Shown here: positions 1 to 64,000 of the stretch, piece after piece | How the letters are laid out: each line of letters begins with the position of its first letter | Position numbering within the stretch: position 1 is the stretch's first letter | Assembly (NCBI GenBank): GCA_934096235.1 | Contig: CAKOLO010000002.1 | Location: 301,919-365,918, forward strand | Length of the DNA: 64,000 nt | From: an uncultured Bacilli bacterium | Lineage (GTDB): Bacteria > Bacillota_I > Bacilli_A > RF39 > UBA660 | Reading direction: 5' to 3' | Notes under the pieces: model-generated | Told to the model about the DNA's origin: nothing | Database searches by the model: none | The model's input: the letters and a program-made list of their open reading frames with translations, nothing else | Translations under genes and position numbers: made by a program

Positions 1-1326
1 AGTACGATACCACTTACTGCATGTCCAGCTTCGTGATATGAAACTATTTTCTTTTCATAGTCTGTTACTTTTCTGCTTGTTTTAGCTGGTCCCATTAATA
101 CTCTATCACTAGCTTCATCTATTTCATCCATAGTGATTGCTTCTTTATTTCTTCTTACTGCTAGAAGTGCTGCTTCATTTAGTAAGTTTTCTAAGTCTGC
201 TCCTGAGTATCCTGGAGTTCTTTCAGCTATATGTTTTAATTTAACTTCTTTTGCAAGTATTTTATTTTTAGCATGTACTTTTAGTATTTCTTCTCTTTCT
301 TTTACATCTGGTCTTCCAACTGTAACTTGTCTATCAAATCTTCCTGGACGAAGTAATGCTGGGTCTAATACATCTGGTCTATTTGTTGCAGCTATGATTA
401 TGATTCCTTCGTTTTCACTGAAACCATCCATTTCTGAAAGTAATTGGTTAAGTGTTTGCTCTCTTTCATCATGTCCTCCACCTAAACCAGTTCCTCTTTC
501 ACGTCCTACTGCATCTATTTCATCTATAAATATTAAACATGGTGCTGTTTGTTTAGCTTGTTTGAACATATCTCTTACACGAGATGCTCCTACACCTACG
601 AATAATTCTACAAAGTCTGAACCACTTATGTAGAAGAATGGTACTTTTGCTTCTCCAGCTACTGCTTTAGCTAGTAATGTTTTACCTGTTCCTGGTGGAC
701 CTACTAATAATACACCTTTTGGAATTCTAGCTCCCATTTTAGTGAATTTTTTAGGATTTTTTAAGAAGTCTATTAACTCTTGAACTTCTTCTTTTTCTTC
801 TTTAAGACCAGCTACATCCTTAAATGTTTTAGTTCCACCATCTTCTGATAATTTAGCTCTACTCTTAGAGAAATCAAATGTTCCTTTACCATTATTACCC
901 ATCTTTATTAGCATCATATAGATGAATACTCCAAATATAATAATTGGTACAATATTAAATAATACTGATAGCCATACACTGTTTTCTGGGTTTGTATTTG
1001 TTTCAACTTTTAAGTTATATTTTTCAGCACTTTCATATATTGTAGAAATTACTGTATCTGTATATGGGACTTGAACAGTAAATGTTTCTCCTTTTTTGTA
1101 TCCTTCTAACTTACCTGTTAGTATATATACTCCTGAACTACTTTTTGGAGTAACGTTTAATTCTGTAACTTTTCCATTACTTAGTTCTGAAGTGAATTCA
1201 TTATAATCTAATTTATTTATTTTAGTTCCTGCTGTATTTATGAATATATATGTTCCAAACACTACTACTAATAGTATTAAATATGGCATAAAATTCATAT
1301 TTTTTTTACTCTTTTTTATATTCATT
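1..1326 (-). CDS. ftsH: ATP-dependent zinc metalloprotease FtsH (N-terminal ~440 aa; C-terminus lies beyond the window start)
   Basis: Manual minus-strand translation from ATG at 1326 gives MNIKKSKK.., a TM segment, Walker A GPPGTGKT, Walker [10 protein letters not shown], second region of homology ATNRPD, and the zinc motif HEAGHA running off the window edge. The plus-strand ORF 133..633 in the track is antisense to this gene. Confidence 0.9.
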
Positions 1327-1342
1327 TTTTTCTTCCTTTCTT

Positions 1343-2668
1343 CTAATAATATCTTAGTATTATATCATACTCTTCTGTATTTTTTTTGTCAAATTTTGAC
1401 TTTTTGATTCCTGGTAGCCATACTATGTTTTCTTCTGAGTCAAGTACTACTGGCCATGTGTTTCTTTCACTTATTTTAATTTTTTCATTGATGAATATAT
1501 CACTTATTTTCTTTCTACCATTCATTCCTTTTACTTCCATTTTATCTCCATCTCTTCTGTTTCTTACATATAATGGAAGTTTAACTTCACTACTATTTAT
1601 TCTTATTGTGTAATTTGATGTGTCGTTGCTGTCTTCAACTCTTTCTATTATTTTACCATTTGGTAGATTTACTATTCTTTCTATTTCTATTTCATAAGTA
1701 TCGTATTCATCTTCATCAAAACTAAAAGTAAGTTCATTGTATGATTTTATAACTATAACATTGTTTGGTAAGTGAACTACGCTATTTGATTTACTTGATT
1801 TAATTAAATCAAATATTAGTTCTACGTGAGCATCTCCTATAATTAGTAGATCATCACCATATATTCTTTCTAGTATATTGTAAATTATTTTGGTTTGAAT
1901 TACATGATCTAGTTGTATGAATTTATCTACTTCTAGCGCTCCATTTTGGAATACTTTATTAAATACTTTTCTTGCTTCTGTATCTATGTAATTACTATTC
2001 TCTAGTAATGTCTCACTAAACTTTAAGAATTTTTTATGTACATTAGGTTCTTCATTCTTTAAGAATGGTAGTACTGTATGTCTATATCTATTTCTTGTGT
2101 AGTGATCTTCATTATTGGATTCATCTATTGCATACTTAATATTATTTTTTTCATCAAATTTATTAATTTCATCTTTGGTAACAGTTATTAATGGTCTTAC
2201 TATTTTATAATTACCTTTATCAACTATTCTACTAAATCCACTATATCCTTTTAATGTTGAACCTCTTACGATACGCATTAAGATTGTTTCTATTAAGTCA
2301 TCACCTTGATGGGCTGTCATTAAGTATTTAGCTCCATAATTTTCAACTAATTCTTCAAAGAAGTTATATCTAACACTTCTTGCTTCATTATGAAAATTAT
2401 CGTCTCCCCATTTAGTAATCTTAATATATTCAAATATAATATCATTTTCTTTACAATAGTTTTCTAAATCTATTTTTTCTTGCTCACTTTCTATTCTTTT
2501 GTTATGGTTTACATGAGCACATACAATTTTAAAACCAATTTTATTTTTAAATTCGTTCATTATATATAAAAGAGCCATTGAGTCTGGACCACCAGAAACA
2601 CCAATGACAATTATATCGTCTGGTTTTAATTCTATATCTTTTTTTATAAAATTATAAACTTCTTCCAT
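1343..2668 (-). CDS. tilS: tRNA(Ile)-lysidine synthetase
   Basis: N-terminal PP-loop SGGPDS within [17 protein letters not shown]; length 441 aa; lies immediately upstream of ftsH as in Bacillus-type origin regions (no hpt between them). Confidence 0.85.
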
Positions 2669-2681
2669 TTTTGGCCTTTTC

Positions 2682-2972
2682 CTATTCTTCTATTTTAATT
2701 ATTATTTCATTGTTTTTAGAATACAAGTATTTTTCTCGAGCATATCTAGCCATATATTCAGGGTCTTGTAGTTTATTTATTTCATCTTTTAGTTCTTCTT
2801 CCTCAGCTAGTTTGTCTTGATACTCTTGCTCTAAACTTTGCATTTCCTTTTTATTATTGACTATTTGACGTCCATTTGTTAAAAAAGAAGTTGTACAAAG
2901 TACAATAGATATTATAAGGCCTATTGTGTAAAAAGTCACTCTAAATTTTGTTTTTTGACTCATCTTTTTCAT
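2682..2972 (-). CDS. septum formation initiator (FtsB/DivIC family) small bitopic protein
   Basis: 96 aa with one N-terminal TM and a coiled-coil heptad region (QSLEQEYQDKLAEEEELKDEINKLQD); sits downstream of yabP/yabQ as divIC does in Bacillus. Confidence 0.5.
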   Translation of the reverse strand: MKKMSQKTKFRVTFYTIGLIISIVLCTTSFLTNGRQIVNNKKEMQSLEQEYQDKLAEEEELKDEINKLQDPEYMARYAREKYLYSKNNEIIIKIEE

Positions 2973-3023
2973 ATTAACCCCATTTTCATCTACAATTATA
3001 ATATTCTATAGATGTAAATACAA

Positions 3024-3311
3024 TTAATTACACATATTTTTACATTTTTTTTGTAAATTTTTATTATTAAAGTATACGAACGTAGATATTGTTATTATAA
3101 TAAAGATTATATTTATTATTCCATTATTTATTAAATAAAATATTTTAAAATATATTAGTGTTATGTTTATCATAAATAATAAACTATTTAAGAAACTATA
3201 AATTTCTTTTTTAGTGTGTATGTAATTATATGTTGCTTGATATAGTTTCTGCACTATTATTCCATATAAAAAAGAAAATATAAAAGAAATTATTTGTTCA
3301 TTTAGGTCCAT
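3024..3311 (-). CDS. YabQ-like small membrane protein (spore cortex biogenesis)
   Basis: 95-aa hydrophobic protein whose stop overlaps the yabP start (3311); the yabP-yabQ arrangement is conserved. Confidence 0.4.
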   Translation of the reverse strand: MDLNEQIISFIFSFLYGIIVQKLYQATYNYIHTKKEIYSFLNSLLFMINITLIYFKIFYLINNGIINIIFIIITISTFVYFNNKNLQKKCKNMCN

Positions 3312-3598
3312 TATTTAAATAGCCTTGCCATTATATTTTCTGTTCTTATTTTTTTGTTATCATCTAAATAGTTTACTGAATTTATTTTTCCTTTTATAGA
3401 TAGTGTACCTTGAAATGTATCTAGTTTTAATAATTCTAAATTGTCTCCTTTAATAAGTATAGATCCCATAATACTATCTACGAAGAATTCCGAGTCATCA
3501 AAACTATTTAGTTTTTTTATTCCTGAAAGTACAATATTTTTTCTTTCATTTAATGTAATCATATGATTAAATGTTTCGTTTATATCTTTTTTATCCAT
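3311..3598 (-). CDS. yabP: sporulation protein YabP
   Basis: 95 aa; central block LSGIKKLNSFDDSEFFVDSIMGSILIKGDNLEL resembles the YabP family; gene context (yabP-yabQ-divIC) fits. Confidence 0.65.
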   Translation of the reverse strand: MDKKDINETFNHMITLNERKNIVLSGIKKLNSFDDSEFFVDSIMGSILIKGDNLELLKLDTFQGTLSIKGKINSVNYLDDNKKIRTENIMARLFK

Positions 3599-3644
3599 AT
3601 ATTTCCCCCGATACTAAATTTTATGTATAAAATTTAGATATATG

Positions 3645-3669
3645 AAAAAAAGCTACTTAATGTAGCTTT
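3645..3669 (-). terminator. Rho-independent terminator downstream of spoVG
   Basis: Hairpin aaagctac-ttaat-gtagcttt, followed on the minus strand by a T-run (A-run 3645-3651 on plus). Confidence 0.55.
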
Positions 3670-3680
3670 AAGATTACAAA

Positions 3681-3965
3681 TTATTCGTTATCTTCTGTTG
3701 TTTCTTCATCTTCTGCATTTTCATATGCATCAAGAATAGCTTTTTCAAACATTGTTCTTACTTCTTGGTTGATTGGATGAGCTATATCTTTATATTCACC
3801 AACTGGAGTCTTACGACTTGGCATAGCAATAAATAGTCCATTATCACCTTCTATAATTCTAATATCGTGAATAGCGATAGCATTGTCTACTACTACTGAT
3901 GCGATTCCTTTCATACGAGAATTTTCTCTTTCAACCTTACGAATTCTAACTGATGTAATTTCCAT
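3681..3965 (-). CDS. spoVG: septation protein SpoVG
   Basis: [11 protein letters not shown]...[47 protein letters not shown] is a near-canonical SpoVG sequence; acidic C-tail. Confidence 0.9.
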
Positions 3966-4028
3966 AAGTACCTCCTTAACATTTTGTTATTTTAATTATA
4001 TTACAAATATTTTTGAATATCAATATTT

Positions 4029-4244
4029 TTAAGTAAATTTGCTTAGTATTACCTGCTTTATAGCTACATCAGTATAAGTGTATGACTTCAATCCTTTATT
4101 AGTTTTTATCGTAAATAAATTATTATATGTTTTATCTATTGTTCCTTCATAATATTCATGTTTATTTCTTCCAATATTTACTTTTATTTTTAATTTTGTA
4201 CCTTTTAAAGCAATAACATCATTCTTAATTTTATTTATATTCAA
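4029..4244 (-). CDS. veg: Veg-family small protein (biofilm/sporulation-associated)
   Basis: 71 aa; pattern LKIKVNIGRNKHEYYEGTIDKTYNNLFTIKTNKG..SYTYTDVA matches the Veg family (GRrK..eg.i...Yp.vF.i......SY.Y.D). Confidence 0.7.
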   Translation of the reverse strand: MNINKIKNDVIALKGTKLKIKVNIGRNKHEYYEGTIDKTYNNLFTIKTNKGLKSYTYTDVAIKQVILSKFT

Positions 4245-5032
4245 TTTTTATCCTTTCTTGGATATCCAGTGTGCATCATACCATTAATGATGATTCCACC
4301 TATTCCATCACTTCCATATTTAGTTTTTGATAGTAGTTCTTCTATATCTATCTTTTCTGTTTTATCTGTTAAAGCGATAGTTGATGCAATGATTGCTGGA
4401 TCTAATGCATGTATGTTTATTGATTTTGGGCTTGATGCGAATGTTGATTTAGCTTTTATTATGTTTTCGTAATCACTTTGACAAGCACCTGCGATTATCA
4501 CTAAGTCTTCATGACTCTTTTTTACCTTTCTGGCTTCTAGTACTGTTTCTATAAAATATTTACTATTCTTATATGTTTCATTATTTTTTCTTTTTTGATA
4601 GTGTGCATCGTGTCCGGTTATAACTAAAATATCTGGATTATGTGTTATTAAAAGCTTCTTTATATTATTTTTAAACTCATTTTCTTTATATGTGTAGCCA
4701 TAACATTTTATTTTTTGTTCTTTATAAAAACTCATACATTTTTCTAAATATTCATTGTCTCCATCAAGATGTAATATGGTTCCAGGTATATAAAAATAGT
4801 CATCTGTTTTTAGTGTTCTTACTGGATTAATTATTTCTTTTTTTTTAGGAATTGTAGCAAGTATTAAATCATCTTCTTTAGTATCAGCGTATAGTCTTAC
4901 ATCTAATCCTTTTAAATAAATAACATTATTCTCTATTTTATCAATCTTAAATATTATGTCATTACCATACTTTTTTCTTGTAACTAAATCACCTATTTTA
5001 AACATAATTCCTCCATTAAATCTTATGGACAA
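4241..5032 (-). CDS. YabG-like sporulation-specific peptidase
   Basis: 263 aa; size and synteny (next to veg/ksgA as yabG is in B. subtilis); conserved DILVITGHDA-type block. The family assignment is from memory. Confidence 0.5.
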   Translation of the reverse strand: MSIRFNGGIMFKIGDLVTRKKYGNDIIFKIDKIENNVIYLKGLDVRLYADTKEDDLILATIPKKKEIINPVRTLKTDDYFYIPGTILHLDGDNEYLEKCMSFYKEQKIKCYGYTYKENEFKNNIKKLLITHNPDILVITGHDAHYQKRKNNETYKNSKYFIETVLEARKVKKSHEDLVIIAGACQSDYENIIKAKSTFASSPKSINIHALDPAIIASTIALTDKTEKIDIEELLSKTKYGSDGIGGIIINGMMHTGYPRKDKN

Positions 5033-5048
5033 ATTTTTAAATTATGCA

Positions 5049-5762
5049 TTAGTTTATTAATTTAGCATGTACTACTACTCTTTTATTATTTTTATAGCAA
5101 GTACTTAGTGTTAGGATTGAAGTGGTATTTTCTATATCCGGTTTAAAATCATAGATACTTCTTTCTCTTAAAATATTTAGGAAGGTTTTATATTCTTTCT
5201 TTGTTGTGAAGTCTGTTTGTAAGTAATAATTTTCTCTTTCAATGGTATAAACTGAGAATATTTTGTAATTATATTCTTTTAGTTCAGTTGTTATTTTGAT
5301 GATTAGATTATCTTTATTCTTATACCAATTTTTATTTAGAGTATATTTTAAAGTGCCAAACATTGATTTATCTTTCCTAGAGTGACCATATATTATATTG
5401 TTTTTATCGCTTAAATCTTTATTATTTCTTTTATCTAGGAATATCCATCCAGCTGATGTTTTCTTTTTATTATAGTTATGTGTTAAATAATATTTATTAT
5501 CTTTTGATTGTACGAATGGATAGTCTATATTAGTATTATTTACTTTTAGCCACCCAATAGTATCGTTGTTTTTACTCTTTAATTCATTTATATCTGATGT
5601 ATCATTTTGTATATCTTTTACTGTATTTAATTTTGTTATTAGTTCTTTTGTTTCAATATTTTCTTTGTTCCAAGTTACAATTTTTGCCGTACTAAAAGAA
5701 AGTAGTAGTATTAAAACTATTACTTCTAATATATTTACTATTCTTAAAATTTTATTTATCAT
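5049..5762 (-). CDS. sortase family transpeptidase (class B-like)
   Basis: N-terminal signal-anchor; catalytic TLxTC motif (LTLSTCY) near the C-terminus; conserved His region (IYGHS); 237 aa typical of SrtB. Confidence 0.75.
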   Translation of the reverse strand: MINKILRIVNILEVIVLILLLSFSTAKIVTWNKENIETKELITKLNTVKDIQNDTSDINELKSKNNDTIGWLKVNNTNIDYPFVQSKDNKYYLTHNYNKKKTSAGWIFLDKRNNKDLSDKNNIIYGHSRKDKSMFGTLKYTLNKNWYKNKDNLIIKITTELKEYNYKIFSVYTIERENYYLQTDFTTKKEYKTFLNILRERSIYDFKPDIENTTSILTLSTCYKNNKRVVVHAKLIN

Positions 5763-5768
5763 TTTTAT

Positions 5769-6542
5769 TTATATGTTATTTGATATATCTATAAATTCTT
5801 CTATAGATAGTTGTTCTGCTCTTGCTGTTAGGTCTTTATTGTGTTTTCTTAATATTGTTTCTATCTTATTTAGGTCGTATCCTTTAAGATTATTTCTTAA
5901 ATTTTTTCTTTTTTGAATAAATGAATCTTTGATAAGTTTATAAAACTGTTCTTCATTATTAGCTATTAATTTCTTATTTCTTCTAAATTTAATGACTGAA
6001 CTATCTACTTTTGGTACTGGTTCAAAACAAGTTTTACTTACGTTGCATACTCTTTCAATATCAAAATTATATTGTAAGAATACACTTATGGAACCGTAGT
6101 CTTTAGTTCCTGGTTTAGCACTGAATCTATCAGCTACTTCTTTTTGAACCATTATTGTAATTTCGTATGGATTAGATTCTTTTACTATTTTGTTTATAAT
6201 CGCAGTTGTTATATAATAAGGCAAATTGCCTACAAAGTAAAGATTTTTATATTTATTTTGATCAATATAATCATTTATATTAATAGATAGGAAGTCTTTG
6301 AATACTACTGTTAATTTTTTATCATCTATTTGTTCTAGTATTTCTTTAAGTCTTGTATCTATTTCAAAACAAATAATATTTGAATCTTTTTTAATAAGTT
6401 CTTTAGTAAGTGCTCCGGCACCTGGACCTATTTCAATTATTAGGTCGTCTTTTGTAGGATTTATTGACTTAGCTATTTTGTTAATAATATTTTTATCTTT
6501 TAAGAAGTTTTGTCCTAAAGATTTTTTATAGTCAAATTTCAT
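5769..6542 (-). CDS. rsmA: 16S rRNA (adenine1518/1519-N6)-dimethyltransferase RsmA/KsgA
   Basis: LGQNFL start, SAM motif EIGPGAGALT, NLPY catalytic motif (VGNLPYYITT). Confidence 0.9.
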   Translation of the reverse strand: MKFDYKKSLGQNFLKDKNIINKIAKSINPTKDDLIIEIGPGAGALTKELIKKDSNIICFEIDTRLKEILEQIDDKKLTVVFKDFLSININDYIDQNKYKNLYFVGNLPYYITTAIINKIVKESNPYEITIMVQKEVADRFSAKPGTKDYGSISVFLQYNFDIERVCNVSKTCFEPVPKVDSSVIKFRRNKKLIANNEEQFYKLIKDSFIQKRKNLRNNLKGYDLNKIETILRKHNKDLTARAEQLSIEEFIDISNNI

Positions 6543-6543
6543 A

Positions 6544-7095
6544 TTATTTCCATCCTTCTCTTAGTACTTCGAATTCTAAGTTTCTAACTCTACCTATCTT
6601 TTTAACGGCATAATCTTGACTATCAGTAAGTAAATCTATTACATTGCCACTTACGCCTCTATCAAGTACTATTGCTACCATTGGTTCGTTTGATAGTTTT
6701 CCTACATTAAATTTTAGTATTGTTCCACATTGATAGTTTTTACTGCTAGCAACTATTCTAACTTTTCCATATTTTTTATCATTAAAGTAAATTCCTTCTT
6801 TTATAACGTTTGTTCTAGGTGGACAAGCTAAGTATCCTGAACATAATGGACAGTCTCCTGTATAACCTGTAAGTTCTCCCACAAAAGTATAAAGTGGATT
6901 TTGTATTCCTTCTTGATAAAGTGTGTTTTGTGTTTTTTGGATTACATTTTTATCAACAGATTTATCTATCGTATCATTTAAAGCAATAGAAAGAGAACTC
7001 TTTTCATAAGAGCCTTTATTTAATAATAGTAACAAAGAACATATTATTATTGCTTCAAAAGTCATTAATATTCTACTTTTAATATACTCCTTCAT
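6544..7095 (-). CDS. 3D-domain (MltA-like) cell-wall protein, YabE/YocH-like
   Basis: Signal/TM N-terminus; C-terminal 3D domain signature (GDCPLCSGY...VAIVLDRGVSGNVIDLL). Confidence 0.55.
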   Translation of the reverse strand: MKEYIKSRILMTFEAIIICSLLLLLNKGSYEKSSLSIALNDTIDKSVDKNVIQKTQNTLYQEGIQNPLYTFVGELTGYTGDCPLCSGYLACPPRTNVIKEGIYFNDKKYGKVRIVASSKNYQCGTILKFNVGKLSNEPMVAIVLDRGVSGNVIDLLTDSQDYAVKKIGRVRNLEFEVLREGWK

Positions 7096-7134
7096 TAATT
7101 ACCTCTTCGTAATTAAATTATATAATATGTATAT

Positions 7135-7881
7135 TTAAATGTCAAAAATGTCTTTTACGTTAGCAGTAGTCATTTCCATTACATCTTTTAATGGTATATT
7201 TTTTAGTTCAGCTATTCTTTTAGCTACATAAAGTACGTTAGATGGTTTATTCTTTCTTCCTCTATATGGTTCTGGAGATAGGAATGGACTATCTGTTTCT
7301 AGAAGTATGTCTTTCATATCTAATTGTTCTACCACTTGATATAGTTTTGCATTTTTAAATGTTAATACTCCGCCTATACCAAGTTTATATCCTAGTTTTA
7401 TAAATTCTCTTGCCATTTTTATACTTCCACTATAACAGTGAATTACACCTTTTAGTTTTCTTTTCTTTAATATATCAAAGCAATCTTGAATTGAATCTCT
7501 TGTATGAACTATCACTGGTAAATTATATTTTTCAGCTAAATCTAATTGTTTATTAAATAGTTCTTTTTGTTCTTCTTTATTTTCATCATTAAAGTTGTAG
7601 TCAAGTCCTATTTCACCTATAGCTACTACTTTATTTTCCTTTAGTAGTTCTTCTAGTGCCTCAATAGTATTTTCTTTTAAATCTACATTTTCAGGATGGA
7701 TGCCTATAGCTGGCACTAAGTAACCATCATATTTTCTATATAAATCTAACACTTCTTTTGATGTAGCTATTGAGTCAGCACAGTTAATTACTTTTAATAT
7801 ATCTTTATCTTTTAACTTCTCTATAAATGAACCTATATCATCATAGTATTCACTTAATATATGAGCATGTGAGTCTATCAT
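7135..7881 (-). CDS. tatD: TatD-family metal-dependent DNase/hydrolase
   Basis: MIDSHAHI start, GEIGLDY and ETDSPFL motifs. Confidence 0.85.
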   Translation of the reverse strand: MIDSHAHILSEYYDDIGSFIEKLKDKDILKVINCADSIATSKEVLDLYRKYDGYLVPAIGIHPENVDLKENTIEALEELLKENKVVAIGEIGLDYNFNDENKEEQKELFNKQLDLAEKYNLPVIVHTRDSIQDCFDILKKRKLKGVIHCYSGSIKMAREFIKLGYKLGIGGVLTFKNAKLYQVVEQLDMKDILLETDSPFLSPEPYRGRKNKPSNVLYVAKRIAELKNIPLKDVMEMTTANVKDIFDI

Positions 7882-7987
7882 TTTTTATCACCAACATTCT
7901 ATAATTTTTTTAACTATACATATTTATATTATCACTTTTAATTTTTTGTTTTCAACTAGTTAGACATAATTATAGAATATTTGACAT

Positions 7988-8485
7988 TTATTCAAATTTA
8001 GATTTTATAATTTTTAGTAGTAACTTTGATGTCTTTTCTATATTGATTATGTTGTCTTTACTGACTACTATTAGTGATCCTAGTAAGTCACTATTTACCA
8101 CTATTGGAAGTATAATGTATCTTCCTTCTATAACTAAATTATCATTTAAGTGTAATTCTTCTATATTTTTACATTCAAAAATCTTTCTTTCTTGAATTAG
8201 TCTATCTAGTTTTTGATCTATTATTTCATTATTTTTATTGATTATTTTATTATTAATTACTAAGCTAATATCATAAGATGTTTCACTTATAAAGCAATTT
8301 ATAATACTTATTATTTCTTGTTCATAATTTTTTAAGTAAGAGTATTTTTCTAGTATTATTTTTTCATCTTCAAGTCTTATTTGAAAGTCATCTCCTGTGT
8401 TAATATTTAGACATTTTCTTAGTTCTTTAGGAAGTACTATTCTTCCTAGTTCATCTATTTTTCTTACTATACCAGTTGGTTTCAT
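7988..8485 (-). CDS. spoVT: stage V sporulation protein T (AbrB-N swapped-hairpin + GAF regulator)
   Basis: MKPTGIVRKIDELGRIVLPKELR is the AbrB/SpoVT N-domain; 165 aa with a C-terminal GAF-like region; located upstream of mfd as in Bacillus. Confidence 0.75.
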   Translation of the reverse strand: MKPTGIVRKIDELGRIVLPKELRKCLNINTGDDFQIRLEDEKIILEKYSYLKNYEQEIISIINCFISETSYDISLVINNKIINKNNEIIDQKLDRLIQERKIFECKNIEELHLNDNLVIEGRYIILPIVVNSDLLGSLIVVSKDNIINIEKTSKLLLKIIKSKFE

Positions 8486-8524
8486 GTAATCACCCTAGTA
8501 ATAGTTTGATTATAATTAGTTATT

Positions 8525-11500
8525 TTATACTTGGAATTTTAAGTTATATATTACTTCTAAAAGTTCTTCCAAATAATAGATATAATCTTTTTCTAAAGTT
8601 GCTTTTAGAAGTGTTACTAGTATTGAACCTGCTTTGTATGAGAAATTAAATTTTGTAGTTATTTTAGTTGATTCAATAAATAGTTTTTCTACACTAATTG
8701 ACTCGTAAATTTCTTTTTTAAGTTTTAGAACTACTTTTAAGTTATCATTTTCTAGTATTTTTACTCCTGTAATCATAAGTAATTTTTCTAAGTATTTTTC
8801 ATGAGCATAAAGTTCTAGTTCATGATTAGTCATACCAAATCTATCTCTAATTTCTGATAAGACTTCTTTTAATTCTTTTTTATTTGTTATTCCATTTATT
8901 TTTTTATGTAATTCTATTACTATTTCACTTTCATCTGTATATTCTTTTCCGATGTGAGTTGCAACATCTATCATAGTTGGTTCTTTTTCTTCGTTTTCAT
9001 CTACTTTGATACCATTAACTTCTTCATTAATTAAATCCAAGTACATGTTAACACCAACTGAATCTATAAATCCAGCTTGTTCTTTACCTAGTATGTCTCC
9101 AGCACCTCTTATAGCTAAGTCTCTCATTGATATTTTGTATCCACTACCAAGTTCAGTAAATTCTTTTATTGCTTCAAGTCTTTTTAATGCAGTTGGATTT
9201 AATACTTTTTCTTTTTTATACATAAGATATGCATATGCGATTTTGTCTCCTCTACCAACTCTTCCTCTTATTTGATACAGTTGGCTAAGACCGAATCTAT
9301 CACTATCAATAACAATTATTGTGTTAGCATTTGGTATGTCTATTCCATTTTCTATTATAGTTGTGCTTACTAAAACGTCATACTCTTTGTTAGTAAAATC
9401 ATAGATAATATCTTGCATTTCATTCTTAGTCATTTTTCCATGAGCATAACAAATCCTCGCTTCAGGAATAAGCTTTTTATATTTTGAAACAAGTGTTTCC
9501 ATATTAGTAATATTATTATAAAGAATAAATGCTTGTCCTTTTCTAGACATCTCCTTTAAAATTGCTTCTCTTATAAGCATTTCATTATATTCAATTACAT
9601 ATGTTTGTACTGGATATCTATTTTTAGGTGCACTTTCTATTAAACTTAAGTCTCTAATACCAACAAGTGACATTTGAAGTGATCTTGGGATTGGTGTTGC
9701 TGATACTGAAAGTACGTGTACGTTTGATTTTAACTTTTTAATCTTTTCTTTTTGTTCTACTCCAAATCTATGCTCTTCGTCTATTACTAGAAGACCTAAG
9801 TCTTTATATTCTACATCTGAACTAAGAAGTCTATGAGTACCAAATATTATATCTGTTTTTCCTTCTTTTAACCTTTTTAGTTTTTCTTGAACTTGCTTGT
9901 TAGTAAAATGTCTATTAATTAGATCAATATTAATTCCATGATTTTTAAATCTTTCTATAGCAGAATCATATTGTTGATGTGAAAGTAATGTTGTTGGGCA
10001 TAGGTATGCTACTTGTTTACCATTTTCAACAGTTTTAAACATTGCTCTAAAGATTACTTCTGTTTTACCATAACCAACATCTCCACAAAGAAGTCTTTCC
10101 ATTGGACGTGGTTTTTCTAAATCTCTTTTTATATCATTAGCTGCTTTTAGTTGGTCAACTGTCTCTTCATATTCAAATTCTGACTCGAATATTTCTTGTT
10201 CTTCATCATCTTTTTTGAATGGCTCAATTGTTGCCTTATTTCTTTCTTGATATATTTTAAGAAGTTCCCCAGTAATACTTTTTATTCTTTCTTTAATTCT
10301 AAGTTTTGTTTTTGTCCATTCAACGCTATTTAGTTTATTAATAGTTGGTTTAGCACCTTCTTTGGCAGAATATTTATATAGTTTTGATATGTCTTCTACA
10401 GGCATATATAGTTTATCATTGCCTTTGTATTGAATAAGAAGATAATCTTTTTTTAGGCCTTTCTTTTCAATAGTTGTAATACCCATATAAATACCAATTC
10501 CTGATTTTCTATGTACTACATAATCGCCTGGTTTTATAGTGTCAATTGACATTATTTTAGTTCCAAGTGACTTATCACGTGTCAATTCTTGTTTATTTTT
10601 ACGTCCATATAAATCGAATTCTGAAAAATAATAATTATTTTTATACACAAATCCATGATTTAATGTGTTATTCACTATTTTTATGTTTTTGTCTAATTTT
10701 TTAATTTCTTTTGTTAATAATTTATTAGTTGTATATAGTACACCATTATATTTTTCTATTGCTTCGGTGAATGCTTCTTTATTATTTTCATAGTTTGCGA
10801 TAGATTTTGCTTCAATATCTAAGTCACTATTCTTGTTATTTATTGTGTCTAAGAAAATATCTTCTTTTTTTGTTAAATCTTTTACTTTATATATGGAATC
10901 TTCTATTTCTAAATATTTAAGTTGTGGTTGTATCATTTTTTCTTGATTTAAAAGTTGATTATAGTTACTGAAGATTACTGTTCCATCTCCAATGTATTCT
11001 CTTATTGATGAAGAGTTGTCTCCAAAATCATCTTTAATAGATTGAATTTCGATAGAATCAATTTCATCTACTGATTTTTGTGTTATCACTTCAAAATGTT
11101 TAATCTTTTCTATCTCGTCATCAAAAAATTCTATTCTAATTGGATTTTCTTCATTGATTGGGTAAACGTCTACAACAAAACCTCTAACTGAGAAATCAGA
11201 TGTATCATATACCATGCTTTCTCTTTTATAACCTATTTCAGTTAGTTTCTTTATAAAGTCATCTCTATTAATTTTTTTGCCCTTTGATAATTTTATTTTA
11301 TTTTTGATAAATGTTTCTTTACTAGGCAATTTCTTTATAAAACTATTTAAGTGAACTATAACTATTTTTGCTTTGCTATCATTAAATTTATTTAGAATGT
11401 TTGCTCTCATAAATAGTAGTTCTGGAGAACTTGCAATAGCTGTTTTAGTCATTATATCATCTTCAGGGAATAGATATACTTCGTCTAAATAGTTTTTAAG

Positions 11501-11677
11501 TTCATTATATACTTCAGTTGCTTCATTTAAATTAGGAAGAACTAAAAGTAAATTTTTCTTTAACGTTAAAAAGATATATAACAATAATTGGTTATATATT
11601 TCATTCTTAGTAACTGATATCTTTTTGGTATTATCAATATTAAAATCAAATAATTCTTTATATAAATTATCACTCAT
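8525..11677 (-). CDS. mfd: transcription-repair coupling factor Mfd
   Basis: 1050 aa; RecG-like helicase motifs (GDVGYGKTEV, DEEHRFGV, SATPIPRS), TRCF C-domain. Confidence 0.95.
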   Translation of the reverse strand: MSDNLYKELFDFNIDNTKKISVTKNEIYNQLLLYIFLTLKKNLLLVLPNLNEATEVYNELKNYLDEVYLFPEDDIMTKTAIASSPELLFMRANILNKFNDSKAKIVIVHLNSFIKKLPSKETFIKNKIKLSKGKKINRDDFIKKLTEIGYKRESMVYDTSDFSVRGFVVDVYPINEENPIRIEFFDDEIEKIKHFEVITQKSVDEIDSIEIQSIKDDFGDNSSSIREYIGDGTVIFSNYNQLLNQEKMIQPQLKYLEIEDSIYKVKDLTKKEDIFLDTINNKNSDLDIEAKSIANYENNKEAFTEAIEKYNGVLYTTNKLLTKEIKKLDKNIKIVNNTLNHGFVYKNNYYFSEFDLYGRKNKQELTRDKSLGTKIMSIDTIKPGDYVVHRKSGIGIYMGITTIEKKGLKKDYLLIQYKGNDKLYMPVEDISKLYKYSAKEGAKPTINKLNSVEWTKTKLRIKERIKSITGELLKIYQERNKATIEPFKKDDEEQEIFESEFEYEETVDQLKAANDIKRDLEKPRPMERLLCGDVGYGKTEVIFRAMFKTVENGKQVAYLCPTTLLSHQQYDSAIERFKNHGINIDLINRHFTNKQVQEKLKRLKEGKTDIIFGTHRLLSSDVEYKDLGLLVIDEEHRFGVEQKEKIKKLKSNVHVLSVSATPIPRSLQMSLVGIRDLSLIESAPKNRYPVQTYVIEYNEMLIREAILKEMSRKGQAFILYNNITNMETLVSKYKKLIPEARICYAHGKMTKNEMQDIIYDFTNKEYDVLVSTTIIENGIDIPNANTIIVIDSDRFGLSQLYQIRGRVGRGDKIAYAYLMYKKEKVLNPTALKRLEAIKEFTELGSGYKISMRDLAIRGAGDILGKEQAGFIDSVGVNMYLDLINEEVNGIKVDENEEKEPTMIDVATHIGKEYTDESEIVIELHKKINGITNKKELKEVLSEIRDRFGMTNHELELYAHEKYLEKLLMITGVKILENDNLKVVLKLKKEIYESISVEKLFIESTKITTKFNFSYKAGSILVTLLKATLEKDYIYYLEELLEVIYNLKFQV

Positions 11678-12233
11678 TTTTATTCCTATTGTATTTTTCC
11701 ATTAGTTCATCAATATTATGATTTGAAAAGTCATTTATAATGTTAGCAACTTGTGGAAGAATAGATTCTATCTTTTTATCTTCTTCAGGAGTAAATTTAC
11801 CTAGAACATAATCCATTAGTGGTATTTCATTTTTAGATATACCTATTCTAACTCTTTGAATGTTCTCGGTTTTTAGATTATCTATTATATTTCTAATGCC
11901 ATTGTGTCCTCCGGCACTACCACCTCTTCTAATCTTAAGTGTTCCAACTTCAAAGTCAACATCATCATAAATAATTAGTATATCATTAATATCAATATTA
12001 TAGAATTTTACTATTTCACGGACTGATTCTCCTGATAAATTCATGTATGTTTGTGGTTTTAGAAGAATTAATTTTTTATTGTTAACAACTTGTTCACAAT
12101 ATAACCCCTTAAATTTAGATTTAAATGTAAGATTATTTTCTTTTGCATAATAATCTATTGCTCTAAATCCACAATTATGTCTTGTTTTTTCATATTTTTT
12201 TTCTGGGTTTCCGAGTCCTACGATTAATTTCAT
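11670..12233 (-). CDS. pth: peptidyl-tRNA hydrolase
   Basis: MKLIVGLGNPEKKYEKTRHNCGF, GGHNGIRN motifs. Confidence 0.9.
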   Translation of the reverse strand: MKLIVGLGNPEKKYEKTRHNCGFRAIDYYAKENNLTFKSKFKGLYCEQVVNNKKLILLKPQTYMNLSGESVREIVKFYNIDINDILIIYDDVDFEVGTLKIRRGGSAGGHNGIRNIIDNLKTENIQRVRIGISKNEIPLMDYVLGKFTPEEDKKIESILPQVANIINDFSNHNIDELMEKYNRNKNE

Positions 12234-13085
12234 TTAGTCCTCCTTATATTCGTTATAAAGTTTGTTCTTACTAACATTGTATCTATCTGATACTTCTTTA
12301 ATGGCATCTCTTTTTGAATATCCTTTTTTTAGTAGACTGTTGATAACTTCTTGATAATTAACTTCTTGTTCTACTTCGGTATACCCTTCAACTATTATTA
12401 CCATTTCACCTTTTATTCTATCACAAATTTTAATAATATTACTAATATTATCTCTTATTACTTCTTCATATAATTTTGATATTTCTCTTACGATTGCAAT
12501 TTTTCTATCGCCTAAAACATCCTTTAATAATTCTAGTGTGTTTTTTATTCTATGTGGTGCCTCATAAAAAATTAAAGTTTGTTTTACTTCTTTTAAATCA
12601 ATAAGTTCTTTTCTTGCTAGTGTTTGTTTGCTGTTTAAAAATCCATAGAAAAGAAACCTTTCATTACTTATTCCTGACATGTTAATTGCTGGTAAAAGTG
12701 CATTGGGTCCAGGTAGAGCTATTACTGTAATCCCTTCTTTTATAGCTTCATCAACTATAACATTTCCTGGATCACTTATAAGAGGAGTTCCTCTATCTGT
12801 TACATATCCAATGTTTTTTCCATCTTTTAAAATATTTACAATCTTATCTTTGTGCATCATTTCAGTATACTTATGACAAGATTCTACCTTCTTTTGAATA
12901 TTTAAATGTTTTAATAAATTTAAAGTTTCTCTTGTATCTTCTGCATAAACAATATCTACATCTTTTAAGGTATTTATTGCTCTTAAAGTTATATCTTCTA
13001 AATTACCAATTGGAGTTGGTATTAAATAAAGTTTTCCATATGGACTTTTATCATAACTTTTTTGTATCATTTTATCACTTCCCAA
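12234..13085 (-). CDS. rsmI: 16S rRNA (cytidine1402-2'-O)-methyltransferase RsmI
   Basis: GKLYLIPTPIGNLEDIT..AEDTR tetrapyrrole-methylase-like N-terminus typical of RsmI/YabC; the true start is likely at an internal Met. Confidence 0.8.
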   Translation of the reverse strand: MGSDKMIQKSYDKSPYGKLYLIPTPIGNLEDITLRAINTLKDVDIVYAEDTRETLNLLKHLNIQKKVESCHKYTEMMHKDKIVNILKDGKNIGYVTDRGTPLISDPGNVIVDEAIKEGITVIALPGPNALLPAINMSGISNERFLFYGFLNSKQTLARKELIDLKEVKQTLIFYEAPHRIKNTLELLKDVLGDRKIAIVREISKLYEEVIRDNISNIIKICDRIKGEMVIIVEGYTEVEQEVNYQEVINSLLKKGYSKRDAIKEVSDRYNVSKNKLYNEYKED

Positions 13086-13812
13086 ACATTTCTAATACCT
13101 CACTAGTATAGCTATTATCGTTGTTGTGAATATATAATGGAGGTAATATTTTTAATCCTTCTTTTCCATTTTTTCTTCCATCTATTAACACTAGATTAGA
13201 TTCAGTATTAACTTTAGGATATATTAATCTCATTCGTTTTGGTTCTATATTATGTTTTTTCATTAACTCTATAATTTCAATTAGTCTATCAGTTCTATGA
13301 ACTAGTACTAACGAACCTTCATTTTTTAATAATGCTTTACTTATAATCATTACATCTTCTAGTTCCATTTCTATTTCATGTCTTGCGATAGACTTAACTT
13401 TGTTTTCATTAATAATACTATCATGTTTTTTCTTAAAATATGGTGGGTTGCATGTAATTATATCAAAAGTTTCCGTATTAAAAATTTTCTTTAGATTTTT
13501 TATGTTTTCATTTACAAGTTCTATTTGATTATCAAGGCTATTTATTTTGATTGTTTTTTTTGCTAAATCATATATTTCCTTTTGAAGCTCAACTGCATAT
13601 ATTTTAGCATTTGTTTTAGTTGATAAAATTAGTGGAATTGGTGCATTACCAGTACACATATCTAATATTTTATTTGTCTTTTTTGGTATTTCTACAAAAT
13701 TTGGTAATAAAACCGAATCTAAACTAAAATTAAAATAGTCTTTATCTTGAACTATTTTAATATCTTTAAAATATACTAAATCATTTATTTCTACTTTTCC
13801 CACATTTACCAC
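13075..13812 (-). CDS. SAM-dependent tRNA (adenine-N6) methyltransferase, YabB/TrmN6-like
   Basis: NPPY motif (TCNPPYF) and a Gly-rich SAM loop (DMCTGNA). Confidence 0.6.
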   Translation of the reverse strand: MVNVGKVEINDLVYFKDIKIVQDKDYFNFSLDSVLLPNFVEIPKKTNKILDMCTGNAPIPLILSTKTNAKIYAVELQKEIYDLAKKTIKINSLDNQIELVNENIKNLKKIFNTETFDIITCNPPYFKKKHDSIINENKVKSIARHEIEMELEDVMIISKALLKNEGSLVLVHRTDRLIEIIELMKKHNIEPKRMRLIYPKVNTESNLVLIDGRKNGKEGLKILPPLYIHNNDNSYTSEVLEMFGK

Positions 13813-14590
13813 TACACTTTAATGGAACTACTATTTCTTCTTTTGTTCCTGATTCGGTTAATATTGTATACTTTCTATTTGGAATGTCAACACTTATTAC
13901 AGTCGCATCTTCTTTTTCGTGCTTGATTTTATCTCCTACTTCTGGTAAATCTTTTCTAAATTCACTATATAAATCATCTTCATATTTTAGGCAACATAAA
14001 AGTCTTCCGCATAATCCATTAATTTTACTTGGATTTAATGATAAATTTTGATTCTTTACTTGGGCTATTCCAACTGAATCAAGATCATTTAGAAAGCTTG
14101 AGCAGCATAATTTTCTTCCACATTGACCAATTCCAGAGATTTCTTTTGCTTTATCCCTTACGCCTACTTGTCTTAATTCAATACGGGTTTTATATATTGC
14201 TGCTAATGATTTTGCAAGTTCTCTAAAATCTACTCTATTATCTGCTAAAAATTGAAATACTAATTGTTTTCTATCAAATGTGAAATATGCATCTAAAAAT
14301 TTCATTTCAAGTGATAACTTTTCTGCTAATTCTTGTGCTTTTTCCAATGCTTTTTTTGCTTCTTTTATATTTGTTTCATTTTGTTTTATTTCTTTATTTT
14401 TGGCAATTTGTATAACTTTTGTATGTTCCTTACCATCATTTAATTCACCAAGAAGTACACACACTTTTCCAAATTGTTGTCCTCTTTCAGTTTCTACAAT
14501 TACATAATCTTCACAGTTTATTTCTATATCATTGTCAAAAAAAGTATATTGTTTTCCACCTGATTTAAATTCTACTCCTACACATTTCAT
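13781..14590 (-). CDS. ricT: PSP1-domain protein YaaT/RicT (stage 0 sporulation)
   Basis: PSP1 C-terminal domain with Cys cluster (CGRKLCC, CGRLLCC); conserved position between the methyltransferase and holB. Confidence 0.75.
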   Translation of the reverse strand: MKCVGVEFKSGGKQYTFFDNDIEINCEDYVIVETERGQQFGKVCVLLGELNDGKEHTKVIQIAKNKEIKQNETNIKEAKKALEKAQELAEKLSLEMKFLDAYFTFDRKQLVFQFLADNRVDFRELAKSLAAIYKTRIELRQVGVRDKAKEISGIGQCGRKLCCSSFLNDLDSVGIAQVKNQNLSLNPSKINGLCGRLLCCLKYEDDLYSEFRKDLPEVGDKIKHEKEDATVISVDIPNRKYTILTESGTKEEIVVPLKCSGKCGKSRNK

Positions 14591-15387
14591 ATATTACATC
14601 TCCACATTTCTATAATAAATCTATCTATACTAAGATTTTTATTTAAATAATTTTGCATTAAATTAATCGTATTATCAATTATTAACATCTTATTTAAAAT
14701 ATTAGTTAAATTGTTATTATCTAATATTTTTTTATTTAAATAATCATCATTTTTTTCTTCTATTATTGATTTTAATACTTTATGATATTCATCCATCATT
14801 GTTTTTAAAACTTTAATAAATTTATCTCGATCGCTTATTATATTATACATTTTATAATTTTTTGCAATAGTTTTTGGACCGTTTTCTTCTATAGAATTTA
14901 TTAAATCATTAGTAATTTCTTCAATTTCTTTATTTAATTCTAATTTATCCATAGATGATGTTAAAAATATTTTTTGACATCTACTAACAATTGTTGGTTT
15001 AACTGCGTCTATATTATTTGAAATTAAAATTGCATAGATTCCTTCCTTAGGTTCTTCTAATGTTTTTAATATTGCATTGAATACAGTGTCTGATAAATAT
15101 TCTGTTTTATCTATTATATAAACCTTTTTATTGTTAAATTGAGAAGTTGTTGATAATTTGTTTAGTAAATCCTTTATTACATTTTTAGTAATATTAACTT
15201 CATCTTGTTTTAAAATATATACATCTGGATTATCTTTTAAATTATCAATACTATTATTAAATATATATTTTTGTAAAACTTCATTGATTTCATTTTGAAC
15301 ATCATCAAAAAGAACATTTCCAATTAGAAATGCTTGACTTAGTTTGTCTTCTTCATTAAGTTTTTCAAAATACTCTACTATGTTCAA
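14587..15387 (-). CDS. holB: DNA polymerase III delta-prime subunit
   Basis: AAA-like fold without an intact P-loop; position directly upstream of yaaT as in Bacillus; 266 aa. Confidence 0.65.
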   Translation of the reverse strand: MNIVEYFEKLNEEDKLSQAFLIGNVLFDDVQNEINEVLQKYIFNNSIDNLKDNPDVYILKQDEVNITKNVIKDLLNKLSTTSQFNNKKVYIIDKTEYLSDTVFNAILKTLEEPKEGIYAILISNNIDAVKPTIVSRCQKIFLTSSMDKLELNKEIEEITNDLINSIEENGPKTIAKNYKMYNIISDRDKFIKVLKTMMDEYHKVLKSIIEEKNDDYLNKKILDNNNLTNILNKMLIIDNTINLMQNYLNKNLSIDRFIIEMWRCNI

Positions 15388-15594
15388 TTACTACTCCTCA
15401 ACAATAATATTTTAAGTATATTAATGATAATACCGCTAAAAAGTCAAAAAATGTTACTAGTATTATTGTATATATATTTATTGGTATTATTTTTCCAACT
15501 TTGCTTATAAAAATATTTACTGTGTATAAAAGACACAATGCATAAACAATTTTTTTAATTACAAATATAATCATGTCATCTATAAATATTATGA

Positions 15595-16203
15595 TTATTT
15601 TTCATTTGATATTACTTTTCTATCGTCCCACGCTTTAGATATCATTATCGGATCTAAATATTCTATATCAGATCCCATCGGTATACCATATGATAGTCTT
15701 GATACTTTAATATTATATTTTTCTAATACTTTTTGAATATATAAAGATGTTACTTCTCCTTCTATTGATGGGTTTAAAGCAATTATAACTTCTTTTATAT
15801 CTTTTGTTATTCTATTATTTAATAGACTATAGAGGTTTAAATCTTCAGGATTTTTTCCTTCAATAGGTGATATTACTCCATTTAGTACATGATATAAACC
15901 ATTGTATTTTTTTGTTTTTTCTATAAAAAATACATTTTTTGAATCTTCTACAATACAAATTGTACTTCTATCACGGTTTTTATCAGAACAAATATCACAT
16001 TCATCTGTATCAGTTAAGCATCCACAAACCTCACAATATCTTATATTTTTCTTAAAATCAATAAGTGCATTAGCTAAGTTTTCAACTTCTTCTAGTTCTT
16101 TATCACACAATGAATAAACATACCTTTCAGCAGTTTTTTCACCAACACCTGGAAATAATGTTAAATTATTAACTAAATCAGTGAAAATTCTTGGAAGTGC
16201 CAT
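15595..16203 (-). CDS. recR: recombination protein RecR
   Basis: C4 zinc finger CEVCGCLTDTDECDIC and Toprim domain; 202 aa. Confidence 0.9.
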   Translation of the reverse strand: MALPRIFTDLVNNLTLFPGVGEKTAERYVYSLCDKELEEVENLANALIDFKKNIRYCEVCGCLTDTDECDICSDKNRDRSTICIVEDSKNVFFIEKTKKYNGLYHVLNGVISPIEGKNPEDLNLYSLLNNRITKDIKEVIIALNPSIEGEVTSLYIQKVLEKYNIKVSRLSYGIPMGSDIEYLDPIMISKAWDDRKVISNEK

Positions 16204-16205
16204 TA

Positions 16206-16526
16206 TTAAAGTAATCCTCCAAGACCATTAGTGTATTTTCCTAATTTTTTTTCTTTTTCCTTTTTAACTTGATTTATAACGTCATTTACTGCAACGTAAA
16301 TAATATCTTCTAGCATTTCTTTATCTTCTAGTATGTTTTCATTTTTTATTTGAATTTTAGTAATTGCATATGTTCCTAGTGCCTCTACTAAAACATTTTC
16401 ATTTTCATATGTGAAAACTGTCTTTTCTATTTCTTTTGAAGTTCTTTCTATATCTCCTTGTAATTTTCTGGCTTGTGCCATTATACTTTGCATATTCATA
16501 TTAAATTTTTCCTTTCTAATCCTCAT
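16206..16526 (-). CDS. ybaB: nucleoid-associated protein YbaB/EbfC
   Basis: 106 aa; MQSIMAQARKLQ..G..GGLL terminus; in the dnaX-ybaB-recR operon. Confidence 0.85.
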   Translation of the reverse strand: MRIRKEKFNMNMQSIMAQARKLQGDIERTSKEIEKTVFTYENENVLVEALGTYAITKIQIKNENILEDKEMLEDIIYVAVNDVINQVKKEKEKKLGKYTNGLGGLL

Positions 16527-18120
16527 TATTTATAATACTATCACCAAATAAATTTTCAACAGTATTCTCTAAAATTGTTGTATTTTTTGATTTTTCTATT
16601 TTATCTATTTCTTCGATGTATTCATATTTTTTTCCATTTTTTATATTACTGATGTATTCTTTTTTTATCTCATTCCATTCATCTATATTTACTGCAACTA
16701 TAGAATATTTTTTATCAAAAATTTGTTTTAAAAGTTTTTGAATTTCTATAATATTTTTTTCAAATAATACAACTTCAAAATTATTCTTAAAACTAAATAA
16801 TACATTGTTTTCTGAGACAACTTCTGGTATTGCTTTTTGCATTAAATTAGCAACCGAATTATATTCTTTATTTGATAAAAATTCTTTAATATTTTCAAAG
16901 TTTTTCACAAAAGAATTTTTAAGTAATTTATCAGCACCACATAGGGCATTATTAATTTTAATTTCTTTTTCTTGATCATTTTTTGTTTCATTTTTAATTT
17001 CAATTTTTTGGCTTAATTTTGGTGTTTGTTCTACTTTTTTAATATTTTTTTTGTCAAAAATTAAAGATGATTTTAATAAATATATTTCTACTAATACTTT
17101 TTGATTAGTTGTCTTTTTTAACTCATTTGAAAGTTTAAATAAAATGCTTGATAAATCTAGAAATTTTTCTAGATCAATTCTCGCAAAATTGCTTAATTTT
17201 TGTTCATATTCTTTTGAAAAATAATTATCTGAATTATTGTATATAATTATATTTCTTATTACTGTTTGAAGTCTATTAGTTATGTTAATAAAATTTTTTC
17301 CTTCAGAAAATAATATATCAACACTTTCTAAAATATTTTTAATGTCATGTTCAGTTATTTCTTTTAATAATTCGATTATTTTATTTTCACTAACATCACC
17401 TATTAAATTATAAACATCATCAGTATCTATATCGGTTTTATCTAAAGATATTAATTGATCAAGCATATTAATGGCATCTCTCATTCCACCATCACTAAGC
17501 TGAGATATCAATTCAACTACTTCAGGTTTAATTTTTTTATTTTCCTTTTCTAGTATGTAATTTAATCTATTTTCTATTTGATTTATAGTTAGTTTTTTAA
17601 AATCAAATTTTTGACATCTAGAGATTACAGTCGCAGGTATTTTGTTAAATTCTGTAGTTGCAAGAATGAATATTACATTTGATGGTGGTTCTTCTAACGT
17701 TTTTAATAATGCATTAAATGCGCTTGTAGATAACATGTGAACCTCATCAATTATATATACTTTATATTTTAAATGGTTTGGAGCTAGTTTAACATTATTT
17801 CTTATTTCTCTTATTTCATCTACTCCATTGTTACTTGCAGCATCTATTTCTACGATGTCAATTTCATCATCGAAATCAGATAAGCATACACTGCATTTTC
17901 CACATAAATCGCCAGATTCATTTTCAAGGCAATTTACGGCTTTTGAGAAGATTTTTGCAATACTAGTCTTTCCTGTACCTCTAGGTCCACTAAAGATGTA
18001 AGCGTGGCCTATTTTGCCTGTTAAAATTGAATTTTCTAATATTTTAATAACAATTTCTTGCCCAACCACATCTGAAAATGTTTTTGGCCTATATTTTCTA
18101 TACAACGATATGTAAGACAT
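16516..18120 (-). CDS. dnaX: DNA polymerase III subunit tau/gamma
   Basis: Walker A GPRGTGKTS, zinc module CxxC..CxxC, DEVHML box. Confidence 0.9.
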   Translation of the reverse strand: MSYISLYRKYRPKTFSDVVGQEIVIKILENSILTGKIGHAYIFSGPRGTGKTSIAKIFSKAVNCLENESGDLCGKCSVCLSDFDDEIDIVEIDAASNNGVDEIREIRNNVKLAPNHLKYKVYIIDEVHMLSTSAFNALLKTLEEPPSNVIFILATTEFNKIPATVISRCQKFDFKKLTINQIENRLNYILEKENKKIKPEVVELISQLSDGGMRDAINMLDQLISLDKTDIDTDDVYNLIGDVSENKIIELLKEITEHDIKNILESVDILFSEGKNFINITNRLQTVIRNIIIYNNSDNYFSKEYEQKLSNFARIDLEKFLDLSSILFKLSNELKKTTNQKVLVEIYLLKSSLIFDKKNIKKVEQTPKLSQKIEIKNETKNDQEKEIKINNALCGADKLLKNSFVKNFENIKEFLSNKEYNSVANLMQKAIPEVVSENNVLFSFKNNFEVVLFEKNIIEIQKLLKQIFDKKYSIVAVNIDEWNEIKKEYISNIKNGKKYEYIEEIDKIEKSKNTTILENTVENLFGDSIINNED

Positions 18121-18164
18121 AATAAACCTCCTTTAGATATTATATCAAAATATTTATATATTAT

Positions 18165-18575
18165 CTATCTTTTATTTTTGAAGAAATTACTTAATATTTC
18201 ACTAAAAATGCTTTCATATTCACAATTTTTTATTTTTGTTATTATCATATTGTTATTAACATTTTTATTATTATCAACTATATAATATATTTTCTTAATT
18301 CTTGCTTCATTTATAACTGTTAAACACATGTTGCATGGTTTTAATGTTACATATAATTCACAGTCATTTAAATTCCATGATTTAATTTTTTTGCATGCTT
18401 TTTTTATAGCGAGTATTTCTGCATGTGCCATTGGATCCTTTTTTGTAATTTTTTGATTATATGCACTGGAAATAATTTGTTTGTTTTTTGTTATTACACA
18501 TCCAATAGGTACTTCATCTTTTTTAATAGCTTTAGTTGTTAATGATATAAGCTTTTTATAAATTTTTTCATTCAT
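18165..18575 (-). CDS. tadA: tRNA-specific adenosine deaminase TadA
   Basis: CDA zinc motifs HAEILAI and PCNMCLTVI; a start at MNEKIYKKL (18575) with RBS GAGGAAAAG is preferred over the longer track ORF, which would run through the SRP RNA. Confidence 0.8.
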   Translation of the reverse strand: MNEKIYKKLISLTTKAIKKDEVPIGCVITKNKQIISSAYNQKITKKDPMAHAEILAIKKACKKIKSWNLNDCELYVTLKPCNMCLTVINEARIKKIYYIVDNNKNVNNNMIITKIKNCEYESIFSEILSNFFKNKR

Positions 18576-18594
18576 ACTTTTCCTCACAAAAAAA

Positions 18595-18664
18595 GTGCAC
18601 ACAGAATAGTGTTTAAGGCTGCTATCTTCCGATTCTGACCTGATTCGCATTCTTTCTGTTGCAC
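18595..18664 (-). ncRNA. ffs: small (4.5S-like, ~70 nt) signal recognition particle RNA
   Basis: Minus strand reads GUGCAACAGAAAGAAUGCGAAUCAGGUCAGAAUCGGAAGAUAGCAGCCUUAAACACUAUUCUGUGUGCAC followed by a U-run. It contains the conserved domain-IV core CAGGUCAG...CGGAAG...AGCAGCC and a closing helix GUGCA../..UGUGCAC. It sits next to tadA and dnaX, as scr does in Bacillus. Ends are approximate. Confidence 0.55.
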
Positions 18665-18711
18665 AAATAAATTATATATTATTTTAAATATTAAATCAAG
18701 TATTTTTATTA

Positions 18712-18727
18712 TGTTCCACGTGGAACA
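18712..18727. promoter_or_regulatory. parS-like site 1 (perfect palindrome TGTTCCACGTGGAACA)
   Basis: Exact 16-bp palindrome matching the Firmicute parS consensus TGTTNCACGTGAAACA; followed by TAATGTTAATAAC. Confidence 0.7.
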
Positions 18728-18997
18728 TAATGTTAATAACTTATATTATCTGCACATTAATAAATTTAATATAATATTTCAATGTTAATTAATTTCAAAT
18801 TAATTTGTTTATAATTATAGTTTATTTATTAAAGTATAAATTATTTTTTTAGTAAAATATTTTATTTATACATTCTTTAATAGTCAAAAATTGTAATATT
18901 ATAAGTTATATGTTTATTATATAATTCTTAAATATAGTTTTAAAGATTTCATTATGCTGTCAATTGCATAATAATTTATATTCATTTACTTATTTTA

Positions 18998-19013
18998 TGT
19001 TCCACGTGGAACA
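18998..19013. promoter_or_regulatory. parS-like site 2
   Basis: Identical 16-mer; followed by TATTGTTAATTAC. Confidence 0.7.
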
Positions 19014-19177
19014 TATTGTTAATTACTTTGAATTATTGTTTATTAATATTCTGTTTTTTCGTTAGCAACTTTACTTTTTATTGAAACATTTTTGTTTAAT
19101 TTTATAATATTTTATTCTGATTATTAAATTTCAATATAAAACCTAATGATAATATATTATTTATTTTAATAAAAAAT

Positions 19178-19193
19178 TGTTCCACGTGGAACA
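19178..19193. promoter_or_regulatory. parS-like site 3
   Basis: Identical 16-mer; followed by TTGTTAATACAAC. Confidence 0.7.
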
Positions 19194-19399
19194 TTGTTAA
19201 TACAACATATTTTGGACTTCTAATAATAATTTTCTTTCTTTCGATTGTTAATATGTTATATACATGTTACTTTATAATTAATATTTTGGATTTATCATTT
19301 TTTCGTGATGCTTTGTTAATAAATTTATCTATTTTTTGACCTTATTATTTTAATATTTCTTCTTTATTTTTTTCTAATATTTTGTTAACTGATTTTTTA

Positions 19400-19415
19400 T
19401 GTTCCACGTGGAACA
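19400..19415. promoter_or_regulatory. parS-like site 4
   Basis: Identical 16-mer; followed by TTGTTAATAACT. Confidence 0.7.
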
Positions 19416-19433
19416 TTGTTAATAACTTTTTTT

Positions 19434-19447
19434 ATTTCCCGGGAAAT
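19434..19447. promoter_or_regulatory. Noc-binding-site (NBS) consensus palindrome ATTTCCCGGGAAAT
   Basis: Exact match to the 14-bp NBS consensus described for B. subtilis Noc. It lies inside a 16-bp perfect palindrome TATTTCCCGGGAAATA flanked by T-runs, 18 bp after parS-4 and 13 bp before parS-5. CCCGGG is otherwise very rare in this ~25% GC sequence. Confidence 0.6.
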
Positions 19448-19460
19448 ATTTTTTTCATTT

Positions 19461-19476
19461 TGTTCCACGTGGAACA
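19461..19476. promoter_or_regulatory. parS-like site 5
   Basis: Identical 16-mer; immediately precedes the A-run/hairpin of the gyrA terminator. Confidence 0.7.
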
Positions 19477-19478
19477 TT

Positions 19479-19504
19479 TAAAAAAAAGAGTAATAAATTA
19501 CTCT
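19479..19504 (-). terminator. Rho-independent terminator of gyrB-gyrA operon
   Basis: Hairpin agagtaa-taaa-ttactct overlapping the gyrA stop codon, followed on the minus strand by an 8-nt T-run. Confidence 0.6.
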
Positions 19505-21930
19505 TCTTCTATAGGATTCACTTCCTTTTCAATTACTGATATTGAAGCAACTTTATTTTTATCTTTTAAATTAATTAATCTTACGCCTTTTGTTACTCTT
19601 CCCATTTGTGAAATACTATTTATATCCATTCTAATAATTATTCCATCTGATGTGATAATCATTAAGTCCTTATCATTATCTGTGGATTTAAATCCTATAA
19701 CATTTCCATTTTTTTCTGTTATATTAATTGTTTTTACACCTTTACTTCCTCTTTTTGTTTCTCTATACTCTTCTATAGCGGTTTTTTTACCATATCCATT
19801 TTCAGTAACAACAAGTAATAATTTTCCAGGTTCTGATATTTCCATTCCTACACATTTATCATTTGATAAATTAATTCCTCTTACACCTGAAGCTGTTCTT
19901 CCCATGATTCTTATTTCTTCTTCACTAAATCTTGCCATTCTTCCGTTTGAAGAACACATTAGTACTTGATCATTACCTGTTGTTTTCTTTACAGATATTA
20001 ATTCATCATCATCTTTTAGTGTAATTGCTATTTTACCACTTTGTCTTATATTATCAAATTCTGATATTAATGTTCTTTTGACTAATCCTTCTTTTGTACT
20101 AAAAAGCAAACATTTGTACGTTTCATTTTCATTTATTCTAATTATTGTATTAATTTTTTCATCCTTTTCTAATGATAATAAGTTAACAATTGGTAGTCCT
20201 TTTGCAGTTCTTGAATATTCAGGAATTTTATATCCTTTTAATCTATATACTTTTCCTTTATTTGAGAAGAATAATATATAGTCATGAGTATTCATTGATA
20301 GTAATTGTTCTACATAATCTTCTTCAGTAGTTGTCATACCTTTTATTCCAACACCACCTCTATTTTGTACTTTATATGTATCTTTTGGTGTTCTCTTAAT
20401 GTAATTTTTATTGGTAATTGTAACAATTATTTCCTCTTGTGGAATCAATGATTCGTCTTCAATATATTCTATTGCACTATTATCAATTTTAGTTCTTCTT
20501 TCATCACCATATTTAGCTTTAATTTCAAGCATTTCTTGTTTGATTATTGCTAATACTTTTTCTTCACTTGCTAATATTGATTTATATTCCTCTATTAATT
20601 TCAAAATATTTGCTAATTCCTCTTCAATTTTTTCTCTTTCTAAGCCAGTTAATCTTCTTAATTTTAATTCTAGAATTGCATCTGCTTGAATTTCGCTAAA
20701 TCCATATTTTTCAATTAATCTTTCTTTAGCTATTGAGTCACTTTGACTTTCTTTTATTATTTTAATAATATCATCTATATGATCTAAAGCAATTTTATAG
20801 CCTTCTAAAATATGTGCTCTTGCTTCAGCTTTTGCTAAATCAAATTTTGTTCTTCTAATTATTATTTCTTTTTGGTAATCAATGTATTTTGAAATAATAT
20901 CTTTAATTCCTAGTGTTCTTGGTTGACCTTGGTCTAACATTAAGAATATAATTCCAAATGTTGATTGTAATTGTGTATGTTTATATAAGTTGTTCAATAC
21001 TACATTAGCATTTGCTTCTTTTTTTAGTGTTACGACTATTTTTATACCATTTTCAATATTTGTTTCTTCGTGATAATCAGCTATTCCTTCTAATACTTTA
21101 TCTCTAACTAGTTCTGCGATTCTATTTTTTAGATCTAATGTATTAACATTATAAGGTATTTCCGTTATTACTATTCTATTTCTATTATTTGTTTCTTCTA
21201 TTTCTGCTTTACATCTTATTGTAATTGTTCCACGACCTGTCTCATAGGCTTTTTTTATTCCACTACTTCCTAAAATAATGCCACCTGTTGGAAAATCAGG
21301 ACCCTTAATATAATTCATCATTTCCATGGTATCTATTTCAGGATTATCTATATAAGCAACACAACCATCTATCACTTCACCTAGATTATGTGGTGGAATA
21401 TTTGTTGCCATTCCGACTGCAATTCCCATTGTTCCATTTACTAAGATGTTTGGGAATCTACTTGGTAATACTACTGGTTCTTTTTCAGTTTCATCAAAAT
21501 TTGGCGTGAAATCAACTGTATCTTTGTTAATATCTCTTAATAATTCTAAACTTACTTTTGCAAGTCTAGCTTCTGTGTAACGCATTGCTGCTGCACCATC
21601 ACCATCCATGTTACCAAAGTTTCCATGTCCGTCAACTAACATATATCTATAACTGAAGTCTTGAGCCATTCTAACCATTGCTTCATATATTGATGAGTCT
21701 CCATGTGGGTGATATTTTCCCATTACATCTCCAACAATTCTTGCACATTTTCTGTGTTGTTTGTCTGGTGTATATCCTGATTCATACATTGAATAAAGTA
21801 TTCTTCTATGAACTGGTTTTAAGCCATCTCTTAAATCTGGAATTGCTCTTGAGACGATAACACTCATTGAATAATCTAAAAATGAATCTTTTACTTCTTT
21901 TATTATATTATTTTGTTCTATCTTATCCAT
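19498..21930 (-). CDS. gyrA: DNA gyrase subunit A
   Basis: 810 aa; AAMRYTE active-site Tyr region, QRF..G.GNFG, C-terminal beta-pinwheel repeats. Confidence 0.95.
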
Positions 21931-21939
21931 TTTAACCTC

Positions 21940-23850
21940 CTATATATCTAAATTGCTAACATATATAGCATTTTCTTCTATGAATTTTCTTCTTGGTTCT
22001 ACATCTTCACCCATTAATGTTGTAAATATTTCATCTGCTCCCATTGCATCGTCAACAGTTATTTTTCTAAGGATTCTAAATTCCTTTGACATTGTTGTAT
22101 CTCTTAATTCGTCAGCGTCCATTTCACCCAAACCTTTCATACGGGTAATTGTGTATTTTGCATTTTCTGGAAGTGTCTTTAAATATTCATCTCTTTCATT
22201 TTCATCTAAAACATATTTAATATTTTTTCCATACACTATCTTGAATAAAGGGGGCTGAGCCGCATATACATGTCCATTTTCTACTACAGGTTTGAAGAAT
22301 CTATAAAATAATGTTAATAGAAGAATTCTTATGTGTGACCCGTCAACATCGGCATCGGTCATTATTATAATTTTGTCATATCTAAGTTTTGATAAATCGA
22401 ATTCTTCTCCAATTCCTGTACCAAATGCTGTTACTATAGTTCTAATTTCTTCATTGCTTAATGCTCTATCAAGTCTTGCTTTTTCTACATTTAATATTTT
22501 TCCTCTTAATGGAAGAATAGCTTGTGTCATATAATCTCTACCTTTTTTAGCAGAACCACCGGCTGAATCTCCCTCGACTAGGAATATTTCTGATTCACTT
22601 GGGTCTTTACTTTTACAATCTGTTAGTTTTCCATAGAAATTTGTTATTTCTAGGTCACCTTTTCTTCTTGTTAATTCTCTTGCCTTCTTAGCAGCAACTC
22701 TAGCTCTTGATGCAAGTAATACTTTTTCCATTATTGCTTTAGCTTGATCAGGATTTTCTAGCAAGAATTTTTCAAATCCTGCTCCAAAAACATTGCTTGC
22801 AATTTTTCTCACTTCTACATTTCCAAGTTTTGTCTTTGTTTGACCTTCAAATTGTGGATTTGGATGTTTACAAGATATAACCATTGTTATTCCTTCTTTG
22901 ACATCATCTTGTGTTAATGAATCATCTTTATCTTTTAAAAATCCATTACTTCTCGCATAATTATTTATAACTCTTGATAATGCAAGTCTTACACCATCTT
23001 CATGTGTTCCACCTTCAACTGTATTAATGTTGTTAGTGAATGAGTAAACATTGCTTGTATATCCATCATTATATTGCATTGCTACTTCTATACTTATATC
23101 ATCTTCTGAACCTGATACATCAACAATATCATCATGTATTACTTTTTTATTTGCATTTAGTAGTTTTACGTATTCAACAAGTCCTCCGTTATATAGAAAT
23201 TCATCTTTTTGACCGCTTCTTAAATCACTAAGAATTATTCTAAGTCCCTTGTTTAGGAATGCAAGTTCTCTTGATCTTGTTTTAAGTGTCTCGTAGTCAA
23301 ATGTTGTTGTTTCTTCGAATATTGTTGGATCTGGTTTAAATGTAACAGTTGTTCCTGTTCTATTTTCATCACAATCTCCTATTACTTCTAAACTCTTTAC
23401 TGGATGACCACCATTTTCAAATCTTTGATGATAAATTTTTCCATCTCTATATACTTTAACTTCTAACCAGCTTGATAATGCATTAACAACCGATGCACCA
23501 ACACCATGTAGACCACCAGATACTTTATAACCTTTTCCACCAAATTTACCACCAGCATGTAATACTGTAAATATTGTTTCTACAGTAGAAATTCCTGTTT
23601 TTGGATGTATTCCTGTAGGCATTCCTCTACCGTCATCTTTAACTGTAACACTATTATCTTCGTTTACTATAATTTCAATATCATCACAATATCCCGCTAA
23701 AGATTCGTCCACAGAGTTATCCACAATTTCCCAAACTAGGTGATGTAATCCTCTTACACCTGTTGTTCCAATGTACATACCAGGTCTTTTTCTTACCGCT
23801 TCTAAGCCCTCTAATACTTGAATATCATTTACACCATATTCTTCTTTCAT
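21940..23850 (-). CDS. gyrB: DNA gyrase subunit B
   Basis: 636 aa; GHKL ATPase ([16 protein letters not shown]), Toprim [20 protein letters not shown]. Confidence 0.95.
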
Positions 23851-24932
23851 TTACTCACTCCCTCATCTAAATCAAATATTTTTGCTTTTTCTACTATTCT
23901 TTTATTAATATTCTTCAAATCAGTTGTTGTAATGAATACTTGAATGTTTTTATCTAATGATTTAAAGATATTATTTCTATTTTTTTCATCCAGTTCACTG
24001 AACAAATCATCAAGTAGTAATATAGGTTTTATATCATATTTTTCAATAAATATTTTGACTTCTGCTAACTTCATTGCTAGAATTATTAACTTTTGTATAC
24101 CTTGCGAACTAAATTCTTTAGCATCATTTCCATTTTGACAAAATTTATAATCGTCTCTATGAACTCCATATGAAGTCATTCCTATATTAATTTCCTTATT
24201 TCTATTTTTTTTCAGTTCTTTTAGCAATTTTTCTTTGTTATTTTCTTTATAATCTGATACATACTCAATACTTATTTTTTGACTTTTTATGTAGTTTTTA
24301 AATATTTCATTGATATATGAATTGATTAAATCAATATATTTTTTTCTATAGTTATAGATTTTTATGCCTTCATCCACTATTTTTTCATCTAATATATCTA
24401 AATATCTGGAATCTAAATTATTATTTAACATTAGTTTCTTTAAAAATTCATTTTTGTTCTTAATTAATGTATTGTAATTATTTAAATAATAAATATATTC
24501 TTTGTGTAGTTGAGATATTTGTATATTTAGATAATTTCTTCTAGTGTTTGGTGATGATTTAATTAGTTTTAATTCATCTGGAGAAAGCATTATTATCCTA
24601 TATTGAGATATAAAATCGCTAAGTTTTCTTTGAATCTTTGTGTTTATTTTTGTCTTTTTACCATTCTTATCAAGATATAATTCGAGATTCTTTTTAGGAC
24701 CGTAATCAAAATAGAAAACTTTTATTTTAAAAAAATCTTCTCCTTCTTTAATAATCGACATTTCATTACTTGTTTTAAAAGATTTTGCTAAACTACCTAA
24801 ATAGATAGATTCAATTATTGTTGTTTTACCAATTCCATTTTTACCAATTATGATGTTTAAATTTGAAAAATTATCAAAATTTTTTTTCTTGTAATTTCTA
24901 AAATTTAGTAGTTCTATTCTTGTAATATTCAT
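23847..24932 (-). CDS. recF: DNA replication/repair protein RecF
   Basis: Walker [13 protein letters not shown] signature region, D-loop LLLDD. Confidence 0.9.
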
Positions 24933-25020
24933 TTTTAAACCTCATTAACCCCTTTTTTTTGATTTTTCTATCATTTAGGTACACCTACACAACAATTAAA
25001 TTATACCATAAATTAGTACA

Positions 25021-25060
25021 TAAAAAAAGATAATTTTAATTTTAATTATCTTTTTTTGCT
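25021..25060. terminator. bidirectional hairpin terminator between comK-like and recF
   Basis: aaagataatt-ttaatttt-aattatcttt, a 10-bp stem flanked by an A-run and a T-run. Confidence 0.5.
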
Positions 25061-25497
25061 GTTCTTTCATCTAAAACAAATTTTAATCTTGTGGCTCTAA
25101 GAATTTGATTGGATAATGAGCCATATGATAAATCAAATTCCAAGATATCACCGTTCTTAAATAGAATTGCTGACCTATTATTTTCCAATTTGTAGTATTT
25201 TTCAATTTTTTCCAAATTAATCCATATGCAATCTTCTCTTTCTGGTGATGTTGTAGGAAAAAAAATCATTTTTCTACTTTCTTCTACTATTATTGGTGAT
25301 TTGTGAGTTATTCCGAGCATCTTACGAGTTCCATCTTTTCTTCCTTCAAATGAACTGCCAAAATATTCACAACTGTGTTCTAAAATTTCTTGAACTGAGT
25401 TATTAACTATGTATTCACTATCATGTTCTATTACTTTTGATTTGAACTCATCAATTGGAAGAACTAATTGTGTATCATAGTTTATTTCATAATTCAT
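25042..25497 (-). CDS. ComK-family competence transcription factor-like protein
   Basis: 151 aa; the blocks SCEYFGSSFEGRKDGTRKMLGITHKSPIIV and MIFFPTTSPEREDCIWI and FDLSYGSLSNQILRATRLK align with the conserved ComK core of B. subtilis ComK as I recall it (SCRFFGSSYAGRKAGT..ISHKPPIMV / IFLFPTLSSTRPQCGWI / ISYNSFENQVYRTAWLR). Good RBS AAAGGGGG. Confidence 0.7.
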   Translation of the reverse strand: MNYEINYDTQLVLPIDEFKSKVIEHDSEYIVNNSVQEILEHSCEYFGSSFEGRKDGTRKMLGITHKSPIIVEESRKMIFFPTTSPEREDCIWINLEKIEKYYKLENNRSAILFKNGDILEFDLSYGSLSNQILRATRLKFVLDERTAKKDN

Positions 25498-25546
25498 ATT
25501 TTTCCCCCTTTCTAAATATTGCTTACTATGTTAGCACATCACCTTT

Positions 25547-25573
25547 GTCGAAATTTGTCGAATTTTGTCGAAA
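25547..25573. promoter_or_regulatory. three tandem Spo0A boxes (TGTCGAA x3, 10-bp phasing) in the comK-like promoter region
   Basis: cTTTGTCGAAaTTTGTCGAAtTTTGTCGAAaa; exact 0A-box heptamers at 25547, 25557 and 25567. Confidence 0.55.
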
Positions 25574-25612
25574 AATGTAAAAAAAATAAAAAAAAACGAA
25601 TAATTTCGCTTT

Positions 25613-26731
25613 TTAGTAAGTTTTCATTGGTAAAATCAACTCAATTAATTCGTCATTTTCTGCTTCTTTTAAAATTATAGGACTTATTTCACCATTTAAT
25701 AAGATAAATATTTCTTCTTTATTAAATACTTTTAATGCTTCCATCATATATTTAACACTGAATGAAATTTTAATATCATTCTCTGTTTCATTTACAATTG
25801 TTATTTTATCTTTTCCTTTTCCTTCAGTACTTGCTGCTCTAATTATTAACTCTGTTCCTGAAACTTCCATATCTACTATATTTTTATCTTTAGATTGAGT
25901 TAATGATGATGCTGTATCAAGTAAACTGTATAAATCCTTTAAATTAGCTTTGATTTTATGTTTAAATTCTTTAGGAATTGAATTATCAGTGTTTGGATAA
26001 GTTCCATTTAATAATGAAGTTTGGAATATAATATTATTAAATTTAAATAGAGCTTTATTTGGAAATACATGAATTTCTAATTCAGATTCTTTATCGATTG
26101 TTTTAACTAATTCATTGATATTTCTTGCTGGTATTACCATATTAACATTTTCTGAATACATTTCATCCAACTTTATAGTTACTTTTGAAAGTCTATATGA
26201 ATCTGTGGCTACACATTCAAAGATATCTCCTAGTAATTTAATGTTAACACCTGTTAATAATGGTCTGCTCTCTTGAAGTGAACATGCAAAAGATGTTTTA
26301 TTAATTATTTCTTTGAATTTTTGACTATCTAATTTAATTGGATTTTTAACTTCTTCTAATTTAATATTAGGAAAGTCTTCTTGATTAAAGCATGGGAAGT
26401 CATATATTCCTCCACTTTCTGTTTTAAATGATACTTCATTATTTTCAAAGTTTTCTACTAAAATATTTGTGTTTTGTAGTTTGCTTACAGTACTTAATAA
26501 AGTTTTTCCATATATAATAGTACATCCAACTTCGTCAATACTTTTAATTTCTTTTTTATCAATAAATGTTTGTATTGTAATATCATTGTCAGTTGCTGTT
26601 AAATAAAGCCCTTCTTTTGTTAGTTCAAACTTGATACCATTAAGTACAGGAATTATATTTCTTGTAGATAATGCTTTACTTACACAATTTAATCCTTCCA
26701 TTAAAATATTTTTTTCTATTAACATTTTCAT
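25613..26731 (-). CDS. dnaN: DNA polymerase III beta sliding clamp
   Basis: 372 aa; three-domain clamp; directly downstream of dnaA. Confidence 0.9.
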   Translation of the reverse strand: MKMLIEKNILMEGLNCVSKALSTRNIIPVLNGIKFELTKEGLYLTATDNDITIQTFIDKKEIKSIDEVGCTIIYGKTLLSTVSKLQNTNILVENFENNEVSFKTESGGIYDFPCFNQEDFPNIKLEEVKNPIKLDSQKFKEIINKTSFACSLQESRPLLTGVNIKLLGDIFECVATDSYRLSKVTIKLDEMYSENVNMVIPARNINELVKTIDKESELEIHVFPNKALFKFNNIIFQTSLLNGTYPNTDNSIPKEFKHKIKANLKDLYSLLDTASSLTQSKDKNIVDMEVSGTELIIRAASTEGKGKDKITIVNETENDIKISFSVKYMMEALKVFNKEEIFILLNGEISPIILKEAENDELIELILPMKTY

Positions 26732-26876
26732 AATAATTTTTTCCTCCTTTTTCTTATTATATATATTATTTATTACTATTATAGAGTGTTAATAATGTTG
26801 ATAACTCATTTAATACTAGGTTTTATCTACGTATTATGTAAACTTATAATTGTTAAGATGTTTATAACTTGTGTGT

Positions 26877-28286
26877 TTATTCACAAATTTTTTCTTTTAG
26901 TATCTTAATTTCTTCTTGAAGTTTTGTATTTGTTTTTAGTTCATTTGAAATTTTTTCGTGTGAGTATATAACTGTTGAATGATCTCTACCTCCAAATTCT
27001 AAGCCTATTCTTTGTAAACTTTCTTCTGTCATTATTCTACTTAAATACATTGCTATCGCTCGAGCATCTGTAACATTTTTCTTTTTCATTTTTCCTTTTA
27101 GCATCGATGCCTCTAAATTGAAGTATTTGGCAACTATATCTATGATTTTAGCTACAGAATTTGTTCTATATACTGTCTTTGGTACAAATTCTTGTAGTGC
27201 ATCTTGTGCTATTTCTAGTGTTACTTCAGGAATATTAAATGCTGCTTTATATGCAACAATTCTTATAACAGCACCTTCTAAGTTTCTTATATCACTTCCA
27301 CAGTTACTTGCTATATAGTTAATAACATCTTCATTTATATCTAAATCATAGTCATTAATCATTATTTTATTCTTAATTATATTCTTTTTAAGCTCTAGTT
27401 CTGGTGGATTAATTGATTCTGTTAATCCCCATCTAAACCTTGTTTTAAGCCTATCTTCTAGGTATTTATAGTCATTTATTGATGTATCAGAAGCAATTAT
27501 TATTTGTTTTTCATTATCATATAATGTATTAAATGTGTTAGTAAATTCTATTTGTGATTTTGTTGCGTTTTCTAGAAATTGTATATCATCAATCATCAAT
27601 ACATCAACATTTCTATATTTTTCTCTAAAAGCTTCTAAATAACTAACATTGTTATCATATTTATTTTTAGCATTTATTATGGCTCTATAGTCATTTGTAA
27701 ATTGTTCTGCAGTAATGTAGAGAACTCTTTTGTCTGAGTGATTTACTATATAATTTCCTATTGCATGCATTAAATGTGTTTTACCTAATCCACTTTTTGC
27801 ATATATAAAATAAGGATTATATAATTTTCCTGGATTTTGTGCTACTGCTAATGCTGTTCCATATGCTAATTTATTGGAATCGCCAACGACAAATGTATCA
27901 AAAGTATATTTTGGGTTAAAATTGCTTATATATTTATAATTTGTTAAATCATTTGCTGTTGATTCTTCTATTTCTTCTTCAATTTCTTTTTTACTTTGTT
28001 TTTTCGGTTTTTCAGCCATTTTTTCAAGTTTTTTTATATCTTTTTCAAACATGTAAGATATTTCACATGTATCACTTGTTATATCGTTTAATATATCTTC
28101 TATTATTGAACTATAATTTTTAGTTATATTTTGTAATAAAAGCTCATTTGTAGGTACTATTATTATTATTTTACTATCTTCATAAGAATAAAGTTTTAGA
28201 TCCTTAAATATGTAGTTATAGGACATTAATGATACTTTATTTTTGATTTTCTCTAGAAATTTTTTCCAAATATCTTCAATATCCAT
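26877..28286 (-). CDS. dnaA: chromosomal replication initiator DnaA
   Basis: 469 aa; Walker A GKSGLGKTHL, sensor/box VII, C-terminal DNA-binding HTH (DHSTV). Confidence 0.95.
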   Translation of the reverse strand: MDIEDIWKKFLEKIKNKVSLMSYNYIFKDLKLYSYEDSKIIIIVPTNELLLQNITKNYSSIIEDILNDITSDTCEISYMFEKDIKKLEKMAEKPKKQSKKEIEEEIEESTANDLTNYKYISNFNPKYTFDTFVVGDSNKLAYGTALAVAQNPGKLYNPYFIYAKSGLGKTHLMHAIGNYIVNHSDKRVLYITAEQFTNDYRAIINAKNKYDNNVSYLEAFREKYRNVDVLMIDDIQFLENATKSQIEFTNTFNTLYDNEKQIIIASDTSINDYKYLEDRLKTRFRWGLTESINPPELELKKNIIKNKIMINDYDLDINEDVINYIASNCGSDIRNLEGAVIRIVAYKAAFNIPEVTLEIAQDALQEFVPKTVYRTNSVAKIIDIVAKYFNLEASMLKGKMKKKNVTDARAIAMYLSRIMTEESLQRIGLEFGGRDHSTVIYSHEKISNELKTNTKLQEEIKILKEKICE

Positions 28287-28438
28287 AACATATTCTCCTT
28301 TCTAATGTTGCTTTCTAACTAAAATTATAGTTCAACTTTTTTTAAAGTCAAATATAAAATTTATTTAACATTTATATTAACAACTTATTCACGATTTGTA
28401 AACAACTTTTTTTCTTTTATTTACTACTTTAATTTTAG

Positions 28439-28548
28439 TTATCCACAATATCAACAAATTTACAATTTAATTATTTTTTTAATTGTGGATAACTTGTTGA
28501 TAAGTTAACATAATATTGTGGATATAGTGTTGATAAGTTAACATAATA
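28439..28548. promoter_or_regulatory. oriC DnaA-box cluster
   Basis: Perfect DnaA boxes TTATCCACA (28439-28447) and TGTGGATAA (28484-28492); one-mismatch boxes at 28448, 28495, 28517 and 28528; a 20-bp direct repeat GTTGATAAGTTAACATAATA x2. A further one-mismatch box TGTTGATAA at 26796-26804 lies between dnaA and dnaN. Confidence 0.75.
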
Positions 28549-28612
28549 AATTTGAAAAATAAGTTTACATAATATTAAAAATAGTTTAAAATATATATGG
28601 AGATATGGGAAA

Positions 28613-30076
28613 ATGAATAAGAAAGAATTGTTAGAAAATTATTTAAAAAAATTATACAAAATATATATTGAAAAAGACTTTAATGAGTTTGTTAATACGA
28701 TACTAAGTTATAACATAAGGATTGGAGATTATAAGAAAGATATTTCATCAATTTCTAAAAAAATTTTTGACGAAATATTGGTTTTACTTCCTGAAAGTAA
28801 GGCGAAATTCTCATATAAAGAATTTACCAATTTTTATAAGATAAATATAATATATAAAGAATATAACGATCCAACGCCTAAAGTCATAATAGATGTTCCG
28901 GTGTTTATAGAAAACTATGAAAAAATAACAAATAATTTAATAAAATTTTTAATAGAAAATAAAATTAATTCTTATATTAAACTACAAAAAGTATCTCAAA
29001 ATGCTTTACTTGAAATTCGCGTTGATAATGAAGCAGAAGCTAAAAAGATAGTTAATCACTTTAAAACAAATAAAGAAATAGTTCAAGAAATAAAATCTAG
29101 GGTAGTTCCATTTTTACCTGAAGATAATCTACTAGGTTTTTCATATGAATATAAACCATATAATTTTAAAAATTTTTATTATGTTTGTTTATATGAATAT
29201 TTTTCAACACTTAAATCTATCGATAATTTAACTTTGGATGGTTTAGTTGCTTACATAGATAATAAATATAAAGTTGAAAGAAGACTAAATAAAAAGAGAA
29301 TGCTATTATCAATTTATAATAGTATTAGGGTTATAAATGAAGAAGATGATATTTATTCTATGTTTAGATATAATTCTGATATGAATATTGGCAGTATAAA
29401 TCCTAATGAGTTTGATTTAAAACTTGATGAAAATAAGATGATATTTTTTGTTAATAAATTGGATGAAAGAATAATTTCATATGGAAGTGAAGAATATTTG
29501 AATTTAGTTTATTCAAAATTTTATGATAATTTTATTAAAAGAGAAGAGAGTTCTACATATTATGGCTATTTTTATAATATTTTTAGTAAAATTTTATCAG
29601 ATGATTACAAAGATATTGATAAATTATTAGATTTTTCTAATATGCAAAAAGATTATATTTATACTTTAATGATGTTAATATCTAGTTTGTTCTTTGCATA
29701 TAAAAAAATGAATTTTTCATTAAATGATGTTTATTCTATATTAAAATATGTGCTATTTAAAAAATATAAACTAGAAATCAAAATAAAATCTTCAGAAGAA
29801 TATGAAGAAAAGAAAAATATATATATTTTTCCATTAAATATTGAATATGGAAATAAAGTCGTTGATTTAAAAGATAAATCTAAAATAACAGTTAAGGAAT
29901 ATTTTAGGCAAAATAAAATTGAGGATACCATTCCTTTAAATTCTCTTGTATATATGAAAGATGGAAAAATATTAAAGGGAGAAGATTTTTTAAGAGATTT
30001 ATATAAATATATTGGTTTATATGATTCATTTGAAGAATTGAGAAATTCACTAATAAGTTTAATAGAATTTAAATAA
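28613..30076 (+). CDS. hypothetical cytoplasmic protein (487 aa, K/Y/N-rich, no recognisable domain)
   Basis: Long uninterrupted ORF with an RBS-like GGAGATATGGG upstream; no TM segment or known motif. Confidence 0.5.
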   Translation: MNKKELLENYLKKLYKIYIEKDFNEFVNTILSYNIRIGDYKKDISSISKKIFDEILVLLPESKAKFSYKEFTNFYKINIIYKEYNDPTPKVIIDVPVFIENYEKITNNLIKFLIENKINSYIKLQKVSQNALLEIRVDNEAEAKKIVNHFKTNKEIVQEIKSRVVPFLPEDNLLGFSYEYKPYNFKNFYYVCLYEYFSTLKSIDNLTLDGLVAYIDNKYKVERRLNKKRMLLSIYNSIRVINEEDDIYSMFRYNSDMNIGSINPNEFDLKLDENKMIFFVNKLDERIISYGSEEYLNLVYSKFYDNFIKREESSTYYGYFYNIFSKILSDDYKDIDKLLDFSNMQKDYIYTLMMLISSLFFAYKKMNFSLNDVYSILKYVLFKKYKLEIKIKSSEEYEEKKNIYIFPLNIEYGNKVVDLKDKSKITVKEYFRQNKIEDTIPLNSLVYMKDGKILKGEDFLRDLYKYIGLYDSFEELRNSLISLIEFK

Positions 30077-30145
30077 ATAATTGACAATTTTAACTTGTTA
30101 GTATATAATCTAACTCAGTCGAGAGAAGAAATGGAGGTAAAATCA

Positions 30146-30268
30146 ATGAAAAGAACATTTCAACCTAATAATAGAAAGAAAGCAAAAACTTCAGGATTTT
30201 TAGCAAGAAAAGGTACTAATGTATTAAAATCTAGAAGAGCAAAAGGAAGAAAAGAATTATCAAAATAA
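30146..30268 (+). CDS. rpmH: 50S ribosomal protein L34
   Basis: Manual translation gives [40 protein letters not shown]; RBS GGAGGT; too short for the ORF track. Confidence 0.85.
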
Positions 30269-30323
30269 ATAAATTACTTTAAAATAAGTAATTTTTTTTA
30301 TATAATATTTTTTAGAGGCAGAT

Positions 30324-30644
30324 ATGAATAAAAAATTTATAGTAAGAAAAAATGAAGAAATTCAAAAAATAATAAAAAAATCTGACAAAAAATATAATAA
30401 ATTTTTTGTGATTTATTTTGCCAAAAATTCCTTAGGTTATAATAGATTTTGTATAAGTGTTGGTAAAAAGATTGGAAAAGCTCATACTAGAAACTTATAT
30501 AAAAGAAGAATTAAAGATATATTGATGAAAAATATTATTAATTCTTCAAATGATTATGTTATAATATTAAGGACTAGCATTTTAGGTAGTTCATATCAAG
30601 AAATAAGTGATGAATTACTTAGATTATTGAGAGGAGAAAAATAA
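30324..30644 (+). CDS. rnpA: RNase P protein component
   Basis: 106 aa basic protein directly after rpmH; RNR motif region KAHTRNLYKRRIK. Confidence 0.85.
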   Translation: MNKKFIVRKNEEIQKIIKKSDKKYNKFFVIYFAKNSLGYNRFCISVGKKIGKAHTRNLYKRRIKDILMKNIINSSNDYVIILRTSILGSSYQEISDELLRLLRGEK

Positions 30645-31561
30645 TGAAGAAAAAAATTGCTATTGTTCTTCTATTGATGTTAATACTTTGTGGATGCACT
30701 AAAAGATTTAACACTGAGGTAGATATTGATGGTAAGAAAGTAGAAAAAAGTTATGTTTCAAACATAATATGTAAGCCAGAAAGTACTGAACTAAAAGAAA
30801 CATATGAAAATAATAAAGATAATTTAATTGTTGATTATGATAGATTACCTGCATGTAAAGATTTAAAAATTAATTCTGGTGGTTATGAGGGGTTATGGAC
30901 ATCTTTGTTTGTTAAACCATTAGCTTGGGTTATCGTCAAAGTTGGATTAATTGTAAAAAATTATGGTGTAGCAATTATGATTGTTGGACTTATACTAAGA
31001 GCTATAATGTTCCCACTATCAAAAAAATCACTTAATATGAGTGAAAATATGCAAAAAGCTCAAAAAGATTTAAATAAGTTAGAAAAAAAATATAGAGGTA
31101 GAGAGGCTGATAGGGATGCTATGATGGCCAAGAGTCAAGAAATGCTACTTATATATAAAAAATATGATATTAGTCCATTATCAGGATGTTTATTCTCATT
31201 CTTACAATTACCAATATTCTTTGCATTCTTAGAAGCAGTTTATAGAGTACCAGCATTTTTTGAAAAGAATTTCTTAGTATTTAATTTAGGTACTACACCA
31301 CTTGAAGGATTTAAAGCAGGCAATTATTGGTATATAATTCTTGTGTTATTAATTATTGGTGCAACATATTTTTCATTTAAAAATATGAATGTAAGTGGTG
31401 ATGCTGAACAGGCTAAACAAATGAAAATGATGAGTACATTTATGATTGTATTTATATCAATTGTATCATTTAGTTTACCAACATCTATCGCATTATATTG
31501 GATAGTATCAAATGGATTTACAGTTGTTCAAAATTTGATATTAAAGAAAGGTAAGTTGTAG
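30644..31561 (+). CDS. yidC: membrane protein insertase YidC/Oxa1 family (lipoprotein type)
   Basis: Lipobox LILCGC, multi-TM, rnpA-yidC-jag order. Confidence 0.85.
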   Translation: MKKKIAIVLLLMLILCGCTKRFNTEVDIDGKKVEKSYVSNIICKPESTELKETYENNKDNLIVDYDRLPACKDLKINSGGYEGLWTSLFVKPLAWVIVKVGLIVKNYGVAIMIVGLILRAIMFPLSKKSLNMSENMQKAQKDLNKLEKKYRGREADRDAMMAKSQEMLLIYKKYDISPLSGCLFSFLQLPIFFAFLEAVYRVPAFFEKNFLVFNLGTTPLEGFKAGNYWYIILVLLIIGATYFSFKNMNVSGDAEQAKQMKMMSTFMIVFISIVSFSLPTSIALYWIVSNGFTVVQNLILKKGKL

Positions 31562-31565
31562 TATT

Positions 31566-32189
31566 ATGGAGAAGTATAAATTTCAAGCTAAAAGTGAAGA
31601 TGGTCTTTTAGATAAAGCATTAAACGAATTAAAATTAAAAGAAGAAGATGTAATTACTAGATCATATGAAGAAAAAGGTGGATTATTTAGTGGAAAAAAA
31701 TATACACTTGAGGTAATCAAAATTAGTGATGTAGCTGAAGTAGGAAAAGAAATAATTAAAGAATTATTATCTTCTATGGGAGTAAATGCTAATGTTGAAA
31801 CTAAAATTAGAGATGGACAAATTTATTATGGATTGCATTCTCAAAATAATTCATTATTAATTGGAAAGAATGGTCATATACTTGATTCAATTCAAACTTA
31901 TGTGAGACAAGCAGTATTAAATACTATCGATTTATATGTAAATATTACAATTGATGTAGAGGGTTATAAAGAAAAACAAAACTATTTCTTAGAAAAGAAA
32001 GTTAAGAAAATAGCTAGAGATGTAACTTTATCAAAGGTTGATGTTAAATTAGATCCGATGAATTCTTATGAAAGAAAAGTTGTTCATTCAGCACTTCAAG
32101 GATTTAAATATATAAAGACTGAAAGTGAAGGAGAAGAACCAAATAGATGTGTAGTTATTAAGTACACTGAGAATAAAGAAGATGAATAG
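31566..32189 (+). CDS. jag: Jag/KhpB RNA-binding protein (KH + R3H)
   Basis: Conserved position after yidC; R3H-like C-terminus (ERKVVHSAL). Confidence 0.75.
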   Translation: MEKYKFQAKSEDGLLDKALNELKLKEEDVITRSYEEKGGLFSGKKYTLEVIKISDVAEVGKEIIKELLSSMGVNANVETKIRDGQIYYGLHSQNNSLLIGKNGHILDSIQTYVRQAVLNTIDLYVNITIDVEGYKEKQNYFLEKKVKKIARDVTLSKVDVKLDPMNSYERKVVHSALQGFKYIKTESEGEEPNRCVVIKYTENKEDE

Positions 32190-32268
32190 TATGCTAAATG
32201 CATACTTTTATTTTACATATTATTCATAATGTGTTATAATCTAGCGTGAAGAAAAAGGAGACTAATAT

Positions 32269-33621
32269 ATGGAAGATACAATAGTAGCTATTGCTACAAC
32301 TATTGGTGAGAGTTCTATTAATGTTATTAGAATTAGTGGAAAAGATTCAATAAACATAGCAAATAAAATATTTTCAAAGGATATAAGTAATGTACCAAGT
32401 CATACAGTACATTATGGTTTTATAATGGAAAATAAAGAAAAGATAGATGAGGTATTTTTATCTGTATTTAGAGCTCCTAAAAGTTTTACTACTGAAGATA
32501 TAGTTGAAATTAGTGTACATGGTGGTAGTGCTTCTGTTAATAAAGTTATGGAATTAGTATTGTCTAATGGTGCTAGATTAGCTGAGCCAGGGGAATTTTT
32601 AAAAAGAGCATTTTTAAATGGAAGAATAGATTTAACTCAGGCAGAAGCAGTAGGTGATTTAATTAATGCTCAAACTGAAAGTTCAAGAAAAATGGCACTT
32701 AAGGGTGTTGATAAAACTATTTTTGGTGAAATAAATAAATTAAAAGAGAAAGTTCTTGCTTTAATTGCAAATATAGAAGTTAATATAGATTATCCTGAGT
32801 ATGAGGATGCTGTAGTTGTAACTAAGGAAATGATTAATGAAACAAATGAATTTATTAGAGAAAAAGTAGGTAAATTACTTAAAAATAGTAAAAAAGGATT
32901 ATTAATAAAAAATGGTCTTAAAATTGTTATTGTTGGTAAACCTAATGTTGGTAAAAGTAGTATTCTAAATTCATTACTAAAAGAAAATAAGGCTATAGTT
33001 ACTGATATAAAAGGAACTACTCGTGATATAGTAGAAGGTGTCTTAATGATTGATGGAGTTAAAATCGATATATTGGATACTGCTGGTATAAGAGAAACTA
33101 ATGATGTTGTTGAAGCTATAGGTGTTAAAAGAAGTGTTGATGCAATAGATGAAGCTGATTTAGTGCTTTTTGTTATAGATAGCGAAGATGGTTTTGATAA
33201 GGAAGATAAAGAGGTACTTGATAAAATTAAAGATAAAGAAATACTTGTAGTTTATAATAAAAATGATAAGAAAAAGGATTATAAAGTAGATGAATTAAGT
33301 AGTTATAATTCCATTAATATATCGACGTTTGATAATGATATGATAGAAAAACTTAAAGATATAATTTCTAGTATATTTGATTTAAAATCCATTGCTGAAT
33401 CAAATTATACATATATATCTAATGCTAGACAAATTGCATTATTGAATAAATCATTGACTATTATAGATGAGGTTGAAAATGCTGTTAATAATGATTTAGA
33501 AGTAGATATGATTGAAATAGATGTTAAAAGATTATGGGAAACTTTAAGTGAAATAACTGGTGAAGTTGGAAGTGAAGACTTGTTAAATGAAATATTTAGT
33601 AAGTTTTGTCTTGGAAAGTAG
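32269..33621 (+). CDS. mnmE: tRNA modification GTPase MnmE
   Basis: G1 GKPNVGKSS, G3 DTAGIR, C-terminal CxGK. Confidence 0.95.
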   Translation: MEDTIVAIATTIGESSINVIRISGKDSINIANKIFSKDISNVPSHTVHYGFIMENKEKIDEVFLSVFRAPKSFTTEDIVEISVHGGSASVNKVMELVLSNGARLAEPGEFLKRAFLNGRIDLTQAEAVGDLINAQTESSRKMALKGVDKTIFGEINKLKEKVLALIANIEVNIDYPEYEDAVVVTKEMINETNEFIREKVGKLLKNSKKGLLIKNGLKIVIVGKPNVGKSSILNSLLKENKAIVTDIKGTTRDIVEGVLMIDGVKIDILDTAGIRETNDVVEAIGVKRSVDAIDEADLVLFVIDSEDGFDKEDKEVLDKIKDKEILVVYNKNDKKKDYKVDELSSYNSINISTFDNDMIEKLKDIISSIFDLKSIAESNYTYISNARQIALLNKSLTIIDEVENAVNNDLEVDMIEIDVKRLWETLSEITGEVGSEDLLNEIFSKFCLGK

Positions 33622-33631
33622 ATGATAAATA

Positions 33632-35494
33632 ATGAAATATGATGTTATAGTTGTTGGTGGGGGTCACGCTGGATGTGAGGCTTCTTTAGCTTGTGCTAGA
33701 ATGGGTGAAAAAACTTTACTTATTACAATTAATATAAATAATATAGCAGATATGCCTTGTAATCCATCAATAGGTGGTTCTGCAAAGGGTATTGTTGTAC
33801 GTGAAATAGATGCATTAGGTGGAGAAATGGGTTATTGTGCTGATAAAACTCATCTCCAAATTAAGATGCTTAATGTAAAAAAAGGACCTGGTGTTAGATC
33901 ACTTAGATGTCAAGGATGTAAGGTTAATTATCCTAAAGAAATGCTAAAAACTTTAAGAGAAACTAAGAATTTAGATATTAAAGAAGCAATAGTTAAAGAA
34001 TTAATTGTTGAAGATAAAAAAGTATGTGGAATTATTACTGAAGATGGTGAAAGAATAGAAAGTAAAGCTGTTATTCTTACGACTGGAACATATTTAAACT
34101 CTGATATTATGTGTGGTCATGAAAAACATAAAGGTGGCCCTCATGGTGAAAAAAATTCTATGTATTTAAGTGATTCTCTTCAAAAAAATGGAATAAAAAT
34201 AATAAGATTAAAAACTGGTACTCCTCCTAGAATTTTAAAAAGTAGTATTAATTTTAATGAAGTACAAATAGAAGAAGGAGATAAAGAGCCTCTTACATTT
34301 AGTAATTTTTATGATGCAACTTATGATGTTAATAAACAAACACCATGTTATTTAACTTATACTAATAAAGAAACACATAAAATAATTATGGATAATTTAG
34401 ATAAATGTTCTTTATATAGTGGAATGATTAAAGGAGTTGGACCTCGTTATTGTCCATCTATTGAAGACAAAGTAGTAAAATTTAATGATAAAGATAGACA
34501 TCAAATATTCCTAGAACCTGAACGTAGTGATGATATAGAATATTATGTTGGTGGGTTTTCTACTACTATGCCTCATGAGATACAAGAAAAATTATTAAAG
34601 ACTATGGATGGTCTTCATAATGTAGTAATAACTAAATATGGTTATGCAATTGAGTATGATGCAATTGATCCATTACAATTAAAGATGTCATTAGAAAATA
34701 AGGTACTTGAAAACTTATTTACTGCTGGACAAATAAATGGAACTAGTGGTTATGAAGAGGCAGCTGCTCAAGGGCTTATGGCAGGTATTAATGCATCTTT
34801 AAAATTACAAGGAAAAGATCCATTTATATTAAAGAGAAATGAAGCATATATAGGTGTACTTATTGATGACTTGATTAATAAAGGAATAACTGAACCATAT
34901 AGATTATTAACTTCTCGTGCCGAATTTAGATTACTTCTAAGACATGATAATGCATCACTTAGATTGACTCCTTATGGTAGAAAACTTGGTCTTATAAATG
35001 ATGAAAAGTATGGAATATTTACTAAGATGATTAATGATATGAAAGAGTTAGAAGAATATTTAGAAAATAGTTATCTAACATCTACTGATGAAGTAAATAA
35101 GTTTTTAGAAAGCATTAATTCTTCTAAAATATATGGAAGGACATCACTTAAAGATTTAGTAAAAAGACCTGAAATTGATATATGTGTTTTACTTGACTAT
35201 ATGAATAGACCGTATGATAAAAAGATCGCTGATATGGTTCAAATAGAAATTAAATATAAAGGATATATAGATAAGACTAAAGCTGAAGTAGAAAAGATGT
35301 TAAAACTTGAAAATAAACAAATACCTGAAAATATAGATTATGAAAAAGTACCTAATATAGCTACTGAAGCAAGACAAAAATTCAGTAAGATTAGACCTCT
35401 AACTATAGGTCAAGCATCTAGAATAAGTGGCGTTAATCCATCTGATATAACCATGTTATTAGTTTATTTAAAAAAGGAATACAATAATGACTAA
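33632..35494 (+). CDS. mnmG: tRNA uridine 5-carboxymethylaminomethyl modification enzyme MnmG
   Basis: FAD fold VIVVGGGHAGCEA; 620 aa. Confidence 0.95.
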   Translation: MKYDVIVVGGGHAGCEASLACARMGEKTLLITININNIADMPCNPSIGGSAKGIVVREIDALGGEMGYCADKTHLQIKMLNVKKGPGVRSLRCQGCKVNYPKEMLKTLRETKNLDIKEAIVKELIVEDKKVCGIITEDGERIESKAVILTTGTYLNSDIMCGHEKHKGGPHGEKNSMYLSDSLQKNGIKIIRLKTGTPPRILKSSINFNEVQIEEGDKEPLTFSNFYDATYDVNKQTPCYLTYTNKETHKIIMDNLDKCSLYSGMIKGVGPRYCPSIEDKVVKFNDKDRHQIFLEPERSDDIEYYVGGFSTTMPHEIQEKLLKTMDGLHNVVITKYGYAIEYDAIDPLQLKMSLENKVLENLFTAGQINGTSGYEEAAAQGLMAGINASLKLQGKDPFILKRNEAYIGVLIDDLINKGITEPYRLLTSRAEFRLLLRHDNASLRLTPYGRKLGLINDEKYGIFTKMINDMKELEEYLENSYLTSTDEVNKFLESINSSKIYGRTSLKDLVKRPEIDICVLLDYMNRPYDKKIADMVQIEIKYKGYIDKTKAEVEKMLKLENKQIPENIDYEKVPNIATEARQKFSKIRPLTIGQASRISGVNPSDITMLLVYLKKEYNND

Positions 35495-36197
35495 AGAAGA
35501 ATTTATATTATATTGCAATAAATTAAATATTAAGATAAGTGAAGAATTGTATAGTAAGTTTTTTACTTATTTTGAAATGTTGGTAGAATGGAATAATAAG
35601 TTTAATATGACTACTATTCTTGAAGAAAAAGACGTATTTTTGTTACATTTTTATGATTCATTATGTTTATTTAAAGTAGTGGATTTAAATAAGGAAGTTA
35701 ATTTATGTGATTTTGGTACAGGTGCTGGATTTCCGGGACTTCCTATAGCTATAGTTTTTCCTAAGGTTAGTGTTACATTAGTTGAATCTAATGGAAAAAA
35801 ATGTATGTTCTTAAATGCAATAAAAGATTCTCTAAAGTTAGAAAATGTTACTGTAGTAAATGATAGAATTGAAAATTTTAGTACTAAAGAACGTGAAAAG
35901 TTTGATATTGTTACTTGTAGAGCTGTTACTTCAATACCTATGATACTAGAAATGGCTACATCTTTAGTAAAAGTAAATGGTGTGCTTGTTCCATTAAAAT
36001 CAAATTGTGAAGAAGAATTAGTTAAATATAGTTATTTAGAGAATGAACTTGGTATAAAACTAATTCAAAAAGAAGTATATAGTTTACCTATAAATGATGC
36101 TTATAGAGTAATACCTGTATATAAAAAGAAAAAAACAACTGATAAAAAGTATCCTAGAAGTTATAATTCTTTATTAAAAATGTATAAAAATAAATAG
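35487..36197 (+). CDS. rsmG: 16S rRNA m7G527 methyltransferase RsmG
   Basis: DFGTGAGFPGLP SAM motif; position after mnmG. Confidence 0.9.
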   Translation: MTKEEFILYCNKLNIKISEELYSKFFTYFEMLVEWNNKFNMTTILEEKDVFLLHFYDSLCLFKVVDLNKEVNLCDFGTGAGFPGLPIAIVFPKVSVTLVESNGKKCMFLNAIKDSLKLENVTVVNDRIENFSTKEREKFDIVTCRAVTSIPMILEMATSLVKVNGVLVPLKSNCEEELVKYSYLENELGIKLIQKEVYSLPINDAYRVIPVYKKKKTTDKKYPRSYNSLLKMYKNK

Positions 36198-36276
36198 TAA
36201 ATATCTTGTTATTAACTTGATAAAAACTTTAAAATGCTTTAAAATAAATATATAGTAGGAAAAAAGGATAGAGATT

Positions 36277-37509
36277 ATGGACGAGAACAAAGATAAAATT
36301 TATTACATACCAGTTGAAGATATTATACCTAATAGATTTCAACCAAGGCTTGCTTTTGATGAAAAAGAATTAAATGAACTTGCTAATTCTATTATTAAAT
36401 ATGGTGTTATTCAACCTATTGTACTTAGAAGTATTGGTGAAAAATATGAAATAATCGCAGGTGAAAGAAGATATAAAGCTTCATGCATTGCTGGTCTTAA
36501 AAAGATTCCTGCTATTATAAATAATACTGATGATAATACTAGTGCTGAGATAGCTTTACTTGAAAATCTTCAAAGAAAAAATTTATCTGTTATTGAAGAA
36601 GCACAATCATATAAAAAGTTAATGGATAGAGGTTTTACTCAAGAAGATATAGCTATAAAACTTGGTATTAGTCAATCAGCTGTAGCTAATAAAATGAGAC
36701 TTTTAAATTTGCCAAAAGAAGTACAAGATGCTCTTTTATATAATAGAATATCTGAAAGACATGCTAGAAGTTTATTGTCACTTAATAATGAAGATTTACA
36801 AAAAAGTTTGCTACATAGAATTACTAGTGAAAAGTTAACTGTTAGACAAACGGAAGAAGCAGTTAGTGAATTATTAAATAGAGATAAGATTGAAAAAGAA
36901 GAACTACCAAGTGATATTCAAAAATTTTTAAAACCAGAACCAGTGGTTGAAACTAAAGAACAAGTTATCGGTAATAATCCTGTTGAGGAATATTTAGATA
37001 TTAAAGTTCCTGATGTAGTTTCAATTGAACCTGAAACATCTGTTTTAACTGAATATACTGATGATACTCAAATAATAAATCCATTTCAAAATGTTAATTC
37101 AGCTAATGAGGTTCAAAATACTATTAATAGTAATATTGTGTCAAATAATGAAATATCAAGTAATATTGAGACACCATTTATAAGTGAAAATGTTAATAAT
37201 GCTTACAATGAAACTGAAAAAGAAACGGTTAATTTTGTAAAAAATGATGAACCAGCAAATAATACAAATAATACTTACTTCAATCCATATAAGTTTCCAG
37301 ATGAAAAGGAAGAAGTGAAAGAAGAAATAACTGATGAAGATTCTTTATTAAATGAATATGGTGAAGTTAATTTACCAAAAGTAATTAATAAAGTAAGAGA
37401 TTTTGTTAGTAGTTTAGATCAAGTAAGTAGTTTAATTGAAACTAGTGAAGTAGATTTAACTGATAAATACCAAATTATTATTGAAATTAATAAGAACACA
37501 CCTATGTAG
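36277..37509 (+). CDS. noc: ParB-family protein, Noc-like (nucleoid occlusion protein paralogue) with long low-complexity C-terminal extension
   Basis: ParB N-domain (IPNRFQPR, GERRYKA, ENLQRKNL) and HTH (TQEDIAIKLGISQSAVANKMRLLNLP). The ISERHARSLLSL and IPNRFQPR blocks resemble B. subtilis Noc (ITERHARAL, VPNRFQPR) more than Spo0J (GHGR, PNPYQPR), from my recollection of those sequences. Sits immediately after rsmG where noc lies in Bacillus. The ~200-aa N/E-rich C-terminus is unusual. Confidence 0.65.
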   Translation: MDENKDKIYYIPVEDIIPNRFQPRLAFDEKELNELANSIIKYGVIQPIVLRSIGEKYEIIAGERRYKASCIAGLKKIPAIINNTDDNTSAEIALLENLQRKNLSVIEEAQSYKKLMDRGFTQEDIAIKLGISQSAVANKMRLLNLPKEVQDALLYNRISERHARSLLSLNNEDLQKSLLHRITSEKLTVRQTEEAVSELLNRDKIEKEELPSDIQKFLKPEPVVETKEQVIGNNPVEEYLDIKVPDVVSIEPETSVLTEYTDDTQIINPFQNVNSANEVQNTINSNIVSNNEISSNIETPFISENVNNAYNETEKETVNFVKNDEPANNTNNTYFNPYKFPDEKEEVKEEITDEDSLLNEYGEVNLPKVINKVRDFVSSLDQVSSLIETSEVDLTDKYQIIIEINKNTPM

Positions 37510-37605
37510 TGTGTTTTTTACTTTACATTTGATTATAAAAAAACATTTACTAAGAAAATATAAATGTTATAATTAATTTAGAATTATAGGAAAGAGGTAA
37601 TTGTT

Positions 37606-38763
37606 ATGGGATTAATAAAAGCATTGTCTGGAGCTACTACTACAGCTTTAGGAGATCAATTTAAAGAGTTTGTGACTTGCCCTACTATTTCAAGAAACGT
37701 TTTAATTCAAAGAGGTATTGTTATTCATGGTAATGGTAATAGTAATCCAAGTGATGGAATTATTACTAATGGAAGTACTATTGTGGTACCTCAAGGTATG
37801 GCGATGATGCTTATTGAGAATGGTGAAATAAAAGAATTTACTGCTGATGCTGGTACTTTCTACTTTGATACTAGTAGTGAACCTAGTATATTTACTGGTG
37901 GTCTTGGAAAGGGAATTATAGATACATTTAAGACTATTGGAAAACGTTTTACTTATGGAGGACAAACTGCTAAAGATCAAAGAGTTTACTATGTAAATTT
38001 ATTAACTATTGCAGGTAATAAATTTGGTTCACCACAACCAAGAAAAATTACTGATGAGAAATATGGTATGTTAGAAGTTACTTTCTTTGGAGAATATGCT
38101 TTTAAAGTAGCTGATCCAATTATGTTAGTAAATAGTGTTATAGGAGCTAATGCAGCTGATACTGTTTATTATGAAGATGTTATTGGTAGTCAATTACAAT
38201 CTAAATTTATTGAAAAATTAACTCAAGCAATTACAGTTGTTATGAGAAAACATAAAGTTTCTTTTGGAGATATTGGTTTATATAATGGAGATATTTCTGA
38301 AGAAATGAATGTATGTTTAGATGATTCTTGGAGAAAAAATTTTGGTTTAGAAGTTGTAGATGTAGCTATTGGAGATATTAACCTCACTGATGAATCTATG
38401 ATTAAAGTTAATAAGATTGATGAAGCTACTATATTTTCAAATAAAAATTTACAATCTGGTTTAATGGCTAGTGCTTCGGCTGATGCTTTAAGAAATGCAT
38501 CTTCTAATGAAAATGGTGCAATGATGGGATTTATGGGTATGAATATGGCTACTGGTGCTGTTAATAATATGATGGGAACAATAAATAATGGTACTGATGT
38601 AAATGGTTATAAACCTGAAACTAATCAACCTGAAATGGGAACAATATTCAATAATGAAGAAGTTAAAGTTGAAGATGTACCTGAAGTAAAAAAATGTCCA
38701 AATTGTGGAGAAATAGCTGTTGGTAAGTTCTGTAGTAATTGTGGAACTAAAATGGAAGAATAA
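37606..38763 (+). CDS. SPFH/band-7-like domain protein with C-terminal zinc-ribbon
   Basis: 385 aa; C-terminal CPNCGEIAVGKFCSNCG zinc ribbon; N-terminal ~250 aa resembles SPFH-type proteins (assignment tentative). Confidence 0.4.
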   Translation: MGLIKALSGATTTALGDQFKEFVTCPTISRNVLIQRGIVIHGNGNSNPSDGIITNGSTIVVPQGMAMMLIENGEIKEFTADAGTFYFDTSSEPSIFTGGLGKGIIDTFKTIGKRFTYGGQTAKDQRVYYVNLLTIAGNKFGSPQPRKITDEKYGMLEVTFFGEYAFKVADPIMLVNSVIGANAADTVYYEDVIGSQLQSKFIEKLTQAITVVMRKHKVSFGDIGLYNGDISEEMNVCLDDSWRKNFGLEVVDVAIGDINLTDESMIKVNKIDEATIFSNKNLQSGLMASASADALRNASSNENGAMMGFMGMNMATGAVNNMMGTINNGTDVNGYKPETNQPEMGTIFNNEEVKVEDVPEVKKCPNCGEIAVGKFCSNCGTKMEE

Positions 38764-38793
38764 AAAAATGACTCTTAATTTAAAGAGTCTTTT
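38764..38793. terminator. bidirectional terminator between the SPFH-like gene and the PBP gene
   Basis: gactctt-aattta-aagagtc hairpin with an A-run upstream and a T-run downstream. Confidence 0.5.
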
Positions 38794-40709
38794 ATATTGG
38801 AAAAATTTATATCGTATGTAGGTTCTGATCCTTTTTCATAGTAGCATATAAAACCATTACTATTGGGTTCTCCACTAATTGAATTTATTGAAGCTGCGGT
38901 TATTCCTTTAGGTATGTCATACCATTCATTTTTGTTATCTTTAATAGAAGCTATTGTTTTAGACCATATCTTTTTAGTTATTTTAGAGTCTTTTGACTTT
39001 ACATCGGTATTATCATCGTTTCCGGCCCAAACAAGCATTAAATAGTCTTTATTATATCCTACAGTCCAATAATCTGTTGATGTACTACCGCTTTTAGCTG
39101 CATATTTTCCTTTTAATTCATTCCCAATGCTAACTAATGTAGGAGAAGTATAATTAATAAGACTATAGTTGTATGTTGATGTTAATAAGTTGTTTAAAAT
39201 ATATACATATTTTTTGTTTAATACATAATCTTCACTATATTTATACTCATAAAGTATTTTACCTGTATTGTCTGTTACCTTTTCTATTAGATGTGGGCTT
39301 TCATGTTTACCTTCATTAGCAAGTGTTATGAAACCATTGCTAAAGTCAATCATATTTATTTCGGATGTTCCTAAGGCAGAAGATGCATTTTCTTTTACTT
39401 CTGTTTTGATACCAACACGTTTTATTGTTTTAGATAACATGTCTGTTCCTAAAAATAAATGTGTTTTCATGGCATAAATGTTATCTGAATATGCGATAGC
39501 TGATAACATAGAGATATTTTTATTAGCATAGATATTTCCTGCATTTCTTGGTGAATATGTTGTGTCTCCTAAATTAAATGTTGTTCTTTCACTTAAAAAC
39601 GTACTTGAAGGAGTAAAACCATTTTCAAGGGCACTATAATAAAGAAAAGGTTTTATTGTTGAACCAACTTGTCTTTTTGATGAGTATGCTCTATTGTACT
39701 CTGATAATGAATAATCTTTTCCTCCAATAAGTGCAACTATTTTACCATTTGTTGGTGTTATTACTATAGAAGCTACTTGTAAAGTTGTGTCTTTCATTTC
39801 ATTATCTATATTATTTTCTAAGTTTTTTTGTACATCTTTATCAAGATTAGTGTATATTTTAAGTCCTTCCATATCTAATAGTGATGATGGTATTTCTTTT
39901 ATACTAGAAAGTTCTTTTAAAACAGCATCTTTGTAATAATAAATACTAGAGAGTTCAACTTTATCATTTTTACCATAAAGTTTTAATTCTTCGTTATATG
40001 CTTTATTCATTTCATCAGTAGAAATTAATTTGTTTTTTACCATACTATAGAGTACATCTTTTTGTCTTTCTTTAGCATTCTCATAGTGAGCAACTGGATT
40101 ATAATAACTTGGATTTTTAGGTATACCAACTATTATAGATGATTCAGCGAGTGTTAGGTCTTTGGGTTCTTTATTAAAATAATATTTACTTGCTTCTTTT
40201 ATTCCATAGTTTCCCGCCCCAAAATCAATAGTATTTAAATATCCTTCAAGTATTTCATTTTTTGAATAATGTGTTTCTAGTTCTAAAGTAAGAAGTGCTT
40301 CTTGTATTTTTCTTTCCCATGTTTTATCAAAAGTTAAATATAAATTTTTAATATATTGTTGTGAAATTGTAGAAGCACCTTCTTTAATCTTTTTACTTTT
40401 TAAATTTACAAACATAGCTTTAGCAATTCTTAAATAATCAAATCCTTTATGATTATAAAAGTTTTTATCTTCAATTGAAACAATTGCTGTTTTAACATAA
40501 TCACTAATGTTAGAAAGTTCTACAAAATCATTTTTTTCTCTTTCTTTGAATAAATCATTACCATATTTATCATAATAAGTTATGCTTTTACTTGTATTAA
40601 TATTAAACTTAGGTGTGATAAACGCATAAGCATAAAGACTTAAAATTATTATAATAATAGAGAAAAATGTGAATATAAATATTTTAGTTAATAATAGTAA
40701 TTTTTTCAT
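38775..40709 (-). CDS. class A penicillin-binding protein (bifunctional transglycosylase/transpeptidase)
   Basis: GT51 motifs (EDKNFYNHKGFD, GASTISQQ), transpeptidase SxxK (STIKP), SxN and KSG(S/T) (KSGST). Confidence 0.85.
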   Translation of the reverse strand: MKKLLLLTKIFIFTFFSIIIIILSLYAYAFITPKFNINTSKSITYYDKYGNDLFKEREKNDFVELSNISDYVKTAIVSIEDKNFYNHKGFDYLRIAKAMFVNLKSKKIKEGASTISQQYIKNLYLTFDKTWERKIQEALLTLELETHYSKNEILEGYLNTIDFGAGNYGIKEASKYYFNKEPKDLTLAESSIIVGIPKNPSYYNPVAHYENAKERQKDVLYSMVKNKLISTDEMNKAYNEELKLYGKNDKVELSSIYYYKDAVLKELSSIKEIPSSLLDMEGLKIYTNLDKDVQKNLENNIDNEMKDTTLQVASIVITPTNGKIVALIGGKDYSLSEYNRAYSSKRQVGSTIKPFLYYSALENGFTPSSTFLSERTTFNLGDTTYSPRNAGNIYANKNISMLSAIAYSDNIYAMKTHLFLGTDMLSKTIKRVGIKTEVKENASSALGTSEINMIDFSNGFITLANEGKHESPHLIEKVTDNTGKILYEYKYSEDYVLNKKYVYILNNLLTSTYNYSLINYTSPTLVSIGNELKGKYAAKSGSTSTDYWTVGYNKDYLMLVWAGNDDNTDVKSKDSKITKKIWSKTIASIKDNKNEWYDIPKGITAASINSISGEPNSNGFICYYEKGSEPTYDINFSNIKDSLN

Positions 40710-40828
40710 ATCATTTACACCATTAATTATTATGTATTGTAAATCTAGAAAAAATACTTGATTTATATAAAAAAATATGTATAATTTTAAGGGAAAGAAA
40801 AAATAGTCTTAAGGAGGCTTAATTAATA

Positions 40829-41275
40829 ATGAAATTTAAAACTGTAAGTAAAGAAGAGTTAGAAACAATGCCATTTGATGACATTGCATATATAATATTA
40901 AAAGAAAAAGGAAAAAAGATGAAGATTAATGACATATTTAAAATAATATGTGATGAACTTAATCTTGGAGAGGATGCATTTGAAAATCAAATAGCTGATT
41001 TCTTTGCATTACTTGCGACTGAAAAGAGATTTATTCAACTTGAAAAAGGATATTGGGATTTAAGAGAGAATCATACTGCTGAAATCAATATTAAGGAACT
41101 TGAAGAAGAACTTGAAGATGATGAAGATACTCTTGAAGAAAAAGAAGAAGATATGGAAGAACACGAAAGTGACTTCTACGATGATATTGATGAAACTGAA
41201 GATGATGATACTGATGATGATTTAAGAGATTTAGTTATTGTTGATGAAGGATATGAAGACGAATCTGACTTGTAG
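40829..41275 (+). CDS. rpoE: DNA-directed RNA polymerase delta subunit
   Basis: N-terminal HARE-HTH-like domain (MPFDDIAYIILKEKGKKMKINDIFKII) plus a strongly acidic D/E C-terminal tail. Confidence 0.7.
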   Translation: MKFKTVSKEELETMPFDDIAYIILKEKGKKMKINDIFKIICDELNLGEDAFENQIADFFALLATEKRFIQLEKGYWDLRENHTAEINIKELEEELEDDEDTLEEKEEDMEEHESDFYDDIDETEDDDTDDDLRDLVIVDEGYEDESDL

Positions 41276-41311
41276 CGGTACTTTCTTAAATATTTAATAA
41301 AGGGAGGAAAT

Positions 41312-42373
41312 ATGAAAGAAAGATTAGAAATAATACAAGAAAGATATAATAATTTATGTGAAGAATTATTAAAACCAGAAGTTTATAATGATTATAAAAA
41401 GATGCAAACTATATCTAAAGAGAAGAATTCTATTGAACCTGTGGTAGAAGCTTATAAAAAGTATAATACTGTTTTAGATGATATAGAAGCAGCTAAAGAG
41501 ATGAGTAAAGATTCCGAAATGAAGGAATTTGCTTTAGAAGAAATAGATAATTTACATAAAGAGAAAGAAACATTAGAAAGTAAATTAAAGATTATGCTTT
41601 TACCTAAGGATCCTAATGATGAAAAGAATGTTATTATTGAGATTCGTGGTGCTGCTGGAGGAGATGAGGCTAATATTTTTGCTGGAGACTTATTTAGAAT
41701 GTATACTAAATATGCTGAAAAGCAAGGATGGAAGCTTGAAGTAACTCATGAAGTACCTGGTGAAAGTGGAGGATATTCTCAAATAGAATTTATGCTTAGT
41801 GGAGAAAGTGTTTATTCAAAACTTAAGTATGAAAGTGGTGCTCATAGAGTTCAAAGAGTACCTGAAACTGAATCTGCTGGAAGAGTACATACAAGTACAG
41901 CGACAGTATTAGTTATGCCAGAAGCAGAAGAAATAGATGTAGAAATTAAAGATAGTGATATTAGAATAGATATAACTCGTAGTAGTGGAGCTGGAGGCCA
42001 ATGTGTTAATACAACTGACTCTGCTGTTAGAGTTACACATATACCAACTGGTATAATAGTTTATTGCCAAGTAGAAAGAAGTCAAATAAAGAATAAAGAA
42101 AGAGCACTTCAAATATTAAAAACAAGACTTTATGATTTAAAACAAAGAGAGCAAGATGAAAAACTTGGTAATGAAAGAAGAAGTAAGATAGGTACAGGAG
42201 ATAGAGCTGAAAAGATAAGAACATATAATTATCCACAAAATAGACTTACTGATCATAGAATTAATTATACTGTAATGCATTTAGATAAGATTATGGAAGG
42301 TGACCTAGAAGACTTAATTAATGCATTAATTGCTGAAGATGAAAGAATGAGACTTGAAGAACATAATGATTAA
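41312..42373 (+). CDS. prfA: peptide chain release factor 1
   Basis: PxT-equivalent region and GGQ motif (SGAGGQCVNTTDSAVR). Confidence 0.95.
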   Translation: MKERLEIIQERYNNLCEELLKPEVYNDYKKMQTISKEKNSIEPVVEAYKKYNTVLDDIEAAKEMSKDSEMKEFALEEIDNLHKEKETLESKLKIMLLPKDPNDEKNVIIEIRGAAGGDEANIFAGDLFRMYTKYAEKQGWKLEVTHEVPGESGGYSQIEFMLSGESVYSKLKYESGAHRVQRVPETESAGRVHTSTATVLVMPEAEEIDVEIKDSDIRIDITRSSGAGGQCVNTTDSAVRVTHIPTGIIVYCQVERSQIKNKERALQILKTRLYDLKQREQDEKLGNERRSKIGTGDRAEKIRTYNYPQNRLTDHRINYTVMHLDKIMEGDLEDLINALIAEDERMRLEEHND

Positions 42374-43106
42374 TAAGTTAATGTCTTTAGGATTTAGTCG
42401 TCCCGAATGTGAAGAATTAATTAAAGTAAGTAAAGATATAGATGAAGATTATCAAAGATTACTAGAAGGCTATCCAATACAATATTTGATAGGGTATGTT
42501 AACTTTTATGGATATAAGATAAATGTTAATGAGAATGTATTAATACCTAGATATGAGACTGAATATTTAGTAGAGAAGACTATAAATTATTCAAAGAAAC
42601 TATTCAATAAAAAAGTTAATATTCTTGATTTAGGTACTGGCAGTGGAGCTATAAGTATTGCTTTAGGTAAAGAATTGGATTCTAATGTTACTGCTATTGA
42701 TATATCTAATAATGCTTTAGAAATGGCTAAGTTAAATGCTAAAGAAAATAACTTAGATATTAAGTTTATTCTAAGTGATATGTTAGATGATGTAATAGGT
42801 AAATATGATATAGTTATAAGTAATCCACCATATATAGATAATGAAGAGAAAATAATGGATTCAGTTAAGAAGTATGAGCCAAACATAGCATTATTTGCTA
42901 GTGATAATGGACTATACTTTTATAAAAAAATAATATCTAATATTAAACCATTTCTTAATGAAAAGTTTATTATTGCTTTTGAGATAGGATGGTGGCAAGG
43001 AAACCTTATAAAAGAAATAGCAAAAGAATATTTTAAAGATTCTAAAATAATAATAGAAAAAGATTTAACTAATAGGGATAGATATATCTTTATAATTAAT
43101 GAATAA
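42354..43106 (+). CDS. prmC: release factor glutamine N5-methyltransferase PrmC/HemK
   Basis: DLGTGSGAI SAM motif and NPPY; overlaps the prfA stop. Confidence 0.85.
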   Translation: MKNIMINKLMSLGFSRPECEELIKVSKDIDEDYQRLLEGYPIQYLIGYVNFYGYKINVNENVLIPRYETEYLVEKTINYSKKLFNKKVNILDLGTGSGAISIALGKELDSNVTAIDISNNALEMAKLNAKENNLDIKFILSDMLDDVIGKYDIVISNPPYIDNEEKIMDSVKKYEPNIALFASDNGLYFYKKIISNIKPFLNEKFIIAFEIGWWQGNLIKEIAKEYFKDSKIIIEKDLTNRDRYIFIINE

Positions 43107-43152
43107 AAATATATAAAACCAGCCAACATTAAATTGAAAGGTTGGTTTTTAA

Positions 43153-43656
43153 ATGAAAAAAATAATATGTGGTATACTTTTTGTAATAGTGATTATACTT
43201 GTGTCCAAGCCAAGGTATAATTTAAGTGGTGATATGGTTAGATTTAGAGTAATCGCTAATAGTAACTCATCTATCGATATATTAATAAAAGAAAAAGTTG
43301 TTAACGAGTTATCAACATTGTTATTTAAGGATTCAAACGATATTAACGAGACACGCAATAATGTAGTTAATAATTTAGATCAGGTAAATTCTAGTATAGA
43401 TAAAGTATTTAGTGAAAATAATTATAATTTAAAATATAAAGTTAGGTATGGCATGAACTATTTTCCTAGTAAAGAATATAATAATATTAAGTTTGAGGCA
43501 GGAGAATATGAGAGTTTAGTTATTGAAATAGGTGAGGCTAAAGGTAATAATTATTGGTGTATTTTATATCCACCTCTTTGTATGGTTGATTATGAAAATG
43601 ATGAAAAGATAGAATATAAATCTAAAATATATGAAGTATTATCTAAATGGTTCTAA
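43153..43656 (+). CDS. spoIIR: stage II sporulation protein R-like
   Basis: Signal peptide; VRFRVIANSNSSIDILIKEKV resembles the conserved SpoIIR block (RFHVIANSDS..Q.LKL.VRD). Confidence 0.5.
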   Translation: MKKIICGILFVIVIILVSKPRYNLSGDMVRFRVIANSNSSIDILIKEKVVNELSTLLFKDSNDINETRNNVVNNLDQVNSSIDKVFSENNYNLKYKVRYGMNYFPSKEYNNIKFEAGEYESLVIEIGEAKGNNYWCILYPPLCMVDYENDEKIEYKSKIYEVLSKWF

Positions 43657-43741
43657 ATGTAAACACTGCCTAAAAACTGTCTAATTCGTTGATAAAATCT
43701 ATTTTTAATAGTATATTATAAGTAGAAAGGCATTGGTGTTT

Positions 43742-44995
43742 ATGTCAAAGATAACTATAGAAGGTAACCATAGGTTATCAGGTGAAATTAAAATTAGCGG
43801 AGCAAAGAATAGTGCAGTTGCACTTATTCCTACTGCAATACTTGCTAAAACAAAGAGTGTTATATATAATGTACCAACTATAAGTGATATTGAATATTTA
43901 ATTAATATTTTGGAATTGCTTAATTGTAAAGTTGAACATAAAGATGATGCATTATATATAGATTCAACTAATCTTGTTAATAAACCTATACCTGAAGAAT
44001 TAAGTGTTCAAATGAGAGCATCATATTATTTTATGGGTGTATTGCTTGCTAAATTTGGTAGAGTTGAAATGTCTTTTCCTGGTGGATGTAATATAGGAGC
44101 AAGGCCAATTGATATTCATATAAAAGGATTTGAACAATTGGGTGCTAAAGTTGAAATAATTAAGAATAGATATATTATAACTGCTGATAAGTTGATAGGC
44201 AAAAGAATATATTTCGATTTTCCAAGTGTTGGGGCTACTATTAATGTTATGCTTGCGGCAGTAGGTGCTGAAGGAACTACTATAATAGATAATGCTGCGA
44301 TGGAACCGGAGATTGTAAATGTTGCATCTTTCTTAATAAATATGGGTGTTAAGATAAGAGGTGCAGGAACTAAACGTATTGAAATAGAGGGTACTAAGAA
44401 TTTAGACAATGGTGTTATAGAAGTTTTCCCTGATAGAATAGAAAGTGGCACTTATATAATTATAGGTGCATTGCTTGGAGATAATCTTAGAATTAAAGGT
44501 ATTATTAAAGAGCATATAGAAGCTCTTCTTATGAAACTTAAAGAAATAGGAGTAGAGTATTCAATAGATGCTGATGTTCTTACAATATCTAAATGTGAAC
44601 ATTTAAAACCAACATATATTAAAACATTAGTATTCCCTGGATTTCCTACTGATCTACAACAACCTATGACAACATTATTAACACAGGCTGAAGGAAAATC
44701 TATTGTAGAAGAAACACTATATGAAAATAGATTTAAAAATACATATGATCTTAATAGAATGGGTGCGATTACTAATATATTGAGTTTAAATAAAATAGAA
44801 ATTAAAGGTCCTCGTAAGCTTAAAGGTACTAAAGTAATAGCTACTGATTTAAGAGGTGGTGCATCATTATTGATAGCTGGTCTTATTGCAGATGGCGTCA
44901 CTGAAATAGAAAGTAGTGAGTATATTTTAAGAGGATATGGAGATGTAGAAAAGAAACTTTCAAATGTAGGTGCTAAAATAAAAGTAACTGAGTAA
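43742..44995 (+). CDS. murA: UDP-N-acetylglucosamine 1-carboxyvinyltransferase
   Basis: MSKITIEGN start; active-site Cys loop (PGGCNIGARPID); 418 aa. Confidence 0.9.
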   Translation: MSKITIEGNHRLSGEIKISGAKNSAVALIPTAILAKTKSVIYNVPTISDIEYLINILELLNCKVEHKDDALYIDSTNLVNKPIPEELSVQMRASYYFMGVLLAKFGRVEMSFPGGCNIGARPIDIHIKGFEQLGAKVEIIKNRYIITADKLIGKRIYFDFPSVGATINVMLAAVGAEGTTIIDNAAMEPEIVNVASFLINMGVKIRGAGTKRIEIEGTKNLDNGVIEVFPDRIESGTYIIIGALLGDNLRIKGIIKEHIEALLMKLKEIGVEYSIDADVLTISKCEHLKPTYIKTLVFPGFPTDLQQPMTTLLTQAEGKSIVEETLYENRFKNTYDLNRMGAITNILSLNKIEIKGPRKLKGTKVIATDLRGGASLLIAGLIADGVTEIESSEYILRGYGDVEKKLSNVGAKIKVTE

Positions 44996-45016
44996 TATTT
45001 ATTAGGTGATTAATTC

Positions 45017-45628
45017 ATGAAAAAAAATAAATTACTAGTTATTTTTTTCTTGTCTTGTATTTTCTCATATATAATTTATAACTATACTATGGAAAATAGA
45101 ATTAATATTTTAATACTCGGAGATAATTATTTAATTAATAGTAATTATAAAACTTATGATAAATATTTACTTGATAAATATTATAATCTTAATAATTTAA
45201 ACAAGTTATTCACATCTGAAAATATTACTTATAAAGATATTATAAAAAATATTAAAGATAATTATTATGTGTATTCAAAAGATAAAAAAGTATATTTAAA
45301 TCCATTAATAGCTAGTGCTGATATAATAATAGTGAATGCTAATAATGAAAAATATTTCGAAAAATGTAATAAGAGTGAAAGTATTATAAAAACATATTAT
45401 GAAGATATATCTAATGATATAAATGATTTAAAAAATATTATTAAGAAGATAAGTCCTGCTATGGTTATAGTTATTTCTAACTATTGTTATAATCAAAATT
45501 ATAAATTAAATGATGGTGATATTAATTTAAATCAAATATATTATAAATATCAAAATTCTAAAAGTAAAAGATTAAATGATAAAGTTAATTATCAAATATA
45601 TAATAAAATAGTTGAATTTGTAAGTTAA
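45017..45628 (+). CDS. hypothetical membrane-anchored protein
   Basis: N-terminal TM; N/Y/K-rich; no recognised domain. Confidence 0.35.
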   Translation: MKKNKLLVIFFLSCIFSYIIYNYTMENRINILILGDNYLINSNYKTYDKYLLDKYYNLNNLNKLFTSENITYKDIIKNIKDNYYVYSKDKKVYLNPLIASADIIIVNANNEKYFEKCNKSESIIKTYYEDISNDINDLKNIIKKISPAMVIVISNYCYNQNYKLNDGDINLNQIYYKYQNSKSKRLNDKVNYQIYNKIVEFVS

Positions 45629-45738
45629 GTACTTGTTAATTTTATAATTTTTACTTGATTTTGTAAAAAAAACAATGTATAATACTCACTGAAGTTATTT
45701 CTATAACTGTTAATTAGTTATGGCGAGGAGGATAAAAT

Positions 45739-45939
45739 ATGAAAAAGGGAATACATCCAGTACAAAAAGTATGTAAAGTTAAATGTGCTTGTGGAAATGA
45801 ATTTGAAGTTAAATCAACTAAAGATGAAATTCAATTAGAATCTTGTAATAAATGTCATTCATTCTATACAGGTAAATTTAAAACTGTTAAGACTGGAAAT
45901 GTACAAAAATTCAAAGATAAATATGGAATCACTGATTAA
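45739..45939 (+). CDS. rpmE: 50S ribosomal protein L31
   Basis: MKKGIHP start; CxC...CxxCH zinc motif. Confidence 0.9.
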   Translation: MKKGIHPVQKVCKVKCACGNEFEVKSTKDEIQLESCNKCHSFYTGKFKTVKTGNVQKFKDKYGITD

Positions 45940-45956
45940 TAGTGATTTTTTATTAG

Positions 45957-46232
45957 GTGAAAAGTATGAATATAAATGGACAAGAAGTAAATATAAATGA
46001 CTTATATGATAAGAAATATATGCATAAAGAAATAAAAAAAGGTATATACTTATCTGAATATCAAATAGAAGTACTTAATAGATATGGAATAGATCCTATG
46101 AAGTGTGGTTCTATAAATGATATTATGTTTCTCATAGATGAAGTACTTGAAGATGATGCGGATGCTGATGATCTAGATAATATATCTAGAGAAATAAGTG
46201 AGTTTAATTATTATGCGAATACTAACAAGTAA
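45957..46232 (+). CDS. hypothetical small acidic protein
   Basis: ORF only. Confidence 0.3.
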   Translation: MKSMNINGQEVNINDLYDKKYMHKEIKKGIYLSEYQIEVLNRYGIDPMKCGSINDIMFLIDEVLEDDADADDLDNISREISEFNYYANTNK

Positions 46233-46267
46233 TTGAAAAATTACTTGTTTTTTGATATCATATTACT

Positions 46268-47059
46268 ATGAATAATAAGAATATAATATATATAATTGGT
46301 GTCTTTATAATAGGTATAATATTAACTTTATTATATATTTTTAAATATGATAAAATTAGTGATAATATACTAGATAAAAATTGGTATAGATATAATTATA
46401 TAAATGGATATTATGATGTGTTTAATATAAATGAATATAAAATATCATATTATAGGCCTAGTAGTGAAAACTTTACTAATCAATATGATAAATGCAGTAA
46501 TTATAGATATAATAAAAAAAATAAAACTATAATACTAGATTGCAATAAGGAAATAGTAATAAAAAGTAGTGTTAATAATAAATTAACATTATTAATAGAT
46601 AATGAAGAAAATGTATTTTTTAATAATATAGATGATTCTTTAAATTATGAATTTAATAAGTTTTATGGAAAAAGTATGTCAGAATATAAGAAATCAGAGA
46701 GTCAAGTTGTTGATTCTATAAAATTACCTATTAGTAGTTTGATGAATATTATAAAAGAAAAAGAAGATGCTAAAATAATATTTATGGGTAATAAATGTAG
46801 TAGTGTTGACTGTTTAACTTCTTATGATGTTATTGAAAAATGGTTAAGTGTATCTACCAATACATATTTTATTAATAGTGATGAACTAAGCAATAATGTA
46901 ACTTTATTATTAAATAAAATAAATAAAAATTTTTCAAAAGATTTGAACTTTTATAATGATGCTTATCCTAGAGTAATGATAACTAATGGAGGGAATATAA
47001 TTGATTCATACTTAATTAAATGTCATGGTTTTAACTGTAGTTCTTTCTATAATAAATAA
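46268..47059 (+). CDS. hypothetical membrane-anchored, Cys-containing protein
   Basis: N-terminal TM; no recognised domain. Confidence 0.35.
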   Translation: MNNKNIIYIIGVFIIGIILTLLYIFKYDKISDNILDKNWYRYNYINGYYDVFNINEYKISYYRPSSENFTNQYDKCSNYRYNKKNKTIILDCNKEIVIKSSVNNKLTLLIDNEENVFFNNIDDSLNYEFNKFYGKSMSEYKKSESQVVDSIKLPISSLMNIIKEKEDAKIIFMGNKCSSVDCLTSYDVIEKWLSVSTNTYFINSDELSNNVTLLLNKINKNFSKDLNFYNDAYPRVMITNGGNIIDSYLIKCHGFNCSSFYNK

Positions 47060-47134
47060 TTTTAATAATATACATAAAGTTTTCACAAATATTTCATAAT
47101 ATGATATTATATTAAATACCAGAGGTGAAGAGTA

Positions 47135-47791
47135 GTGAAAGTACTAATTGTAGATGATGAAAAACTTATAAGAGATGTTATTAAAGAATATTGTATTGGT
47201 AATAAATATGATGTATTAGAAGCTGAAAATGGTGTAGAAGCAATTGATAAAGCTAAGGATGCGGATATTATTATTTTAGATATTATGATGCCTAAGATGG
47301 ATGGATTTAGTGCATATAAAGTAATTAAAGAAAGATATAATACACCTACTATTATGTTATCAGCTAGAGGTGAAGAGTATGATAAATTAGCAGGTTTTGA
47401 TTTAGGAATAGATGATTATATGACTAAACCATTTAGTCCTAAGGAATTAATGGCTAGAATAAATGCAGTAATTAAAAGATATAAGGGTGAAGATGATTTC
47501 TATGTATATAAGAATCTCAAAGTAGATTTTTTAGGTCATGCAGCATATATAAATGGAAAAGAATTATTGTTAACACCTAAAGAGTATGATTTGCTTGTAT
47601 ATTTTATAAATAATAAAGGTATTGCTTTATCTCGTGAACAATTACTTAATAATATATGGAATTATGATTATTTAGGAAATGATAGAACGATAGATACACA
47701 TATTAAGATGCTTAGAAATAATTTAGGAGAATATAGAGATTTAATTACCACTGTAAGAGGAATGGGGTATAAATTTGATGATAAAGAATAG
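47135..47791 (+). CDS. OmpR-family response regulator
   Basis: Receiver domain (VLIVDDE, D at ILDIMMPKMDG) plus winged-helix trans_reg_C (GMGYKF). Confidence 0.85.
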   Translation: MKVLIVDDEKLIRDVIKEYCIGNKYDVLEAENGVEAIDKAKDADIIILDIMMPKMDGFSAYKVIKERYNTPTIMLSARGEEYDKLAGFDLGIDDYMTKPFSPKELMARINAVIKRYKGEDDFYVYKNLKVDFLGHAAYINGKELLLTPKEYDLLVYFINNKGIALSREQLLNNIWNYDYLGNDRTIDTHIKMLRNNLGEYRDLITTVRGMGYKFDDKE

Positions 47792-49169
47792 TAAGATTAA
47801 ACATATAGTACTTGGGTGCTTAGTAGCATTTTCATGTTTCATATTACTATTTCTTTTTTTGATGCAGATAGTATTTTTAAATAAGTATTATGAAGTATAT
47901 AAAAAGAATCAATTAAATGATATAGTTAATTCTATTAAGTCTAATGACTCTATGGATGTACATACTCTTGAAGATATAGCATATAATTATGGAATTTGTG
48001 TATCAATATATTCAAATGGGATAATACAAACAATATCAAATACATATAATAAAGGCTGTTTATTTAGTGATAAAACTAGTAGTGATAATTATATAACTTC
48101 TTTTGTAGAAAGTGGGAATACTGAAGATACAAGACTTCTTTATAATAAAAGATTTGGTAATAAAACTATAATTAAAGCATTAAAATATAATGATGAAGTA
48201 TATATATTTTTAAATACTTCTATTCAACCATTGGATTCTTCTATAATTCTTTTAAAGAGCCAATATGGATATATAGCGCTTATAATATTTGGTATATCTT
48301 TAATAATAAGTTATGTTATATCTAGTCAAATATCTAGACCTATTGTTAAAATAAGTGATTCTGCTAAAAAACTTGCAAATGGAGATTTCAATGTATCCTT
48401 CTCAACTGATAGTAAAGTACAAGAAATTAAAGAATTATCAACTACGTTAGACTTAGCTAAAAATGAGCTTTCTAAAACAGATGAATTAAGAAGAGATTTA
48501 ATGGCAAATGTTGGTCATGATCTTAGAACACCGCTTACTATGATAAAAGCATATGCTGAAATGACGAGAGATTTAGAAAGTCAAACTCCTGAAAAAAGAT
48601 CAGAAAATATGAATATTATAATAGAAGAAACTGATAGATTAAATGTTTTAGTAAGTGATATTCTTGATTTATCTAAGTTACAATCTAGTACTTATGAACT
48701 TAAAATAGAAGAGTTTGATCTTAATGAATTAATTAGAAATATTATTAAGAGATTTTATATTCTTATTGATAGTGATGGTTATGAGTTTATATATAATAAT
48801 GATAAAGAAATAATGGTTAAGGCTGATAAGAAGAGAATTGAACAAGTTATATATAATTTACTTAATAATGCGGTTAATTATACTGGTGAAGATAAAAAAA
48901 TATATATAAATGTTATTGATGAAAAGAAGAAAGTTTTAGTTGAAATTAGAGATACTGGTAAAGGTATAGATAAGGATGAAATTAAGTATATATGGAACAA
49001 ATATTATCATAATGAAAGGAAACATAAGAGAAATGCTTTTGGTACTGGTTTAGGGCTTTCTATAGTGAAAACTATACTTGAGAGTCATAATTATAAGTAT
49101 GGTGTTAAAAGCGTTAAAAATAAGGGTACTACATTCTATTTTGAAATTGATAAGAAAAATATGTTATAA
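47775..49169 (+). CDS. sensor histidine kinase
   Basis: Two TM segments, HAMP, H-box (VGHDLRTPLT), N/G1/G2 boxes (LLNNAVNYT, DTGKGI, GTGLGLSIV). Confidence 0.85.
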   Translation: MMIKNSKIKHIVLGCLVAFSCFILLFLFLMQIVFLNKYYEVYKKNQLNDIVNSIKSNDSMDVHTLEDIAYNYGICVSIYSNGIIQTISNTYNKGCLFSDKTSSDNYITSFVESGNTEDTRLLYNKRFGNKTIIKALKYNDEVYIFLNTSIQPLDSSIILLKSQYGYIALIIFGISLIISYVISSQISRPIVKISDSAKKLANGDFNVSFSTDSKVQEIKELSTTLDLAKNELSKTDELRRDLMANVGHDLRTPLTMIKAYAEMTRDLESQTPEKRSENMNIIIEETDRLNVLVSDILDLSKLQSSTYELKIEEFDLNELIRNIIKRFYILIDSDGYEFIYNNDKEIMVKADKKRIEQVIYNLLNNAVNYTGEDKKIYINVIDEKKKVLVEIRDTGKGIDKDEIKYIWNKYYHNERKHKRNAFGTGLGLSIVKTILESHNYKYGVKSVKNKGTTFYFEIDKKNML

Positions 49170-49199
49170 TGTTTTTGAAAAAGATGTAAAGGAGATAAT

Positions 49200-50720
49200 A
49201 TGGCAAAATATATATGTGCTAAATGTGGTTATATAGTTGAGACTGAAAAGTTGTCTAATGACTATACTTGCCCAATGTGTGGGGGTTTTAAAGATGACTT
49301 CAAGTTAGTAACTAATGATATATTTGATCAAGATGATTTAGATTCTGTTATAGATTCTGTAGTTGAAGAAGCATTAGAACTTAAAATAAGTAAAATTGTT
49401 AATGATACAGTTGAAGATAAGAAAGTTAGAATAAGTCAATATAATCCTGCAATTGTTAGAATACCGGAGAAATGTATTAATTGTGGTCAATGTAAAAAAA
49501 CTTGTGAAAAGGTAGTAAATCTTTCTTATGATTTAAATGTATGTAAAAATCCTATATGTTTAGGATGTGGTCAATGTATATTGAATTGTCCTACTGGTGC
49601 CATTGTACCAAAATATTGTTATAAAGAGGTTAAAGAAATAATTAATACTAATGAGAAGGTTGTTGTTGCTATGATAGCTCCTGCAGTGAGAGTTTCAATG
49701 GGTGAAAATTTTGGTATGGCTCCTGGTGATAATGTTGAAGGAAAACTTGTTACGGCTCTTAAAAAAGTAGGATTTGATTATGTTTTTGATACTGCATTTG
49801 GTGCTGATTTAACTATTATGGAGGAGGTTGCTGAATTTGCTGCTAGACTTACTAATAAGGGACCAATGCCTCAATTTACTAGTTGCTGTCCTGCTTGGGT
49901 TAAATATGCTGAAGTGTATCATCCAGAATTATTAGATAATCTATCTACTTGTAAGAGTCCAATTGGTATGCAATGTGCAATTATAAAAGAGTTTTTTTCT
50001 AAAGAAAAGAATATTGACCCATCAAAAATAATTACCGTGGCTATTACACCTTGTACTTCTAAAAAGATGGAAGCAAGGGAATATACAATAAATATAGATT
50101 ATGTTATGACTGCAAGTGAATTATCTATTTTACTTAAAGAAGAGGATTTAAATTTAAATAGTTTGAATGATAGTGAATATGATAAACTTTTAGGAGAAGG
50201 TAGTGGTGCAGGAGTAATATTTGGTAATTCTGGTGGAGTTACTGAATCTGTTATTCGTACTCTTTATAGAATAATGACTAAAACTAATTTAAAGAAGGAT
50301 CAATTAGTTTTTAATGATTTAAGAGGCTTTGATGGAATAAAAGAAGCAACTATAGAAATACACAATTATAAGCTTAAAGTGGCGGTTGTACAACAACTTG
50401 AAAATCTTGAAGAGTTATTAAAAGATGATAGATATAAAAAGTATCACTTTATAGAAGTAATGAATTGTAAAGGTGGATGTATTGGTGGTGGTGGACAACC
50501 TTTATGCCAAATAACTCAATTAGATAAAATAAGGGAGCAAAGATCTAAAGGATTATATAATATAGACTCTAAAAGAGCAGTAAGATTTGCTCATGATAAT
50601 AAAGAATTAAAATTATTATATAAAAACTATTTAAAAAAACCACTTAGTGAAGAGAGTTTTAAACTATTACATACTTCGTATAGTGATAAGAGCTATTTAT
50701 TAAGGGGTGAAGAAAAATAA
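49200..50720 (+). CDS. [FeFe]-hydrogenase catalytic subunit with N-terminal rubredoxin-like domain
   Basis: H-cluster motifs L1 FTSCCPAW, L2 ITPCTSKKME, L3 EVMNCKGGCIGGGGQP; two 4Fe-4S ferredoxin CxxCxxCxxxC motifs; N-terminal CAKCGY...CPMCGG rubredoxin-type knuckles. Confidence 0.8.
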   Translation: MAKYICAKCGYIVETEKLSNDYTCPMCGGFKDDFKLVTNDIFDQDDLDSVIDSVVEEALELKISKIVNDTVEDKKVRISQYNPAIVRIPEKCINCGQCKKTCEKVVNLSYDLNVCKNPICLGCGQCILNCPTGAIVPKYCYKEVKEIINTNEKVVVAMIAPAVRVSMGENFGMAPGDNVEGKLVTALKKVGFDYVFDTAFGADLTIMEEVAEFAARLTNKGPMPQFTSCCPAWVKYAEVYHPELLDNLSTCKSPIGMQCAIIKEFFSKEKNIDPSKIITVAITPCTSKKMEAREYTINIDYVMTASELSILLKEEDLNLNSLNDSEYDKLLGEGSGAGVIFGNSGGVTESVIRTLYRIMTKTNLKKDQLVFNDLRGFDGIKEATIEIHNYKLKVAVVQQLENLEELLKDDRYKKYHFIEVMNCKGGCIGGGGQPLCQITQLDKIREQRSKGLYNIDSKRAVRFAHDNKELKLLYKNYLKKPLSEESFKLLHTSYSDKSYLLRGEEK

Positions 50721-51306
50721 TTGTTTAATTACAATTATTTTTATTTTTTTAATAAAATATATTGACACATTATAAATTATTTGATAATATATATTTGTCC
50801 AATAGATAATTAAATGTTATATCTATTATATAATGATTTATTTAAGTTTAATTATTTTTATAAACTTATATAATAATATAAATGGTTTAATTATATTAGT
50901 GAAAAAGTCTATAAATTTTTTACTTATTTATATTGGATATAATAATATTATTTTTCAATTATATGTTCTTAATTAGTATTAATTTACTAACTTAATTATG
51001 TATCTATCTTATTAATAATATCTTATATCAAAATAATATAAATAATAAAAATATCTTATTAATTTAAGAAATAGATGTCTTATCTACTAAGGACAAATGT
51101 TATAACGTTGAGAAAGTAAAACTCAAAATGATAAGAAATTATGCTAAATACTGATAATATTTAGAAGTATTTATATTAATTTAAATATTAATATAAATGA
51201 TTCATAATTTATTTTCGGAAACTCGAAACAATCTTGTTTTATCAGAACGGGTTGTTTTTTGTTTGTTTAAGAATGTGAAAAGTGATATTATAATTATGGT
51301 GAATAT

Positions 51307-51693
51307 ATGAAGCATATTAAGAAGTATTTAAGATTTTATATAATGTTTGGTGTTACTGCTTTAATTTCAATTTATTTAGTATTTTGGGGACCTAGTTCTA
51401 AGTATTTAGCAGTATATAAAGATAATATGACTATAGAGTATGATATGAATTCTAAAGAAGGGTATTCTTGGAGTTATGAGTCTAGTAATGATAATATTAA
51501 ACTTTCTAGTAATGAAGATGATAAATGGGTCTTTGAACCTAATAAAAATGGTAATACAACCTTAACTTTTTATTATAAGAATGGTGAAAATACATTATAC
51601 AAGATAATATATGGTATTAAAGTTTTAGGTAATAAAATCATTTGGACTAAAGGAGAAGGTATTGGCCTTACTAGCTATCCTAATCCTTATTAA
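51307..51693 (+). CDS. small membrane-anchored/secreted protein, possibly chagasin-like (I42) protease inhibitor
   Basis: N-terminal TM/signal; EGYSWSY and GNTTLTFYYKNG resemble the NPTTGYxW / G..L.F.Y pattern of the I42 family (tentative). Confidence 0.35.
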   Translation: MKHIKKYLRFYIMFGVTALISIYLVFWGPSSKYLAVYKDNMTIEYDMNSKEGYSWSYESSNDNIKLSSNEDDKWVFEPNKNGNTTLTFYYKNGENTLYKIIYGIKVLGNKIIWTKGEGIGLTSYPNPY

Positions 51694-51768
51694 AATATAC
51701 ATATTAATTTAAATATATGTATATTTTTTATTGATTTTGTGATAAGATATATTTAAGGAGTGTAAAGT

Positions 51769-52854
51769 ATGGAACCATATAAAGCTAAAAAATTACCTTT
51801 TAATTATGAACTTGATAACTCTATTATAAAACTTTTATGTGATGCGAAAGAAGCATATGGAGAATATAAAGGTTTTCTTAAGAGTATGACATTTGATTAT
51901 AAATCCTTTTTAGAATCTGCTTTTATAATTGATACATATTATTCTTTTAAAATTGATAATGCTAAGATTACAAAAAATGATATGTTTTTAATGCCTTATA
52001 AGAATAAAAATAATACTGTTATACAATTTAATAATATTAAGATGGCTTTATTGTCAGGTATTTCTTATGCTAGTAAGAGTGGATTTTCTATTGATGTATT
52101 TAATAAAATAAATAAAGCTCTTTTGACTAATTGTAAGAAGGATAATTCTACTAAAGGTAGTGGACATTTAAGAAAGACTCAAACATATATATTAAAGCCT
52201 GGTTTAGCTGGATCTAGTGTTTCATTTGTACCACCTTTGTATAATGAATTAAATGGTTATATGAAGAATTTATGTGATTATATGAATGAACCTGGTGAAC
52301 CTGATTTTATTGCTTTAGCTATAACACATTATCAGTATGAAAAACTACATCCATATTTAGCTGGTAATGGTAAAATTGGTAGACTTACTATACCTGTACA
52401 ATTATCTTTTTATAAAAAAGAACCCCCAATACTATTTATATCAGAAGCAATAGATAATTTAAAAAATACGTATTTCACTTTGTTAAGTGATGAAAATGAT
52501 GAGAAGTTTCCAAAATTTATAAAATTCATTTTAGAATGTATTATTAGTCAATGCAATATAAATATTAAAAGAATTAAAAAACTTAATAAAATATATACTA
52601 AAGATTTAGAAGATTTTAAAATTACTATAGGTGGAAGTACAATTTATAAAGCATATCCTGTTATAGCTAAGAGAATAGTATTTACTACTAATGATATAGT
52701 AGAAGAATGTAAATTACATATTAATTCTGTTAATAAAGTTCTAAACAAATTAGTAGAACAGGGATACTTAGTTAAAGAAAAAAAGAAAGGTACTAATAGA
52801 GTAACTTTCACTTATACTAATATGTATGATATATTAACTAATACTTCTAATTAA
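51769..52854 (+). CDS. Fic/Doc-family protein
   Basis: Fic motif HPYLAGNGKIGR (consensus HPFx[DE]GNGR) at roughly residue 190. Confidence 0.75.
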   Translation: MEPYKAKKLPFNYELDNSIIKLLCDAKEAYGEYKGFLKSMTFDYKSFLESAFIIDTYYSFKIDNAKITKNDMFLMPYKNKNNTVIQFNNIKMALLSGISYASKSGFSIDVFNKINKALLTNCKKDNSTKGSGHLRKTQTYILKPGLAGSSVSFVPPLYNELNGYMKNLCDYMNEPGEPDFIALAITHYQYEKLHPYLAGNGKIGRLTIPVQLSFYKKEPPILFISEAIDNLKNTYFTLLSDENDEKFPKFIKFILECIISQCNINIKRIKKLNKIYTKDLEDFKITIGGSTIYKAYPVIAKRIVFTTNDIVEECKLHINSVNKVLNKLVEQGYLVKEKKKGTNRVTFTYTNMYDILTNTSN

Positions 52855-53364
52855 ATTTATATAATAATGCACATTATTACTTGTTATATCTTCAAAGTAA
52901 ATATGTGCTTTTTTGTTTTCATTAATTAGGGTACAAATATTATTAAAGTCTAGTTTATTTAACTTAATATATTTATTTAAAAAATCTATATTTTTAGAGT
53001 ATTTATACATAAACATATTAATGAATTCTCTATGATAAAATTCTATATTACTATAATAGTATTTATCTGATAACAATATTTTATTATATTTATTATTTAG
53101 TGTTTCACTTAGAATATATCTTATTTTTAATTCACTAATATTTAATTTTTCTTTTATGAATGAAATATAGTTATCTAAATTAAATATAAATTGTTCTTGA
53201 AGAGAAATAAGTTTTTCTTTATGGATAAGATGAGAAGTAACTATTATACTAGAATCTTTTATTTTACTCATTATATCATCTAGTAGTTTATCATTTATAA
53301 AACTTATTATATCAGAACTATTGTTAATATATTTTTTTAATAAATAATCATTATAGTTCATCAT
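52834..53364 (-). CDS. hypothetical protein, translationally coupled to the upstream XRE regulator
   Basis: Strong GGAGG RBS inside the 3' end of the XRE gene; 14-bp overlap; no recognisable domain. Confidence 0.4.
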   Translation of the reverse strand: MMNYNDYLLKKYINNSSDIISFINDKLLDDIMSKIKDSSIIVTSHLIHKEKLISLQEQFIFNLDNYISFIKEKLNISELKIRYILSETLNNKYNKILLSDKYYYSNIEFYHREFINMFMYKYSKNIDFLNKYIKLNKLDFNNICTLINENKKAHIYFEDITSNNVHYYINLIRSIS

Positions 53365-53599
53365 TATCCTCCATAAATTTACTTATAGGTGTATTTAAAA
53401 CTATAGATATTTTATATAAATTAGTTATACTTATACCAGTTTTACATTTATTACTTTCTAAATTACTTATTAAAGAAACTGAGACATTGATTAATTCAGC
53501 AAGTTTTTCTTGTGTTATTTTTTTACCATTTAATATAGTTTTATTTCTATATTTCTTTATATTTTTACCAATTATCTTATTTAATTTATCTTGATTCAT
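53351..53599 (-). CDS. XRE-family HTH transcriptional regulator (paralogue 1)
   Basis: HTH_3-like QEKLAELINVSVSLISNLE; shares the C-terminal motif NLYKISIVLNTPISKF with paralogues 2 and 3. Confidence 0.6.
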   Translation of the reverse strand: MNQDKLNKIIGKNIKKYRNKTILNGKKITQEKLAELINVSVSLISNLESNKCKTGISITNLYKISIVLNTPISKFMEDNDEL

Positions 53600-53700
53600 A
53601 GTTCACCTAAAACAATTATAGAATAAATATCATTAAATGTATAGTACTACATTACATAATTAAATGTTAAAACAATGTAAAATATTACTTAGGTGAAAAG

Positions 53701-53961
53701 ATGACTAAGTTTAAGAGAGATTTTAATTTTGATGAAAATATAATTAAGACAATAGCATATAATGTTATTAAATATAGAAAGTTAAGTGGTATAACTCAAG
53801 AACAGCTTGCGATAGATATAGGTGTATCTCCTGAATTTATTAGAAAGTTTGAGAGTACTAGAGGAAGTGAAGGATTATCACTTATGTCTTTATATAAAAT
53901 ATCAGTTGTTCTTAATGTATCTATTGATAAATTTTTTGAATCAATAGAAGTTAACGATTAA
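53701..53961 (+). CDS. XRE-family HTH transcriptional regulator (paralogue 2)
   Basis: QEQLAIDIGVSPEFIRKFE HTH and SLYKISVVLNVSIDKF; divergent from paralogue 1 with a 100-bp spacer containing inverted repeats (TTACAT...ATGTAA). Confidence 0.6.
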   Translation: MTKFKRDFNFDENIIKTIAYNVIKYRKLSGITQEQLAIDIGVSPEFIRKFESTRGSEGLSLMSLYKISVVLNVSIDKFFESIEVND

Positions 53962-54214
53962 TAAAAAACTTTTCTATTGGGACATTTAATATTAGACTTA
54001 TCTTGTATAAATTATATATACTTATACCTTGGTAAGTCTTTTTACTTTCAAGATTACCTATTAATGACGTAGATACATTTGCTAGTTCTGCTAAATGTTC
54101 TTGTGTTAAATCTTTTACATTTAAGCTATATAGTTTTCTATAATATTTAATGTTTTTTCCTATAATAGTATAAATTTCTTTTTCATCTTTAAAATTGAAT
54201 GTATCTTTCATCAT
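53951..54214 (-). CDS. XRE-family HTH transcriptional regulator (paralogue 3)
   Basis: QEHLAELANVSTSLIGNLE and NLYKISLILNVPIEKF; convergent with paralogue 2. Confidence 0.6.
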   Translation of the reverse strand: MMKDTFNFKDEKEIYTIIGKNIKYYRKLYSLNVKDLTQEHLAELANVSTSLIGNLESKKTYQGISIYNLYKISLILNVPIEKFFINR

Positions 54215-54376
54215 TAAACACCTAGTAATATTTTCCCATTATTTGGAAATTTTGGCCATTTACTAAGAATGATAAAAATACACTTGTAGTGATAATTTAT
54301 AAAAAAATACGATTTTTCTTGAAAAATGCTTTAAAATAGTGTATTATTAAGTGCGTATCTAAGAGGGGATGAGATT

Positions 54377-56179
54377 ATGGAAAAAATTATTAACTTTGCT
54401 GTTGTTGCTCATGTAGATGCTGGTAAGAGTACTTTAGTAGATGCATTATTAAAACAAAATGGTGTTTTTAGAGAAAATGAGCAAGTTGTTGACTGTGTAA
54501 TGGATAGTGGAGATTTAGAACGTGAACGTGGTATTACTATTACTGCTAAAAACTGTTCTATAAAATATAAAGGCATTAAAATGAATATAGTTGATACTCC
54601 AGGACATGCTGATTTTTCTAGTGAAATAGAGAGAATAATTAAAACAGTAGATACTGTAGTATTATTAGTAGATTCAGCTGAAGGACCAATGCCTCAAACT
54701 AGATTTGTATTAAAAGAAGCATTAAAATTTGGACTTAGACCAATACTATTTATTAATAAAATAGATAAAAAAGATGCTCGTGCTGAAGAAGTAGTTAATA
54801 TGACTTTTGATTTATTTTGTGAATTAGGTGCAACTAATGAACAATTAGATTTTAAGATTATATATGGTATTGCTAAAGAAGGAATTGCTAAGTATGAAGA
54901 AAATGATGATAGTAAAGATATTACACCACTTCTTGATACAATTATAGAAACTACTAAACCATTTGAAGGAAATGAAAATGATCCTTTACAATTACAAATA
55001 TCATCACTTGATTATGATGATTATATTGGTAGACTAGGTATTGGTAGAATTAATAAAGGTAAAATTAAAGTTGGTGAAACAGTAGCAATATCTAAAAATA
55101 ATGGAGAACTTACAAAAGAAAGAATTACTAAGATATTTGTTAATGAAGGAATTAAGAGAAGAGAAGTAACTGAAGCTTACTATGGTGATATAGTTATAGT
55201 TGCTGGTTGTCCTGAAATATCTATAGGAGATACAATTTGTGATGTTAATCATGTAGACCCTCTACCAAAAATTGAAATAGAAAAACCTACACTATCAATG
55301 AATTTTATGGTTAATAATAGTCCATTTGCAGGTAAAGTTGGTAAGTTTGTTACATCTAGACATTTAAGAGATAGATTAATGGCTGAACTTGAACGTAATG
55401 TTGGACTTGAAGTTGAAGAGTTACCAAGTAGTGATGGATTTAAAGTATCTGGTCGTGGTGAATTACACTTATCAATATTAATTGAAAATATGAGAAGAGA
55501 AGGTTACGAATTAGGCGTTTCTAAACCTGAAGTTATTTTCCATGAAATAGATGGTGTTAAGTGTGAACCATATGAAAGAGTAGTAATTACTGTACCTAAT
55601 GATTATTCTGGAAATGTAATTAGTGATTTGAGTGAGAGAAAAGGTACTATGGAAATAATGGAACCTGCTGAAGATAATTATGTTAGACTTGAGTTTGTTG
55701 TTCCTACAAGAGGTTTAATAGGATATAGAAGTAACTTTATTACTAATACTAAGGGTGAAGGTATTATGGTTCGTAGTTTTGAAGATTATAGACCATATGC
55801 AGGAGAAATATCTGGACGTAAGAATGGCGTACTTGTATCTATGGAAAGTGGTAAGGCATTTGGATATGCATTATATAACTTATTAGATAGAGGTACTATG
55901 ATAATAGAACCATCTACTGAAGTATATTCTGGTATGATAGTTGGTATTAATAATAGAGAAAATGATTTAAATGTTAATCCATGTAAGAATAAAGAATTCT
56001 CTAATACACGTTCATCTGGTAGTGATGAAGCTATAGTACTTCCAAGACCTAGAACATTTACATTAGAAGAAGCATTAGAATTTATAGAGAAAGATGAACT
56101 TGTTGAAGTTACACCTGATGCGATAAGATTACGTAAGAAAATACTTGATGAAAAAGAAAGATTTAGAAATAATAGATAA
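54377..56179 (+). CDS. typA: translational GTPase TypA/BipA
   Basis: G1 AHVDAGKST, G3 DTPGHADF, NKID; 600 aa. Confidence 0.95.
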   Translation: MEKIINFAVVAHVDAGKSTLVDALLKQNGVFRENEQVVDCVMDSGDLERERGITITAKNCSIKYKGIKMNIVDTPGHADFSSEIERIIKTVDTVVLLVDSAEGPMPQTRFVLKEALKFGLRPILFINKIDKKDARAEEVVNMTFDLFCELGATNEQLDFKIIYGIAKEGIAKYEENDDSKDITPLLDTIIETTKPFEGNENDPLQLQISSLDYDDYIGRLGIGRINKGKIKVGETVAISKNNGELTKERITKIFVNEGIKRREVTEAYYGDIVIVAGCPEISIGDTICDVNHVDPLPKIEIEKPTLSMNFMVNNSPFAGKVGKFVTSRHLRDRLMAELERNVGLEVEELPSSDGFKVSGRGELHLSILIENMRREGYELGVSKPEVIFHEIDGVKCEPYERVVITVPNDYSGNVISDLSERKGTMEIMEPAEDNYVRLEFVVPTRGLIGYRSNFITNTKGEGIMVRSFEDYRPYAGEISGRKNGVLVSMESGKAFGYALYNLLDRGTMIIEPSTEVYSGMIVGINNRENDLNVNPCKNKEFSNTRSSGSDEAIVLPRPRTFTLEEALEFIEKDELVEVTPDAIRLRKKILDEKERFRNNR

Positions 56180-56222
56180 AATAAAAGACTTAAGAATTTC
56201 TTAAGTCTTTTTGTATTGGAAA

Positions 56223-56750
56223 CTATTTAGTTTTAAATTTACTTAATACTTTTGCGGCTACGAATATTATTGAGTCGCTATTTTTAATTGCTTGTTTTTT
56301 TCCTATAGCTTTGCCACCTACTGTTAGTGATGAGATAATTGAACTTACTAATAGAGTAACAATTACTGTAGATACATTTAACTTGGTAGATATATTTATT
56401 GCAAGCATTGCTCCTATAGAACCACTTACTATACCACATATATCTCCGATAACATCATTACATATACTTGCGATTGTACTTGAGTTTTTAACTAGATAAA
56501 CTCCTTCTTTTGAACCTTTTATTTTTTTAGCACTTTTCGCATGAAATGATGCTTCGTTAGCTGTTAAGACAGCTGTACCTATAATATCAAATAAAATACC
56601 TATACCAATAAATATTACACATAGCACCATTAAAAGTATTGTATTATTGAATTTTGATATTAGATAGTTAGATGCACTACTAAAAATTAAAGCTATAAAA
56701 AAAGTCATTAAAAATGCCTTTAGAATCCAATTATCTTTTTTCATTTTCAA
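56223..56750 (-). CDS. hypothetical integral membrane protein
   Basis: Four predicted TM segments; RBS AAAGGGAG. Confidence 0.45.
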   Translation of the reverse strand: MKMKKDNWILKAFLMTFFIALIFSSASNYLISKFNNTILLMVLCVIFIGIGILFDIIGTAVLTANEASFHAKSAKKIKGSKEGVYLVKNSSTIASICNDVIGDICGIVSGSIGAMLAINISTKLNVSTVIVTLLVSSIISSLTVGGKAIGKKQAIKNSDSIIFVAAKVLSKFKTK

Positions 56751-57265
56751 TAAACTCCCTTTAAATATGTAAAATAGTATGGAATATTATAAATTAATTT
56801 TACGGCTTTGGTCGAGTTGAATTTCTCTAATTCCTACCATTAGTTACCTGCAGGCGATTTCTCTTTAAAAGAATTAATCACTTGTTACCATTAATGATCA
56901 CTCGATCACCACTTAGTCCGCACTTCAATCTTTATAATATAGGCATACTAGAGGTTTTCCCAAGCAAACATGTATCACCTTTATTCGCTTTTGCAATTTA
57001 TTTTTCAATCACTATCCCAATAAATCACTCACGACATGTGTTTTCATATTTTCCGATGTGAATTAAGGAATTCAGATATATGCCATTACATCTTATCCTT
57101 AAAACTAAAATTATATATCCACCCCAAACTGGGCGTAAGAAGCGTAATATATAAAGTATCATTTTACACAATTGATGGATTTTTAGCCCCATCTTCTAGT
57201 GGTATGTTTGACTAGTATAATGCTCCATACATCTAGAATTATAGCATATTTTAATGAAAATGTCA

Positions 57266-57298
57266 AAAGACACACTATATTATATGAAGTGTGTCTTT
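57266..57298 (-). terminator. hairpin terminator at the 3' end of the 57280-57879 gene
   Basis: aaagacacac-(13 nt loop)-gtgtgtcttt, followed on the minus strand by TTTTGACATTTTC. Confidence 0.4.
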
Positions 57299-57879
57299 AA
57301 ATTATTAATGTTTTTTGTTACTTTTTTCTTTCTTTTCTTTCTTTTTATTTCTCTTATGAGAGCTACTGCAGTTGATGTGATTTCCATTATATTTCCAATT
57401 ACACATACATATGCTTGAAATTTTAAATTATAAAATAGCCATGCTATTGCGCATGTTCCAAATACTAACTTATAAACTTTTGGATCTTTAAATGATGCTC
57501 CAATTGTATATATTATTGCTACTATTACTGGAAGAAGTGATAAAGGATTAGTATAGGTAAGTGTACCTACGAATGCAGTTATTAATATAATTATTACTGG
57601 CAATATAAGTGGTATTTTCTTTTTACCTTTATCATATTTATAAAATATTGATATTCTTAATACTGAGATTATATCCATGAATGCAGCTGAAAAAGCTCCC
57701 AATAGTGCATATTGGAATGAGTATAACATATGAGCTGCTGATTGAACTAACATCATGTGTTTTTTCTTTCTACATTGAACAGAAAGAGTCATAGTAAGCA
57801 TTGCAGCTGCACCAATTAATTGAGCGTATAATATATTCATATAATCTCCTAGTATATATATTATAATATTTTTTTTCAT
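57280..57879 (-). CDS. hypothetical integral membrane protein with basic C-terminal tail
   Basis: Five to six TM segments; C-terminus KRKKRKKKV. Confidence 0.45.
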   Translation of the reverse strand: MKKNIIIYILGDYMNILYAQLIGAAAMLTMTLSVQCRKKKHMMLVQSAAHMLYSFQYALLGAFSAAFMDIISVLRISIFYKYDKGKKKIPLILPVIIILITAFVGTLTYTNPLSLLPVIVAIIYTIGASFKDPKVYKLVFGTCAIAWLFYNLKFQAYVCVIGNIMEITSTAVALIREIKRKKRKKKVTKNINNLKTHFI

Positions 57880-57948
57880 AAAAATAAATAAGTTATTCTC
57901 AAATAGATGTTAATATGCTATAATCTAAGTCAAGAAGGAGAGGATATT

Positions 57949-59670
57949 ATGAGTTTTATTAAAGAAACTGAGAAGTATATTACAGATGTAATAAAAAAAT
58001 GTGGCTATGAAGTCGATAACGTTATTTTGGAGTCCTCTTCAAGACGCGATTTAGGAGAATTTCAAATTAATGTATGCATGGGTCTTGCTAAAAAGTATGG
58101 TAAGAATCCAAGAGAGATTGCAGAAACTATAATTGGTAGTTTTGATGATAGGTTTTATAATGTTAATATAGCAGGACCTGGTTTTATAAATGTTAGTATT
58201 AGTGATAAATATTTACTTGATTACATTAATAATAATATTAAAGATACTAAAGGTTTTGTTGATAAGGGTGAAGGAAAAACTATTATTGTTGATTATGGTG
58301 GAGCTAATGCAGCTAAAACACTTCATGTAGGACATATGAGACCTGCTAATATTGGAGAATCACTAAAGAGACTTGCTACACTACTTGGGGATAAAACTAT
58401 TGGAGATGTTCATTTAGGGGATATAGGTAGACAATCAGGAATGTTAATAACTGAGATTAAGAAAAGAAAACCGGATTTATGTTATTTCGATCCAAATTAT
58501 ACAGGAGAATATCCAAAGTTAGAAATTACTACTGAAGAATTAGGTGAATATTATCCAGCGGCAAGTATTGATGCTAAAGAGAATCCAGAAAGAATGGAAG
58601 AAGTTAGAAAAATAACTGCTTTAGTTGATGAAGGAAAAGAGCCATACTTTGGTATGTGGAAAGACATAGTAGAAGTATCTAAAGAAGCAATAAAGAAGAG
58701 TTATGATTATTTAAATTGTAATTTTGACTTATGGGAAGGTGAACTTAGTTCATTAGAATATGTGTCAGATACATTAAAAGTATTAGAACCATATATGTAT
58801 ACATCTGAAGGTGCTAAGGTAATAGATGTTAAGAAAGATGATGATAAGATAGAGATACCACCACTAATTGTTATTAAGAATGATGGATCTACTATATATG
58901 CTACTCGTGATTTAGCAACTATTTATTCAAGGGTTAAAAAATATAATCCTGATGAGATATGGTATATAGTAGATGCTAGACAATCTATGTATTTTGAACA
59001 AGTATTTAGAGCATCTTATAAATCTCACTTAGTTCGTGATGATGTTAAACTTGCTCACTATTGGTTTGGTACTATGAATGGGGCTGATGGAAAACCATTT
59101 AAGACTCGTGATGGTGGAGTAATGTCTTTAGATATGCTAATTAGTCAAGTTAAAGAAAAATTGCTTACTAAATTAGATAAATATACTGAAGAAGAAAAGA
59201 AAAATATTGCTGATGTTCTTACAGTAGCTACAATTAAATATGCAGATTTATCTCCATATCGTACTACTGACTTTATATTTGATATAGATAAAATAACTTC
59301 ATTTGAAGGAAAAACTGGTCCATATGTCTTATATACTATGGTAAGAATTAAATCTATACTAGATAAAGTAGATGTTAAAGATGCTAAGATTAAGTCTATA
59401 TATAGTGATACAGAAAGAAATATATATATTAAATTATTAGAACTTTCTAAGATACTTACTAAGGCATATAATGAGAAGACATTAAGTTATATATGTGAAT
59501 ATCTATTTGACTTATGTAGTTTATTTAATAAGTTCTATGGTGAATGTAATATAGTGAATGAAAAAGATATAGATAAGAAAGAGTCTTATGTGGCTTTGTT
59601 AAATGTTTTATATAATACTGGTAAAATGCTACTTGATATATTAGCAATTGAAGTACCAGATAAGATGTAA
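57949..59670 (+). CDS. argS: arginine--tRNA ligase
   Basis: HIGH-type motif (ANAAKTLHVGHMRPANIG); 574 aa from MSFIKETEKY; C-terminal DALR domain. Confidence 0.9.
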   Translation: MSFIKETEKYITDVIKKCGYEVDNVILESSSRRDLGEFQINVCMGLAKKYGKNPREIAETIIGSFDDRFYNVNIAGPGFINVSISDKYLLDYINNNIKDTKGFVDKGEGKTIIVDYGGANAAKTLHVGHMRPANIGESLKRLATLLGDKTIGDVHLGDIGRQSGMLITEIKKRKPDLCYFDPNYTGEYPKLEITTEELGEYYPAASIDAKENPERMEEVRKITALVDEGKEPYFGMWKDIVEVSKEAIKKSYDYLNCNFDLWEGELSSLEYVSDTLKVLEPYMYTSEGAKVIDVKKDDDKIEIPPLIVIKNDGSTIYATRDLATIYSRVKKYNPDEIWYIVDARQSMYFEQVFRASYKSHLVRDDVKLAHYWFGTMNGADGKPFKTRDGGVMSLDMLISQVKEKLLTKLDKYTEEEKKNIADVLTVATIKYADLSPYRTTDFIFDIDKITSFEGKTGPYVLYTMVRIKSILDKVDVKDAKIKSIYSDTERNIYIKLLELSKILTKAYNEKTLSYICEYLFDLCSLFNKFYGECNIVNEKDIDKKESYVALLNVLYNTGKMLLDILAIEVPDKM

Positions 59671-59685
59671 TAAGAAGGAATTATT

Positions 59686-60309
59686 ATGATAAATAGAGTT
59701 GAATTAAAAAAGAAAGCTAAAGAATTTGCTTTTTCTCATAAAATGGATATATGGAGACCAATGCTAGTAATATTTTGTATTAATTTTGTAATCTCATTTA
59801 TAGTTTCAGCATCGGGTATAAAGACTGAAAATATTTTGTATTCTATGATTACATCATTAACTACTTTGTTATTAATACCTTTACAAATAGGAAGTATATC
59901 TTATATTATGGGAATTATTGATGGAAAAAATGTTGATTTAAAAGAATGTATGTTATCTAAATTCAAAGACGGTTCTTGGTGGAAAATATTAATTGTTTCA
60001 TTTTGTTTTGGATTTATAGTTGGATTTGGTATGATGTTATTCATTGTTCCTGGAATATATTTTGCATTAAAATATGGTATGGTACAAATGATACTTGCTG
60101 ATGAAAAGTTTGGAAATAAAGATATACTTTATGCTTTAGGCAAAAGTTCTAAGATGATGGAAGGACATAAATGGGAATATTTTGTGTTTATACTTAGTTT
60201 CTTTGGTTGGTTTATTCTTTGTCCATTTACATTAGGAATTTTATATATTTGGGTTTATCCATACTTTGTGGTAGCAAATTATTATTATTTTAAAGAATTA
60301 AAGAAATAG
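59686..60309 (+). CDS. hypothetical integral membrane protein
   Basis: Four to five TM segments; no motif recognised. Confidence 0.45.
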   Translation: MINRVELKKKAKEFAFSHKMDIWRPMLVIFCINFVISFIVSASGIKTENILYSMITSLTTLLLIPLQIGSISYIMGIIDGKNVDLKECMLSKFKDGSWWKILIVSFCFGFIVGFGMMLFIVPGIYFALKYGMVQMILADEKFGNKDILYALGKSSKMMEGHKWEYFVFILSFFGWFILCPFTLGILYIWVYPYFVVANYYYFKELKK

Positions 60310-60457
60310 CACTTATGTGCTTTTTTCTTGCATAAAAACTTAGTAAAACTAGTAAATTTATGTTGTAAGTTAAAAATAAGTATGCTATAATACATTCGAA
60401 CGAAAAGTTCCTTGCTTCATTTAGTGAAGCCGTTAAGACCAAAAGGAGGTGTAAGTA

Positions 60458-60745
60458 ATGAATAAATATGAAATAATGTTTATTGTTAAAACTGACATTG
60501 ATGAAAAAGCTCAAAAAGACACAGTAAAGACTTTCGAAAAAGTATTAACTGATATGAAATCAAAAATCGTTAATACTAAAGATATGGGTCAAAAAAAGCT
60601 TGCTTATCCTATTAAGAATCAAGTTAGAGGAAACTATTATGTATTCAATGTAGAAGCTACTGCTGCTGCTGTTAAAGAATTCGATAGAAAAGCTAAGATT
60701 GATGAAAATATCTTAAGACATATTGTCATAAGAGAAGAGGAGTAG
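60458..60745 (+). CDS. rpsF: 30S ribosomal protein S6
   Basis: MNKYEIMFIV...start; rpsF-ssb-rpsR operon. Confidence 0.9.
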   Translation: MNKYEIMFIVKTDIDEKAQKDTVKTFEKVLTDMKSKIVNTKDMGQKKLAYPIKNQVRGNYYVFNVEATAAAVKEFDRKAKIDENILRHIVIREEE

Positions 60746-60748
60746 TTA

Positions 60749-61225
60749 ATGAACAAAATAATGTTAGTCGGAAGACTAGTTAGAGATCCTGAAGTTAGAA
60801 GTACTAGTACTGGTAGTTCAACTGCTAACTTTACTGTAGCTGTAAGTAGAAATTTTAAGAATAAAGATGGAAACTATGATGCTGACTTTTTACCTTGTGT
60901 AGCATTTAGAAATTCTGCTGATTTTGTTTCAAGATACTTCAAAAAAGGAAGTTTAATTGGAATAGAAGGTAGAGTTCAAACTAGAAATTATGATGCTCAA
61001 GATGGTACTAAGAGATATGTAACAGAAGTAGTAGTTGAAAATATAGAGTTTGTTGGTGGAAGAAATGAAGGTGGCTCTAATCAAATAAGTAATAATAATG
61101 CTTATATGGATGCACCTAGTGAAGCACCAATGGATGTAATGCCAGAATACGATATTCCTAAATCAGATCCATATGAAAATTATGATAAAGAAGTATCACT
61201 AAGTGATAATGATTTACCATTCTAA
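60749..61225 (+). CDS. ssb: single-stranded DNA-binding protein
   Basis: OB-fold N-terminus; C-terminal acidic tip DNDLPF. Confidence 0.9.
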   Translation: MNKIMLVGRLVRDPEVRSTSTGSSTANFTVAVSRNFKNKDGNYDADFLPCVAFRNSADFVSRYFKKGSLIGIEGRVQTRNYDAQDGTKRYVTEVVVENIEFVGGRNEGGSNQISNNNAYMDAPSEAPMDVMPEYDIPKSDPYENYDKEVSLSDNDLPF

Positions 61226-61237
61226 GGGAGGAAAATA

Positions 61238-61450
61238 ATGGCAGAATTTTATAGAAGAAAAAAAATATGTCAAATGTGTGCTGGTAAGAGTGTAGATTAT
61301 AAAGATGTTATGATCGTTTCTAAATACATTAATGAAAAAGGTAAGATTTTACCTAGAAGAATGACTGGAGCATGTGCTAAACATCAAAGACATATTGCTA
61401 ATCAAATTAAAATTGCAAGATATATGGCTTTATTACCATATACAAAGTAA
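61238..61450 (+). CDS. rpsR: 30S ribosomal protein S18
   Basis: 70 aa; conserved YKDV..L..Y(I/V)..GKI.PRR.TG.C.K.QR. Confidence 0.9.
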
Positions 61451-61525
61451 TTATTAAATATTAAGTAGTAGAAATACTACTTTTTTAATGTAAAATTATT
61501 TTTTGAGACTTGAATATTAATAATT

Positions 61526-61726
61526 GTGATGTTAAATTATATGTGGGTGAGTATTATGGAAAAGTTTTTATCTAAAAAGATTATTGTTTTAACTATAGTT
61601 GGTGATGCATACGGAATGTCTAAATCTTATAAAGGAATTGTTACATCCTTTGATGATGAATTTATTTGTTTAGATGAAAAAATATATATTGCTAGAAAGT
61701 ATGTAGCATCTATAACTATTAAATAA
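61526..61726 (+). CDS. hypothetical small protein
   Basis: ORF only. Confidence 0.3.
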   Translation: MMLNYMWVSIMEKFLSKKIIVLTIVGDAYGMSKSYKGIVTSFDDEFICLDEKIYIARKYVASITIK

Positions 61727-61830
61727 ATGAAATAAAATATTAAATGAAAACGTTGTGTTTTCTTTTTTTTTATTAAATTTTCAAGTGTTGTACTTGTTAT
61801 TATAAATTATCATTCAATAAAAAAGAGACT

Positions 61831-62496
61831 TTAGTCTCTATCTCTACTTATAAGTATTAATCTAAGTATTTGTAATGCTTCTCCTAAGAAACCTGCTACG
61901 TATGTGAATGCTGCTGCATTTAATACACTGTTTGTACCATCTATATTCTTTTTACTATAAAGTCCTATATCCTTTAATTGTTTTTTTGCTCTAGATGATG
62001 CATTAAATTCAACTGGAAGAGTTATTAATTGAAAGAATAATCCTACTAATAGAAGTATAATACCAATATCAATGATGTTTAATGCTTCAGATGCAAAACC
62101 TATAATTATAAATAAGCTTGATATATGAGATGTGAAGTTTACTATAGGTACTAAGAAACTTCTAAATCTTAAGAAAAAATATCCTTCTTTATCTTGTATA
62201 GCATGTCCTACTTCATGAGCTGCAACAGCTGCAGAACTAATGCTTGTTCCATTATAAATGTTAGTAGATAATACGACTCTTTTTTTTCTTGGGTCATAGT
62301 AGTCTGTAAGTTCTCCTCCTGTTTCATATATTTCTACGTTATTAAGACCGTTTTTATCAAGAATCATTCTTGCAACTTCTTTACCAGTTAATTCTTTATC
62401 ATTTTTAATTCTTGAATATTTTGAATAAGAACCTTTAATACCTATTTGAGCAATTAAAGGTATTAGAATAATTAATAATATTAATAATAAATCCAT
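61831..62496 (-). CDS. YugP-family putative zinc metallopeptidase (membrane)
   Basis: HEVGHAIQ zinc motif, N-terminal TM plus internal hydrophobic segments; 221 aa. Confidence 0.7.
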   Translation of the reverse strand: MDLLLILLIILIPLIAQIGIKGSYSKYSRIKNDKELTGKEVARMILDKNGLNNVEIYETGGELTDYYDPRKKRVVLSTNIYNGTSISSAAVAAHEVGHAIQDKEGYFFLRFRSFLVPIVNFTSHISSLFIIIGFASEALNIIDIGIILLLVGLFFQLITLPVEFNASSRAKKQLKDIGLYSKKNIDGTNSVLNAAAFTYVAGFLGEALQILRLILISRDRD

Positions 62497-62545
62497 TTAA
62501 ATCACCAATATAATATTAACATATTATTGTGAAATATACGAGAAA

Positions 62546-63886
62546 TTATACTCTAAATCCTATAGTTTGGGTATAATTTTTAATATTTATAGATTCTTTT
62601 ATACTTGTTTTGTCTAATTTTATTTTATTAATTTTTAAATTATTAATTTTTTTATCTATAGATTTTGCTTCTTTAAATTTTTTATTTTTTAAAAGTTCTA
62701 TTTTTGTTGTTAGTAATTTGTTAGTTTCTTTTTTTATAGTTGTATCATTTATTTTTGTTTTAGTACATAGTAAGTCTAGTAGTTCTAAACTTTTATCTGG
62801 ATTTTTCTTTGTTTTGTCTTTGTCTGTTATTTCTATTATAAATTTTAAATCTTTGTTATTTATTTTTACATTATGATATTTTTCATAATATTTTTTTGTG
62901 TTTTTAAGTATATTTAGTGTTTCTTCTTTTGTTGGTTCATTTACTTTTATTATTTGGAATCTTCTATTTAATGCTTTGTCTTTTGATATTGTTTTGTTGT
63001 ATTCATTTACTGTTGTTGCTCCTATACATTTTATTTTGTTTCTAGCTAGGTATGGTTTTAGTATGTTTGAGGCATCTATTGCGCCTTCTGCGCCTCCTGC
63101 ACCTACCATTGTGTGTATTTCATCTATGAATAGAATTAGGTCTTCGTTGCTTTCAAATTCACTTATAATCTTTTCTATTTTTTCTTCAAATTCTCCTCTA
63201 TATCTAGTACCGCTTACTATAGATGACATTGTTAATTCTATAATCTGTTTGTTTTTTAAATATTCAGGGACATCATTATTATTTATTTTTTTTGCTAATG
63301 CTTCTACTATTGCTGTTTTACCGACACCTGCTTCTCCAATAAGTATTGCATTACTTTTATCTTTTTTACATAATGCTTCTATTAATTCATTTAATTCTTT
63401 TTCTCTACCTGTTATGTTATAAGTTTGATTTTTAACTTTGTTATTTAGATTAATTCCATATTTTAAGTTAGTTTCATTTAATAGTTTTTTATATATTTTA
63501 TTTATATCGATGTTTTGATTATTTAGTATTGTTATAGCTATACCATCATTATTCTTTATTATATTTAATAATACATTTTTAAGTGTTATTTTGTTGTCTT
63601 TTACTGATTCAAGTATAATTTTTTTTAATAGTGGAGTGTATGATGGGATAGTTATTTTACTATCTTTTTTAATGTATTTATTTATTTCTTTTATATATTC
63701 TTTTTTATTTATTTCTTTTTTTAAAATGTTTGATATTTCATTATTTATAGAGAGTACTCCTATTATTAGATGTTCTGTACCTATAAAGTTATGTTTAAGT
63801 TTTATTGCTTCTTTTTCACTTTGTTTTAATGCTTTAATTAAATTTTCATCATATTCTATCATATTAATAGTATGTTTTGAATGCAA
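62546..63886 (-). CDS. Clp-family AAA+ ATPase, truncated (Clp-N + single nucleotide-binding domain)
   Basis: Clp N-repeat (AIKLKHNFIGTEHLIIGVL), GREKELNELIEAL, Walker A GEAGVGKTAIVEALA, Walker B LILFIDEIH; only 446 aa with no second AAA module. Confidence 0.6.
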   Translation of the reverse strand: MHSKHTINMIEYDENLIKALKQSEKEAIKLKHNFIGTEHLIIGVLSINNEISNILKKEINKKEYIKEINKYIKKDSKITIPSYTPLLKKIILESVKDNKITLKNVLLNIIKNNDGIAITILNNQNIDINKIYKKLLNETNLKYGINLNNKVKNQTYNITGREKELNELIEALCKKDKSNAILIGEAGVGKTAIVEALAKKINNNDVPEYLKNKQIIELTMSSIVSGTRYRGEFEEKIEKIISEFESNEDLILFIDEIHTMVGAGGAEGAIDASNILKPYLARNKIKCIGATTVNEYNKTISKDKALNRRFQIIKVNEPTKEETLNILKNTKKYYEKYHNVKINNKDLKFIIEITDKDKTKKNPDKSLELLDLLCTKTKINDTTIKKETNKLLTTKIELLKNKKFKEAKSIDKKINNLKINKIKLDKTSIKESINIKNYTQTIGFRV

Positions 63887-63918
63887 AAAAAAATACAGAT
63901 TTTACTCTGTATTTTTTT
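63885..63918. terminator. bidirectional hairpin terminator
   Basis: A-run, then tacaga-ttttac-tctgta, then a T-run. Confidence 0.45.
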
Positions 63919-64000
63919 ATATTAGCATTGCGGCTACTGTAGTTAAGATTACAATTCCGAATAATACTAATGCTAGTTTCCAAGTCTTTTTAATCCACTC
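63917..64000 (-). CDS. 3' end of an upstream membrane-protein gene (partial)
   Basis: Minus-strand translation ...EWIKKTWKLALVLFGIVILTTVAAMLI* ends at 63917. Confidence 0.3.
   Translation of the reverse strand, partial: EWIKKTWKLALVLFGIVILTTVAAMLI

Follow-up and report, generated by a model that had tools for sequence, protein, structure and literature searches.

A gene for a protein with a predicted HopA1/phospho-lyase fold lies beside the replication origin, between the DnaA boxes and rpmH, in uncultured gut Bacilli

The bipartite replication origin of B. subtilis and C. difficile consists of oriC1, located between rpmH and dnaA, and oriC2, located between dnaA and dnaN and provided with a DnaA-trio and DUE, and the rnpA-rpmH-dnaA-dnaN block that contains them is highly stable in Firmicutes (PMC7561715). 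The window analysed here, a stretch of 64,000 nucleotides from an uncultured Bacilli bacterium, differs from these origins in that a 1.46-kb protein gene (ORF487), flanked by dnaA on the minus strand and rpmH on the plus strand, parts oriC1 from rpmH, as it does in part of the clade. No gene between rpmH and dnaA was found to be reported in the literature for this lineage. The preliminary description took ORF487 for a possible lineage-specific insertion, and our comparisons bear this out, the rnpA-rpmH-dnaA-dnaN arrangement being otherwise canonical, but it also placed the gene inside oriC, whereas it lies outside both DnaA-box clusters. The features of the locus are:

26754..26786, minus strand: candidate DnaA-trio/unwinding element (CACTC, then TAA/TAG triplets and AT-rich DNA)
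26787..26804, minus strand: tandem DnaA boxes TTATCAACA and TTATTAACA in oriC2, conserved in all aligned lineages
26877..28286, minus strand: dnaA (Pfam Bac_DnaA and Bac_DnaA_C matched on homologous genes)
28324..28351, minus strand: candidate dnaA promoter, TTGACT-16-TATAAT (11/12 positions; both hexamers conserved in the alignment)
28385..28536: oriC1 DnaA-box cluster, boxes at 28385, 28439, 28448, 28484, 28495, 28517 and 28528
28482..28547, plus strand: 33-bp tandem repeat (family D2, 91% identity), each copy comprising two DnaA boxes and GTTAACATAAT
28564..28592, plus strand: candidate ORF487 promoter, TTTACA-17-TAAAAT (10/12 positions; best-scoring and conserved)
28613..30076, plus strand: ORF487 coding sequence (487 aa, ATG start, GGAG 9 nt upstream)
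28613..29377, plus strand: N-terminal domain, residues ~1-255, predicted HopA1/phospho-Ser/Thr-lyase fold
29384..29767, plus strand: middle domain, residues ~258-385, beta-hairpin and helical, with a conserved FFAYKKM motif
29825..30073, plus strand: C-terminal alpha/beta module, residues ~405-487, missing in 382-aa variants (seen in L035)
30081..30109, plus strand: rpmH promoter, TTGACA-17-TATAAT (12/12 positions; 4 nt past the ORF487 stop codon)
30146..30268, plus strand: rpmH (L34, 40 aa; PF00468 matched on homologous genes)

The origin had been assigned to the region of dnaA and ORF487, and a GC-skew check agrees: the skew changes sign between bins 28001-28500 and 28501-29000, where its cumulative minimum also falls, and the strand layout (scored on ORFs of at least 120 aa, excluding those nested within a longer ORF) switches from entirely minus between 1343 and 28286 to nearly all plus right of 28613. 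This coincidence of GC skew and strand switch at one point is shared with B. subtilis and C. difficile, as is the presence of a box cluster upstream of dnaA, and the dnaA-dnaN spacer resembles their oriC2 in its tandem boxes, GC-cluster, TA(A/G) triplets and AT-rich DNA (PMC7561715). The order box-box-CACTC-TA(A/G) repeats-AT run is kept in 10 lineages. The conserved box pair of this spacer, with the CACTC, triplets and AT-rich stretch that follow it, makes the origin look bipartite, as had been proposed, with an oriC1 and oriC2 of the Firmicute type.

Scanning for TTATCCACA with at most one mismatch yields two perfect boxes in oriC1, at 28439 (plus) and 28484 (minus), as well as one-mismatch boxes at 28495, 28517 and 28528 (all minus), i.e. 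five boxes in 98 bp, and two further two-mismatch boxes at 28385 and 28448 are both conserved in the alignment of lineages. The earlier count thus holds for the perfect boxes but not for the "at least 4" one-mismatch boxes, of which three were found. Across the whole window 29 boxes are observed against 22.6 +/- 4.5 expected by chance; there being no excess, it is the clustering of the boxes and not their number that constitutes the signal. The conserved positions relative to the ORF487 start are -174, -129, -118 and -85, and in more divergent lineages the consensus shifts to TTATTAACA or TTACTAACA, a drift that sets this origin, which is known here from sequence alone, apart from those of B. 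subtilis and C. difficile. A direct repeat is present as described, but it is the 33-bp tandem repeat listed above and not one of 20 bp; an 18-nt element, ATAAGTT(A/T)ACATAAT.., is present in three copies. With its end at 28536, the last box lies close upstream of ORF487 as was noted, at a measured 76 bp ahead of the ATG instead of ~65 bp.

ORF487 resides in an AT-rich genome and has an unusual composition (K 12.9, Y 9.4, N 8.8, F 6.6%; pI 8.25), which would suit a spurious open frame, but the conservation data refute this reading, to which we give practically no credence. A word-indexed search recovers 63 homologues down to 37% identity, an exhaustive profile search returns 131 matches, and full-length conservation reaches down to 32% identity; dN/dS is 0.07-0.20, far below 1 (dnaA 0.02-0.06), and the gene has a confidently predicted fold and a conserved ribosome-binding site and promoter. 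The composition, together with the absence of any hydrophobic segment (maximum Kyte-Doolittle 19-residue mean 1.08), fits the K/Y/N/F-rich cytoplasmic protein first described. There are no paralogs within the window and no matches to ORF487 in Pfam, NCBIfam, PHROGs or PADLOC, and PDB sequences gave no match to the single protein, the family profile A1 or the distant-relative profile A3; the A3 profile returned six proteins from a large protein database.

The account that we prefer, and hold with moderate confidence, is that ORF487 is a genuine accessory gene, vertically inherited, fast-evolving and dispensable, which is kept by a stable junction, has its own promoter and encodes a lyase-fold protein. 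Its hosts are uncultured gut Bacilli with small genomes of ~25% GC ('Clostridium sp. CAG:524' and 'Mollicutes/Bacilli bacterium' MAGs). Every full-length member examined (32-89% identity) shows the order dnaA<-boxes->ORF->rpmH, unlike the distant relatives, which are scattered across sites. The gene does not consistently accompany this origin architecture: 26 metagenome loci combine a related dnaA (57-86% identity) with rpmH or rnpA and have no ORF, and one locus, L035, carries a truncated 382-aa gene. In loci without the ORF, the spacer holds the same boxes and repeats and then leads into the rpmH promoter; no ORF487 relics rise above noise, and the box cluster in these sister lineages abuts that promoter, which had been assumed to be the normal arrangement. 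The ORF-less L033 and L034 (DnaA 85-86% identical to that of the window) and L044 and L056 (81-82%) are no farther from the window than the ORF-bearing L010 group, and nearer than the ORF-bearing L003, L014, L026, L001 and L028, a ranking that holds by DnaA and RecF for all four and by DnaN, YidC and Jag clearly only for L044 and L056. The DnaA tree places L035 as the sister of L033/L034. Based on a one-gene neighbor-joining topology and pairwise identities of seven proteins, and not on a phylogenomic tree, we presently propose a history of one gain, at least two losses and one truncation. The insertion would have occurred in the ancestor of one clade, between the last oriC1 repeat and the rpmH promoter, and several sub-lineages would later have cleanly deleted or truncated the gene, leaving the box cluster unchanged.

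Since close relatives without the gene or with a shortened version keep the same DnaA-box cluster, ORF487 is most likely a passenger beside the origin and not part of it. It would owe its retention to the junction, which is among the most rearrangement-resistant in Firmicutes, and not to any need of the origin for it. An alternative is that ORF487 is a recently acquired mobile or defense gene targeting the dnaA-rpmH spacer, which would suit its patchy presence among close relatives, its evolution at 3-4 times the rate of the neighboring genes and its overall GC of 0.199, the lowest in the block together with rnpA. However, its GC3 (0.125) is on par with that of the neighbors, its divergence parallels host-gene divergence, and the junctions are identical in all lineages; no integrase, flanking repeats or tRNA accompany it, and tblastn against phage and plasmid collections returned nothing, as did PADLOC and PHROGs. 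We consider this alternative highly improbable, and a suggested congruence of the ORF tree with the host tree further argues against repeated acquisition.

The positioning of ORF487 next to the boxes raises the question of how it is transcribed. Its candidate promoter has a -10 (TAAAAT/TACAAT) conserved across all ORF-bearing lineages, and a -35 that falls within the third AAGTTTACATAAT copy, an origin repeat also present in ORF-less genomes and in oriC2. The -35 would have been taken over from the origin repeat, with the -10 and the ribosome-binding site arriving with the gene. No intrinsic terminator was found after ORF487, and the rpmH promoter downstream is conserved in ORF-bearing and ORF-less lineages alike; ORF487 is predicted to form its own transcription unit. 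The preliminary description held that the promoter must overlap the DnaA boxes, but the best-scoring, conserved candidate begins 27 bp past the last box. DnaA control is accordingly possible but not implied by the layout: with 5-7 boxes stopping 27 bp short of the -35, expression may respond to DnaA bound at them. The dnaA gene of B. subtilis itself and gidAB-parAB next to oriCII of P. aeruginosa are origin-flanking genes regulated via the origin's own DnaA-box clusters. ORF487 shares with them a box cluster directly upstream of a sigma-70-type promoter, i.e. the boxes-next-to-promoter layout of DnaA-regulated genes. It differs in that its regulation by DnaA is putative and its boxes are part of the origin itself and older than the gene.

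These observations have a bearing on the proposal that ORF487 is an origin-linked regulator, transcribed under DnaA control and feeding back on initiation or coupling initiation to some other process. Such a function would likewise predict the strict co-location of all family members at a single site, seen against the scatter of the distant relatives, and would accommodate boxes 27-130 bp upstream of a conserved promoter whose -35 sits in a repeat shared with oriC2. Nevertheless, several close lineages, with DnaA 77-86% identical and the box cluster unchanged, lack the gene or carry it truncated, structure comparison found no DNA-binding or known initiation-regulator fold, the fold being instead of the phospho-lyase type, and, given how stable the rnpA-rpmH-dnaA-dnaN block is in Firmicutes (PMC7561715), a retained insertion is the null expectation. 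We consider the proposal improbable and do not think that the protein acts on the origin, even though loss in some lineages may be compatible with a modulatory role in those that kept the gene. For the passenger reading that we prefer, the related genomes with a full, truncated or no gene and one shared DnaA-box architecture constitute a natural experiment, which suggests that the box cluster can accommodate an insertion of ~1.5 kb between oriC1 and the rpmH promoter and keep its form. A protein gene lodged for long at this junction is unusual, as rnpA-rpmH-dnaA-dnaN is among the most conserved gene orders of Firmicutes.

The closest structural cognates of the protein are HopA1 (PDB 4RSW; PF17914), an effector of Pseudomonas syringae, and the LanY lyases that act in class V lanthipeptide and thioamitide pathways (LxmY in PDB 9DK1; CaoY). 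In a structure model with a pLDDT of 86.5, the N-terminal half has a HopA1/LanY/LanKC-lyase/SpvC-like fold, the compact alpha/beta lyase fold typical of the HopA1/LanY/LanKC-lyase/OspF-SpvC superfamily, with support from Foldseek; hence the label "domain-less", though it stands for sequence libraries, does not hold by structure. The predicted cytoplasmic protein would have three domains, this N-terminus being followed by a helical middle domain and by a small alpha/beta module at the C-terminus. Pfam PF17914 does not match ORF487 itself even at E = 10; the sequence link is indirect as it runs via P0148 (30.6 bits) and P0127 (24.0 bits), which exceed the Pfam HopA1 cut-off of 22.7 and share the C-terminal module, and this module matches the HopA1-containing group A5 with a probability of 98.6% and E 9e-16 (hhalign). 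Unlike HopA1 and LanY, ORF487 lacks a Pfam match, has two extra domains without a relative of solved structure, and resides in a housekeeping chromosomal context (dnaA, rpmH, rnpA, yidC, jag) with no APH-type kinase partner, precursor peptide or biosynthetic cluster nearby. Its identity to known phospho-Ser/Thr lyases is 5-12%, and unlike these it is not secreted and carries no fused kinase or cyclase, and its Arg-rich phosphate pocket is not recognizable.

In characterized lyases a first basic residue, implicated in substrate carbonyl activation or phosphate binding (SpvC K104, ThurKC K65, CaoY R187), is essential in the enzymes tested (SpvC, ThurKC, CaoY) and a second lysine acts as the catalytic base (SpvC K136, ThurKC K94, CaoY K219) (PMC10604976, PMC9486802). 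We mapped these residues, taken from the same papers, by motif order and spacing, not by residue-level structural superposition. The distant relatives keep a polar set (K-x-Y, K 31 residues on, R-x-D, D and S-Y-N), the spacing of which matches the phospho-lyase active site, with a K-to-K distance of 31 residues as against 32 in SpvC, 29 in ThurKC and 32 in CaoY. The first position is Lys in the deep-branching P0056, P0062, P0066, P0067 and P0072 and in 23 of the 25 distant relatives, but the carbonyl-activating Lys/Arg appears to be replaced by Ile92 in the window protein and by I, T, S or V across its sub-clade, which also has Asp94 in place of SpvC's His106 and has lost the R-x-D Asp and S-Y-N Ser that are near-invariant in the relatives. 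Lys123 aligns with the 'SK' lysine of the relatives, 31 residues past the first motif, and is retained in more than 90% of alignment A1 (the close clade), while some deep members have V, S or N there. Lys126 is invariant within the clade and not in the relatives, Asn130 is invariant within the close clade, and the basic residue at 129, Asn130 and Glu179 occupy motif positions common to the wider family.

Given the shared fold, purifying selection and the retention of Lys123, the basic 129, Asn130 and Glu179, ORF487 might still be an active beta-elimination enzyme for phospho-Ser/Thr (or related) residues, with a phosphoprotein or peptide of a kinase encoded elsewhere as its substrate. CaoY, with Arg instead of Lys104 and no His, provides a precedent for non-canonical active sites in the family (PMC9486802), and Lys123, Lys126 and Asn130 could rebuild a working site. 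Against this stand the substitution of the essential first basic residue, the loss of the R-x-D Asp and S-Y-N Ser, and the absence of an adjoining kinase gene in any context of ORF487 or its distant relatives, making such activity rather unlikely. The distant relatives likewise have no conserved partner, with neighbors varying between ddl/cotJ, rubrerythrin/dxs, rpoZ and unannotated genes. Our favored guess is that the old lyase cleft now serves to bind a partner, whether a (phospho)protein or a peptide, and that the protein's chemistry is lost or changed. In a bolder version, which we regard as very doubtful, it would be a lineage-specific cell-cycle factor, with synthesis gated by DnaA occupancy of oriC1 and a remodelled phospho-lyase cleft that binds or irreversibly erases Ser/Thr phosphorylation of a protein involved in replication or division; initiation would then be coupled to phospho-signaling in reduced-genome gut Bacilli, and lineages that lost the gene would have rewired that coupling.

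On the fold prediction, the HopA1/phospho-Ser/Thr-lyase fold would extend to stand-alone three-domain cytoplasmic Firmicutes proteins, found outside lanthipeptide clusters and secretion systems and not captured by Pfam. The value of this point and of the insertion at the junction is descriptive, as neither changes the thinking on lyases or origins. One relative, P0109, appears to hold about three copies of the C-terminal module (hmmsearch and alignment).

The gene layout of the window shows the two divergent arms of a canonical Firmicute origin block:

minus strand: gyrB, recF, a ComK-family gene (25042-25497), dnaN (25613-26731) and dnaA (26877-28286)
plus strand: the gene for a 487-aa protein (ORF487, 28613-30076), rpmH (30146-30268), rnpA, yidC, jag, mnmE and mnmG

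GC skew stays negative up to and including the 28001-28500 bin and turns positive at 28501, the cumulative minimum falls at the same place, and the strand of the genes switches where the skew changes sign. The coincidence of these features makes the origin assignment sound, in agreement with its placement upstream of dnaA in the preliminary description. The ComK-family gene (PF06338, E 9e-46), located between dnaN and recF, holds this position in every related locus reaching that far, with ORF487 present or absent; in B. subtilis the dnaN-recF position is occupied instead by yaaA/rlbA, a small S4-like gene.

In the 326-bp spacer between dnaA and ORF487, five DnaA boxes at 28439-28536 (two perfect, three with one mismatch) are accompanied by conserved two-mismatch boxes at 28385 and 28448; this cluster is termed oriC1. 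Box-like 9-mers across the whole window number 29, no more than chance predicts (22.6 +/- 4.5), and hence the signal lies in their clustering. Two more perfect TTATCCACA boxes on the plus strand, at 23717-23725 (5' part of gyrB) and 42229-42237 (ORF 41312-42373), are isolated, unclustered and within coding regions. What was reported earlier as a 20-bp direct repeat is in fact a tandem repeat with a 33-bp unit (28482-28547), and both copies comprise two boxes and then GTTAACATAAT; a third occurrence of this type of tail, in an 18-nt version, is found at 28559-28576. The element ATAAGTT(A/T)ACATAAT is distributed as follows:

28500-28517, 28533-28550 and 28559-28576, plus strand: three copies within oriC1, two of them joined to pairs of DnaA boxes
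26833-26846, minus strand: single inverted copy in the dnaA-dnaN spacer

Lineages both with and without the ORF conserve this element, which is not recognizable as a DnaA box; it may be the site of a second binding protein or a promoter-like element. In the dnaA-ORF spacers of the divergent loci L001, L028/L029, L014 and L003, a one-mismatch scan returned no boxes, and the boxes at conserved positions are TTATTAACA or TTACTAACA, not TTATCCACA, which suggests that the DnaA-box consensus is drifting towards AT in the ORF487 clade.

The 145-bp dnaA-dnaN spacer carries more than the single box previously recognized: two abutting boxes, TTATCAACA and TTATTAACA (26804-26787, read in the dnaA direction), are followed by CACTC, then by TAA/TAG triplets and an AT run reaching the dnaN ribosome-binding site, an order kept in ten aligned lineages. 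This is the layout of oriC2 of B. subtilis and C. difficile, where it is the site of unwinding (PMC7561715). At the sequence level, the bipartite origin proposed earlier is thus supported.

A search of 5.8 billion proteins recovered 63 homologs of ORF487, none with a name or Pfam domain and the full-length ones down to 37% identity, and when 1.8 billion cluster representatives were searched exhaustively with a profile, 131 matched, the most divergent full-length members at 32% identity. The dN/dS between close pairs (0.07-0.20) clearly points to purifying selection, although dN is three- to fourfold higher than in dnaA, dnaN or recF. GC3 (0.125) is like that of the neighboring genes, the low overall GC (0.199) being a consequence of amino-acid composition. 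The homologs, the selection and the neighbor-like GC3 exclude a spurious AT-rich ORF devoid of conservation, the alternative raised in the preliminary description. Hydrophobic segments are absent from the protein, and the window contains no paralog of it.

Scanning metagenomes with DnaA from the window as query yielded 46 loci. In 26 of the loci that reach upstream of dnaA, rpmH or rnpA is present without any trace of the ORF, and rpmH starts only 290-565 bp from dnaA. Judging from protein identities to the window, the lineages lacking the ORF do not form an outgroup: DnaA reaches 85-86% in L033 and L034, and L044 and L056 have 81-82% in DnaA, 80-82% in DnaN and 81-82% in RecF, as compared to DnaA identities of 81-82% for the ORF-bearing L010/L011 group and just 62-78% for the ORF-bearing L003, L014, L026, L001 and L028. 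In a neighbor-joining DnaA tree two ORF-less groups lie inside the ORF-bearing clade and a third outside. L035, the sister of L033/L034, encodes a 382-aa version (3031-4179, minus strand) that ends cleanly before the linker and C-terminal module. Proteins P0053, P0054 and P0071 (382-386 aa) have the same truncated form, ending directly upstream of the rpmH promoter, and since P0054 stands for 75 member sequences, the short version is an established one and not a product of sequencing error. On the single-gene tree and pairwise identities, the simplest history would be one insertion, followed by at least two deletions and one truncation.

The ORF-less spacers share with the ORF-bearing ones, in order, the dnaA promoter, a TTATTCACA-like box, GTAAACA, a TTATCMACA-ATATCAACA pair, two box-pair repeats and a third AAGTT(A/T)ACATAAT, after which a short AT-rich stretch precedes the rpmH promoter, TTGAC(A/T)-17-TATAAT; no relic of the ORF is detectable in them. 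As these elements are kept in order, ORF487, earlier described as inside oriC, lies outside oriC1, whose box cluster is the same with or without it: the gene is dispensable and its loss leaves the cluster unaltered. One ORF-less spacer (L033, 3937-4500) is unusually long (~565 bp): a very AT-rich stretch of ~240 bp separates its origin repeats from the rpmH promoter. Similarity to the ORF is not detectable in this stretch, which could still be a decayed remnant.

The best ORF487 promoter is TTTACA-17-TAAAAT (28564-28592). All ORF-bearing lineages keep its -10, which is often preceded by TG and is followed by GGAG; the -35 sits inside the third origin-repeat copy, which is also present in ORF-less genomes. 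Given this pre-existing repeat, the -10 and ribosome-binding site arrived with the inserted DNA, and the -35 was borrowed. A gap of 27 bp separates the last DnaA box from the -35 downstream of it, and with this gap the boxes flank the core promoter instead of overlapping it, as had been thought necessary; modulation by DnaA is plausible, though not required by the geometry. A conserved, perfect TTGACA-17-TATAAT 4 nt past the ORF487 stop codon indicates that rpmH has its own promoter. No intrinsic terminator was found downstream of ORF487.

An AlphaFold2 model based on a 23-sequence family alignment is confident (mean pLDDT 86.5), the sole exceptions being residues 254-256 and 391-402, which scored low. 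Foldseek independently ranks HopA1, CuvL, LxmY, ThurKC, OspF, SpvC and VirA among its first 22 matches (probabilities 0.87-1.00). One group of relatives (P0105, P0117, P0127, P0128, P0148 and others) possesses the C-terminal module of ORF487 (hhalign probability 98.6%, E 9e-16), and in two of its members the N-terminal domain attains the Pfam HopA1 threshold. Thus, the HopA1-type fold has structural and indirect sequence support. Structurally, the N-terminal domain of ORF487 falls within the HopA1/LanY/LanKC-lyase/OspF superfamily of phospho-Ser/Thr lyases. As it does not pass the Pfam model, has no partner kinase and is missing one of the key catalytic residues, it is best classed as a divergent structural relative rather than as a PF17914 member or a lyase.

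The active sites of SpvC (K104, H106, K136, R148, D201, R213, R220) and ThurKC (K65, H67, K94, K117, D152, R163, R191) have been characterized (PMC10604976), as has that of CaoY, a HopA1-like LanY (R187, K219, R229, Y236, no His; PMC9486802). Distant relatives, which have only the N-terminal and middle domains in common with ORF487 (hhalign probability 99.6%, E 3e-24), conserve five motifs in order: (I/V)K(L/I)Y(I/V)P, SK 31 residues on, R-x-D...V(I/V)RV, NPF, G(I/V)G-x-A-x-D and SYN. Their K-x-Y...K spacing matches that of K104-x-H106...K136 (32 residues), K65-x-H67...K94 (29) and R187...K219 (32), and by motif order and spacing would represent the lyase active-site positions. Motif mapping assigns the window protein the following residues:

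SpvC K104 position: Ile92
SpvC H106 position: Asp94
SpvC K136 position: Lys123
Arg of the relatives' R-x-D: Gln129 (Lys in most of the clade)
SpvC D201 position: Glu179

Also lost are two residues of the relatives' motifs, the R-x-D Asp and the SYN Ser. The deep-branching origin-linked members P0056, P0062, P0066, P0067 and P0072 retain the first Lys, and three of them the Tyr; hence, active-site erosion is derived in the window's sub-clade. Replacement of this Lys in SpvC and ThurKC, or of the corresponding Arg in CaoY, kills activity (PMC10604976, PMC9486802). Given that the residue at this position is essential in all three, canonical lyase chemistry is unlikely in the window protein; the invariant Lys126 and Asn130 could leave room for a rebuilt active site.

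This three-domain family carries no annotation anywhere, and in the literature searched no description of a gene placed between oriC1 and rpmH was found. ORF487 is conserved, selected and dispensable, with a HopA1-type fold and its own promoter next to the boxes. Its former lyase cleft may serve as a binding site for a (phospho)protein or peptide, with specificity supplied by the two additional domains. Expression of the gene may track DnaA occupancy and origin-proximal gene dosage, and the protein probably has no role in origin firing. Fast evolution, truncation and repeated loss fit a non-essential accessory function, and the presence/absence data make its placement a genome-architecture curiosity rather than a new origin component.

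The order recF-comK-dnaN-dnaA <- boxes -> ORF -> rpmH-rnpA-yidC-jag is seen in 17 species-representative genomes and recurs in all contigs retrieved for full-length members. The hosts are known as MAGs of uncultured gut bacteria, labelled 'Clostridium sp. CAG:524', 'Mollicutes bacterium', 'Bacilli bacterium' or 'Mycoplasmatota bacterium', with one complete chromosome of 1.53 Mb. ORF487-like sequences were absent from phage and plasmid collections. The distant relatives occur in unrelated chromosomal contexts with different neighbors each time, one adjoining the sporulation and spore-coat genes spoIID, spoIIID and cotJB, and none has a kinase gene beside it in the contexts examined. In L020, a complete MAG chromosome (CP091739.1, 985534-996994), dnaA, dnaN, recF, yidC and the ORF each match in several shifted pieces, which look like frameshift errors of long-read assembly rather than pseudogenes. 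In P0067 (L028, 6001-7482) the JGI gene call treats an in-frame TGA as Trp, extending the protein by 8 residues; the family alignment stops at that TGA (..LIEFN*), so the codon terminates translation, and its reading under code 4 is probably an error of annotation.

Follow-up and report, generated by a model that had tools for sequence, protein, structure and literature searches.

A Noc-like protein with a short N-terminus and a long acidic linker in uncultured gut Bacilli, and an origin-proximal array of parS and Noc-binding sites

The locus

The window, i.e. the whole 64-kb stretch of DNA that was analysed, comes from a genome of about 25% GC. Its only gene of the ParB family occupies the position directly after rsmG, and is followed by a gene for an SPFH protein with a zinc ribbon and by a convergent PBP gene; the sequence-only reading of this DNA had described the arrangement correctly. 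The features discussed below are listed here with their positions in the window.

18712..19476, no strand: five perfect parS palindromes TGTTCCACGTGGAACA (at 18712, 18998, 19178, 19400 and 19461)
19433..19448, no strand: perfect 16-bp Noc-binding site (NBS) TATTTCCCGGGAAATA, the predicted loading site of the noc-like protein
35487..36197, + strand: rsmG (gidB), the upstream neighbour (Pfam GidB, 2.3e-46)
36277..37509, + strand: noc-like gene, 410 aa, Noc-clade protein of the ParB/CTPase fold (ORF, Pfam, TIGR04285 and PDB matches)
36295..36573, + strand: N-terminal CTP-binding domain ParB_N, residues 7-99 (Pfam ParB_N, 1.1e-32)
36577..36876, + strand: HTH DNA-binding domain HTH_ParB, residues 101-200 (Pfam; AF2 pLDDT 81-91)
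36892..37092, + strand: conserved acidic part of the linker, residues 206-272 (invariant columns in family alignments)
37093..37341, + strand: hypervariable N/E/T-rich disordered spacer, residues 273-355 (indel-rich unconserved columns, composition, pLDDT <50)
37342..37506, + strand: Noc-type C-terminal domain, residues 356-410 (near-invariant in alignments; TIGR04285 match with the linker deleted)
37606-38763: SPFH/Band_7_1 gene with a zinc-ribbon end, next after noc
38775-40709, - strand: class A PBP gene, convergent

The noc-like ORF starts with an ATG codon 80 bp downstream of rsmG, and the rsmG-noc adjacency is kept in every related locus that extends far enough upstream of noc. The SPFH gene is found beside noc only in the three closest of 80 related loci (L001-L003) and was therefore rejected as a functional or replacement partner; it is a recent insertion. 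A species-specific 487-aa ORF at oriC was rejected as a candidate parS binder, being missing from all 80 related loci. A PADLOC scan of the noc-like protein gave no match.

Relationship to Noc and Spo0J

Noc is a paralogue that arose from ParB. The sequence-only reading had placed the protein closer to Noc than to Spo0J on the basis of two short strings, IPNRFQPR (residues 17-24) and ISERHARSL (residues 158-166), both of which are present, and profile and structure scores, the tree, the specificity residues, the synteny and the perfect NBS in the window all bear out this placement. The TIGR04285 (nucleoid_noc) profile matches with 271.5 bits, compared to 169 bits for the generic parB_part model; when the linker is deleted in silico the match becomes end-to-end (model positions 2-255 of 255) and reaches 284.4 bits, both scores being below the cut-off of 315 bits curated for Noc by NCBI. 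The best PDB matches are to Noc (7nfu, 7ng0 and 7ol9, 183-195 bits versus 155-161 bits for Spo0J). Over a core of 193 residues, the identity is 49-52% to Bacillus and Geobacillus Noc and 41-44% to Spo0J. In an NJ tree the family, which is monophyletic with 96% bootstrap support, stands beside Bacillus/Geobacillus Noc and apart from B. subtilis Spo0J and the relatives' own 27 Spo0J proteins, the split between Noc and Spo0J having a bootstrap value of 66%. The protein thus does not fall within Spo0J.

The motifs of the N-domain, PNRFQPR (box I, QPR), GERRYKA (box II, GERR) and ENLQR, align to the Noc structures and are shared with the Noc proteins of B. subtilis and Geobacillus thermoleovorans (TIGR04285; 7NFU, 7NG0, 7OL9, 6Y93). 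They are invariant across 50 diverse family members (P18, F21, Q22, P23, R24; G62, E63, R64, R65; E96, N97, R100). The third Arg of GERRxRA is a Lys in the noc-like protein; B. subtilis Noc tolerates R91A (PMC4331003).

The recognition helix is almost the same as that of Bacillus/Geobacillus Noc (G.SQS.ANK.RLL.LP ... I[ST]ERHAR), and the type of C-terminal domain, the slot after rsmG and the cognate site TATTTCCCGGGAAATA are shared as well. Alignment with Spo0J and Noc shows that the specificity residues Q133, K139, N144 and R161, equivalent to positions 173, 179, 184 and 201, read Q-K-N-R, where Noc has QKKR and ParB has RTAG. Three of the four are identical to Noc, and at position 184 Asn stands in place of the Lys of Bacillus Noc. 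Q173 selects A at position 1 of the site, R201 selects C at position 6, and a single Lys at 179 or 184 is enough for NBS specificity (PMC7383237). Both base-contacting residues (Q and R) and one permissive Lys are present in the noc-like protein. R173 and G201 are invariant in parS binders (PMC7383237); they are absent here, Q133 and R161 taking their places, and therefore binding to parS is not expected. Deep mutational scanning yielded some variants of dual specificity (PMC7383237).

ParB/Spo0J (TIGR00180; 6SDK, 1VZ0, 6T1F) shares with the noc-like protein the fold, the domain order and presumably the CTP-gated clamp mechanism, but it differs in its type of C-terminal domain, its LGKGL peptide and R173/G201, and the noc-like protein has no adjacent ParA. 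The gene is probably orthologous to noc and belongs to a spore-former-like, low-GC lineage of uncultured gut Bacilli. One relative carries the public annotation 'ParB/RepB/Spo0J family partition protein'; these proteins would be better called Noc-like than ParB.

An N-terminus without the membrane helix

The amphipathic helix by which Bacillus Noc binds the membrane had been noted as missing, and it is indeed absent. The protein begins with MDENKDKIYY, only 7 residues precede the first β-strand, and PNRFQPR starts at residue 18 (residue 40 in B. subtilis Noc). The hydrophobic moment of residues 1-25 does not exceed 0.34, and their net charge is negative. The ATG is preceded by an in-frame stop only 7 codons away, and the short N-terminus is genuine. 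About 22 residues in all are missing before the ParB_N domain, comprising both α1, the 10-aa membrane-targeting helix of Bacillus Noc, and α2. The N-terminal peptide with which Spo0J interacts with ParA (LGKGL/Lys-finger) is absent too.

The helix tethers Noc-DNA complexes to the membrane (PMC4331003, PMC8429893). Adams 2015 (PMC4331003) reported that function requires this helix and that it is extremely conserved in every homologue examined; in Bacillus it is gated by CTP, being controlled by packing against the CTP-binding N-domain (Jalal 2021, PMC8429893). In B. subtilis, NocNdelta10 fails in nucleoid occlusion, and a heterologous amphipathic helix is able to replace the Noc N-terminus (PMC4331003). 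The natural noc-like protein starts approximately where NocNdelta26 starts, and such constructs retain DNA binding and N-domain dimerisation (PMC4331003, PMC8429893). NocNdelta10 and NocNdelta26 are, however, laboratory truncations, whereas the natural short form is conserved in a huge clade and has an additional linker with conserved motifs, which suggests a compensating or different mode of action.

The linker and the C-terminal domain

Residues ~210-410 had been read as a uniform low-complexity tail of 200 residues. This description has to be abandoned, as residues 206-272 contain invariant motifs and residues 356-410 form a conserved domain: as judged from the alignments, an insertion separates the DNA-binding domain from a C-terminal domain of the Noc type. 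This C-terminal domain, which presumably mediates dimerisation, has the ending '...EEFDFEDMYQIIIKIxK' throughout the family. It has no Pfam match when the full-length protein is searched, and the C-terminal tail scanned alone has no match in NCBIfam. Bacillus Noc has about 4 residues at the place of the linker, which in the noc-like protein is acidic, mostly disordered and about 150 residues long. The statement that such an extension is not seen in canonical ParB or Noc therefore stands for Bacillus Noc; in the protein's own clade the extension is the rule.

The conserved part of the linker carries the motifs P-SDIQKFLK-P (SDIQKFLK at residues 212-219), VEEYLDIKVPDVVSIEPE (236-253) and IINPFQ (266-271), and their spacing is fixed even in distant members. 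The form D-[IL]-x-x-[LF]-L-K-P recurs across the family. A profile of the 34-50-aa linker module gave no PDB match at E<=10 and no significant match in a set of 5.8 billion proteins. The net charge of the linker is about -24, of which the spacer (273-355) contributes -13. Disorder is predicted for this spacer (pLDDT <50), in an AF2 model that was built from a shallow 35-sequence alignment, has a mean pLDDT of 57 and is poor outside residues 100-200.

A composite array of parS and NBS

The five parS palindromes (11 strand-wise matches versus 0.03 expected) form an array in the gyrA-tadA intergenic region, a few kb from oriC, and enclose a single NBS, the only perfect one in the 64-kb window. 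The NBS is thus part of a parS array and not only scattered as for Bacillus Noc. The parS sites are predicted to load a canonical ParB, for which the window has no gene. In the genus to which the window belongs, 5-6 parS are retained across three species despite differing spacers.

Similar arrays occur widely. Exact parS within 5-35 bp of exact NBS were found in 71 metagenome stretches, about 68 of them in a gyrA-tadA-dnaX neighbourhood. The arrays contain 240 parS-like sites and 149 NBS, often strictly alternating, and perfect NBS number 177 in the 71 metagenome loci; the related loci, 1.36 Mb in all, contain 6. In 12 related loci, NBS-like sites precede noc at a distance of 50-300 bp. The arrays are also present in lineages that, by their DnaA, group with genomes in which Soj, Spo0J and a long Noc are certainly encoded. 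These data support the functional link between the parS+NBS locus and the noc-like protein that had been proposed. Literature searches returned no description of composite parS/NBS arrays or of a Noc without the membrane helix, an absence that is not proof in either case.

ParA and a second ParB

Neither ParA/Soj-like segments (phmmer and motif scans in six frames, E<=10) nor a second ParB-family segment (six frames) were found in the 64-kb window, and an exact-protein look-up of a further ~10 kb on each side returned no soj or spo0J. The total searched was ~84 kb around oriC. The description of the gene as a single ParB-family gene without ParA holds within this region, and soj-spo0J do not follow it at this locus; 'orphan' is a statement about the locus only. 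The missing ParA partner is no anomaly, since Noc by nature has none.

The soj-spo0J pair is carried by 27 of the 80 related loci, 26 of which show the classical order rsmG-noc-soj-spo0J; in L010 a canonical soj-spo0J pair has been relocated to the other side of rnpA. The 53 loci without soj-spo0J within 10 kb of noc form a large clade that includes the window, and Asn at specificity position 184 is far commoner there than in the clade with soj-spo0J. When the relocated Spo0J of L010 was used for a protein search, all the matches listed had at least 83% identity and came from its own genus. The composite parS/NBS array implies two separate binders. The five perfectly conserved parS sites, together with the residues of the Q173/R201 type in the Noc-like protein, argue that a canonical ParB is encoded outside the window, elsewhere in the genome.

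Conservation in the clade

Neither the short N-terminus nor the long linker is specific to the gene in the window. The two occur together in 77 of the 80 related loci and, leaving aside eight short entries that are probably truncated, in the best 150 clusters at 50% identity; among the best 150 representatives, practically every full-length member has an equally short N-terminus. The protein lengths in these clusters and loci range from 320 to 744 aa, and across the family the linker ranges from 65 to 491 aa. The N-domain, the HTH domain and the C-terminal domain hardly vary, even where the overall identity falls to 66%. The extension is thus common to the whole Noc clade of the lineage, and the Spo0J paralogues of the related genomes (291-313 aa) lack it. 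All retrieved members of the clade come from uncultured Bacilli, mostly of animal guts, and their public annotation is generic. On the evidence of these sequences, it is a very large and undescribed group of Noc proteins without a membrane-binding helix.

Possible mode of action

On balance, the observations favour a Noc orthologue that has no membrane helix, acts via its linker, and is loaded beside canonical ParB at a composite centromere. By analogy with Noc and ParB, a dimer of the noc-like protein would load on the NBS, close into a CTP-dependent sliding clamp and spread along the DNA. Loading would take place side by side with that of canonical ParB, encoded elsewhere, at one origin-proximal composite centromere. 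The protein would then act via its linker and not via a direct N-terminal membrane anchor. The linker might serve as a polyanionic brush, or might carry partner-binding motifs such as D-I-x-x-F-L-K-P.

The protein might instead be an ordinary nucleoid-occlusion Noc, whose anchor has shifted to where the linker begins (P-SDIQKFLK-P, residues 211-220), the linker itself providing reach only. Segment 209-220 is flanked by prolines, and its hydrophobic moment (0.62-0.66 versus 0.56 for the B. subtilis Noc helix) is not reached elsewhere in the linker; I214, F217 and L218 are invariant, and the predicted model has a short helix at residues 212-218. A counterpart, N[KR]FFNFLE[DE], is present in other members, and motifs of the FFN[FN] type are found in 52 of 219 linkers, where 3.8 are expected from shuffles. 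Presumably, these motifs resemble the Bacillus Noc helix 'SRFFGLGE'. The replacement of the Noc N-terminus by a foreign amphipathic helix (PMC4331003) is in keeping with a displaced anchor. Such an anchor is nevertheless unlikely. The segment has only about 8 residues with a net charge of 0 to +1 in a strongly acidic context, and is therefore unfavourable for anionic membranes. In its family-wide form, D-[IL]-x-x-L-L-[KQE]-P, the motif frequently has no basic character, and a position in the linker would lose the switch that packing against the CTP domain gives to the Bacillus helix (PMC8429893). Still less credible is a decaying, functionless remnant of Noc, which has lost its helix and whose linker grows by slippage in an AT-rich genome. 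The hypervariable, indel-rich middle of the linker in a genome of such low GC, and the failure of NocNdelta10 in B. subtilis (PMC4331003), would fit this, but it is already contradicted by the conservation data: the three domains are near-invariant, the architecture is kept in nearly all clusters and loci, the linker motifs keep their spacing in distant members, and perfect NBS sites are maintained.

It is also rather improbable that the noc-like protein is the sole ParB-family protein of the organism and serves both sites, as a ParA-independent centromere or SMC-loading protein, after the loss of soj-spo0J. The lack of these genes in the ~84 kb around oriC, the position of the window in the clade of 53 loci, the frequent Asn at position 184 in this clade and the dual specificity of some scanned variants (PMC7383237) all point in this direction. 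However, Q173 and R201 select the NBS, and parS binders invariably have R173/G201 (PMC7383237). Moreover, two different palindromes, both maintained without mismatch, alternate in the arrays, and a promiscuous binder would not need both; the same arrays occur in lineages that encode Spo0J; and the parS sites persist in the three species of the genus. L010 belongs to the clade without adjacent soj, and its displaced soj-spo0J pair demonstrates that relocation does occur. A further view, possible but tentative, is that Noc is here the second CTP clamp of the centromere and not a membrane-tethering occlusion factor, its NBS alternating with parS and its linker recruiting or excluding a partner. 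The ParB and Noc clamps may then spread over the same origin-proximal DNA, and it is the linker module D-phi-x-x-I-K-x-x-A-x-D-I ... D-phi-x-x-L-L-K-P that may recruit or exclude the partner. This partner could be a division protein, because the second motif of the module loosely resembles the C-terminal peptide of FtsZ, D-I-P-x-F-L-R/K. The origin of NBS from parS after the ParB/Noc duplication could be recorded in the alternating array to this day.

Implications

The current model of Noc rests on the N-terminal amphipathic helix, and a large natural clade is found here without it. If the favoured reading, a helix-free Noc loaded beside ParB, is true, membrane-tethering nucleoid occlusion would not be what Noc does everywhere, and perhaps not what it did originally. 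The arrays would be a natural case of two paralogous CTP clamps loading at a distance of 20-50 bp, and such closely set ParB and Noc clamps would allow direct tests of their interference or cooperation. The divergence of specificity between ParB and Noc, a question raised by Jalal 2020, would thereby gain a genomic context.

Gene neighborhood and translation start

The origin of replication, oriC, lies inside the window, and the GC skew switches at about 28 kb. The genes close to it are arranged as dnaX-tadA-[array]-gyrA-gyrB-recF-comK-dnaN-dnaA on the minus strand and as rpmH-rnpA-yidC-jag-mnmE-mnmG-rsmG-noc on the plus strand. The noc region comprises the following genes:

36277-37509, plus strand, noc, ATG start, 410 residues, 80 bp 3' of rsmG
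37606-38763, plus strand, SPFH/Band_7_1 gene with a zinc-ribbon end, directly after noc
38775-40709, convergent with noc, class A PBP gene, after the SPFH gene

These gene calls agree with the sequence-only reading as to the ORF, its rsmG slot and both downstream genes. Because an in-frame stop is found 7 codons upstream of the ATG, which is preceded by a purine-rich RBS, the short N-terminus MDENKDKIYYIPV is genuine and not a start-codon artefact; the membrane-targeting helix is indeed absent. The SPFH gene, noted earlier as occupying the soj-spo0J position, proves irrelevant. Apart from the window, it occurs in the three closest loci only (L001-L003), and in other clade members the PBP gene directly follows noc.

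A search of 236 six-frame segments of the window gave a single ParB match, with no second ParB-type protein, and no Soj match at E<=10; no deviant Walker A motif was found in the window. Neither a ParA nor a second ParB was found in about 10 kb beyond each window edge.

Two other genes near the origin deserve mention. A 487-residue ORF (28613-30076, plus strand, about 20% GC) lies where the skew switches, with dnaA on one side and rpmH on the other. Neither Pfam nor PADLOC gave a match, and none of the 80 related loci has a homologue. The ORF recurs in the same-species assemblies L081-L083 and may have been inserted near oriC recently. A ComK-family gene (25042-25497, minus strand; Pfam, 6.7e-46) separates dnaN from recF in the origin operon, a slot that in B. 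subtilis is occupied by yaaA.

Assignment to Noc

The ParB-family fold and motifs are recognized by Pfam in residues 7-99 (ParB_N, 1.1e-32) and 101-200 (HTH_ParB, 3.7e-33), with no Pfam match past residue 200. All lines of evidence point to Noc and not Spo0J, in accord with the earlier reading. The NCBIfam Noc model TIGR04285 scores 271.5 bits versus 169 for the generic ParB model. The best matches among solved structures are the Noc proteins of Geobacillus and B. subtilis (195, 194 and 183 bits), and Spo0J/ParB structures rank behind them (161, 155 and lower). In a neighbor-joining tree of a 193-residue core, the protein and 79 relatives join Bacillus/Geobacillus Noc, separate from B. subtilis Spo0J and 27 Spo0J proteins of related genomes. 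The Noc/Spo0J split has a bootstrap value of 66%, and the long-linker family is monophyletic with a value of 96%.

At four specificity positions ParB has RTAG and Noc has QKKR; Q173 recognizes A at position 1 of the site, R201 recognizes C at position 6, a single Lys at 179 or 184 suffices, and R173 and G201 are invariant in ParB (Jalal et al. 2020, PMC7383237). The window protein has Q133, K139, N144 and R161 at these positions, and the predicted cognate site exists as one perfect 16-bp Noc-binding site (NBS), TATTTCCCGGGAAATA, at 19433-19448. Throughout the family the third Arg of ParB box II (GERRxRA) is replaced by Lys (GERRYKA in the window, residues 62-68, 36460-36480); B. subtilis Noc tolerates the corresponding R91A substitution (Adams 2015, PMC4331003).

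The protein is thus a Noc by descent. It is not a canonical Noc by the defining functional feature, the membrane-targeting helix, nor by the curated score cut-off. The public annotation of one relative is that of a generic ParB/RepB/Spo0J protein.

The linker

Alignments of 12 and of 35 close homologues (66-100% identity, full-length coverage) divide residues 206-410 into three parts:

206-272, acidic, with the invariant motifs ELP-SDIQKFLK-PEP, VEEYLDIKVPxVVxIEPE and IINPF
273-355, hypervariable, indel-rich and N/E/T-rich, net charge -13
356-410, nearly invariant

Deleting residues 213-351 in silico lets the Noc model match end to end (2-255 of 255) and raises its score to 284.4 bits. The last 55 residues therefore represent the C-terminal domain of Noc. 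What is new is the acidic, mostly disordered stretch inserted between this domain and the DNA-binding domain, where B. subtilis Noc has about 4 residues. The description of residues ~210-410 as a low-complexity tail holds for 273-355, but not for the motif-bearing 206-272 or the C-terminal domain. An AlphaFold2 model from a shallow alignment is confident for residues 100-200 only; pLDDT is below 50 at 250-351, and short helices are placed at 212-218 and 366-379.

The linkers of distant members contain a 34-residue module of fixed spacing, phi-D-phi-x-x-I-K-x-x-A-x-D-I ... D-phi-x-x-L-L-K-P, and the motifs N[KR]FFNFLE[DE] and [FY]NIPxxPI[IV]E, all far above shuffled expectation in a test that ignores the kinship of the sequences. 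The window linker retains the second half of the module, SDIQKFLKP (212-220). As leads, D-I-x-x-F-L-K may resemble the FtsZ C-terminal peptide and KFFNFLE may resemble the Bacillus Noc helix.

Distribution of the long-linker Noc

Among 1.84 billion 50%-identity representatives, the best 150 clusters were considered. They are 324-744 residues long, apart from eight short, probably truncated entries. Nearly all full-length members have a short N-terminus with PNRFQPR from residue 15-22, G.SQS.ANK.RLL.L, ISERHAR and the ending EEFDFEDMYQIIIKIxK. Their linkers have a median length of about 200 residues (65-491), a net charge of -0.12 to -0.16 per residue and ~70% disorder-promoting residues. In two family members, P0152 (242 residues) and P0128 (388 residues), a long hydrophobic, TM-like end (e.g. 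...STILTIGLFVIFCLVIAIPRLIFV) replaces the linker and C-terminal domain, which points either to a frameshift artefact or to another kind of membrane anchor.

Scanning the species genomes of GTDB yielded 80 loci. All belong to MAGs of uncultured bacteria from gut or rumen that carry the label Bacilli, Tenericutes or Erysipelotrichaceae. noc adjoins rsmG in every locus with enough upstream sequence. soj-spo0J directly follows noc in 26 loci, lies on the other side of rnpA in one (L010), and is absent within 10 kb in 53, the window's branch included. The gene is accordingly not truly orphan, although no ParA partner occurs in the visible 84 kb. The Spo0J proteins of related loci are ordinary (291-313 residues), that of L010 having an LGKGL N-terminus, R173 and G201. 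Judged by the refuting condition named in the earlier reading, the long extension is shared across the clade, by its Noc paralogue only. The earlier interpretation thus stands for a Noc-like, helix-less protein in a rewired locus, but not for a gene unusual in itself, since the short N-terminus and long linker run through the clade's Noc.

The lineage carries spoIIR, spoVT, spoVG, yabP, a class A PBP and murA (window 43153-43656, 38775-40709, 43733-44995; related locus L085), and thus looks walled, with sporulation genes and a small genome, despite the 'Tenericutes' titles.

The parS/NBS array

The elements of the array are:

18651-19497, non-coding gyrA-tadA interval
18712, 18998, 19178, 19400 and 19461, five perfect parS, TGTTCCACGTGGAACA
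19433-19448, single NBS between the last two parS copies

TGTTCCACGTGGAACA is parS-type at both discriminating positions. A metagenome scan for an exact parS 5-35 bp from an exact NBS core found 71 stretches (L087-L157), the chance expectation being far below one. The sites are housed in the gyrA-[array]-tadA-dnaX neighborhood in about 68 of these. Arrays average 3.4 parS-like and 2.1 NBS sites, frequently in strict alternation (NBS-parS five times over in L136 and L153). Nearest parS-NBS centre distances peak at ~22-27, 32-38 and 44-50 bp, in loci that are not dereplicated and with one pair per locus fixed at 20-50 bp by the search. The spacings are identical in L095, which is the window's species. 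The sister species L124 and L146 keep the same parS-NBS-parS start with other spacers and site numbers, which argues that selection acts on the sites.

Judged by DnaA similarity, the lineages with arrays include some close to the clade that has soj-spo0J and others close to that of the window. In L110 (741-4110; 49% GC, Clostridia-like), a noc-like gene (QKQR, short linker) is separated from the soj-spo0J that follows it by 950 bp containing 3-4 parS and one perfect NBS; parS and NBS are therefore juxtaposed outside the long-linker clade as well.

The noc loci contain 6 perfect NBS in 1.36 Mb. In 12 loci (L014, L018, L025, L041, L042, L048, L051, L052, L059, L060, L061, L062), NBS-like palindromes (TATTTCCnnGGAAATA, <=2 mismatches) precede noc by 50-300 bp, which suggests self-loading or autoregulation; the window's own rsmG-noc spacer has no such palindrome. 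The noc loci contain no parS. An extra perfect NBS is present within the dnaX coding region, about 1.7-2 kb from the array, in many relatives (L087, L088, L096, L099, L100, L109, L112, L120, L125, L143, L155), and is absent from the window dnaX (16516-18120).

Possible mode of action

That two different palindromes are both kept perfect implies two binders, with the window Noc acting at NBS and a canonical ParB at parS. Judging from the sites, a Spo0J is very probably encoded in the genome outside the visible 84 kb. By analogy with Noc/ParB, the window Noc would load at NBS as a CTP-gated clamp and then spread (PMC8429893). The N-terminal helix of B. subtilis Noc is needed for function and was reported to be extremely conserved in all homologues examined (PMC4331003), so the helix-less clade must work differently. 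The preferred reading is that Noc would be co-loaded with ParB at the composite centromere and that its effect would be delivered through the linker. The main rival is that a weak membrane anchor has been relocated to SDIQKFLKP, which is the most amphipathic segment of the window linker.

A literature search found no description of a helix-less Noc or of parS/NBS arrays. The interest of these observations resides in the clade and its composite centromere, and less in the single gene of the window.

Follow-up and report, generated by a model that had tools for sequence, protein, structure and literature searches.

Between the genes for a Fe-hydrogenase and for TypA, a block of six genes was found in a stretch of 64,000 nucleotides (the whole stretch analyzed here, referred to as the window) from an RF39-like lineage of reduced-genome, uncultured, low-GC gut Bacilli. 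The block raises the question of whether it is a mobile acquisition or a regular part of the chromosome, and what its long noncoding beginning stands for. In a preliminary description it was regarded as an accessory islet, reminiscent of a toxin/immunity or phase-variable module. Based on our analysis we would rather read it as a conserved chromosomal module of RF39-like Bacilli, combining a riboswitch-like leader and the I42-like and Fic genes with a cassette of XRE regulators and U176. We give this reading a probability of roughly 60%.

The block (50721-54214) is indeed compositionally extreme, with 20.6% GC compared to a mean of 25.6% (sd 2.1), and no other 3.5-kb segment of the window is richer in AT. 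The six previously described ORFs were found in place, in the order I42-like, Fic, U176 and three XRE genes:

51307-51693, plus strand: I42-like protein, 128 aa, with an N-terminal transmembrane helix and an 8-strand beta sandwich
51769-52854, plus strand: Fic protein, 361 aa, SoFic-like architecture (Pfam Fic, PADLOC SoFic, closest PDB entries, orthologue alignment)
52834-53364, minus strand: U176, a lineage-restricted helical protein, second gene of the XRE1 operon
53351-53599, minus strand: XRE1, 82 aa, HTH_3, overlapping the start of U176 by 14 nt
53701-53961, plus strand: XRE2, 86 aa, HTH_3; no other gene of the block is as conserved (81-99% identity within the lineage)
53951-54214, minus strand: XRE3, 87 aa, HTH_3, overlapping the convergent XRE2 by 11 nt and oriented divergently to typA

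Comparative analysis located the block at the same site between Fe-hydrogenase and typA in approximately 30 species-level genomes of RF39-like Bacilli, among which the identity of the hydrogenase decreases to 42-63% and that of TypA to 77%. Six strain-level contigs carried the block as well, and every locus holding both hydrogenase and typA had it at this position. Purifying selection acts on each of the six genes (dN/dS 0.016-0.18), and XRE2 showed a lower ratio (0.016) than TypA (0.026). The XRE/U176 part was absent from 11 of 48 loci, all of which kept Fic, and in 3 of the 48 the XREs including XRE1 were retained without U176. The preliminary description had itself named conservation of the locus among relatives as evidence against an accessory nature; since the block is shared between hydrogenase and typA across ~30 species-level genomes, the accessory reading fails by this test. 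A genomic island was rejected likewise. The site is fixed, no tRNA, integrase or flanking repeats were found at the block, phage genes are missing as had been remarked before, and only the low GC content fits. The origin of replication (oriC) is located ~23 kb from the block.

The block begins with a stretch of 586 bp (50721-51306) with a GC content of 15.2%; only 0.09% of 586-nt segments are as low. Previously described as a noncoding gene desert, it is indeed free of ORFs, yet a conserved promoter lies within it, together with a structured, covarying leader of ~465 nt which includes the PGK RNA and ends in an intrinsic terminator:

50719-50750, plus strand: hydrogenase terminator, hairpin AATTGT/ACAATT followed by a T-run (read from the sequence)
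50762-50790, plus strand: leader promoter, TTGACA-17 nt-TAATAT with TG ahead of the -10 (consensus scan and conservation)
50795-51261, plus strand: structured leader RNA, ~465 nt (alignment of 24 species, RNAalifold, custom structure)
51072-51164, plus strand: PGK RNA motif (Rfam RF03040), P1-P3 (82 bits, gathering score 50.8)
51225-51261, plus strand: intrinsic terminator of the leader, covarying stem followed by a T-run (helix 10, 5 pairs with compensatory changes)

Orthologous spacers carry a hairpin and a T/A-run at the position of the hydrogenase terminator. For the leader promoter the consensus scan alone is uninformative and the weight comes from the conservation of TTGACA, which is invariant in 18 aligned species and was matched as a regular expression in 30 loci. 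A sigma-70-type promoter at 50762-50790 would drive the ~465-nt leader; its activity and the 5' end of the transcript are predicted from sequence, as are termination and read-through.

From 5' to 3' the leader is composed of a 5' box (TTGTCC), hairpin A (~50960-50998), the PGK motif, helix J, the AT hairpin P4, a AAACTCGAA box and the terminator. RNAalifold independently recovered the long-range helix, hairpin A, P4 and the terminator from the 24-species alignment. In the custom structure 97.3% of cells were paired compared to 37-45% in slid controls, and compensatory changes occurred at 21 pairs compared to 3-7; none of 500 shuffles matched the observed values. P3 lies inside helix J together with a variable hairpin, and a conserved AAACUCGAA box precedes the terminator. 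The 5' box lies ~295 nt 5' of the PGK motif and is able to pair with the internal loop of the motif. Furthermore, the terminator apex TTATCAG and the P3 loop CTGATAA are complementary sequences; in the minimum-free-energy fold TTATCAG is located partly within the upper terminator stem. The TGTCC/GGACA long-range helix, P3 and the complementarity of P3 loop and terminator loop are invariant, so that covariation neither supports nor refutes them.

The match to RF03040 was full-length (model positions 1-92 of 92, E 1.7e-10) and the motif was found in all orthologous loci. P1 was 99% paired with a compensatory change in 3 sequences (for example CTTATC/GATAAG to CTAATC/GATTAG), P2 was 97% paired and P3 100% paired and invariant. 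PGK RNA owes its name to a position upstream of the phosphoglycerate kinase gene. The copy of the window lies within a ~465-nt leader and precedes the I42-like gene and Fic, not pgk; a pgk gene downstream belongs to the name of the family and is no structural criterion. The full-length match, P1-P3, same-strand coding genes downstream and the origin from gut and rumen metagenomes are features shared with the Rfam PGK RNA, whereas the 92-nt Rfam model is without helix J, P4, the AAACUCGAA box and the terminator with TTATCAG, which were found here in all gene contexts. The motif stems from the survey of candidate structured RNAs by Weinberg et al. 2017 (PMC5737381).

Within related contigs, from low-GC gut and rumen metagenomes, 132 PGK units were collected, and downstream ORFs were sought on the strand of the unit only. 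Approximately 59 units lie upstream of I42-like and/or Fic genes. Another 52 directly precede pgk (18), murG (11), LtaS-like genes (12) or genes of a 117-aa (6) and a 215-aa protein (5), and the remaining 21 are single cases, had no nearby ORF or offered too little sequence; at least seven classes of downstream genes were distinguished. The Rfam gathering score was passed by all nine loci tested from these contexts, with orthologous and other-context copies ranging from 52.7 to 89.6 bits. Across all gene contexts, 109 of 115 units had TTATCAG with a T-run 3' of the PGK core, compared to 3 of 93 control windows. Helix J was fully complementary in 54% of the units (shuffled controls: 10%), realized by many different sequence pairs. 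This is an attenuator-type layout, in which a conserved structured domain and an intrinsic terminator lie directly upstream of an ORF, recurring before several genes. Since PGK units with the same terminator precede pgk, murG, LtaS-like, I42-like and Fic genes, they look like a multi-copy riboswitch-like attenuator. The leader of the window may thus be a cis-acting transcription attenuator with a putative effector, where read-through would allow expression of the I42-like membrane protein, and of Fic either directly or after additional read-through. The shared terminator design at the pgk, murG and LtaS-like units would place the I42-like and Fic genes into one regulon with glycolysis and envelope synthesis.

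The chagasin-like nature of the first protein was borne out by Pfam Inhibitor_I42 (PF09394; 29.6 bits, gathering score 27.2), and the protein has the beta-sandwich fold of chagasin. Chagasin binds proteases with the loops L2 (NPTTG), L4 (GxGG) and L6 (RPW). NPTTG is absent from the I42-like protein; the corresponding loop, D-M-N-S-K-E-G-Y-S-W, is variable among orthologues and only G-Y-x-W-like residues persist. Compared with the chagasin family (MEROPS I42; EhICP2 3M86, chagasin 2H7W) the protein additionally carries an N-terminal membrane anchor and a conserved C-terminal GL..[YF]PNPY motif of its own.

The spacer in front of Fic contains two further conserved elements:

51695-51729, plus strand: invariant hairpin ATATACATAT/ATATGTATAT and T-run 5' of Fic (spacer alignment)
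51740-51748, plus strand: extended -10 (TGnTAWWAT), ~20 nt 5' of the Fic ribosome-binding site, conserved in all aligned species

The hairpin persists in species without I42 as well as in species without the XRE module, and the extended -10 is a putative promoter element. Because hairpin, T-run and extended -10 precede Fic in all species, Fic may have its own promoter, insulated from the leader, which weakens the case for PGK control of Fic in the species of the window.

The Fic assignment itself held against the Pfam model (PF02661, 44.9 bits, gathering score 24), while winged-helix matches were weak and Pfam Fic_N gave no match. The PADLOC SoFic model matched over the full length (8e-59, positions 8-359 of 361), and the closest PDB entries are SoFic and 7cb8. 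An N-terminal region with S59-F-K-I-D63-N is followed by a core with H194-PYLAGNGKIG-R205; the winged helix at the C-terminus is nearly invariant. The length and the domain order (N-terminal helical region, core, winged helix) are those of SoFic (PDB 3EQX, 3ZCN), and the motif His, Asn and last Arg of class II Fic AMP-transferases are retained. The motif had been called intact. HPYLAGNGKIGR is present (His194), but it is non-canonical in all orthologues: among ~30 of them it reads HPYx[ATS][GEN]NG[KL]xGR compared to the canonical HxFx(D/E)GNGRxxR, with A/T/S and never D/E at position 5, K/L at position 9 and Y instead of F. Without D/E at position 5 and R at position 9 the protein was not classified as a canonical AMPylating Fic. 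The class II inhibitory motif (S/T)xxxE(G/N), which the preliminary description had proposed to look for in Fic or its neighbours, was replaced by S-x-x-x-D-(N/G), with Asp for Glu in all orthologues; the single match in U176 (TLINEN) is not conserved. Residue pattern and a match to 4x2e (profile 56-227 to chain 28-194) suggest that the S59-D63 motif lies on the inhibitory helix. Fic combines a SoFic (class II) architecture with an active site altered throughout the lineage and with Asp where the inhibitory Glu would stand, and it probably departs from canonical AMPylation in its chemistry or in its regulation. Besides both motifs, a core and syntenic rather than patchy gene downstream of a riboswitch-like leader distinguishes it from SoFic.

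The three XREs are paralogues as described, with HTH_3 matches of 45.1, 34.0 and 29.3 bits (gathering score 23) and 47% and 62% identity of XRE1 to XRE2 and XRE3, respectively. The LYKIS.. segment, previously taken as a distinctive C-terminal motif, is located inside the HTH_3 match and represents the last helix of an ordinary domain. The proposed local expansion of the family is real but ancient, each paralogue being a separate conserved orthologue group. The coupling of the 176-aa gene to an XRE gene was also confirmed. XRE1 and U176 form an overlapping bicistron as in type II toxin-antitoxin systems; U176 matched neither toxin families nor known folds, and three loci keep XRE1 without it. 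Its fold was confidently predicted by modelling and has no match in the PDB. Distant relatives of U176 are likewise paired with XRE regulators, which would make U176 a new-fold partner of these regulators.

Three alternatives have to be weighed against this. The PGK transcript might be a free-standing small or medium RNA, trans-acting or protein-binding, which merely adjoins the I42-like and Fic genes. A strong conserved promoter, an efficient-looking terminator and the extended -10 of Fic agree with this, as does a -10-like box between terminator and I42 in the window and some other species; two AAACUC boxes and the invariant loops would suit protein binding. However, in the loci L016, L018, L021, L023 and L034 the terminator T-run is succeeded within ~17-25 nt by the ribosome-binding site and the start codon of I42, which leaves no space for a promoter. 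Moreover, a same-strand ORF starts ~100-670 nt from the PGK core in 56 of 59 non-I42/Fic units and in all I42/Fic units (units with sufficient sequence, only the strand of the unit searched), and these ORFs fall into few gene families. Where I42 and Fic are separated the unit is duplicated, each gene having a complete unit with promoter and 5' box (L026, L027 and several metagenome loci), and in L030, L031 and L042, which are without I42, the PGK unit precedes Fic. We therefore consider a free-standing RNA unlikely.

The other two alternatives concern Fic. EcSofic is reportedly toxic and neutralised by the small downstream protein AS1 (PMC12249575), and a horizontally acquired AT-rich islet with a Fic toxin checked by XRE/U176, or a phase-variable module, would agree with the lowest GC content of the window, the resemblance of the XRE1-U176 bicistron to antitoxin-toxin operons, weak XRE matches to HipB/Y4mF-type antitoxin models and the existence of distant relatives in which U176-like domains are fused with a WapI-like immunity domain. 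This is hard to reconcile with a fixed site in ~30 species without integrase, tRNA or flanking repeats, with purifying selection on all genes, with a catalytic motif devoid of the acidic residue and the first Arg, and with the unconserved TLINEN. Since 11 of the 48 loci keep Fic without U176 and all XREs, the neighbours are no obligatory antitoxin, and XREs occur without U176 in three more; the toxin/immunity proposal is thus very improbable. Its phase-variable variant fares no better, as no repeat tract or invertible element was seen at the block. A role in defence, exerted by AMPylation, has also been reported for SoFic (PMC12249575). That Fic is a SoFic-type single-gene anti-phage defence, with the XREs as CapH-like or C-protein controllers and the cluster fixed in the lineage, is suggested by the PADLOC match, by weak XRE matches to the PADLOC models HTH_VI, control-protein and capH, and by a match to PHROG 5978 (1e-45), according to which relatives occur in phages. 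Yet defence genes are usually patchy and found in variable islands, whereas this gene occurs throughout the clade in a syntenic position, and the NCBIfam SoFic equivalog reached 69.8 bits compared to a cut-off of 550. None of the orthologues has the canonical catalytic motif or the inhibitory Glu, and Fic stands behind the same RNA element as the housekeeping genes pgk, murG and ltaS-like. A defence function is therefore doubtful.

A wider proposal is tentative: PGK RNA might be an orphan riboswitch class with an architecture larger than the Rfam model (P1-P3, J, P4, AAACUCGAA box, possible pairing of terminator apex and P3 loop) and a lineage-wide regulon in RF39-like Bacilli, in which one signal would couple pgk, murG and LtaS-like genes with the I42-like membrane protein and the non-canonical Fic, and U176 might be a new-fold family partnering XREs in several Bacillota lineages.

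The regulatory cassette contains two conserved spacers:

53638-53657, no strand assigned: invariant element TGTATAGTAnnnCATTACAT in the divergent XRE1/XRE2 spacer (alignment of 28 species)
54215-54376, no strand assigned: XRE3/typA spacer with several invariant blocks (spacer alignment)

Spacers of ~100 bp had been described around the XREs, which applies to XRE1/XRE2 only; XRE2 and XRE3 overlap, and XRE3 and typA are 162 bp apart. Although the window does contain the TTACAT/ATGTAA repeat, the ATGTAA arm lacks conservation; what the 28-species spacer alignment retains is TGTATAGTA..CATTACAT. TGTATAGTAnnnCATTACAT is an imperfect palindrome spanning back-to-back -35 boxes, and the promoter scan of this spacer gave TATACA-17-TATAAT on the minus strand. 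The palindrome is a candidate operator; the conserved blocks could also be promoter elements only. A divergent pair of small HTH_3 proteins ~100 bp apart with a conserved palindrome over the -35 boxes resembles CI/Cro-type and C-protein-type switches, and the translational coupling of one XRE to a downstream gene resembles type II operons with XRE antitoxins. In contrast to these, no phage, restriction-modification system or recognisable toxin is present here, and three ancient paralogues occupy a fixed chromosomal site, with XRE2 evolving more slowly than TypA and a new fold in U176. With back-to-back promoters and a common palindrome, XRE1 and XRE2 might form a CI/Cro-like or C-protein-like switch of auto- and cross-repression. 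XRE3 and typA would share a highly conserved control region, whose invariant blocks are GCCATTATTT, AACCATTTACT, ATGATAA, GTGATAA and the typA promoter TTGAAA-17-TGTATTAT.

The block between the Fe-only hydrogenase gene and typA (50721-54214) contains six ORFs, whose coordinates agreed exactly with the preliminary description. The arrangement is as follows:

49200-50720, Fe-only hydrogenase, flanking the block
51307-51693, + strand, ORF of a membrane-anchored chagasin/I42-like protein (I42-like)
51769-52854, + strand, ORF of the Fic protein
52834-53364, - strand, ORF of a 176-aa protein, here named U176
53351-53599, - strand, ORF of the small regulator XRE1
53701-53961, + strand, ORF of the small regulator XRE2
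53951-54214, - strand, ORF of the small regulator XRE3
54377-56179, typA/bipA, flanking the block

Pfam assigned Inhibitor_I42 to the I42-like protein (29.6 bits; gathering score 27.2), a Fic domain (44.9 bits) and HTH_3 to XRE1, XRE2 and XRE3. No other 3.5-kb segment of the window is as AT-rich as the block, whose GC content is 20.6% (window mean 25.6%, sd 2.1). The main sources of the low GC are an ORF-free stretch of 586 bp (15.2%), U176 (16%) and XRE1 (18.5%). In very AT-rich genomes low GC by itself says little about horizontal acquisition.

Orthologous loci were collected by a scan with the hydrogenase as query, one genome per species, followed by tblastn with all block proteins. In about 30 species-level MAGs, labelled as uncultured Bacilli, Mollicutes, Tenericutes, Clostridium sp. 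CAG:524 and CAG:1000, the order I42-like, Fic, U176, XRE1, XRE2, XRE3 was kept within the hydrogenase-typA interval, while identity of the flanks decreased to 42-63% for the hydrogenase and to 77% for TypA. Identity to the window was 81-99% for XRE2, 59-94% for Fic, 65-97% for XRE3, 62-96% for XRE1, 35-89% for the I42-like protein and 35-80% for U176, the loci L041 (interrupted Fic, U176 and XRE1) and L043 (without XRE1 and XRE3) being left out of these ranges. The dN/dS values against the closest species were 0.016 for XRE2, 0.044 for XRE1 and XRE3, 0.079 for Fic, 0.10 for the I42-like protein and 0.18 for U176, with 0.026 for TypA as a comparison. An identical Fic protein was present on at least 21 metagenome contigs from human gut and other samples, and the six of these contigs that were shown had the same neighbour genes as the window. 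A census covered 48 loci in which Fic and typA were both complete. The full module was found in 33 of them; in 11, Fic was followed by typA after ~85 nt without U176 and without any XRE, three carried XREs without U176, and one had U176 and XRE2 alone. No Fic-less locus was found among the loci holding both flanks.

The proposed accessory nature of the block is contradicted by this synteny and by the outcome of a search at the block for a tRNA, an integrase or a flanking repeat, none of which was found. The comparison between loci which the preliminary description had called for thus identified the block as core. That description was largely right in its parts, but not in its reading as an accessory islet, and a toxin/immunity function was not supported either. 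The order RF39, to which these organisms appear to belong by their MAG labels and by a variant OLE RNA (see below), comprises common human-gut bacteria that are uncultured and have strongly reduced genomes (PMC6784871). The retention of a 3.5-kb block in such genomes makes it likely that it matters to the cell.

Two loci deviated in structure. In L041 (12544-14378; CP091739.1, a complete 1.53-Mb chromosome) Fic, U176 and XRE1 were each matched by tblastn in two pieces, which could reflect assembly-error frameshifts or real pseudogenisation; XRE2, XRE3 and the leader RNA described below were intact. In L043 (946-6420) ~4.4 kb of additional DNA separates the hydrogenase from this leader, U176 and XRE2 are kept, and XRE1 and XRE3 are missing.

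The 586-bp stretch, previously regarded as a gene desert, holds a PGK RNA (Rfam RF03040; 51072-51164, + strand; 82 bits, gathering score 50.8) within a conserved structured leader. The RNA was detected by nhmmer in all orthologous spacers. From 5' to 3' the spacer alignment contains the following elements:

terminator of the hydrogenase gene, 5'-most
50762-50790, invariant promoter TTGACA-17-TAATAT
invariant TTGTCC box at the predicted 5' end
conserved TTAGTGAAAAA block
PGK motif
hairpin of A-T pairs
conserved AAACTCGAA box
terminator hairpin with T-run, ending at 51261

The main addition of our analysis is the recognition of this non-coding stretch as a structured, conserved leader around a known, uncharacterised RNA family that marks a regulon. 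The main text of PMC5737381 does not mention the PGK motif, our literature search found no other paper, and until now the motif has been merely a catalogued candidate RNA.

RNAalifold, applied to leaders of 24 species, independently proposed a long-range helix between TGTCC (50796-50800) and GGACA (51091-51095); its prediction also included a hairpin at ~50960-50998 as well as the terminator and the AT hairpin. The structure tested comprised 10 helices and 80 pairs, including the Rfam helices P1-P3. In total, 97.3% of its cells were paired, compared to 37-45% when the partners were slid, and compensatory changes occurred at 21 pairs compared to 3-7 in the slid controls; none of 500 shuffles matched these values. 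Covariation backs hairpin A, helix J (AATTATG/CATAATT, enclosing P3 and P4), P4 and the terminator. The candidate long-range helix does not vary in sequence and so gives no covariation signal; the same holds for P3 and for the potential pairing of its loop (CUGAUAA) with the terminator apex (UUAUCAG).

Other elements were considered in the leader. An alternative in which the AAACUCGAA box pairs with P2 (5' strand) was rejected after comparison by eye, as it lacked covariation; in units preceding the phosphoglycerate kinase gene (pgk) P2 varies (TAGAG/CTCTA, GGAG/CTCC) and the box stays CTCG. The direct repeat D2 (50786-50826 and 53636-53676, with ATAATTAAATGTTA in common) was likewise rejected as an XRE operator at the leader promoter and judged to be due to chance, because the part sharing ATAATTAAATGTTA is unconserved in other species at both sites. 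A consensus promoter/terminator scan was uninformative in such AT-rich DNA (43 sites versus 42 expected). Further very AT-rich stretches (GC 16-18%), similar to the leader region, are located at 45000-45600 and 46200-46800. A small bacterial SRP RNA (18589-18668, - strand; 48 bits, gathering score 40) adjoins one of the few other 586-nt segments matching the AT-richness of the leader region.

Judging from its position relative to the following genes, the leader is most likely a cis-acting element. In five loci (L016, L018, L021, L023 and L034) the ribosome-binding site and start codon of the I42-like gene follow ~17-25 nt past the terminator T-run, which leaves no room for a promoter. The loci L026 and L027 and several metagenome contigs show the order unit, I42-like, unit, Fic, where a unit is a PGK RNA copy with its surrounding leader and terminator; the second unit carries its own TTGACA..TGTCC box. 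Additionally, in three loci without the I42-like gene (L030, L031 and L042) the unit precedes Fic.

A metagenome scan with the PGK core pattern yielded at least 132 units on at least 120 contigs; downstream ORFs were sought on the strand of the unit only. About 59 of the at least 132 units listed precede the I42-like gene and/or Fic. Among the matches listed, 18 units precede pgk (Pfam PGK, 1e-126), 12 a gene for an LtaS-like 679-aa multi-pass membrane protein with a sulfatase domain, 11 murG, six a 117-aa and five a 215-aa protein, and one each HU and a YceD-like protein. In each class a recognisable family lies directly 3' of the unit on the same strand, and nine of nine loci spanning the PGK contexts passed the Rfam gathering score. 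The conserved architecture reaches past the 92-nt Rfam model. Whatever the gene context, AAACTCGAA comes after the core, and a TTATCAG hairpin with T-run comes next (109 of 115 units; control windows, 3 of 93). Among 109 distinct units, 54% have a fully complementary helix J, formed by many different pairs of sequences; the value in shuffled controls is 10%. The 5' TGTCC box, ~300-750 nt upstream, is restricted to the I42/Fic copies.

The recurrence before several genes with a shared terminator design argues for an attenuator-like reading. By its sequence features the PGK RNA behaves like a multi-copy terminator-based attenuator and is a riboswitch candidate; the leader would then attenuate transcription of the downstream genes. 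Placement in named genomes and the terminator-type expression platform make a ligand search concrete, and the list of downstream genes (pgk, murG, LtaS-like, I42-like, Fic and two uncharacterised proteins) narrows it.

Tandem double units, with full motifs 300-470 nt apart, were present on four contigs (L158 6804-7363, L182, L121 2528-2933 and L079 2489-2878), followed by a single gene for the 215-aa protein, pgk or the LtaS-like protein. Tandem arrangements are known in some riboswitch classes. The 117-aa 'CPNYY' protein is preceded by a unit on L103, L133, L138, L174, L177 and L187, and the 215-aa protein on L158, L178 and L182. Both families had no Pfam match and are presumed members of the PGK regulon.

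Immediately upstream of Fic two further elements were found:

51695-51729, sequence-invariant hairpin ATATACATAT/ATATGTATAT with T-run
51740-51748, conserved extended -10 (TGnTAWWAT), after the hairpin

Both are retained in species without the I42-like gene and likewise in those without the XRE module, and L027 has a compensatory change in the inner pairs of the hairpin. Since these conserved elements adjoin Fic independently of the I42-like gene and the XRE module, Fic may have its own promoter, which weakens the case for its control by the leader in the species of the window.

The Fic protein has the architecture of SoFic. The PADLOC SoFic model matched over its full length (8e-59), the NCBIfam SoFic equivalog aligned to residues 8-360 but, at 69.8 bits, stayed far below its cut-off of 550, and the nearest PDB entries were SoFic (3EQX, 3ZCN) and 7CB8. 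Its HPYLAGNGKIGR aligns with HPFIDGNGRTGR of SoFic. The motif had been described as intact. The catalytic His is indeed kept in the ~30 orthologues (H-P-Y-x-[A/T/S]-[G/E/N]-N-G-[K/L]-x-G-R), but the AMPylation consensus is not: compared to the canonical HxFx(D/E)GNGRxxR, the acidic residue is absent in all of them and the first Arg is replaced by Lys or Leu. The N-terminal S-F-K-[I/L]-D-[N/G] otherwise fits the inhibitory pattern (S/T)xxxE(G/N), but has Asp for Glu in all orthologues. From this pattern and the 4x2e match ranges we infer that it would lie on the inhibitory helix; phmmer of the Fic N-terminal region alone against the PDB gave no match. The C-terminal winged helix is nearly invariant among orthologues. 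The best 120 database homologues, all labelled 'Fic family protein', shared at least 61% identity and came from the same type of MAG. The chemistry of this Fic may be altered, and a universally conserved Fic with a changed catalytic motif and inhibitory residue is well suited to the study of Fic chemistry that is non-AMPylating or under different regulation. For the chagasin-like protein the proposed fold was supported; inhibitor activity is putative. The NPTTG loop is missing, and the corresponding loop varies among orthologues.

U176 had no match in Pfam, NCBIfam, PADLOC or PHROGs. An exhaustive profile search gave 93 relatives, including proteins of 355-384 aa that match U176 with their N-terminal ~130 residues; in one of these the C-terminal part exceeded the Pfam threshold for the immunity protein WapI. 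Such a 355-384-aa protein lies divergent to a 141-153-aa XRE regulator in three independent contexts, one of which adjoins a serine recombinase. By gene arrangement the XRE/U176-like pairing is a recurrent unit, possibly of mobile-element origin, and U176 represents a confidently predicted new fold recurring beside XRE regulators. A phage origin of U176 was considered and rejected, since a scan of IMG/VR viral contigs with the U176 alignment found no relatives. Remote matches of ~360 aa had raised the suspicion of a Fic-paralogue fragment; these proteins have no Fic domain, and one has the WapI-like C-terminal domain. The search for an inhibitory motif in the neighbours of Fic led to T-L-I-N-E-N in U176, which was discarded as it is unconserved in the alignment.

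XRE1, XRE2 and XRE3 form distinct orthologue groups; the duplications therefore took place before the split of all species sampled. A search of the window for additional paralogues of the XREs, U176, Fic or the I42-like protein gave none. The XRE1/XRE2 spacer contains an invariant TGTATAGTAnnnCATTACAT (53638-53657) spanning both back-to-back -35 boxes, and the XRE3/typA spacer has many invariant blocks and the typA promoter. The TTACAT/ATGTAA inverted repeat, previously considered operator-like, was dismissed: between species its ATGTAA arm is variable, and this arm is also the site of the XRE2 extended -10. The regulators may act as a switch.

Upstream of the hydrogenase a response-regulator/histidine-kinase pair is syntenic in most loci of the lineage, and the hydrogenase itself has an N-terminal rubredoxin-like Cys-x2-Cys ... 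Cys-x2-Cys module (49200-49310) with a weak RUBY_RBDX match. Downstream of typA lie an OLE RNA (Rfam RF01071; 56763-57244, - strand; 207 bits) and, after it, a 175-aa membrane ORF (56223-56750, - strand), probably OapA; many orthologous loci have the two in this position. OLE RNAs without P7-P8 ('variant 2') are reported to be common in RF39 (PMC11332333), and the short form in the window (482 nt versus 616 model positions) fits this variant. The region 25613-32200 is the chromosomal origin region:

25613-26731, - strand, dnaN
26877-28286, - strand, dnaA
28439-28536, DnaA-box cluster

The genes rnpA, yidC, jag and mnmE follow the DnaA boxes on the + strand. The GC skew switches sign at ~28 kb, and the block lies ~23 kb from oriC.
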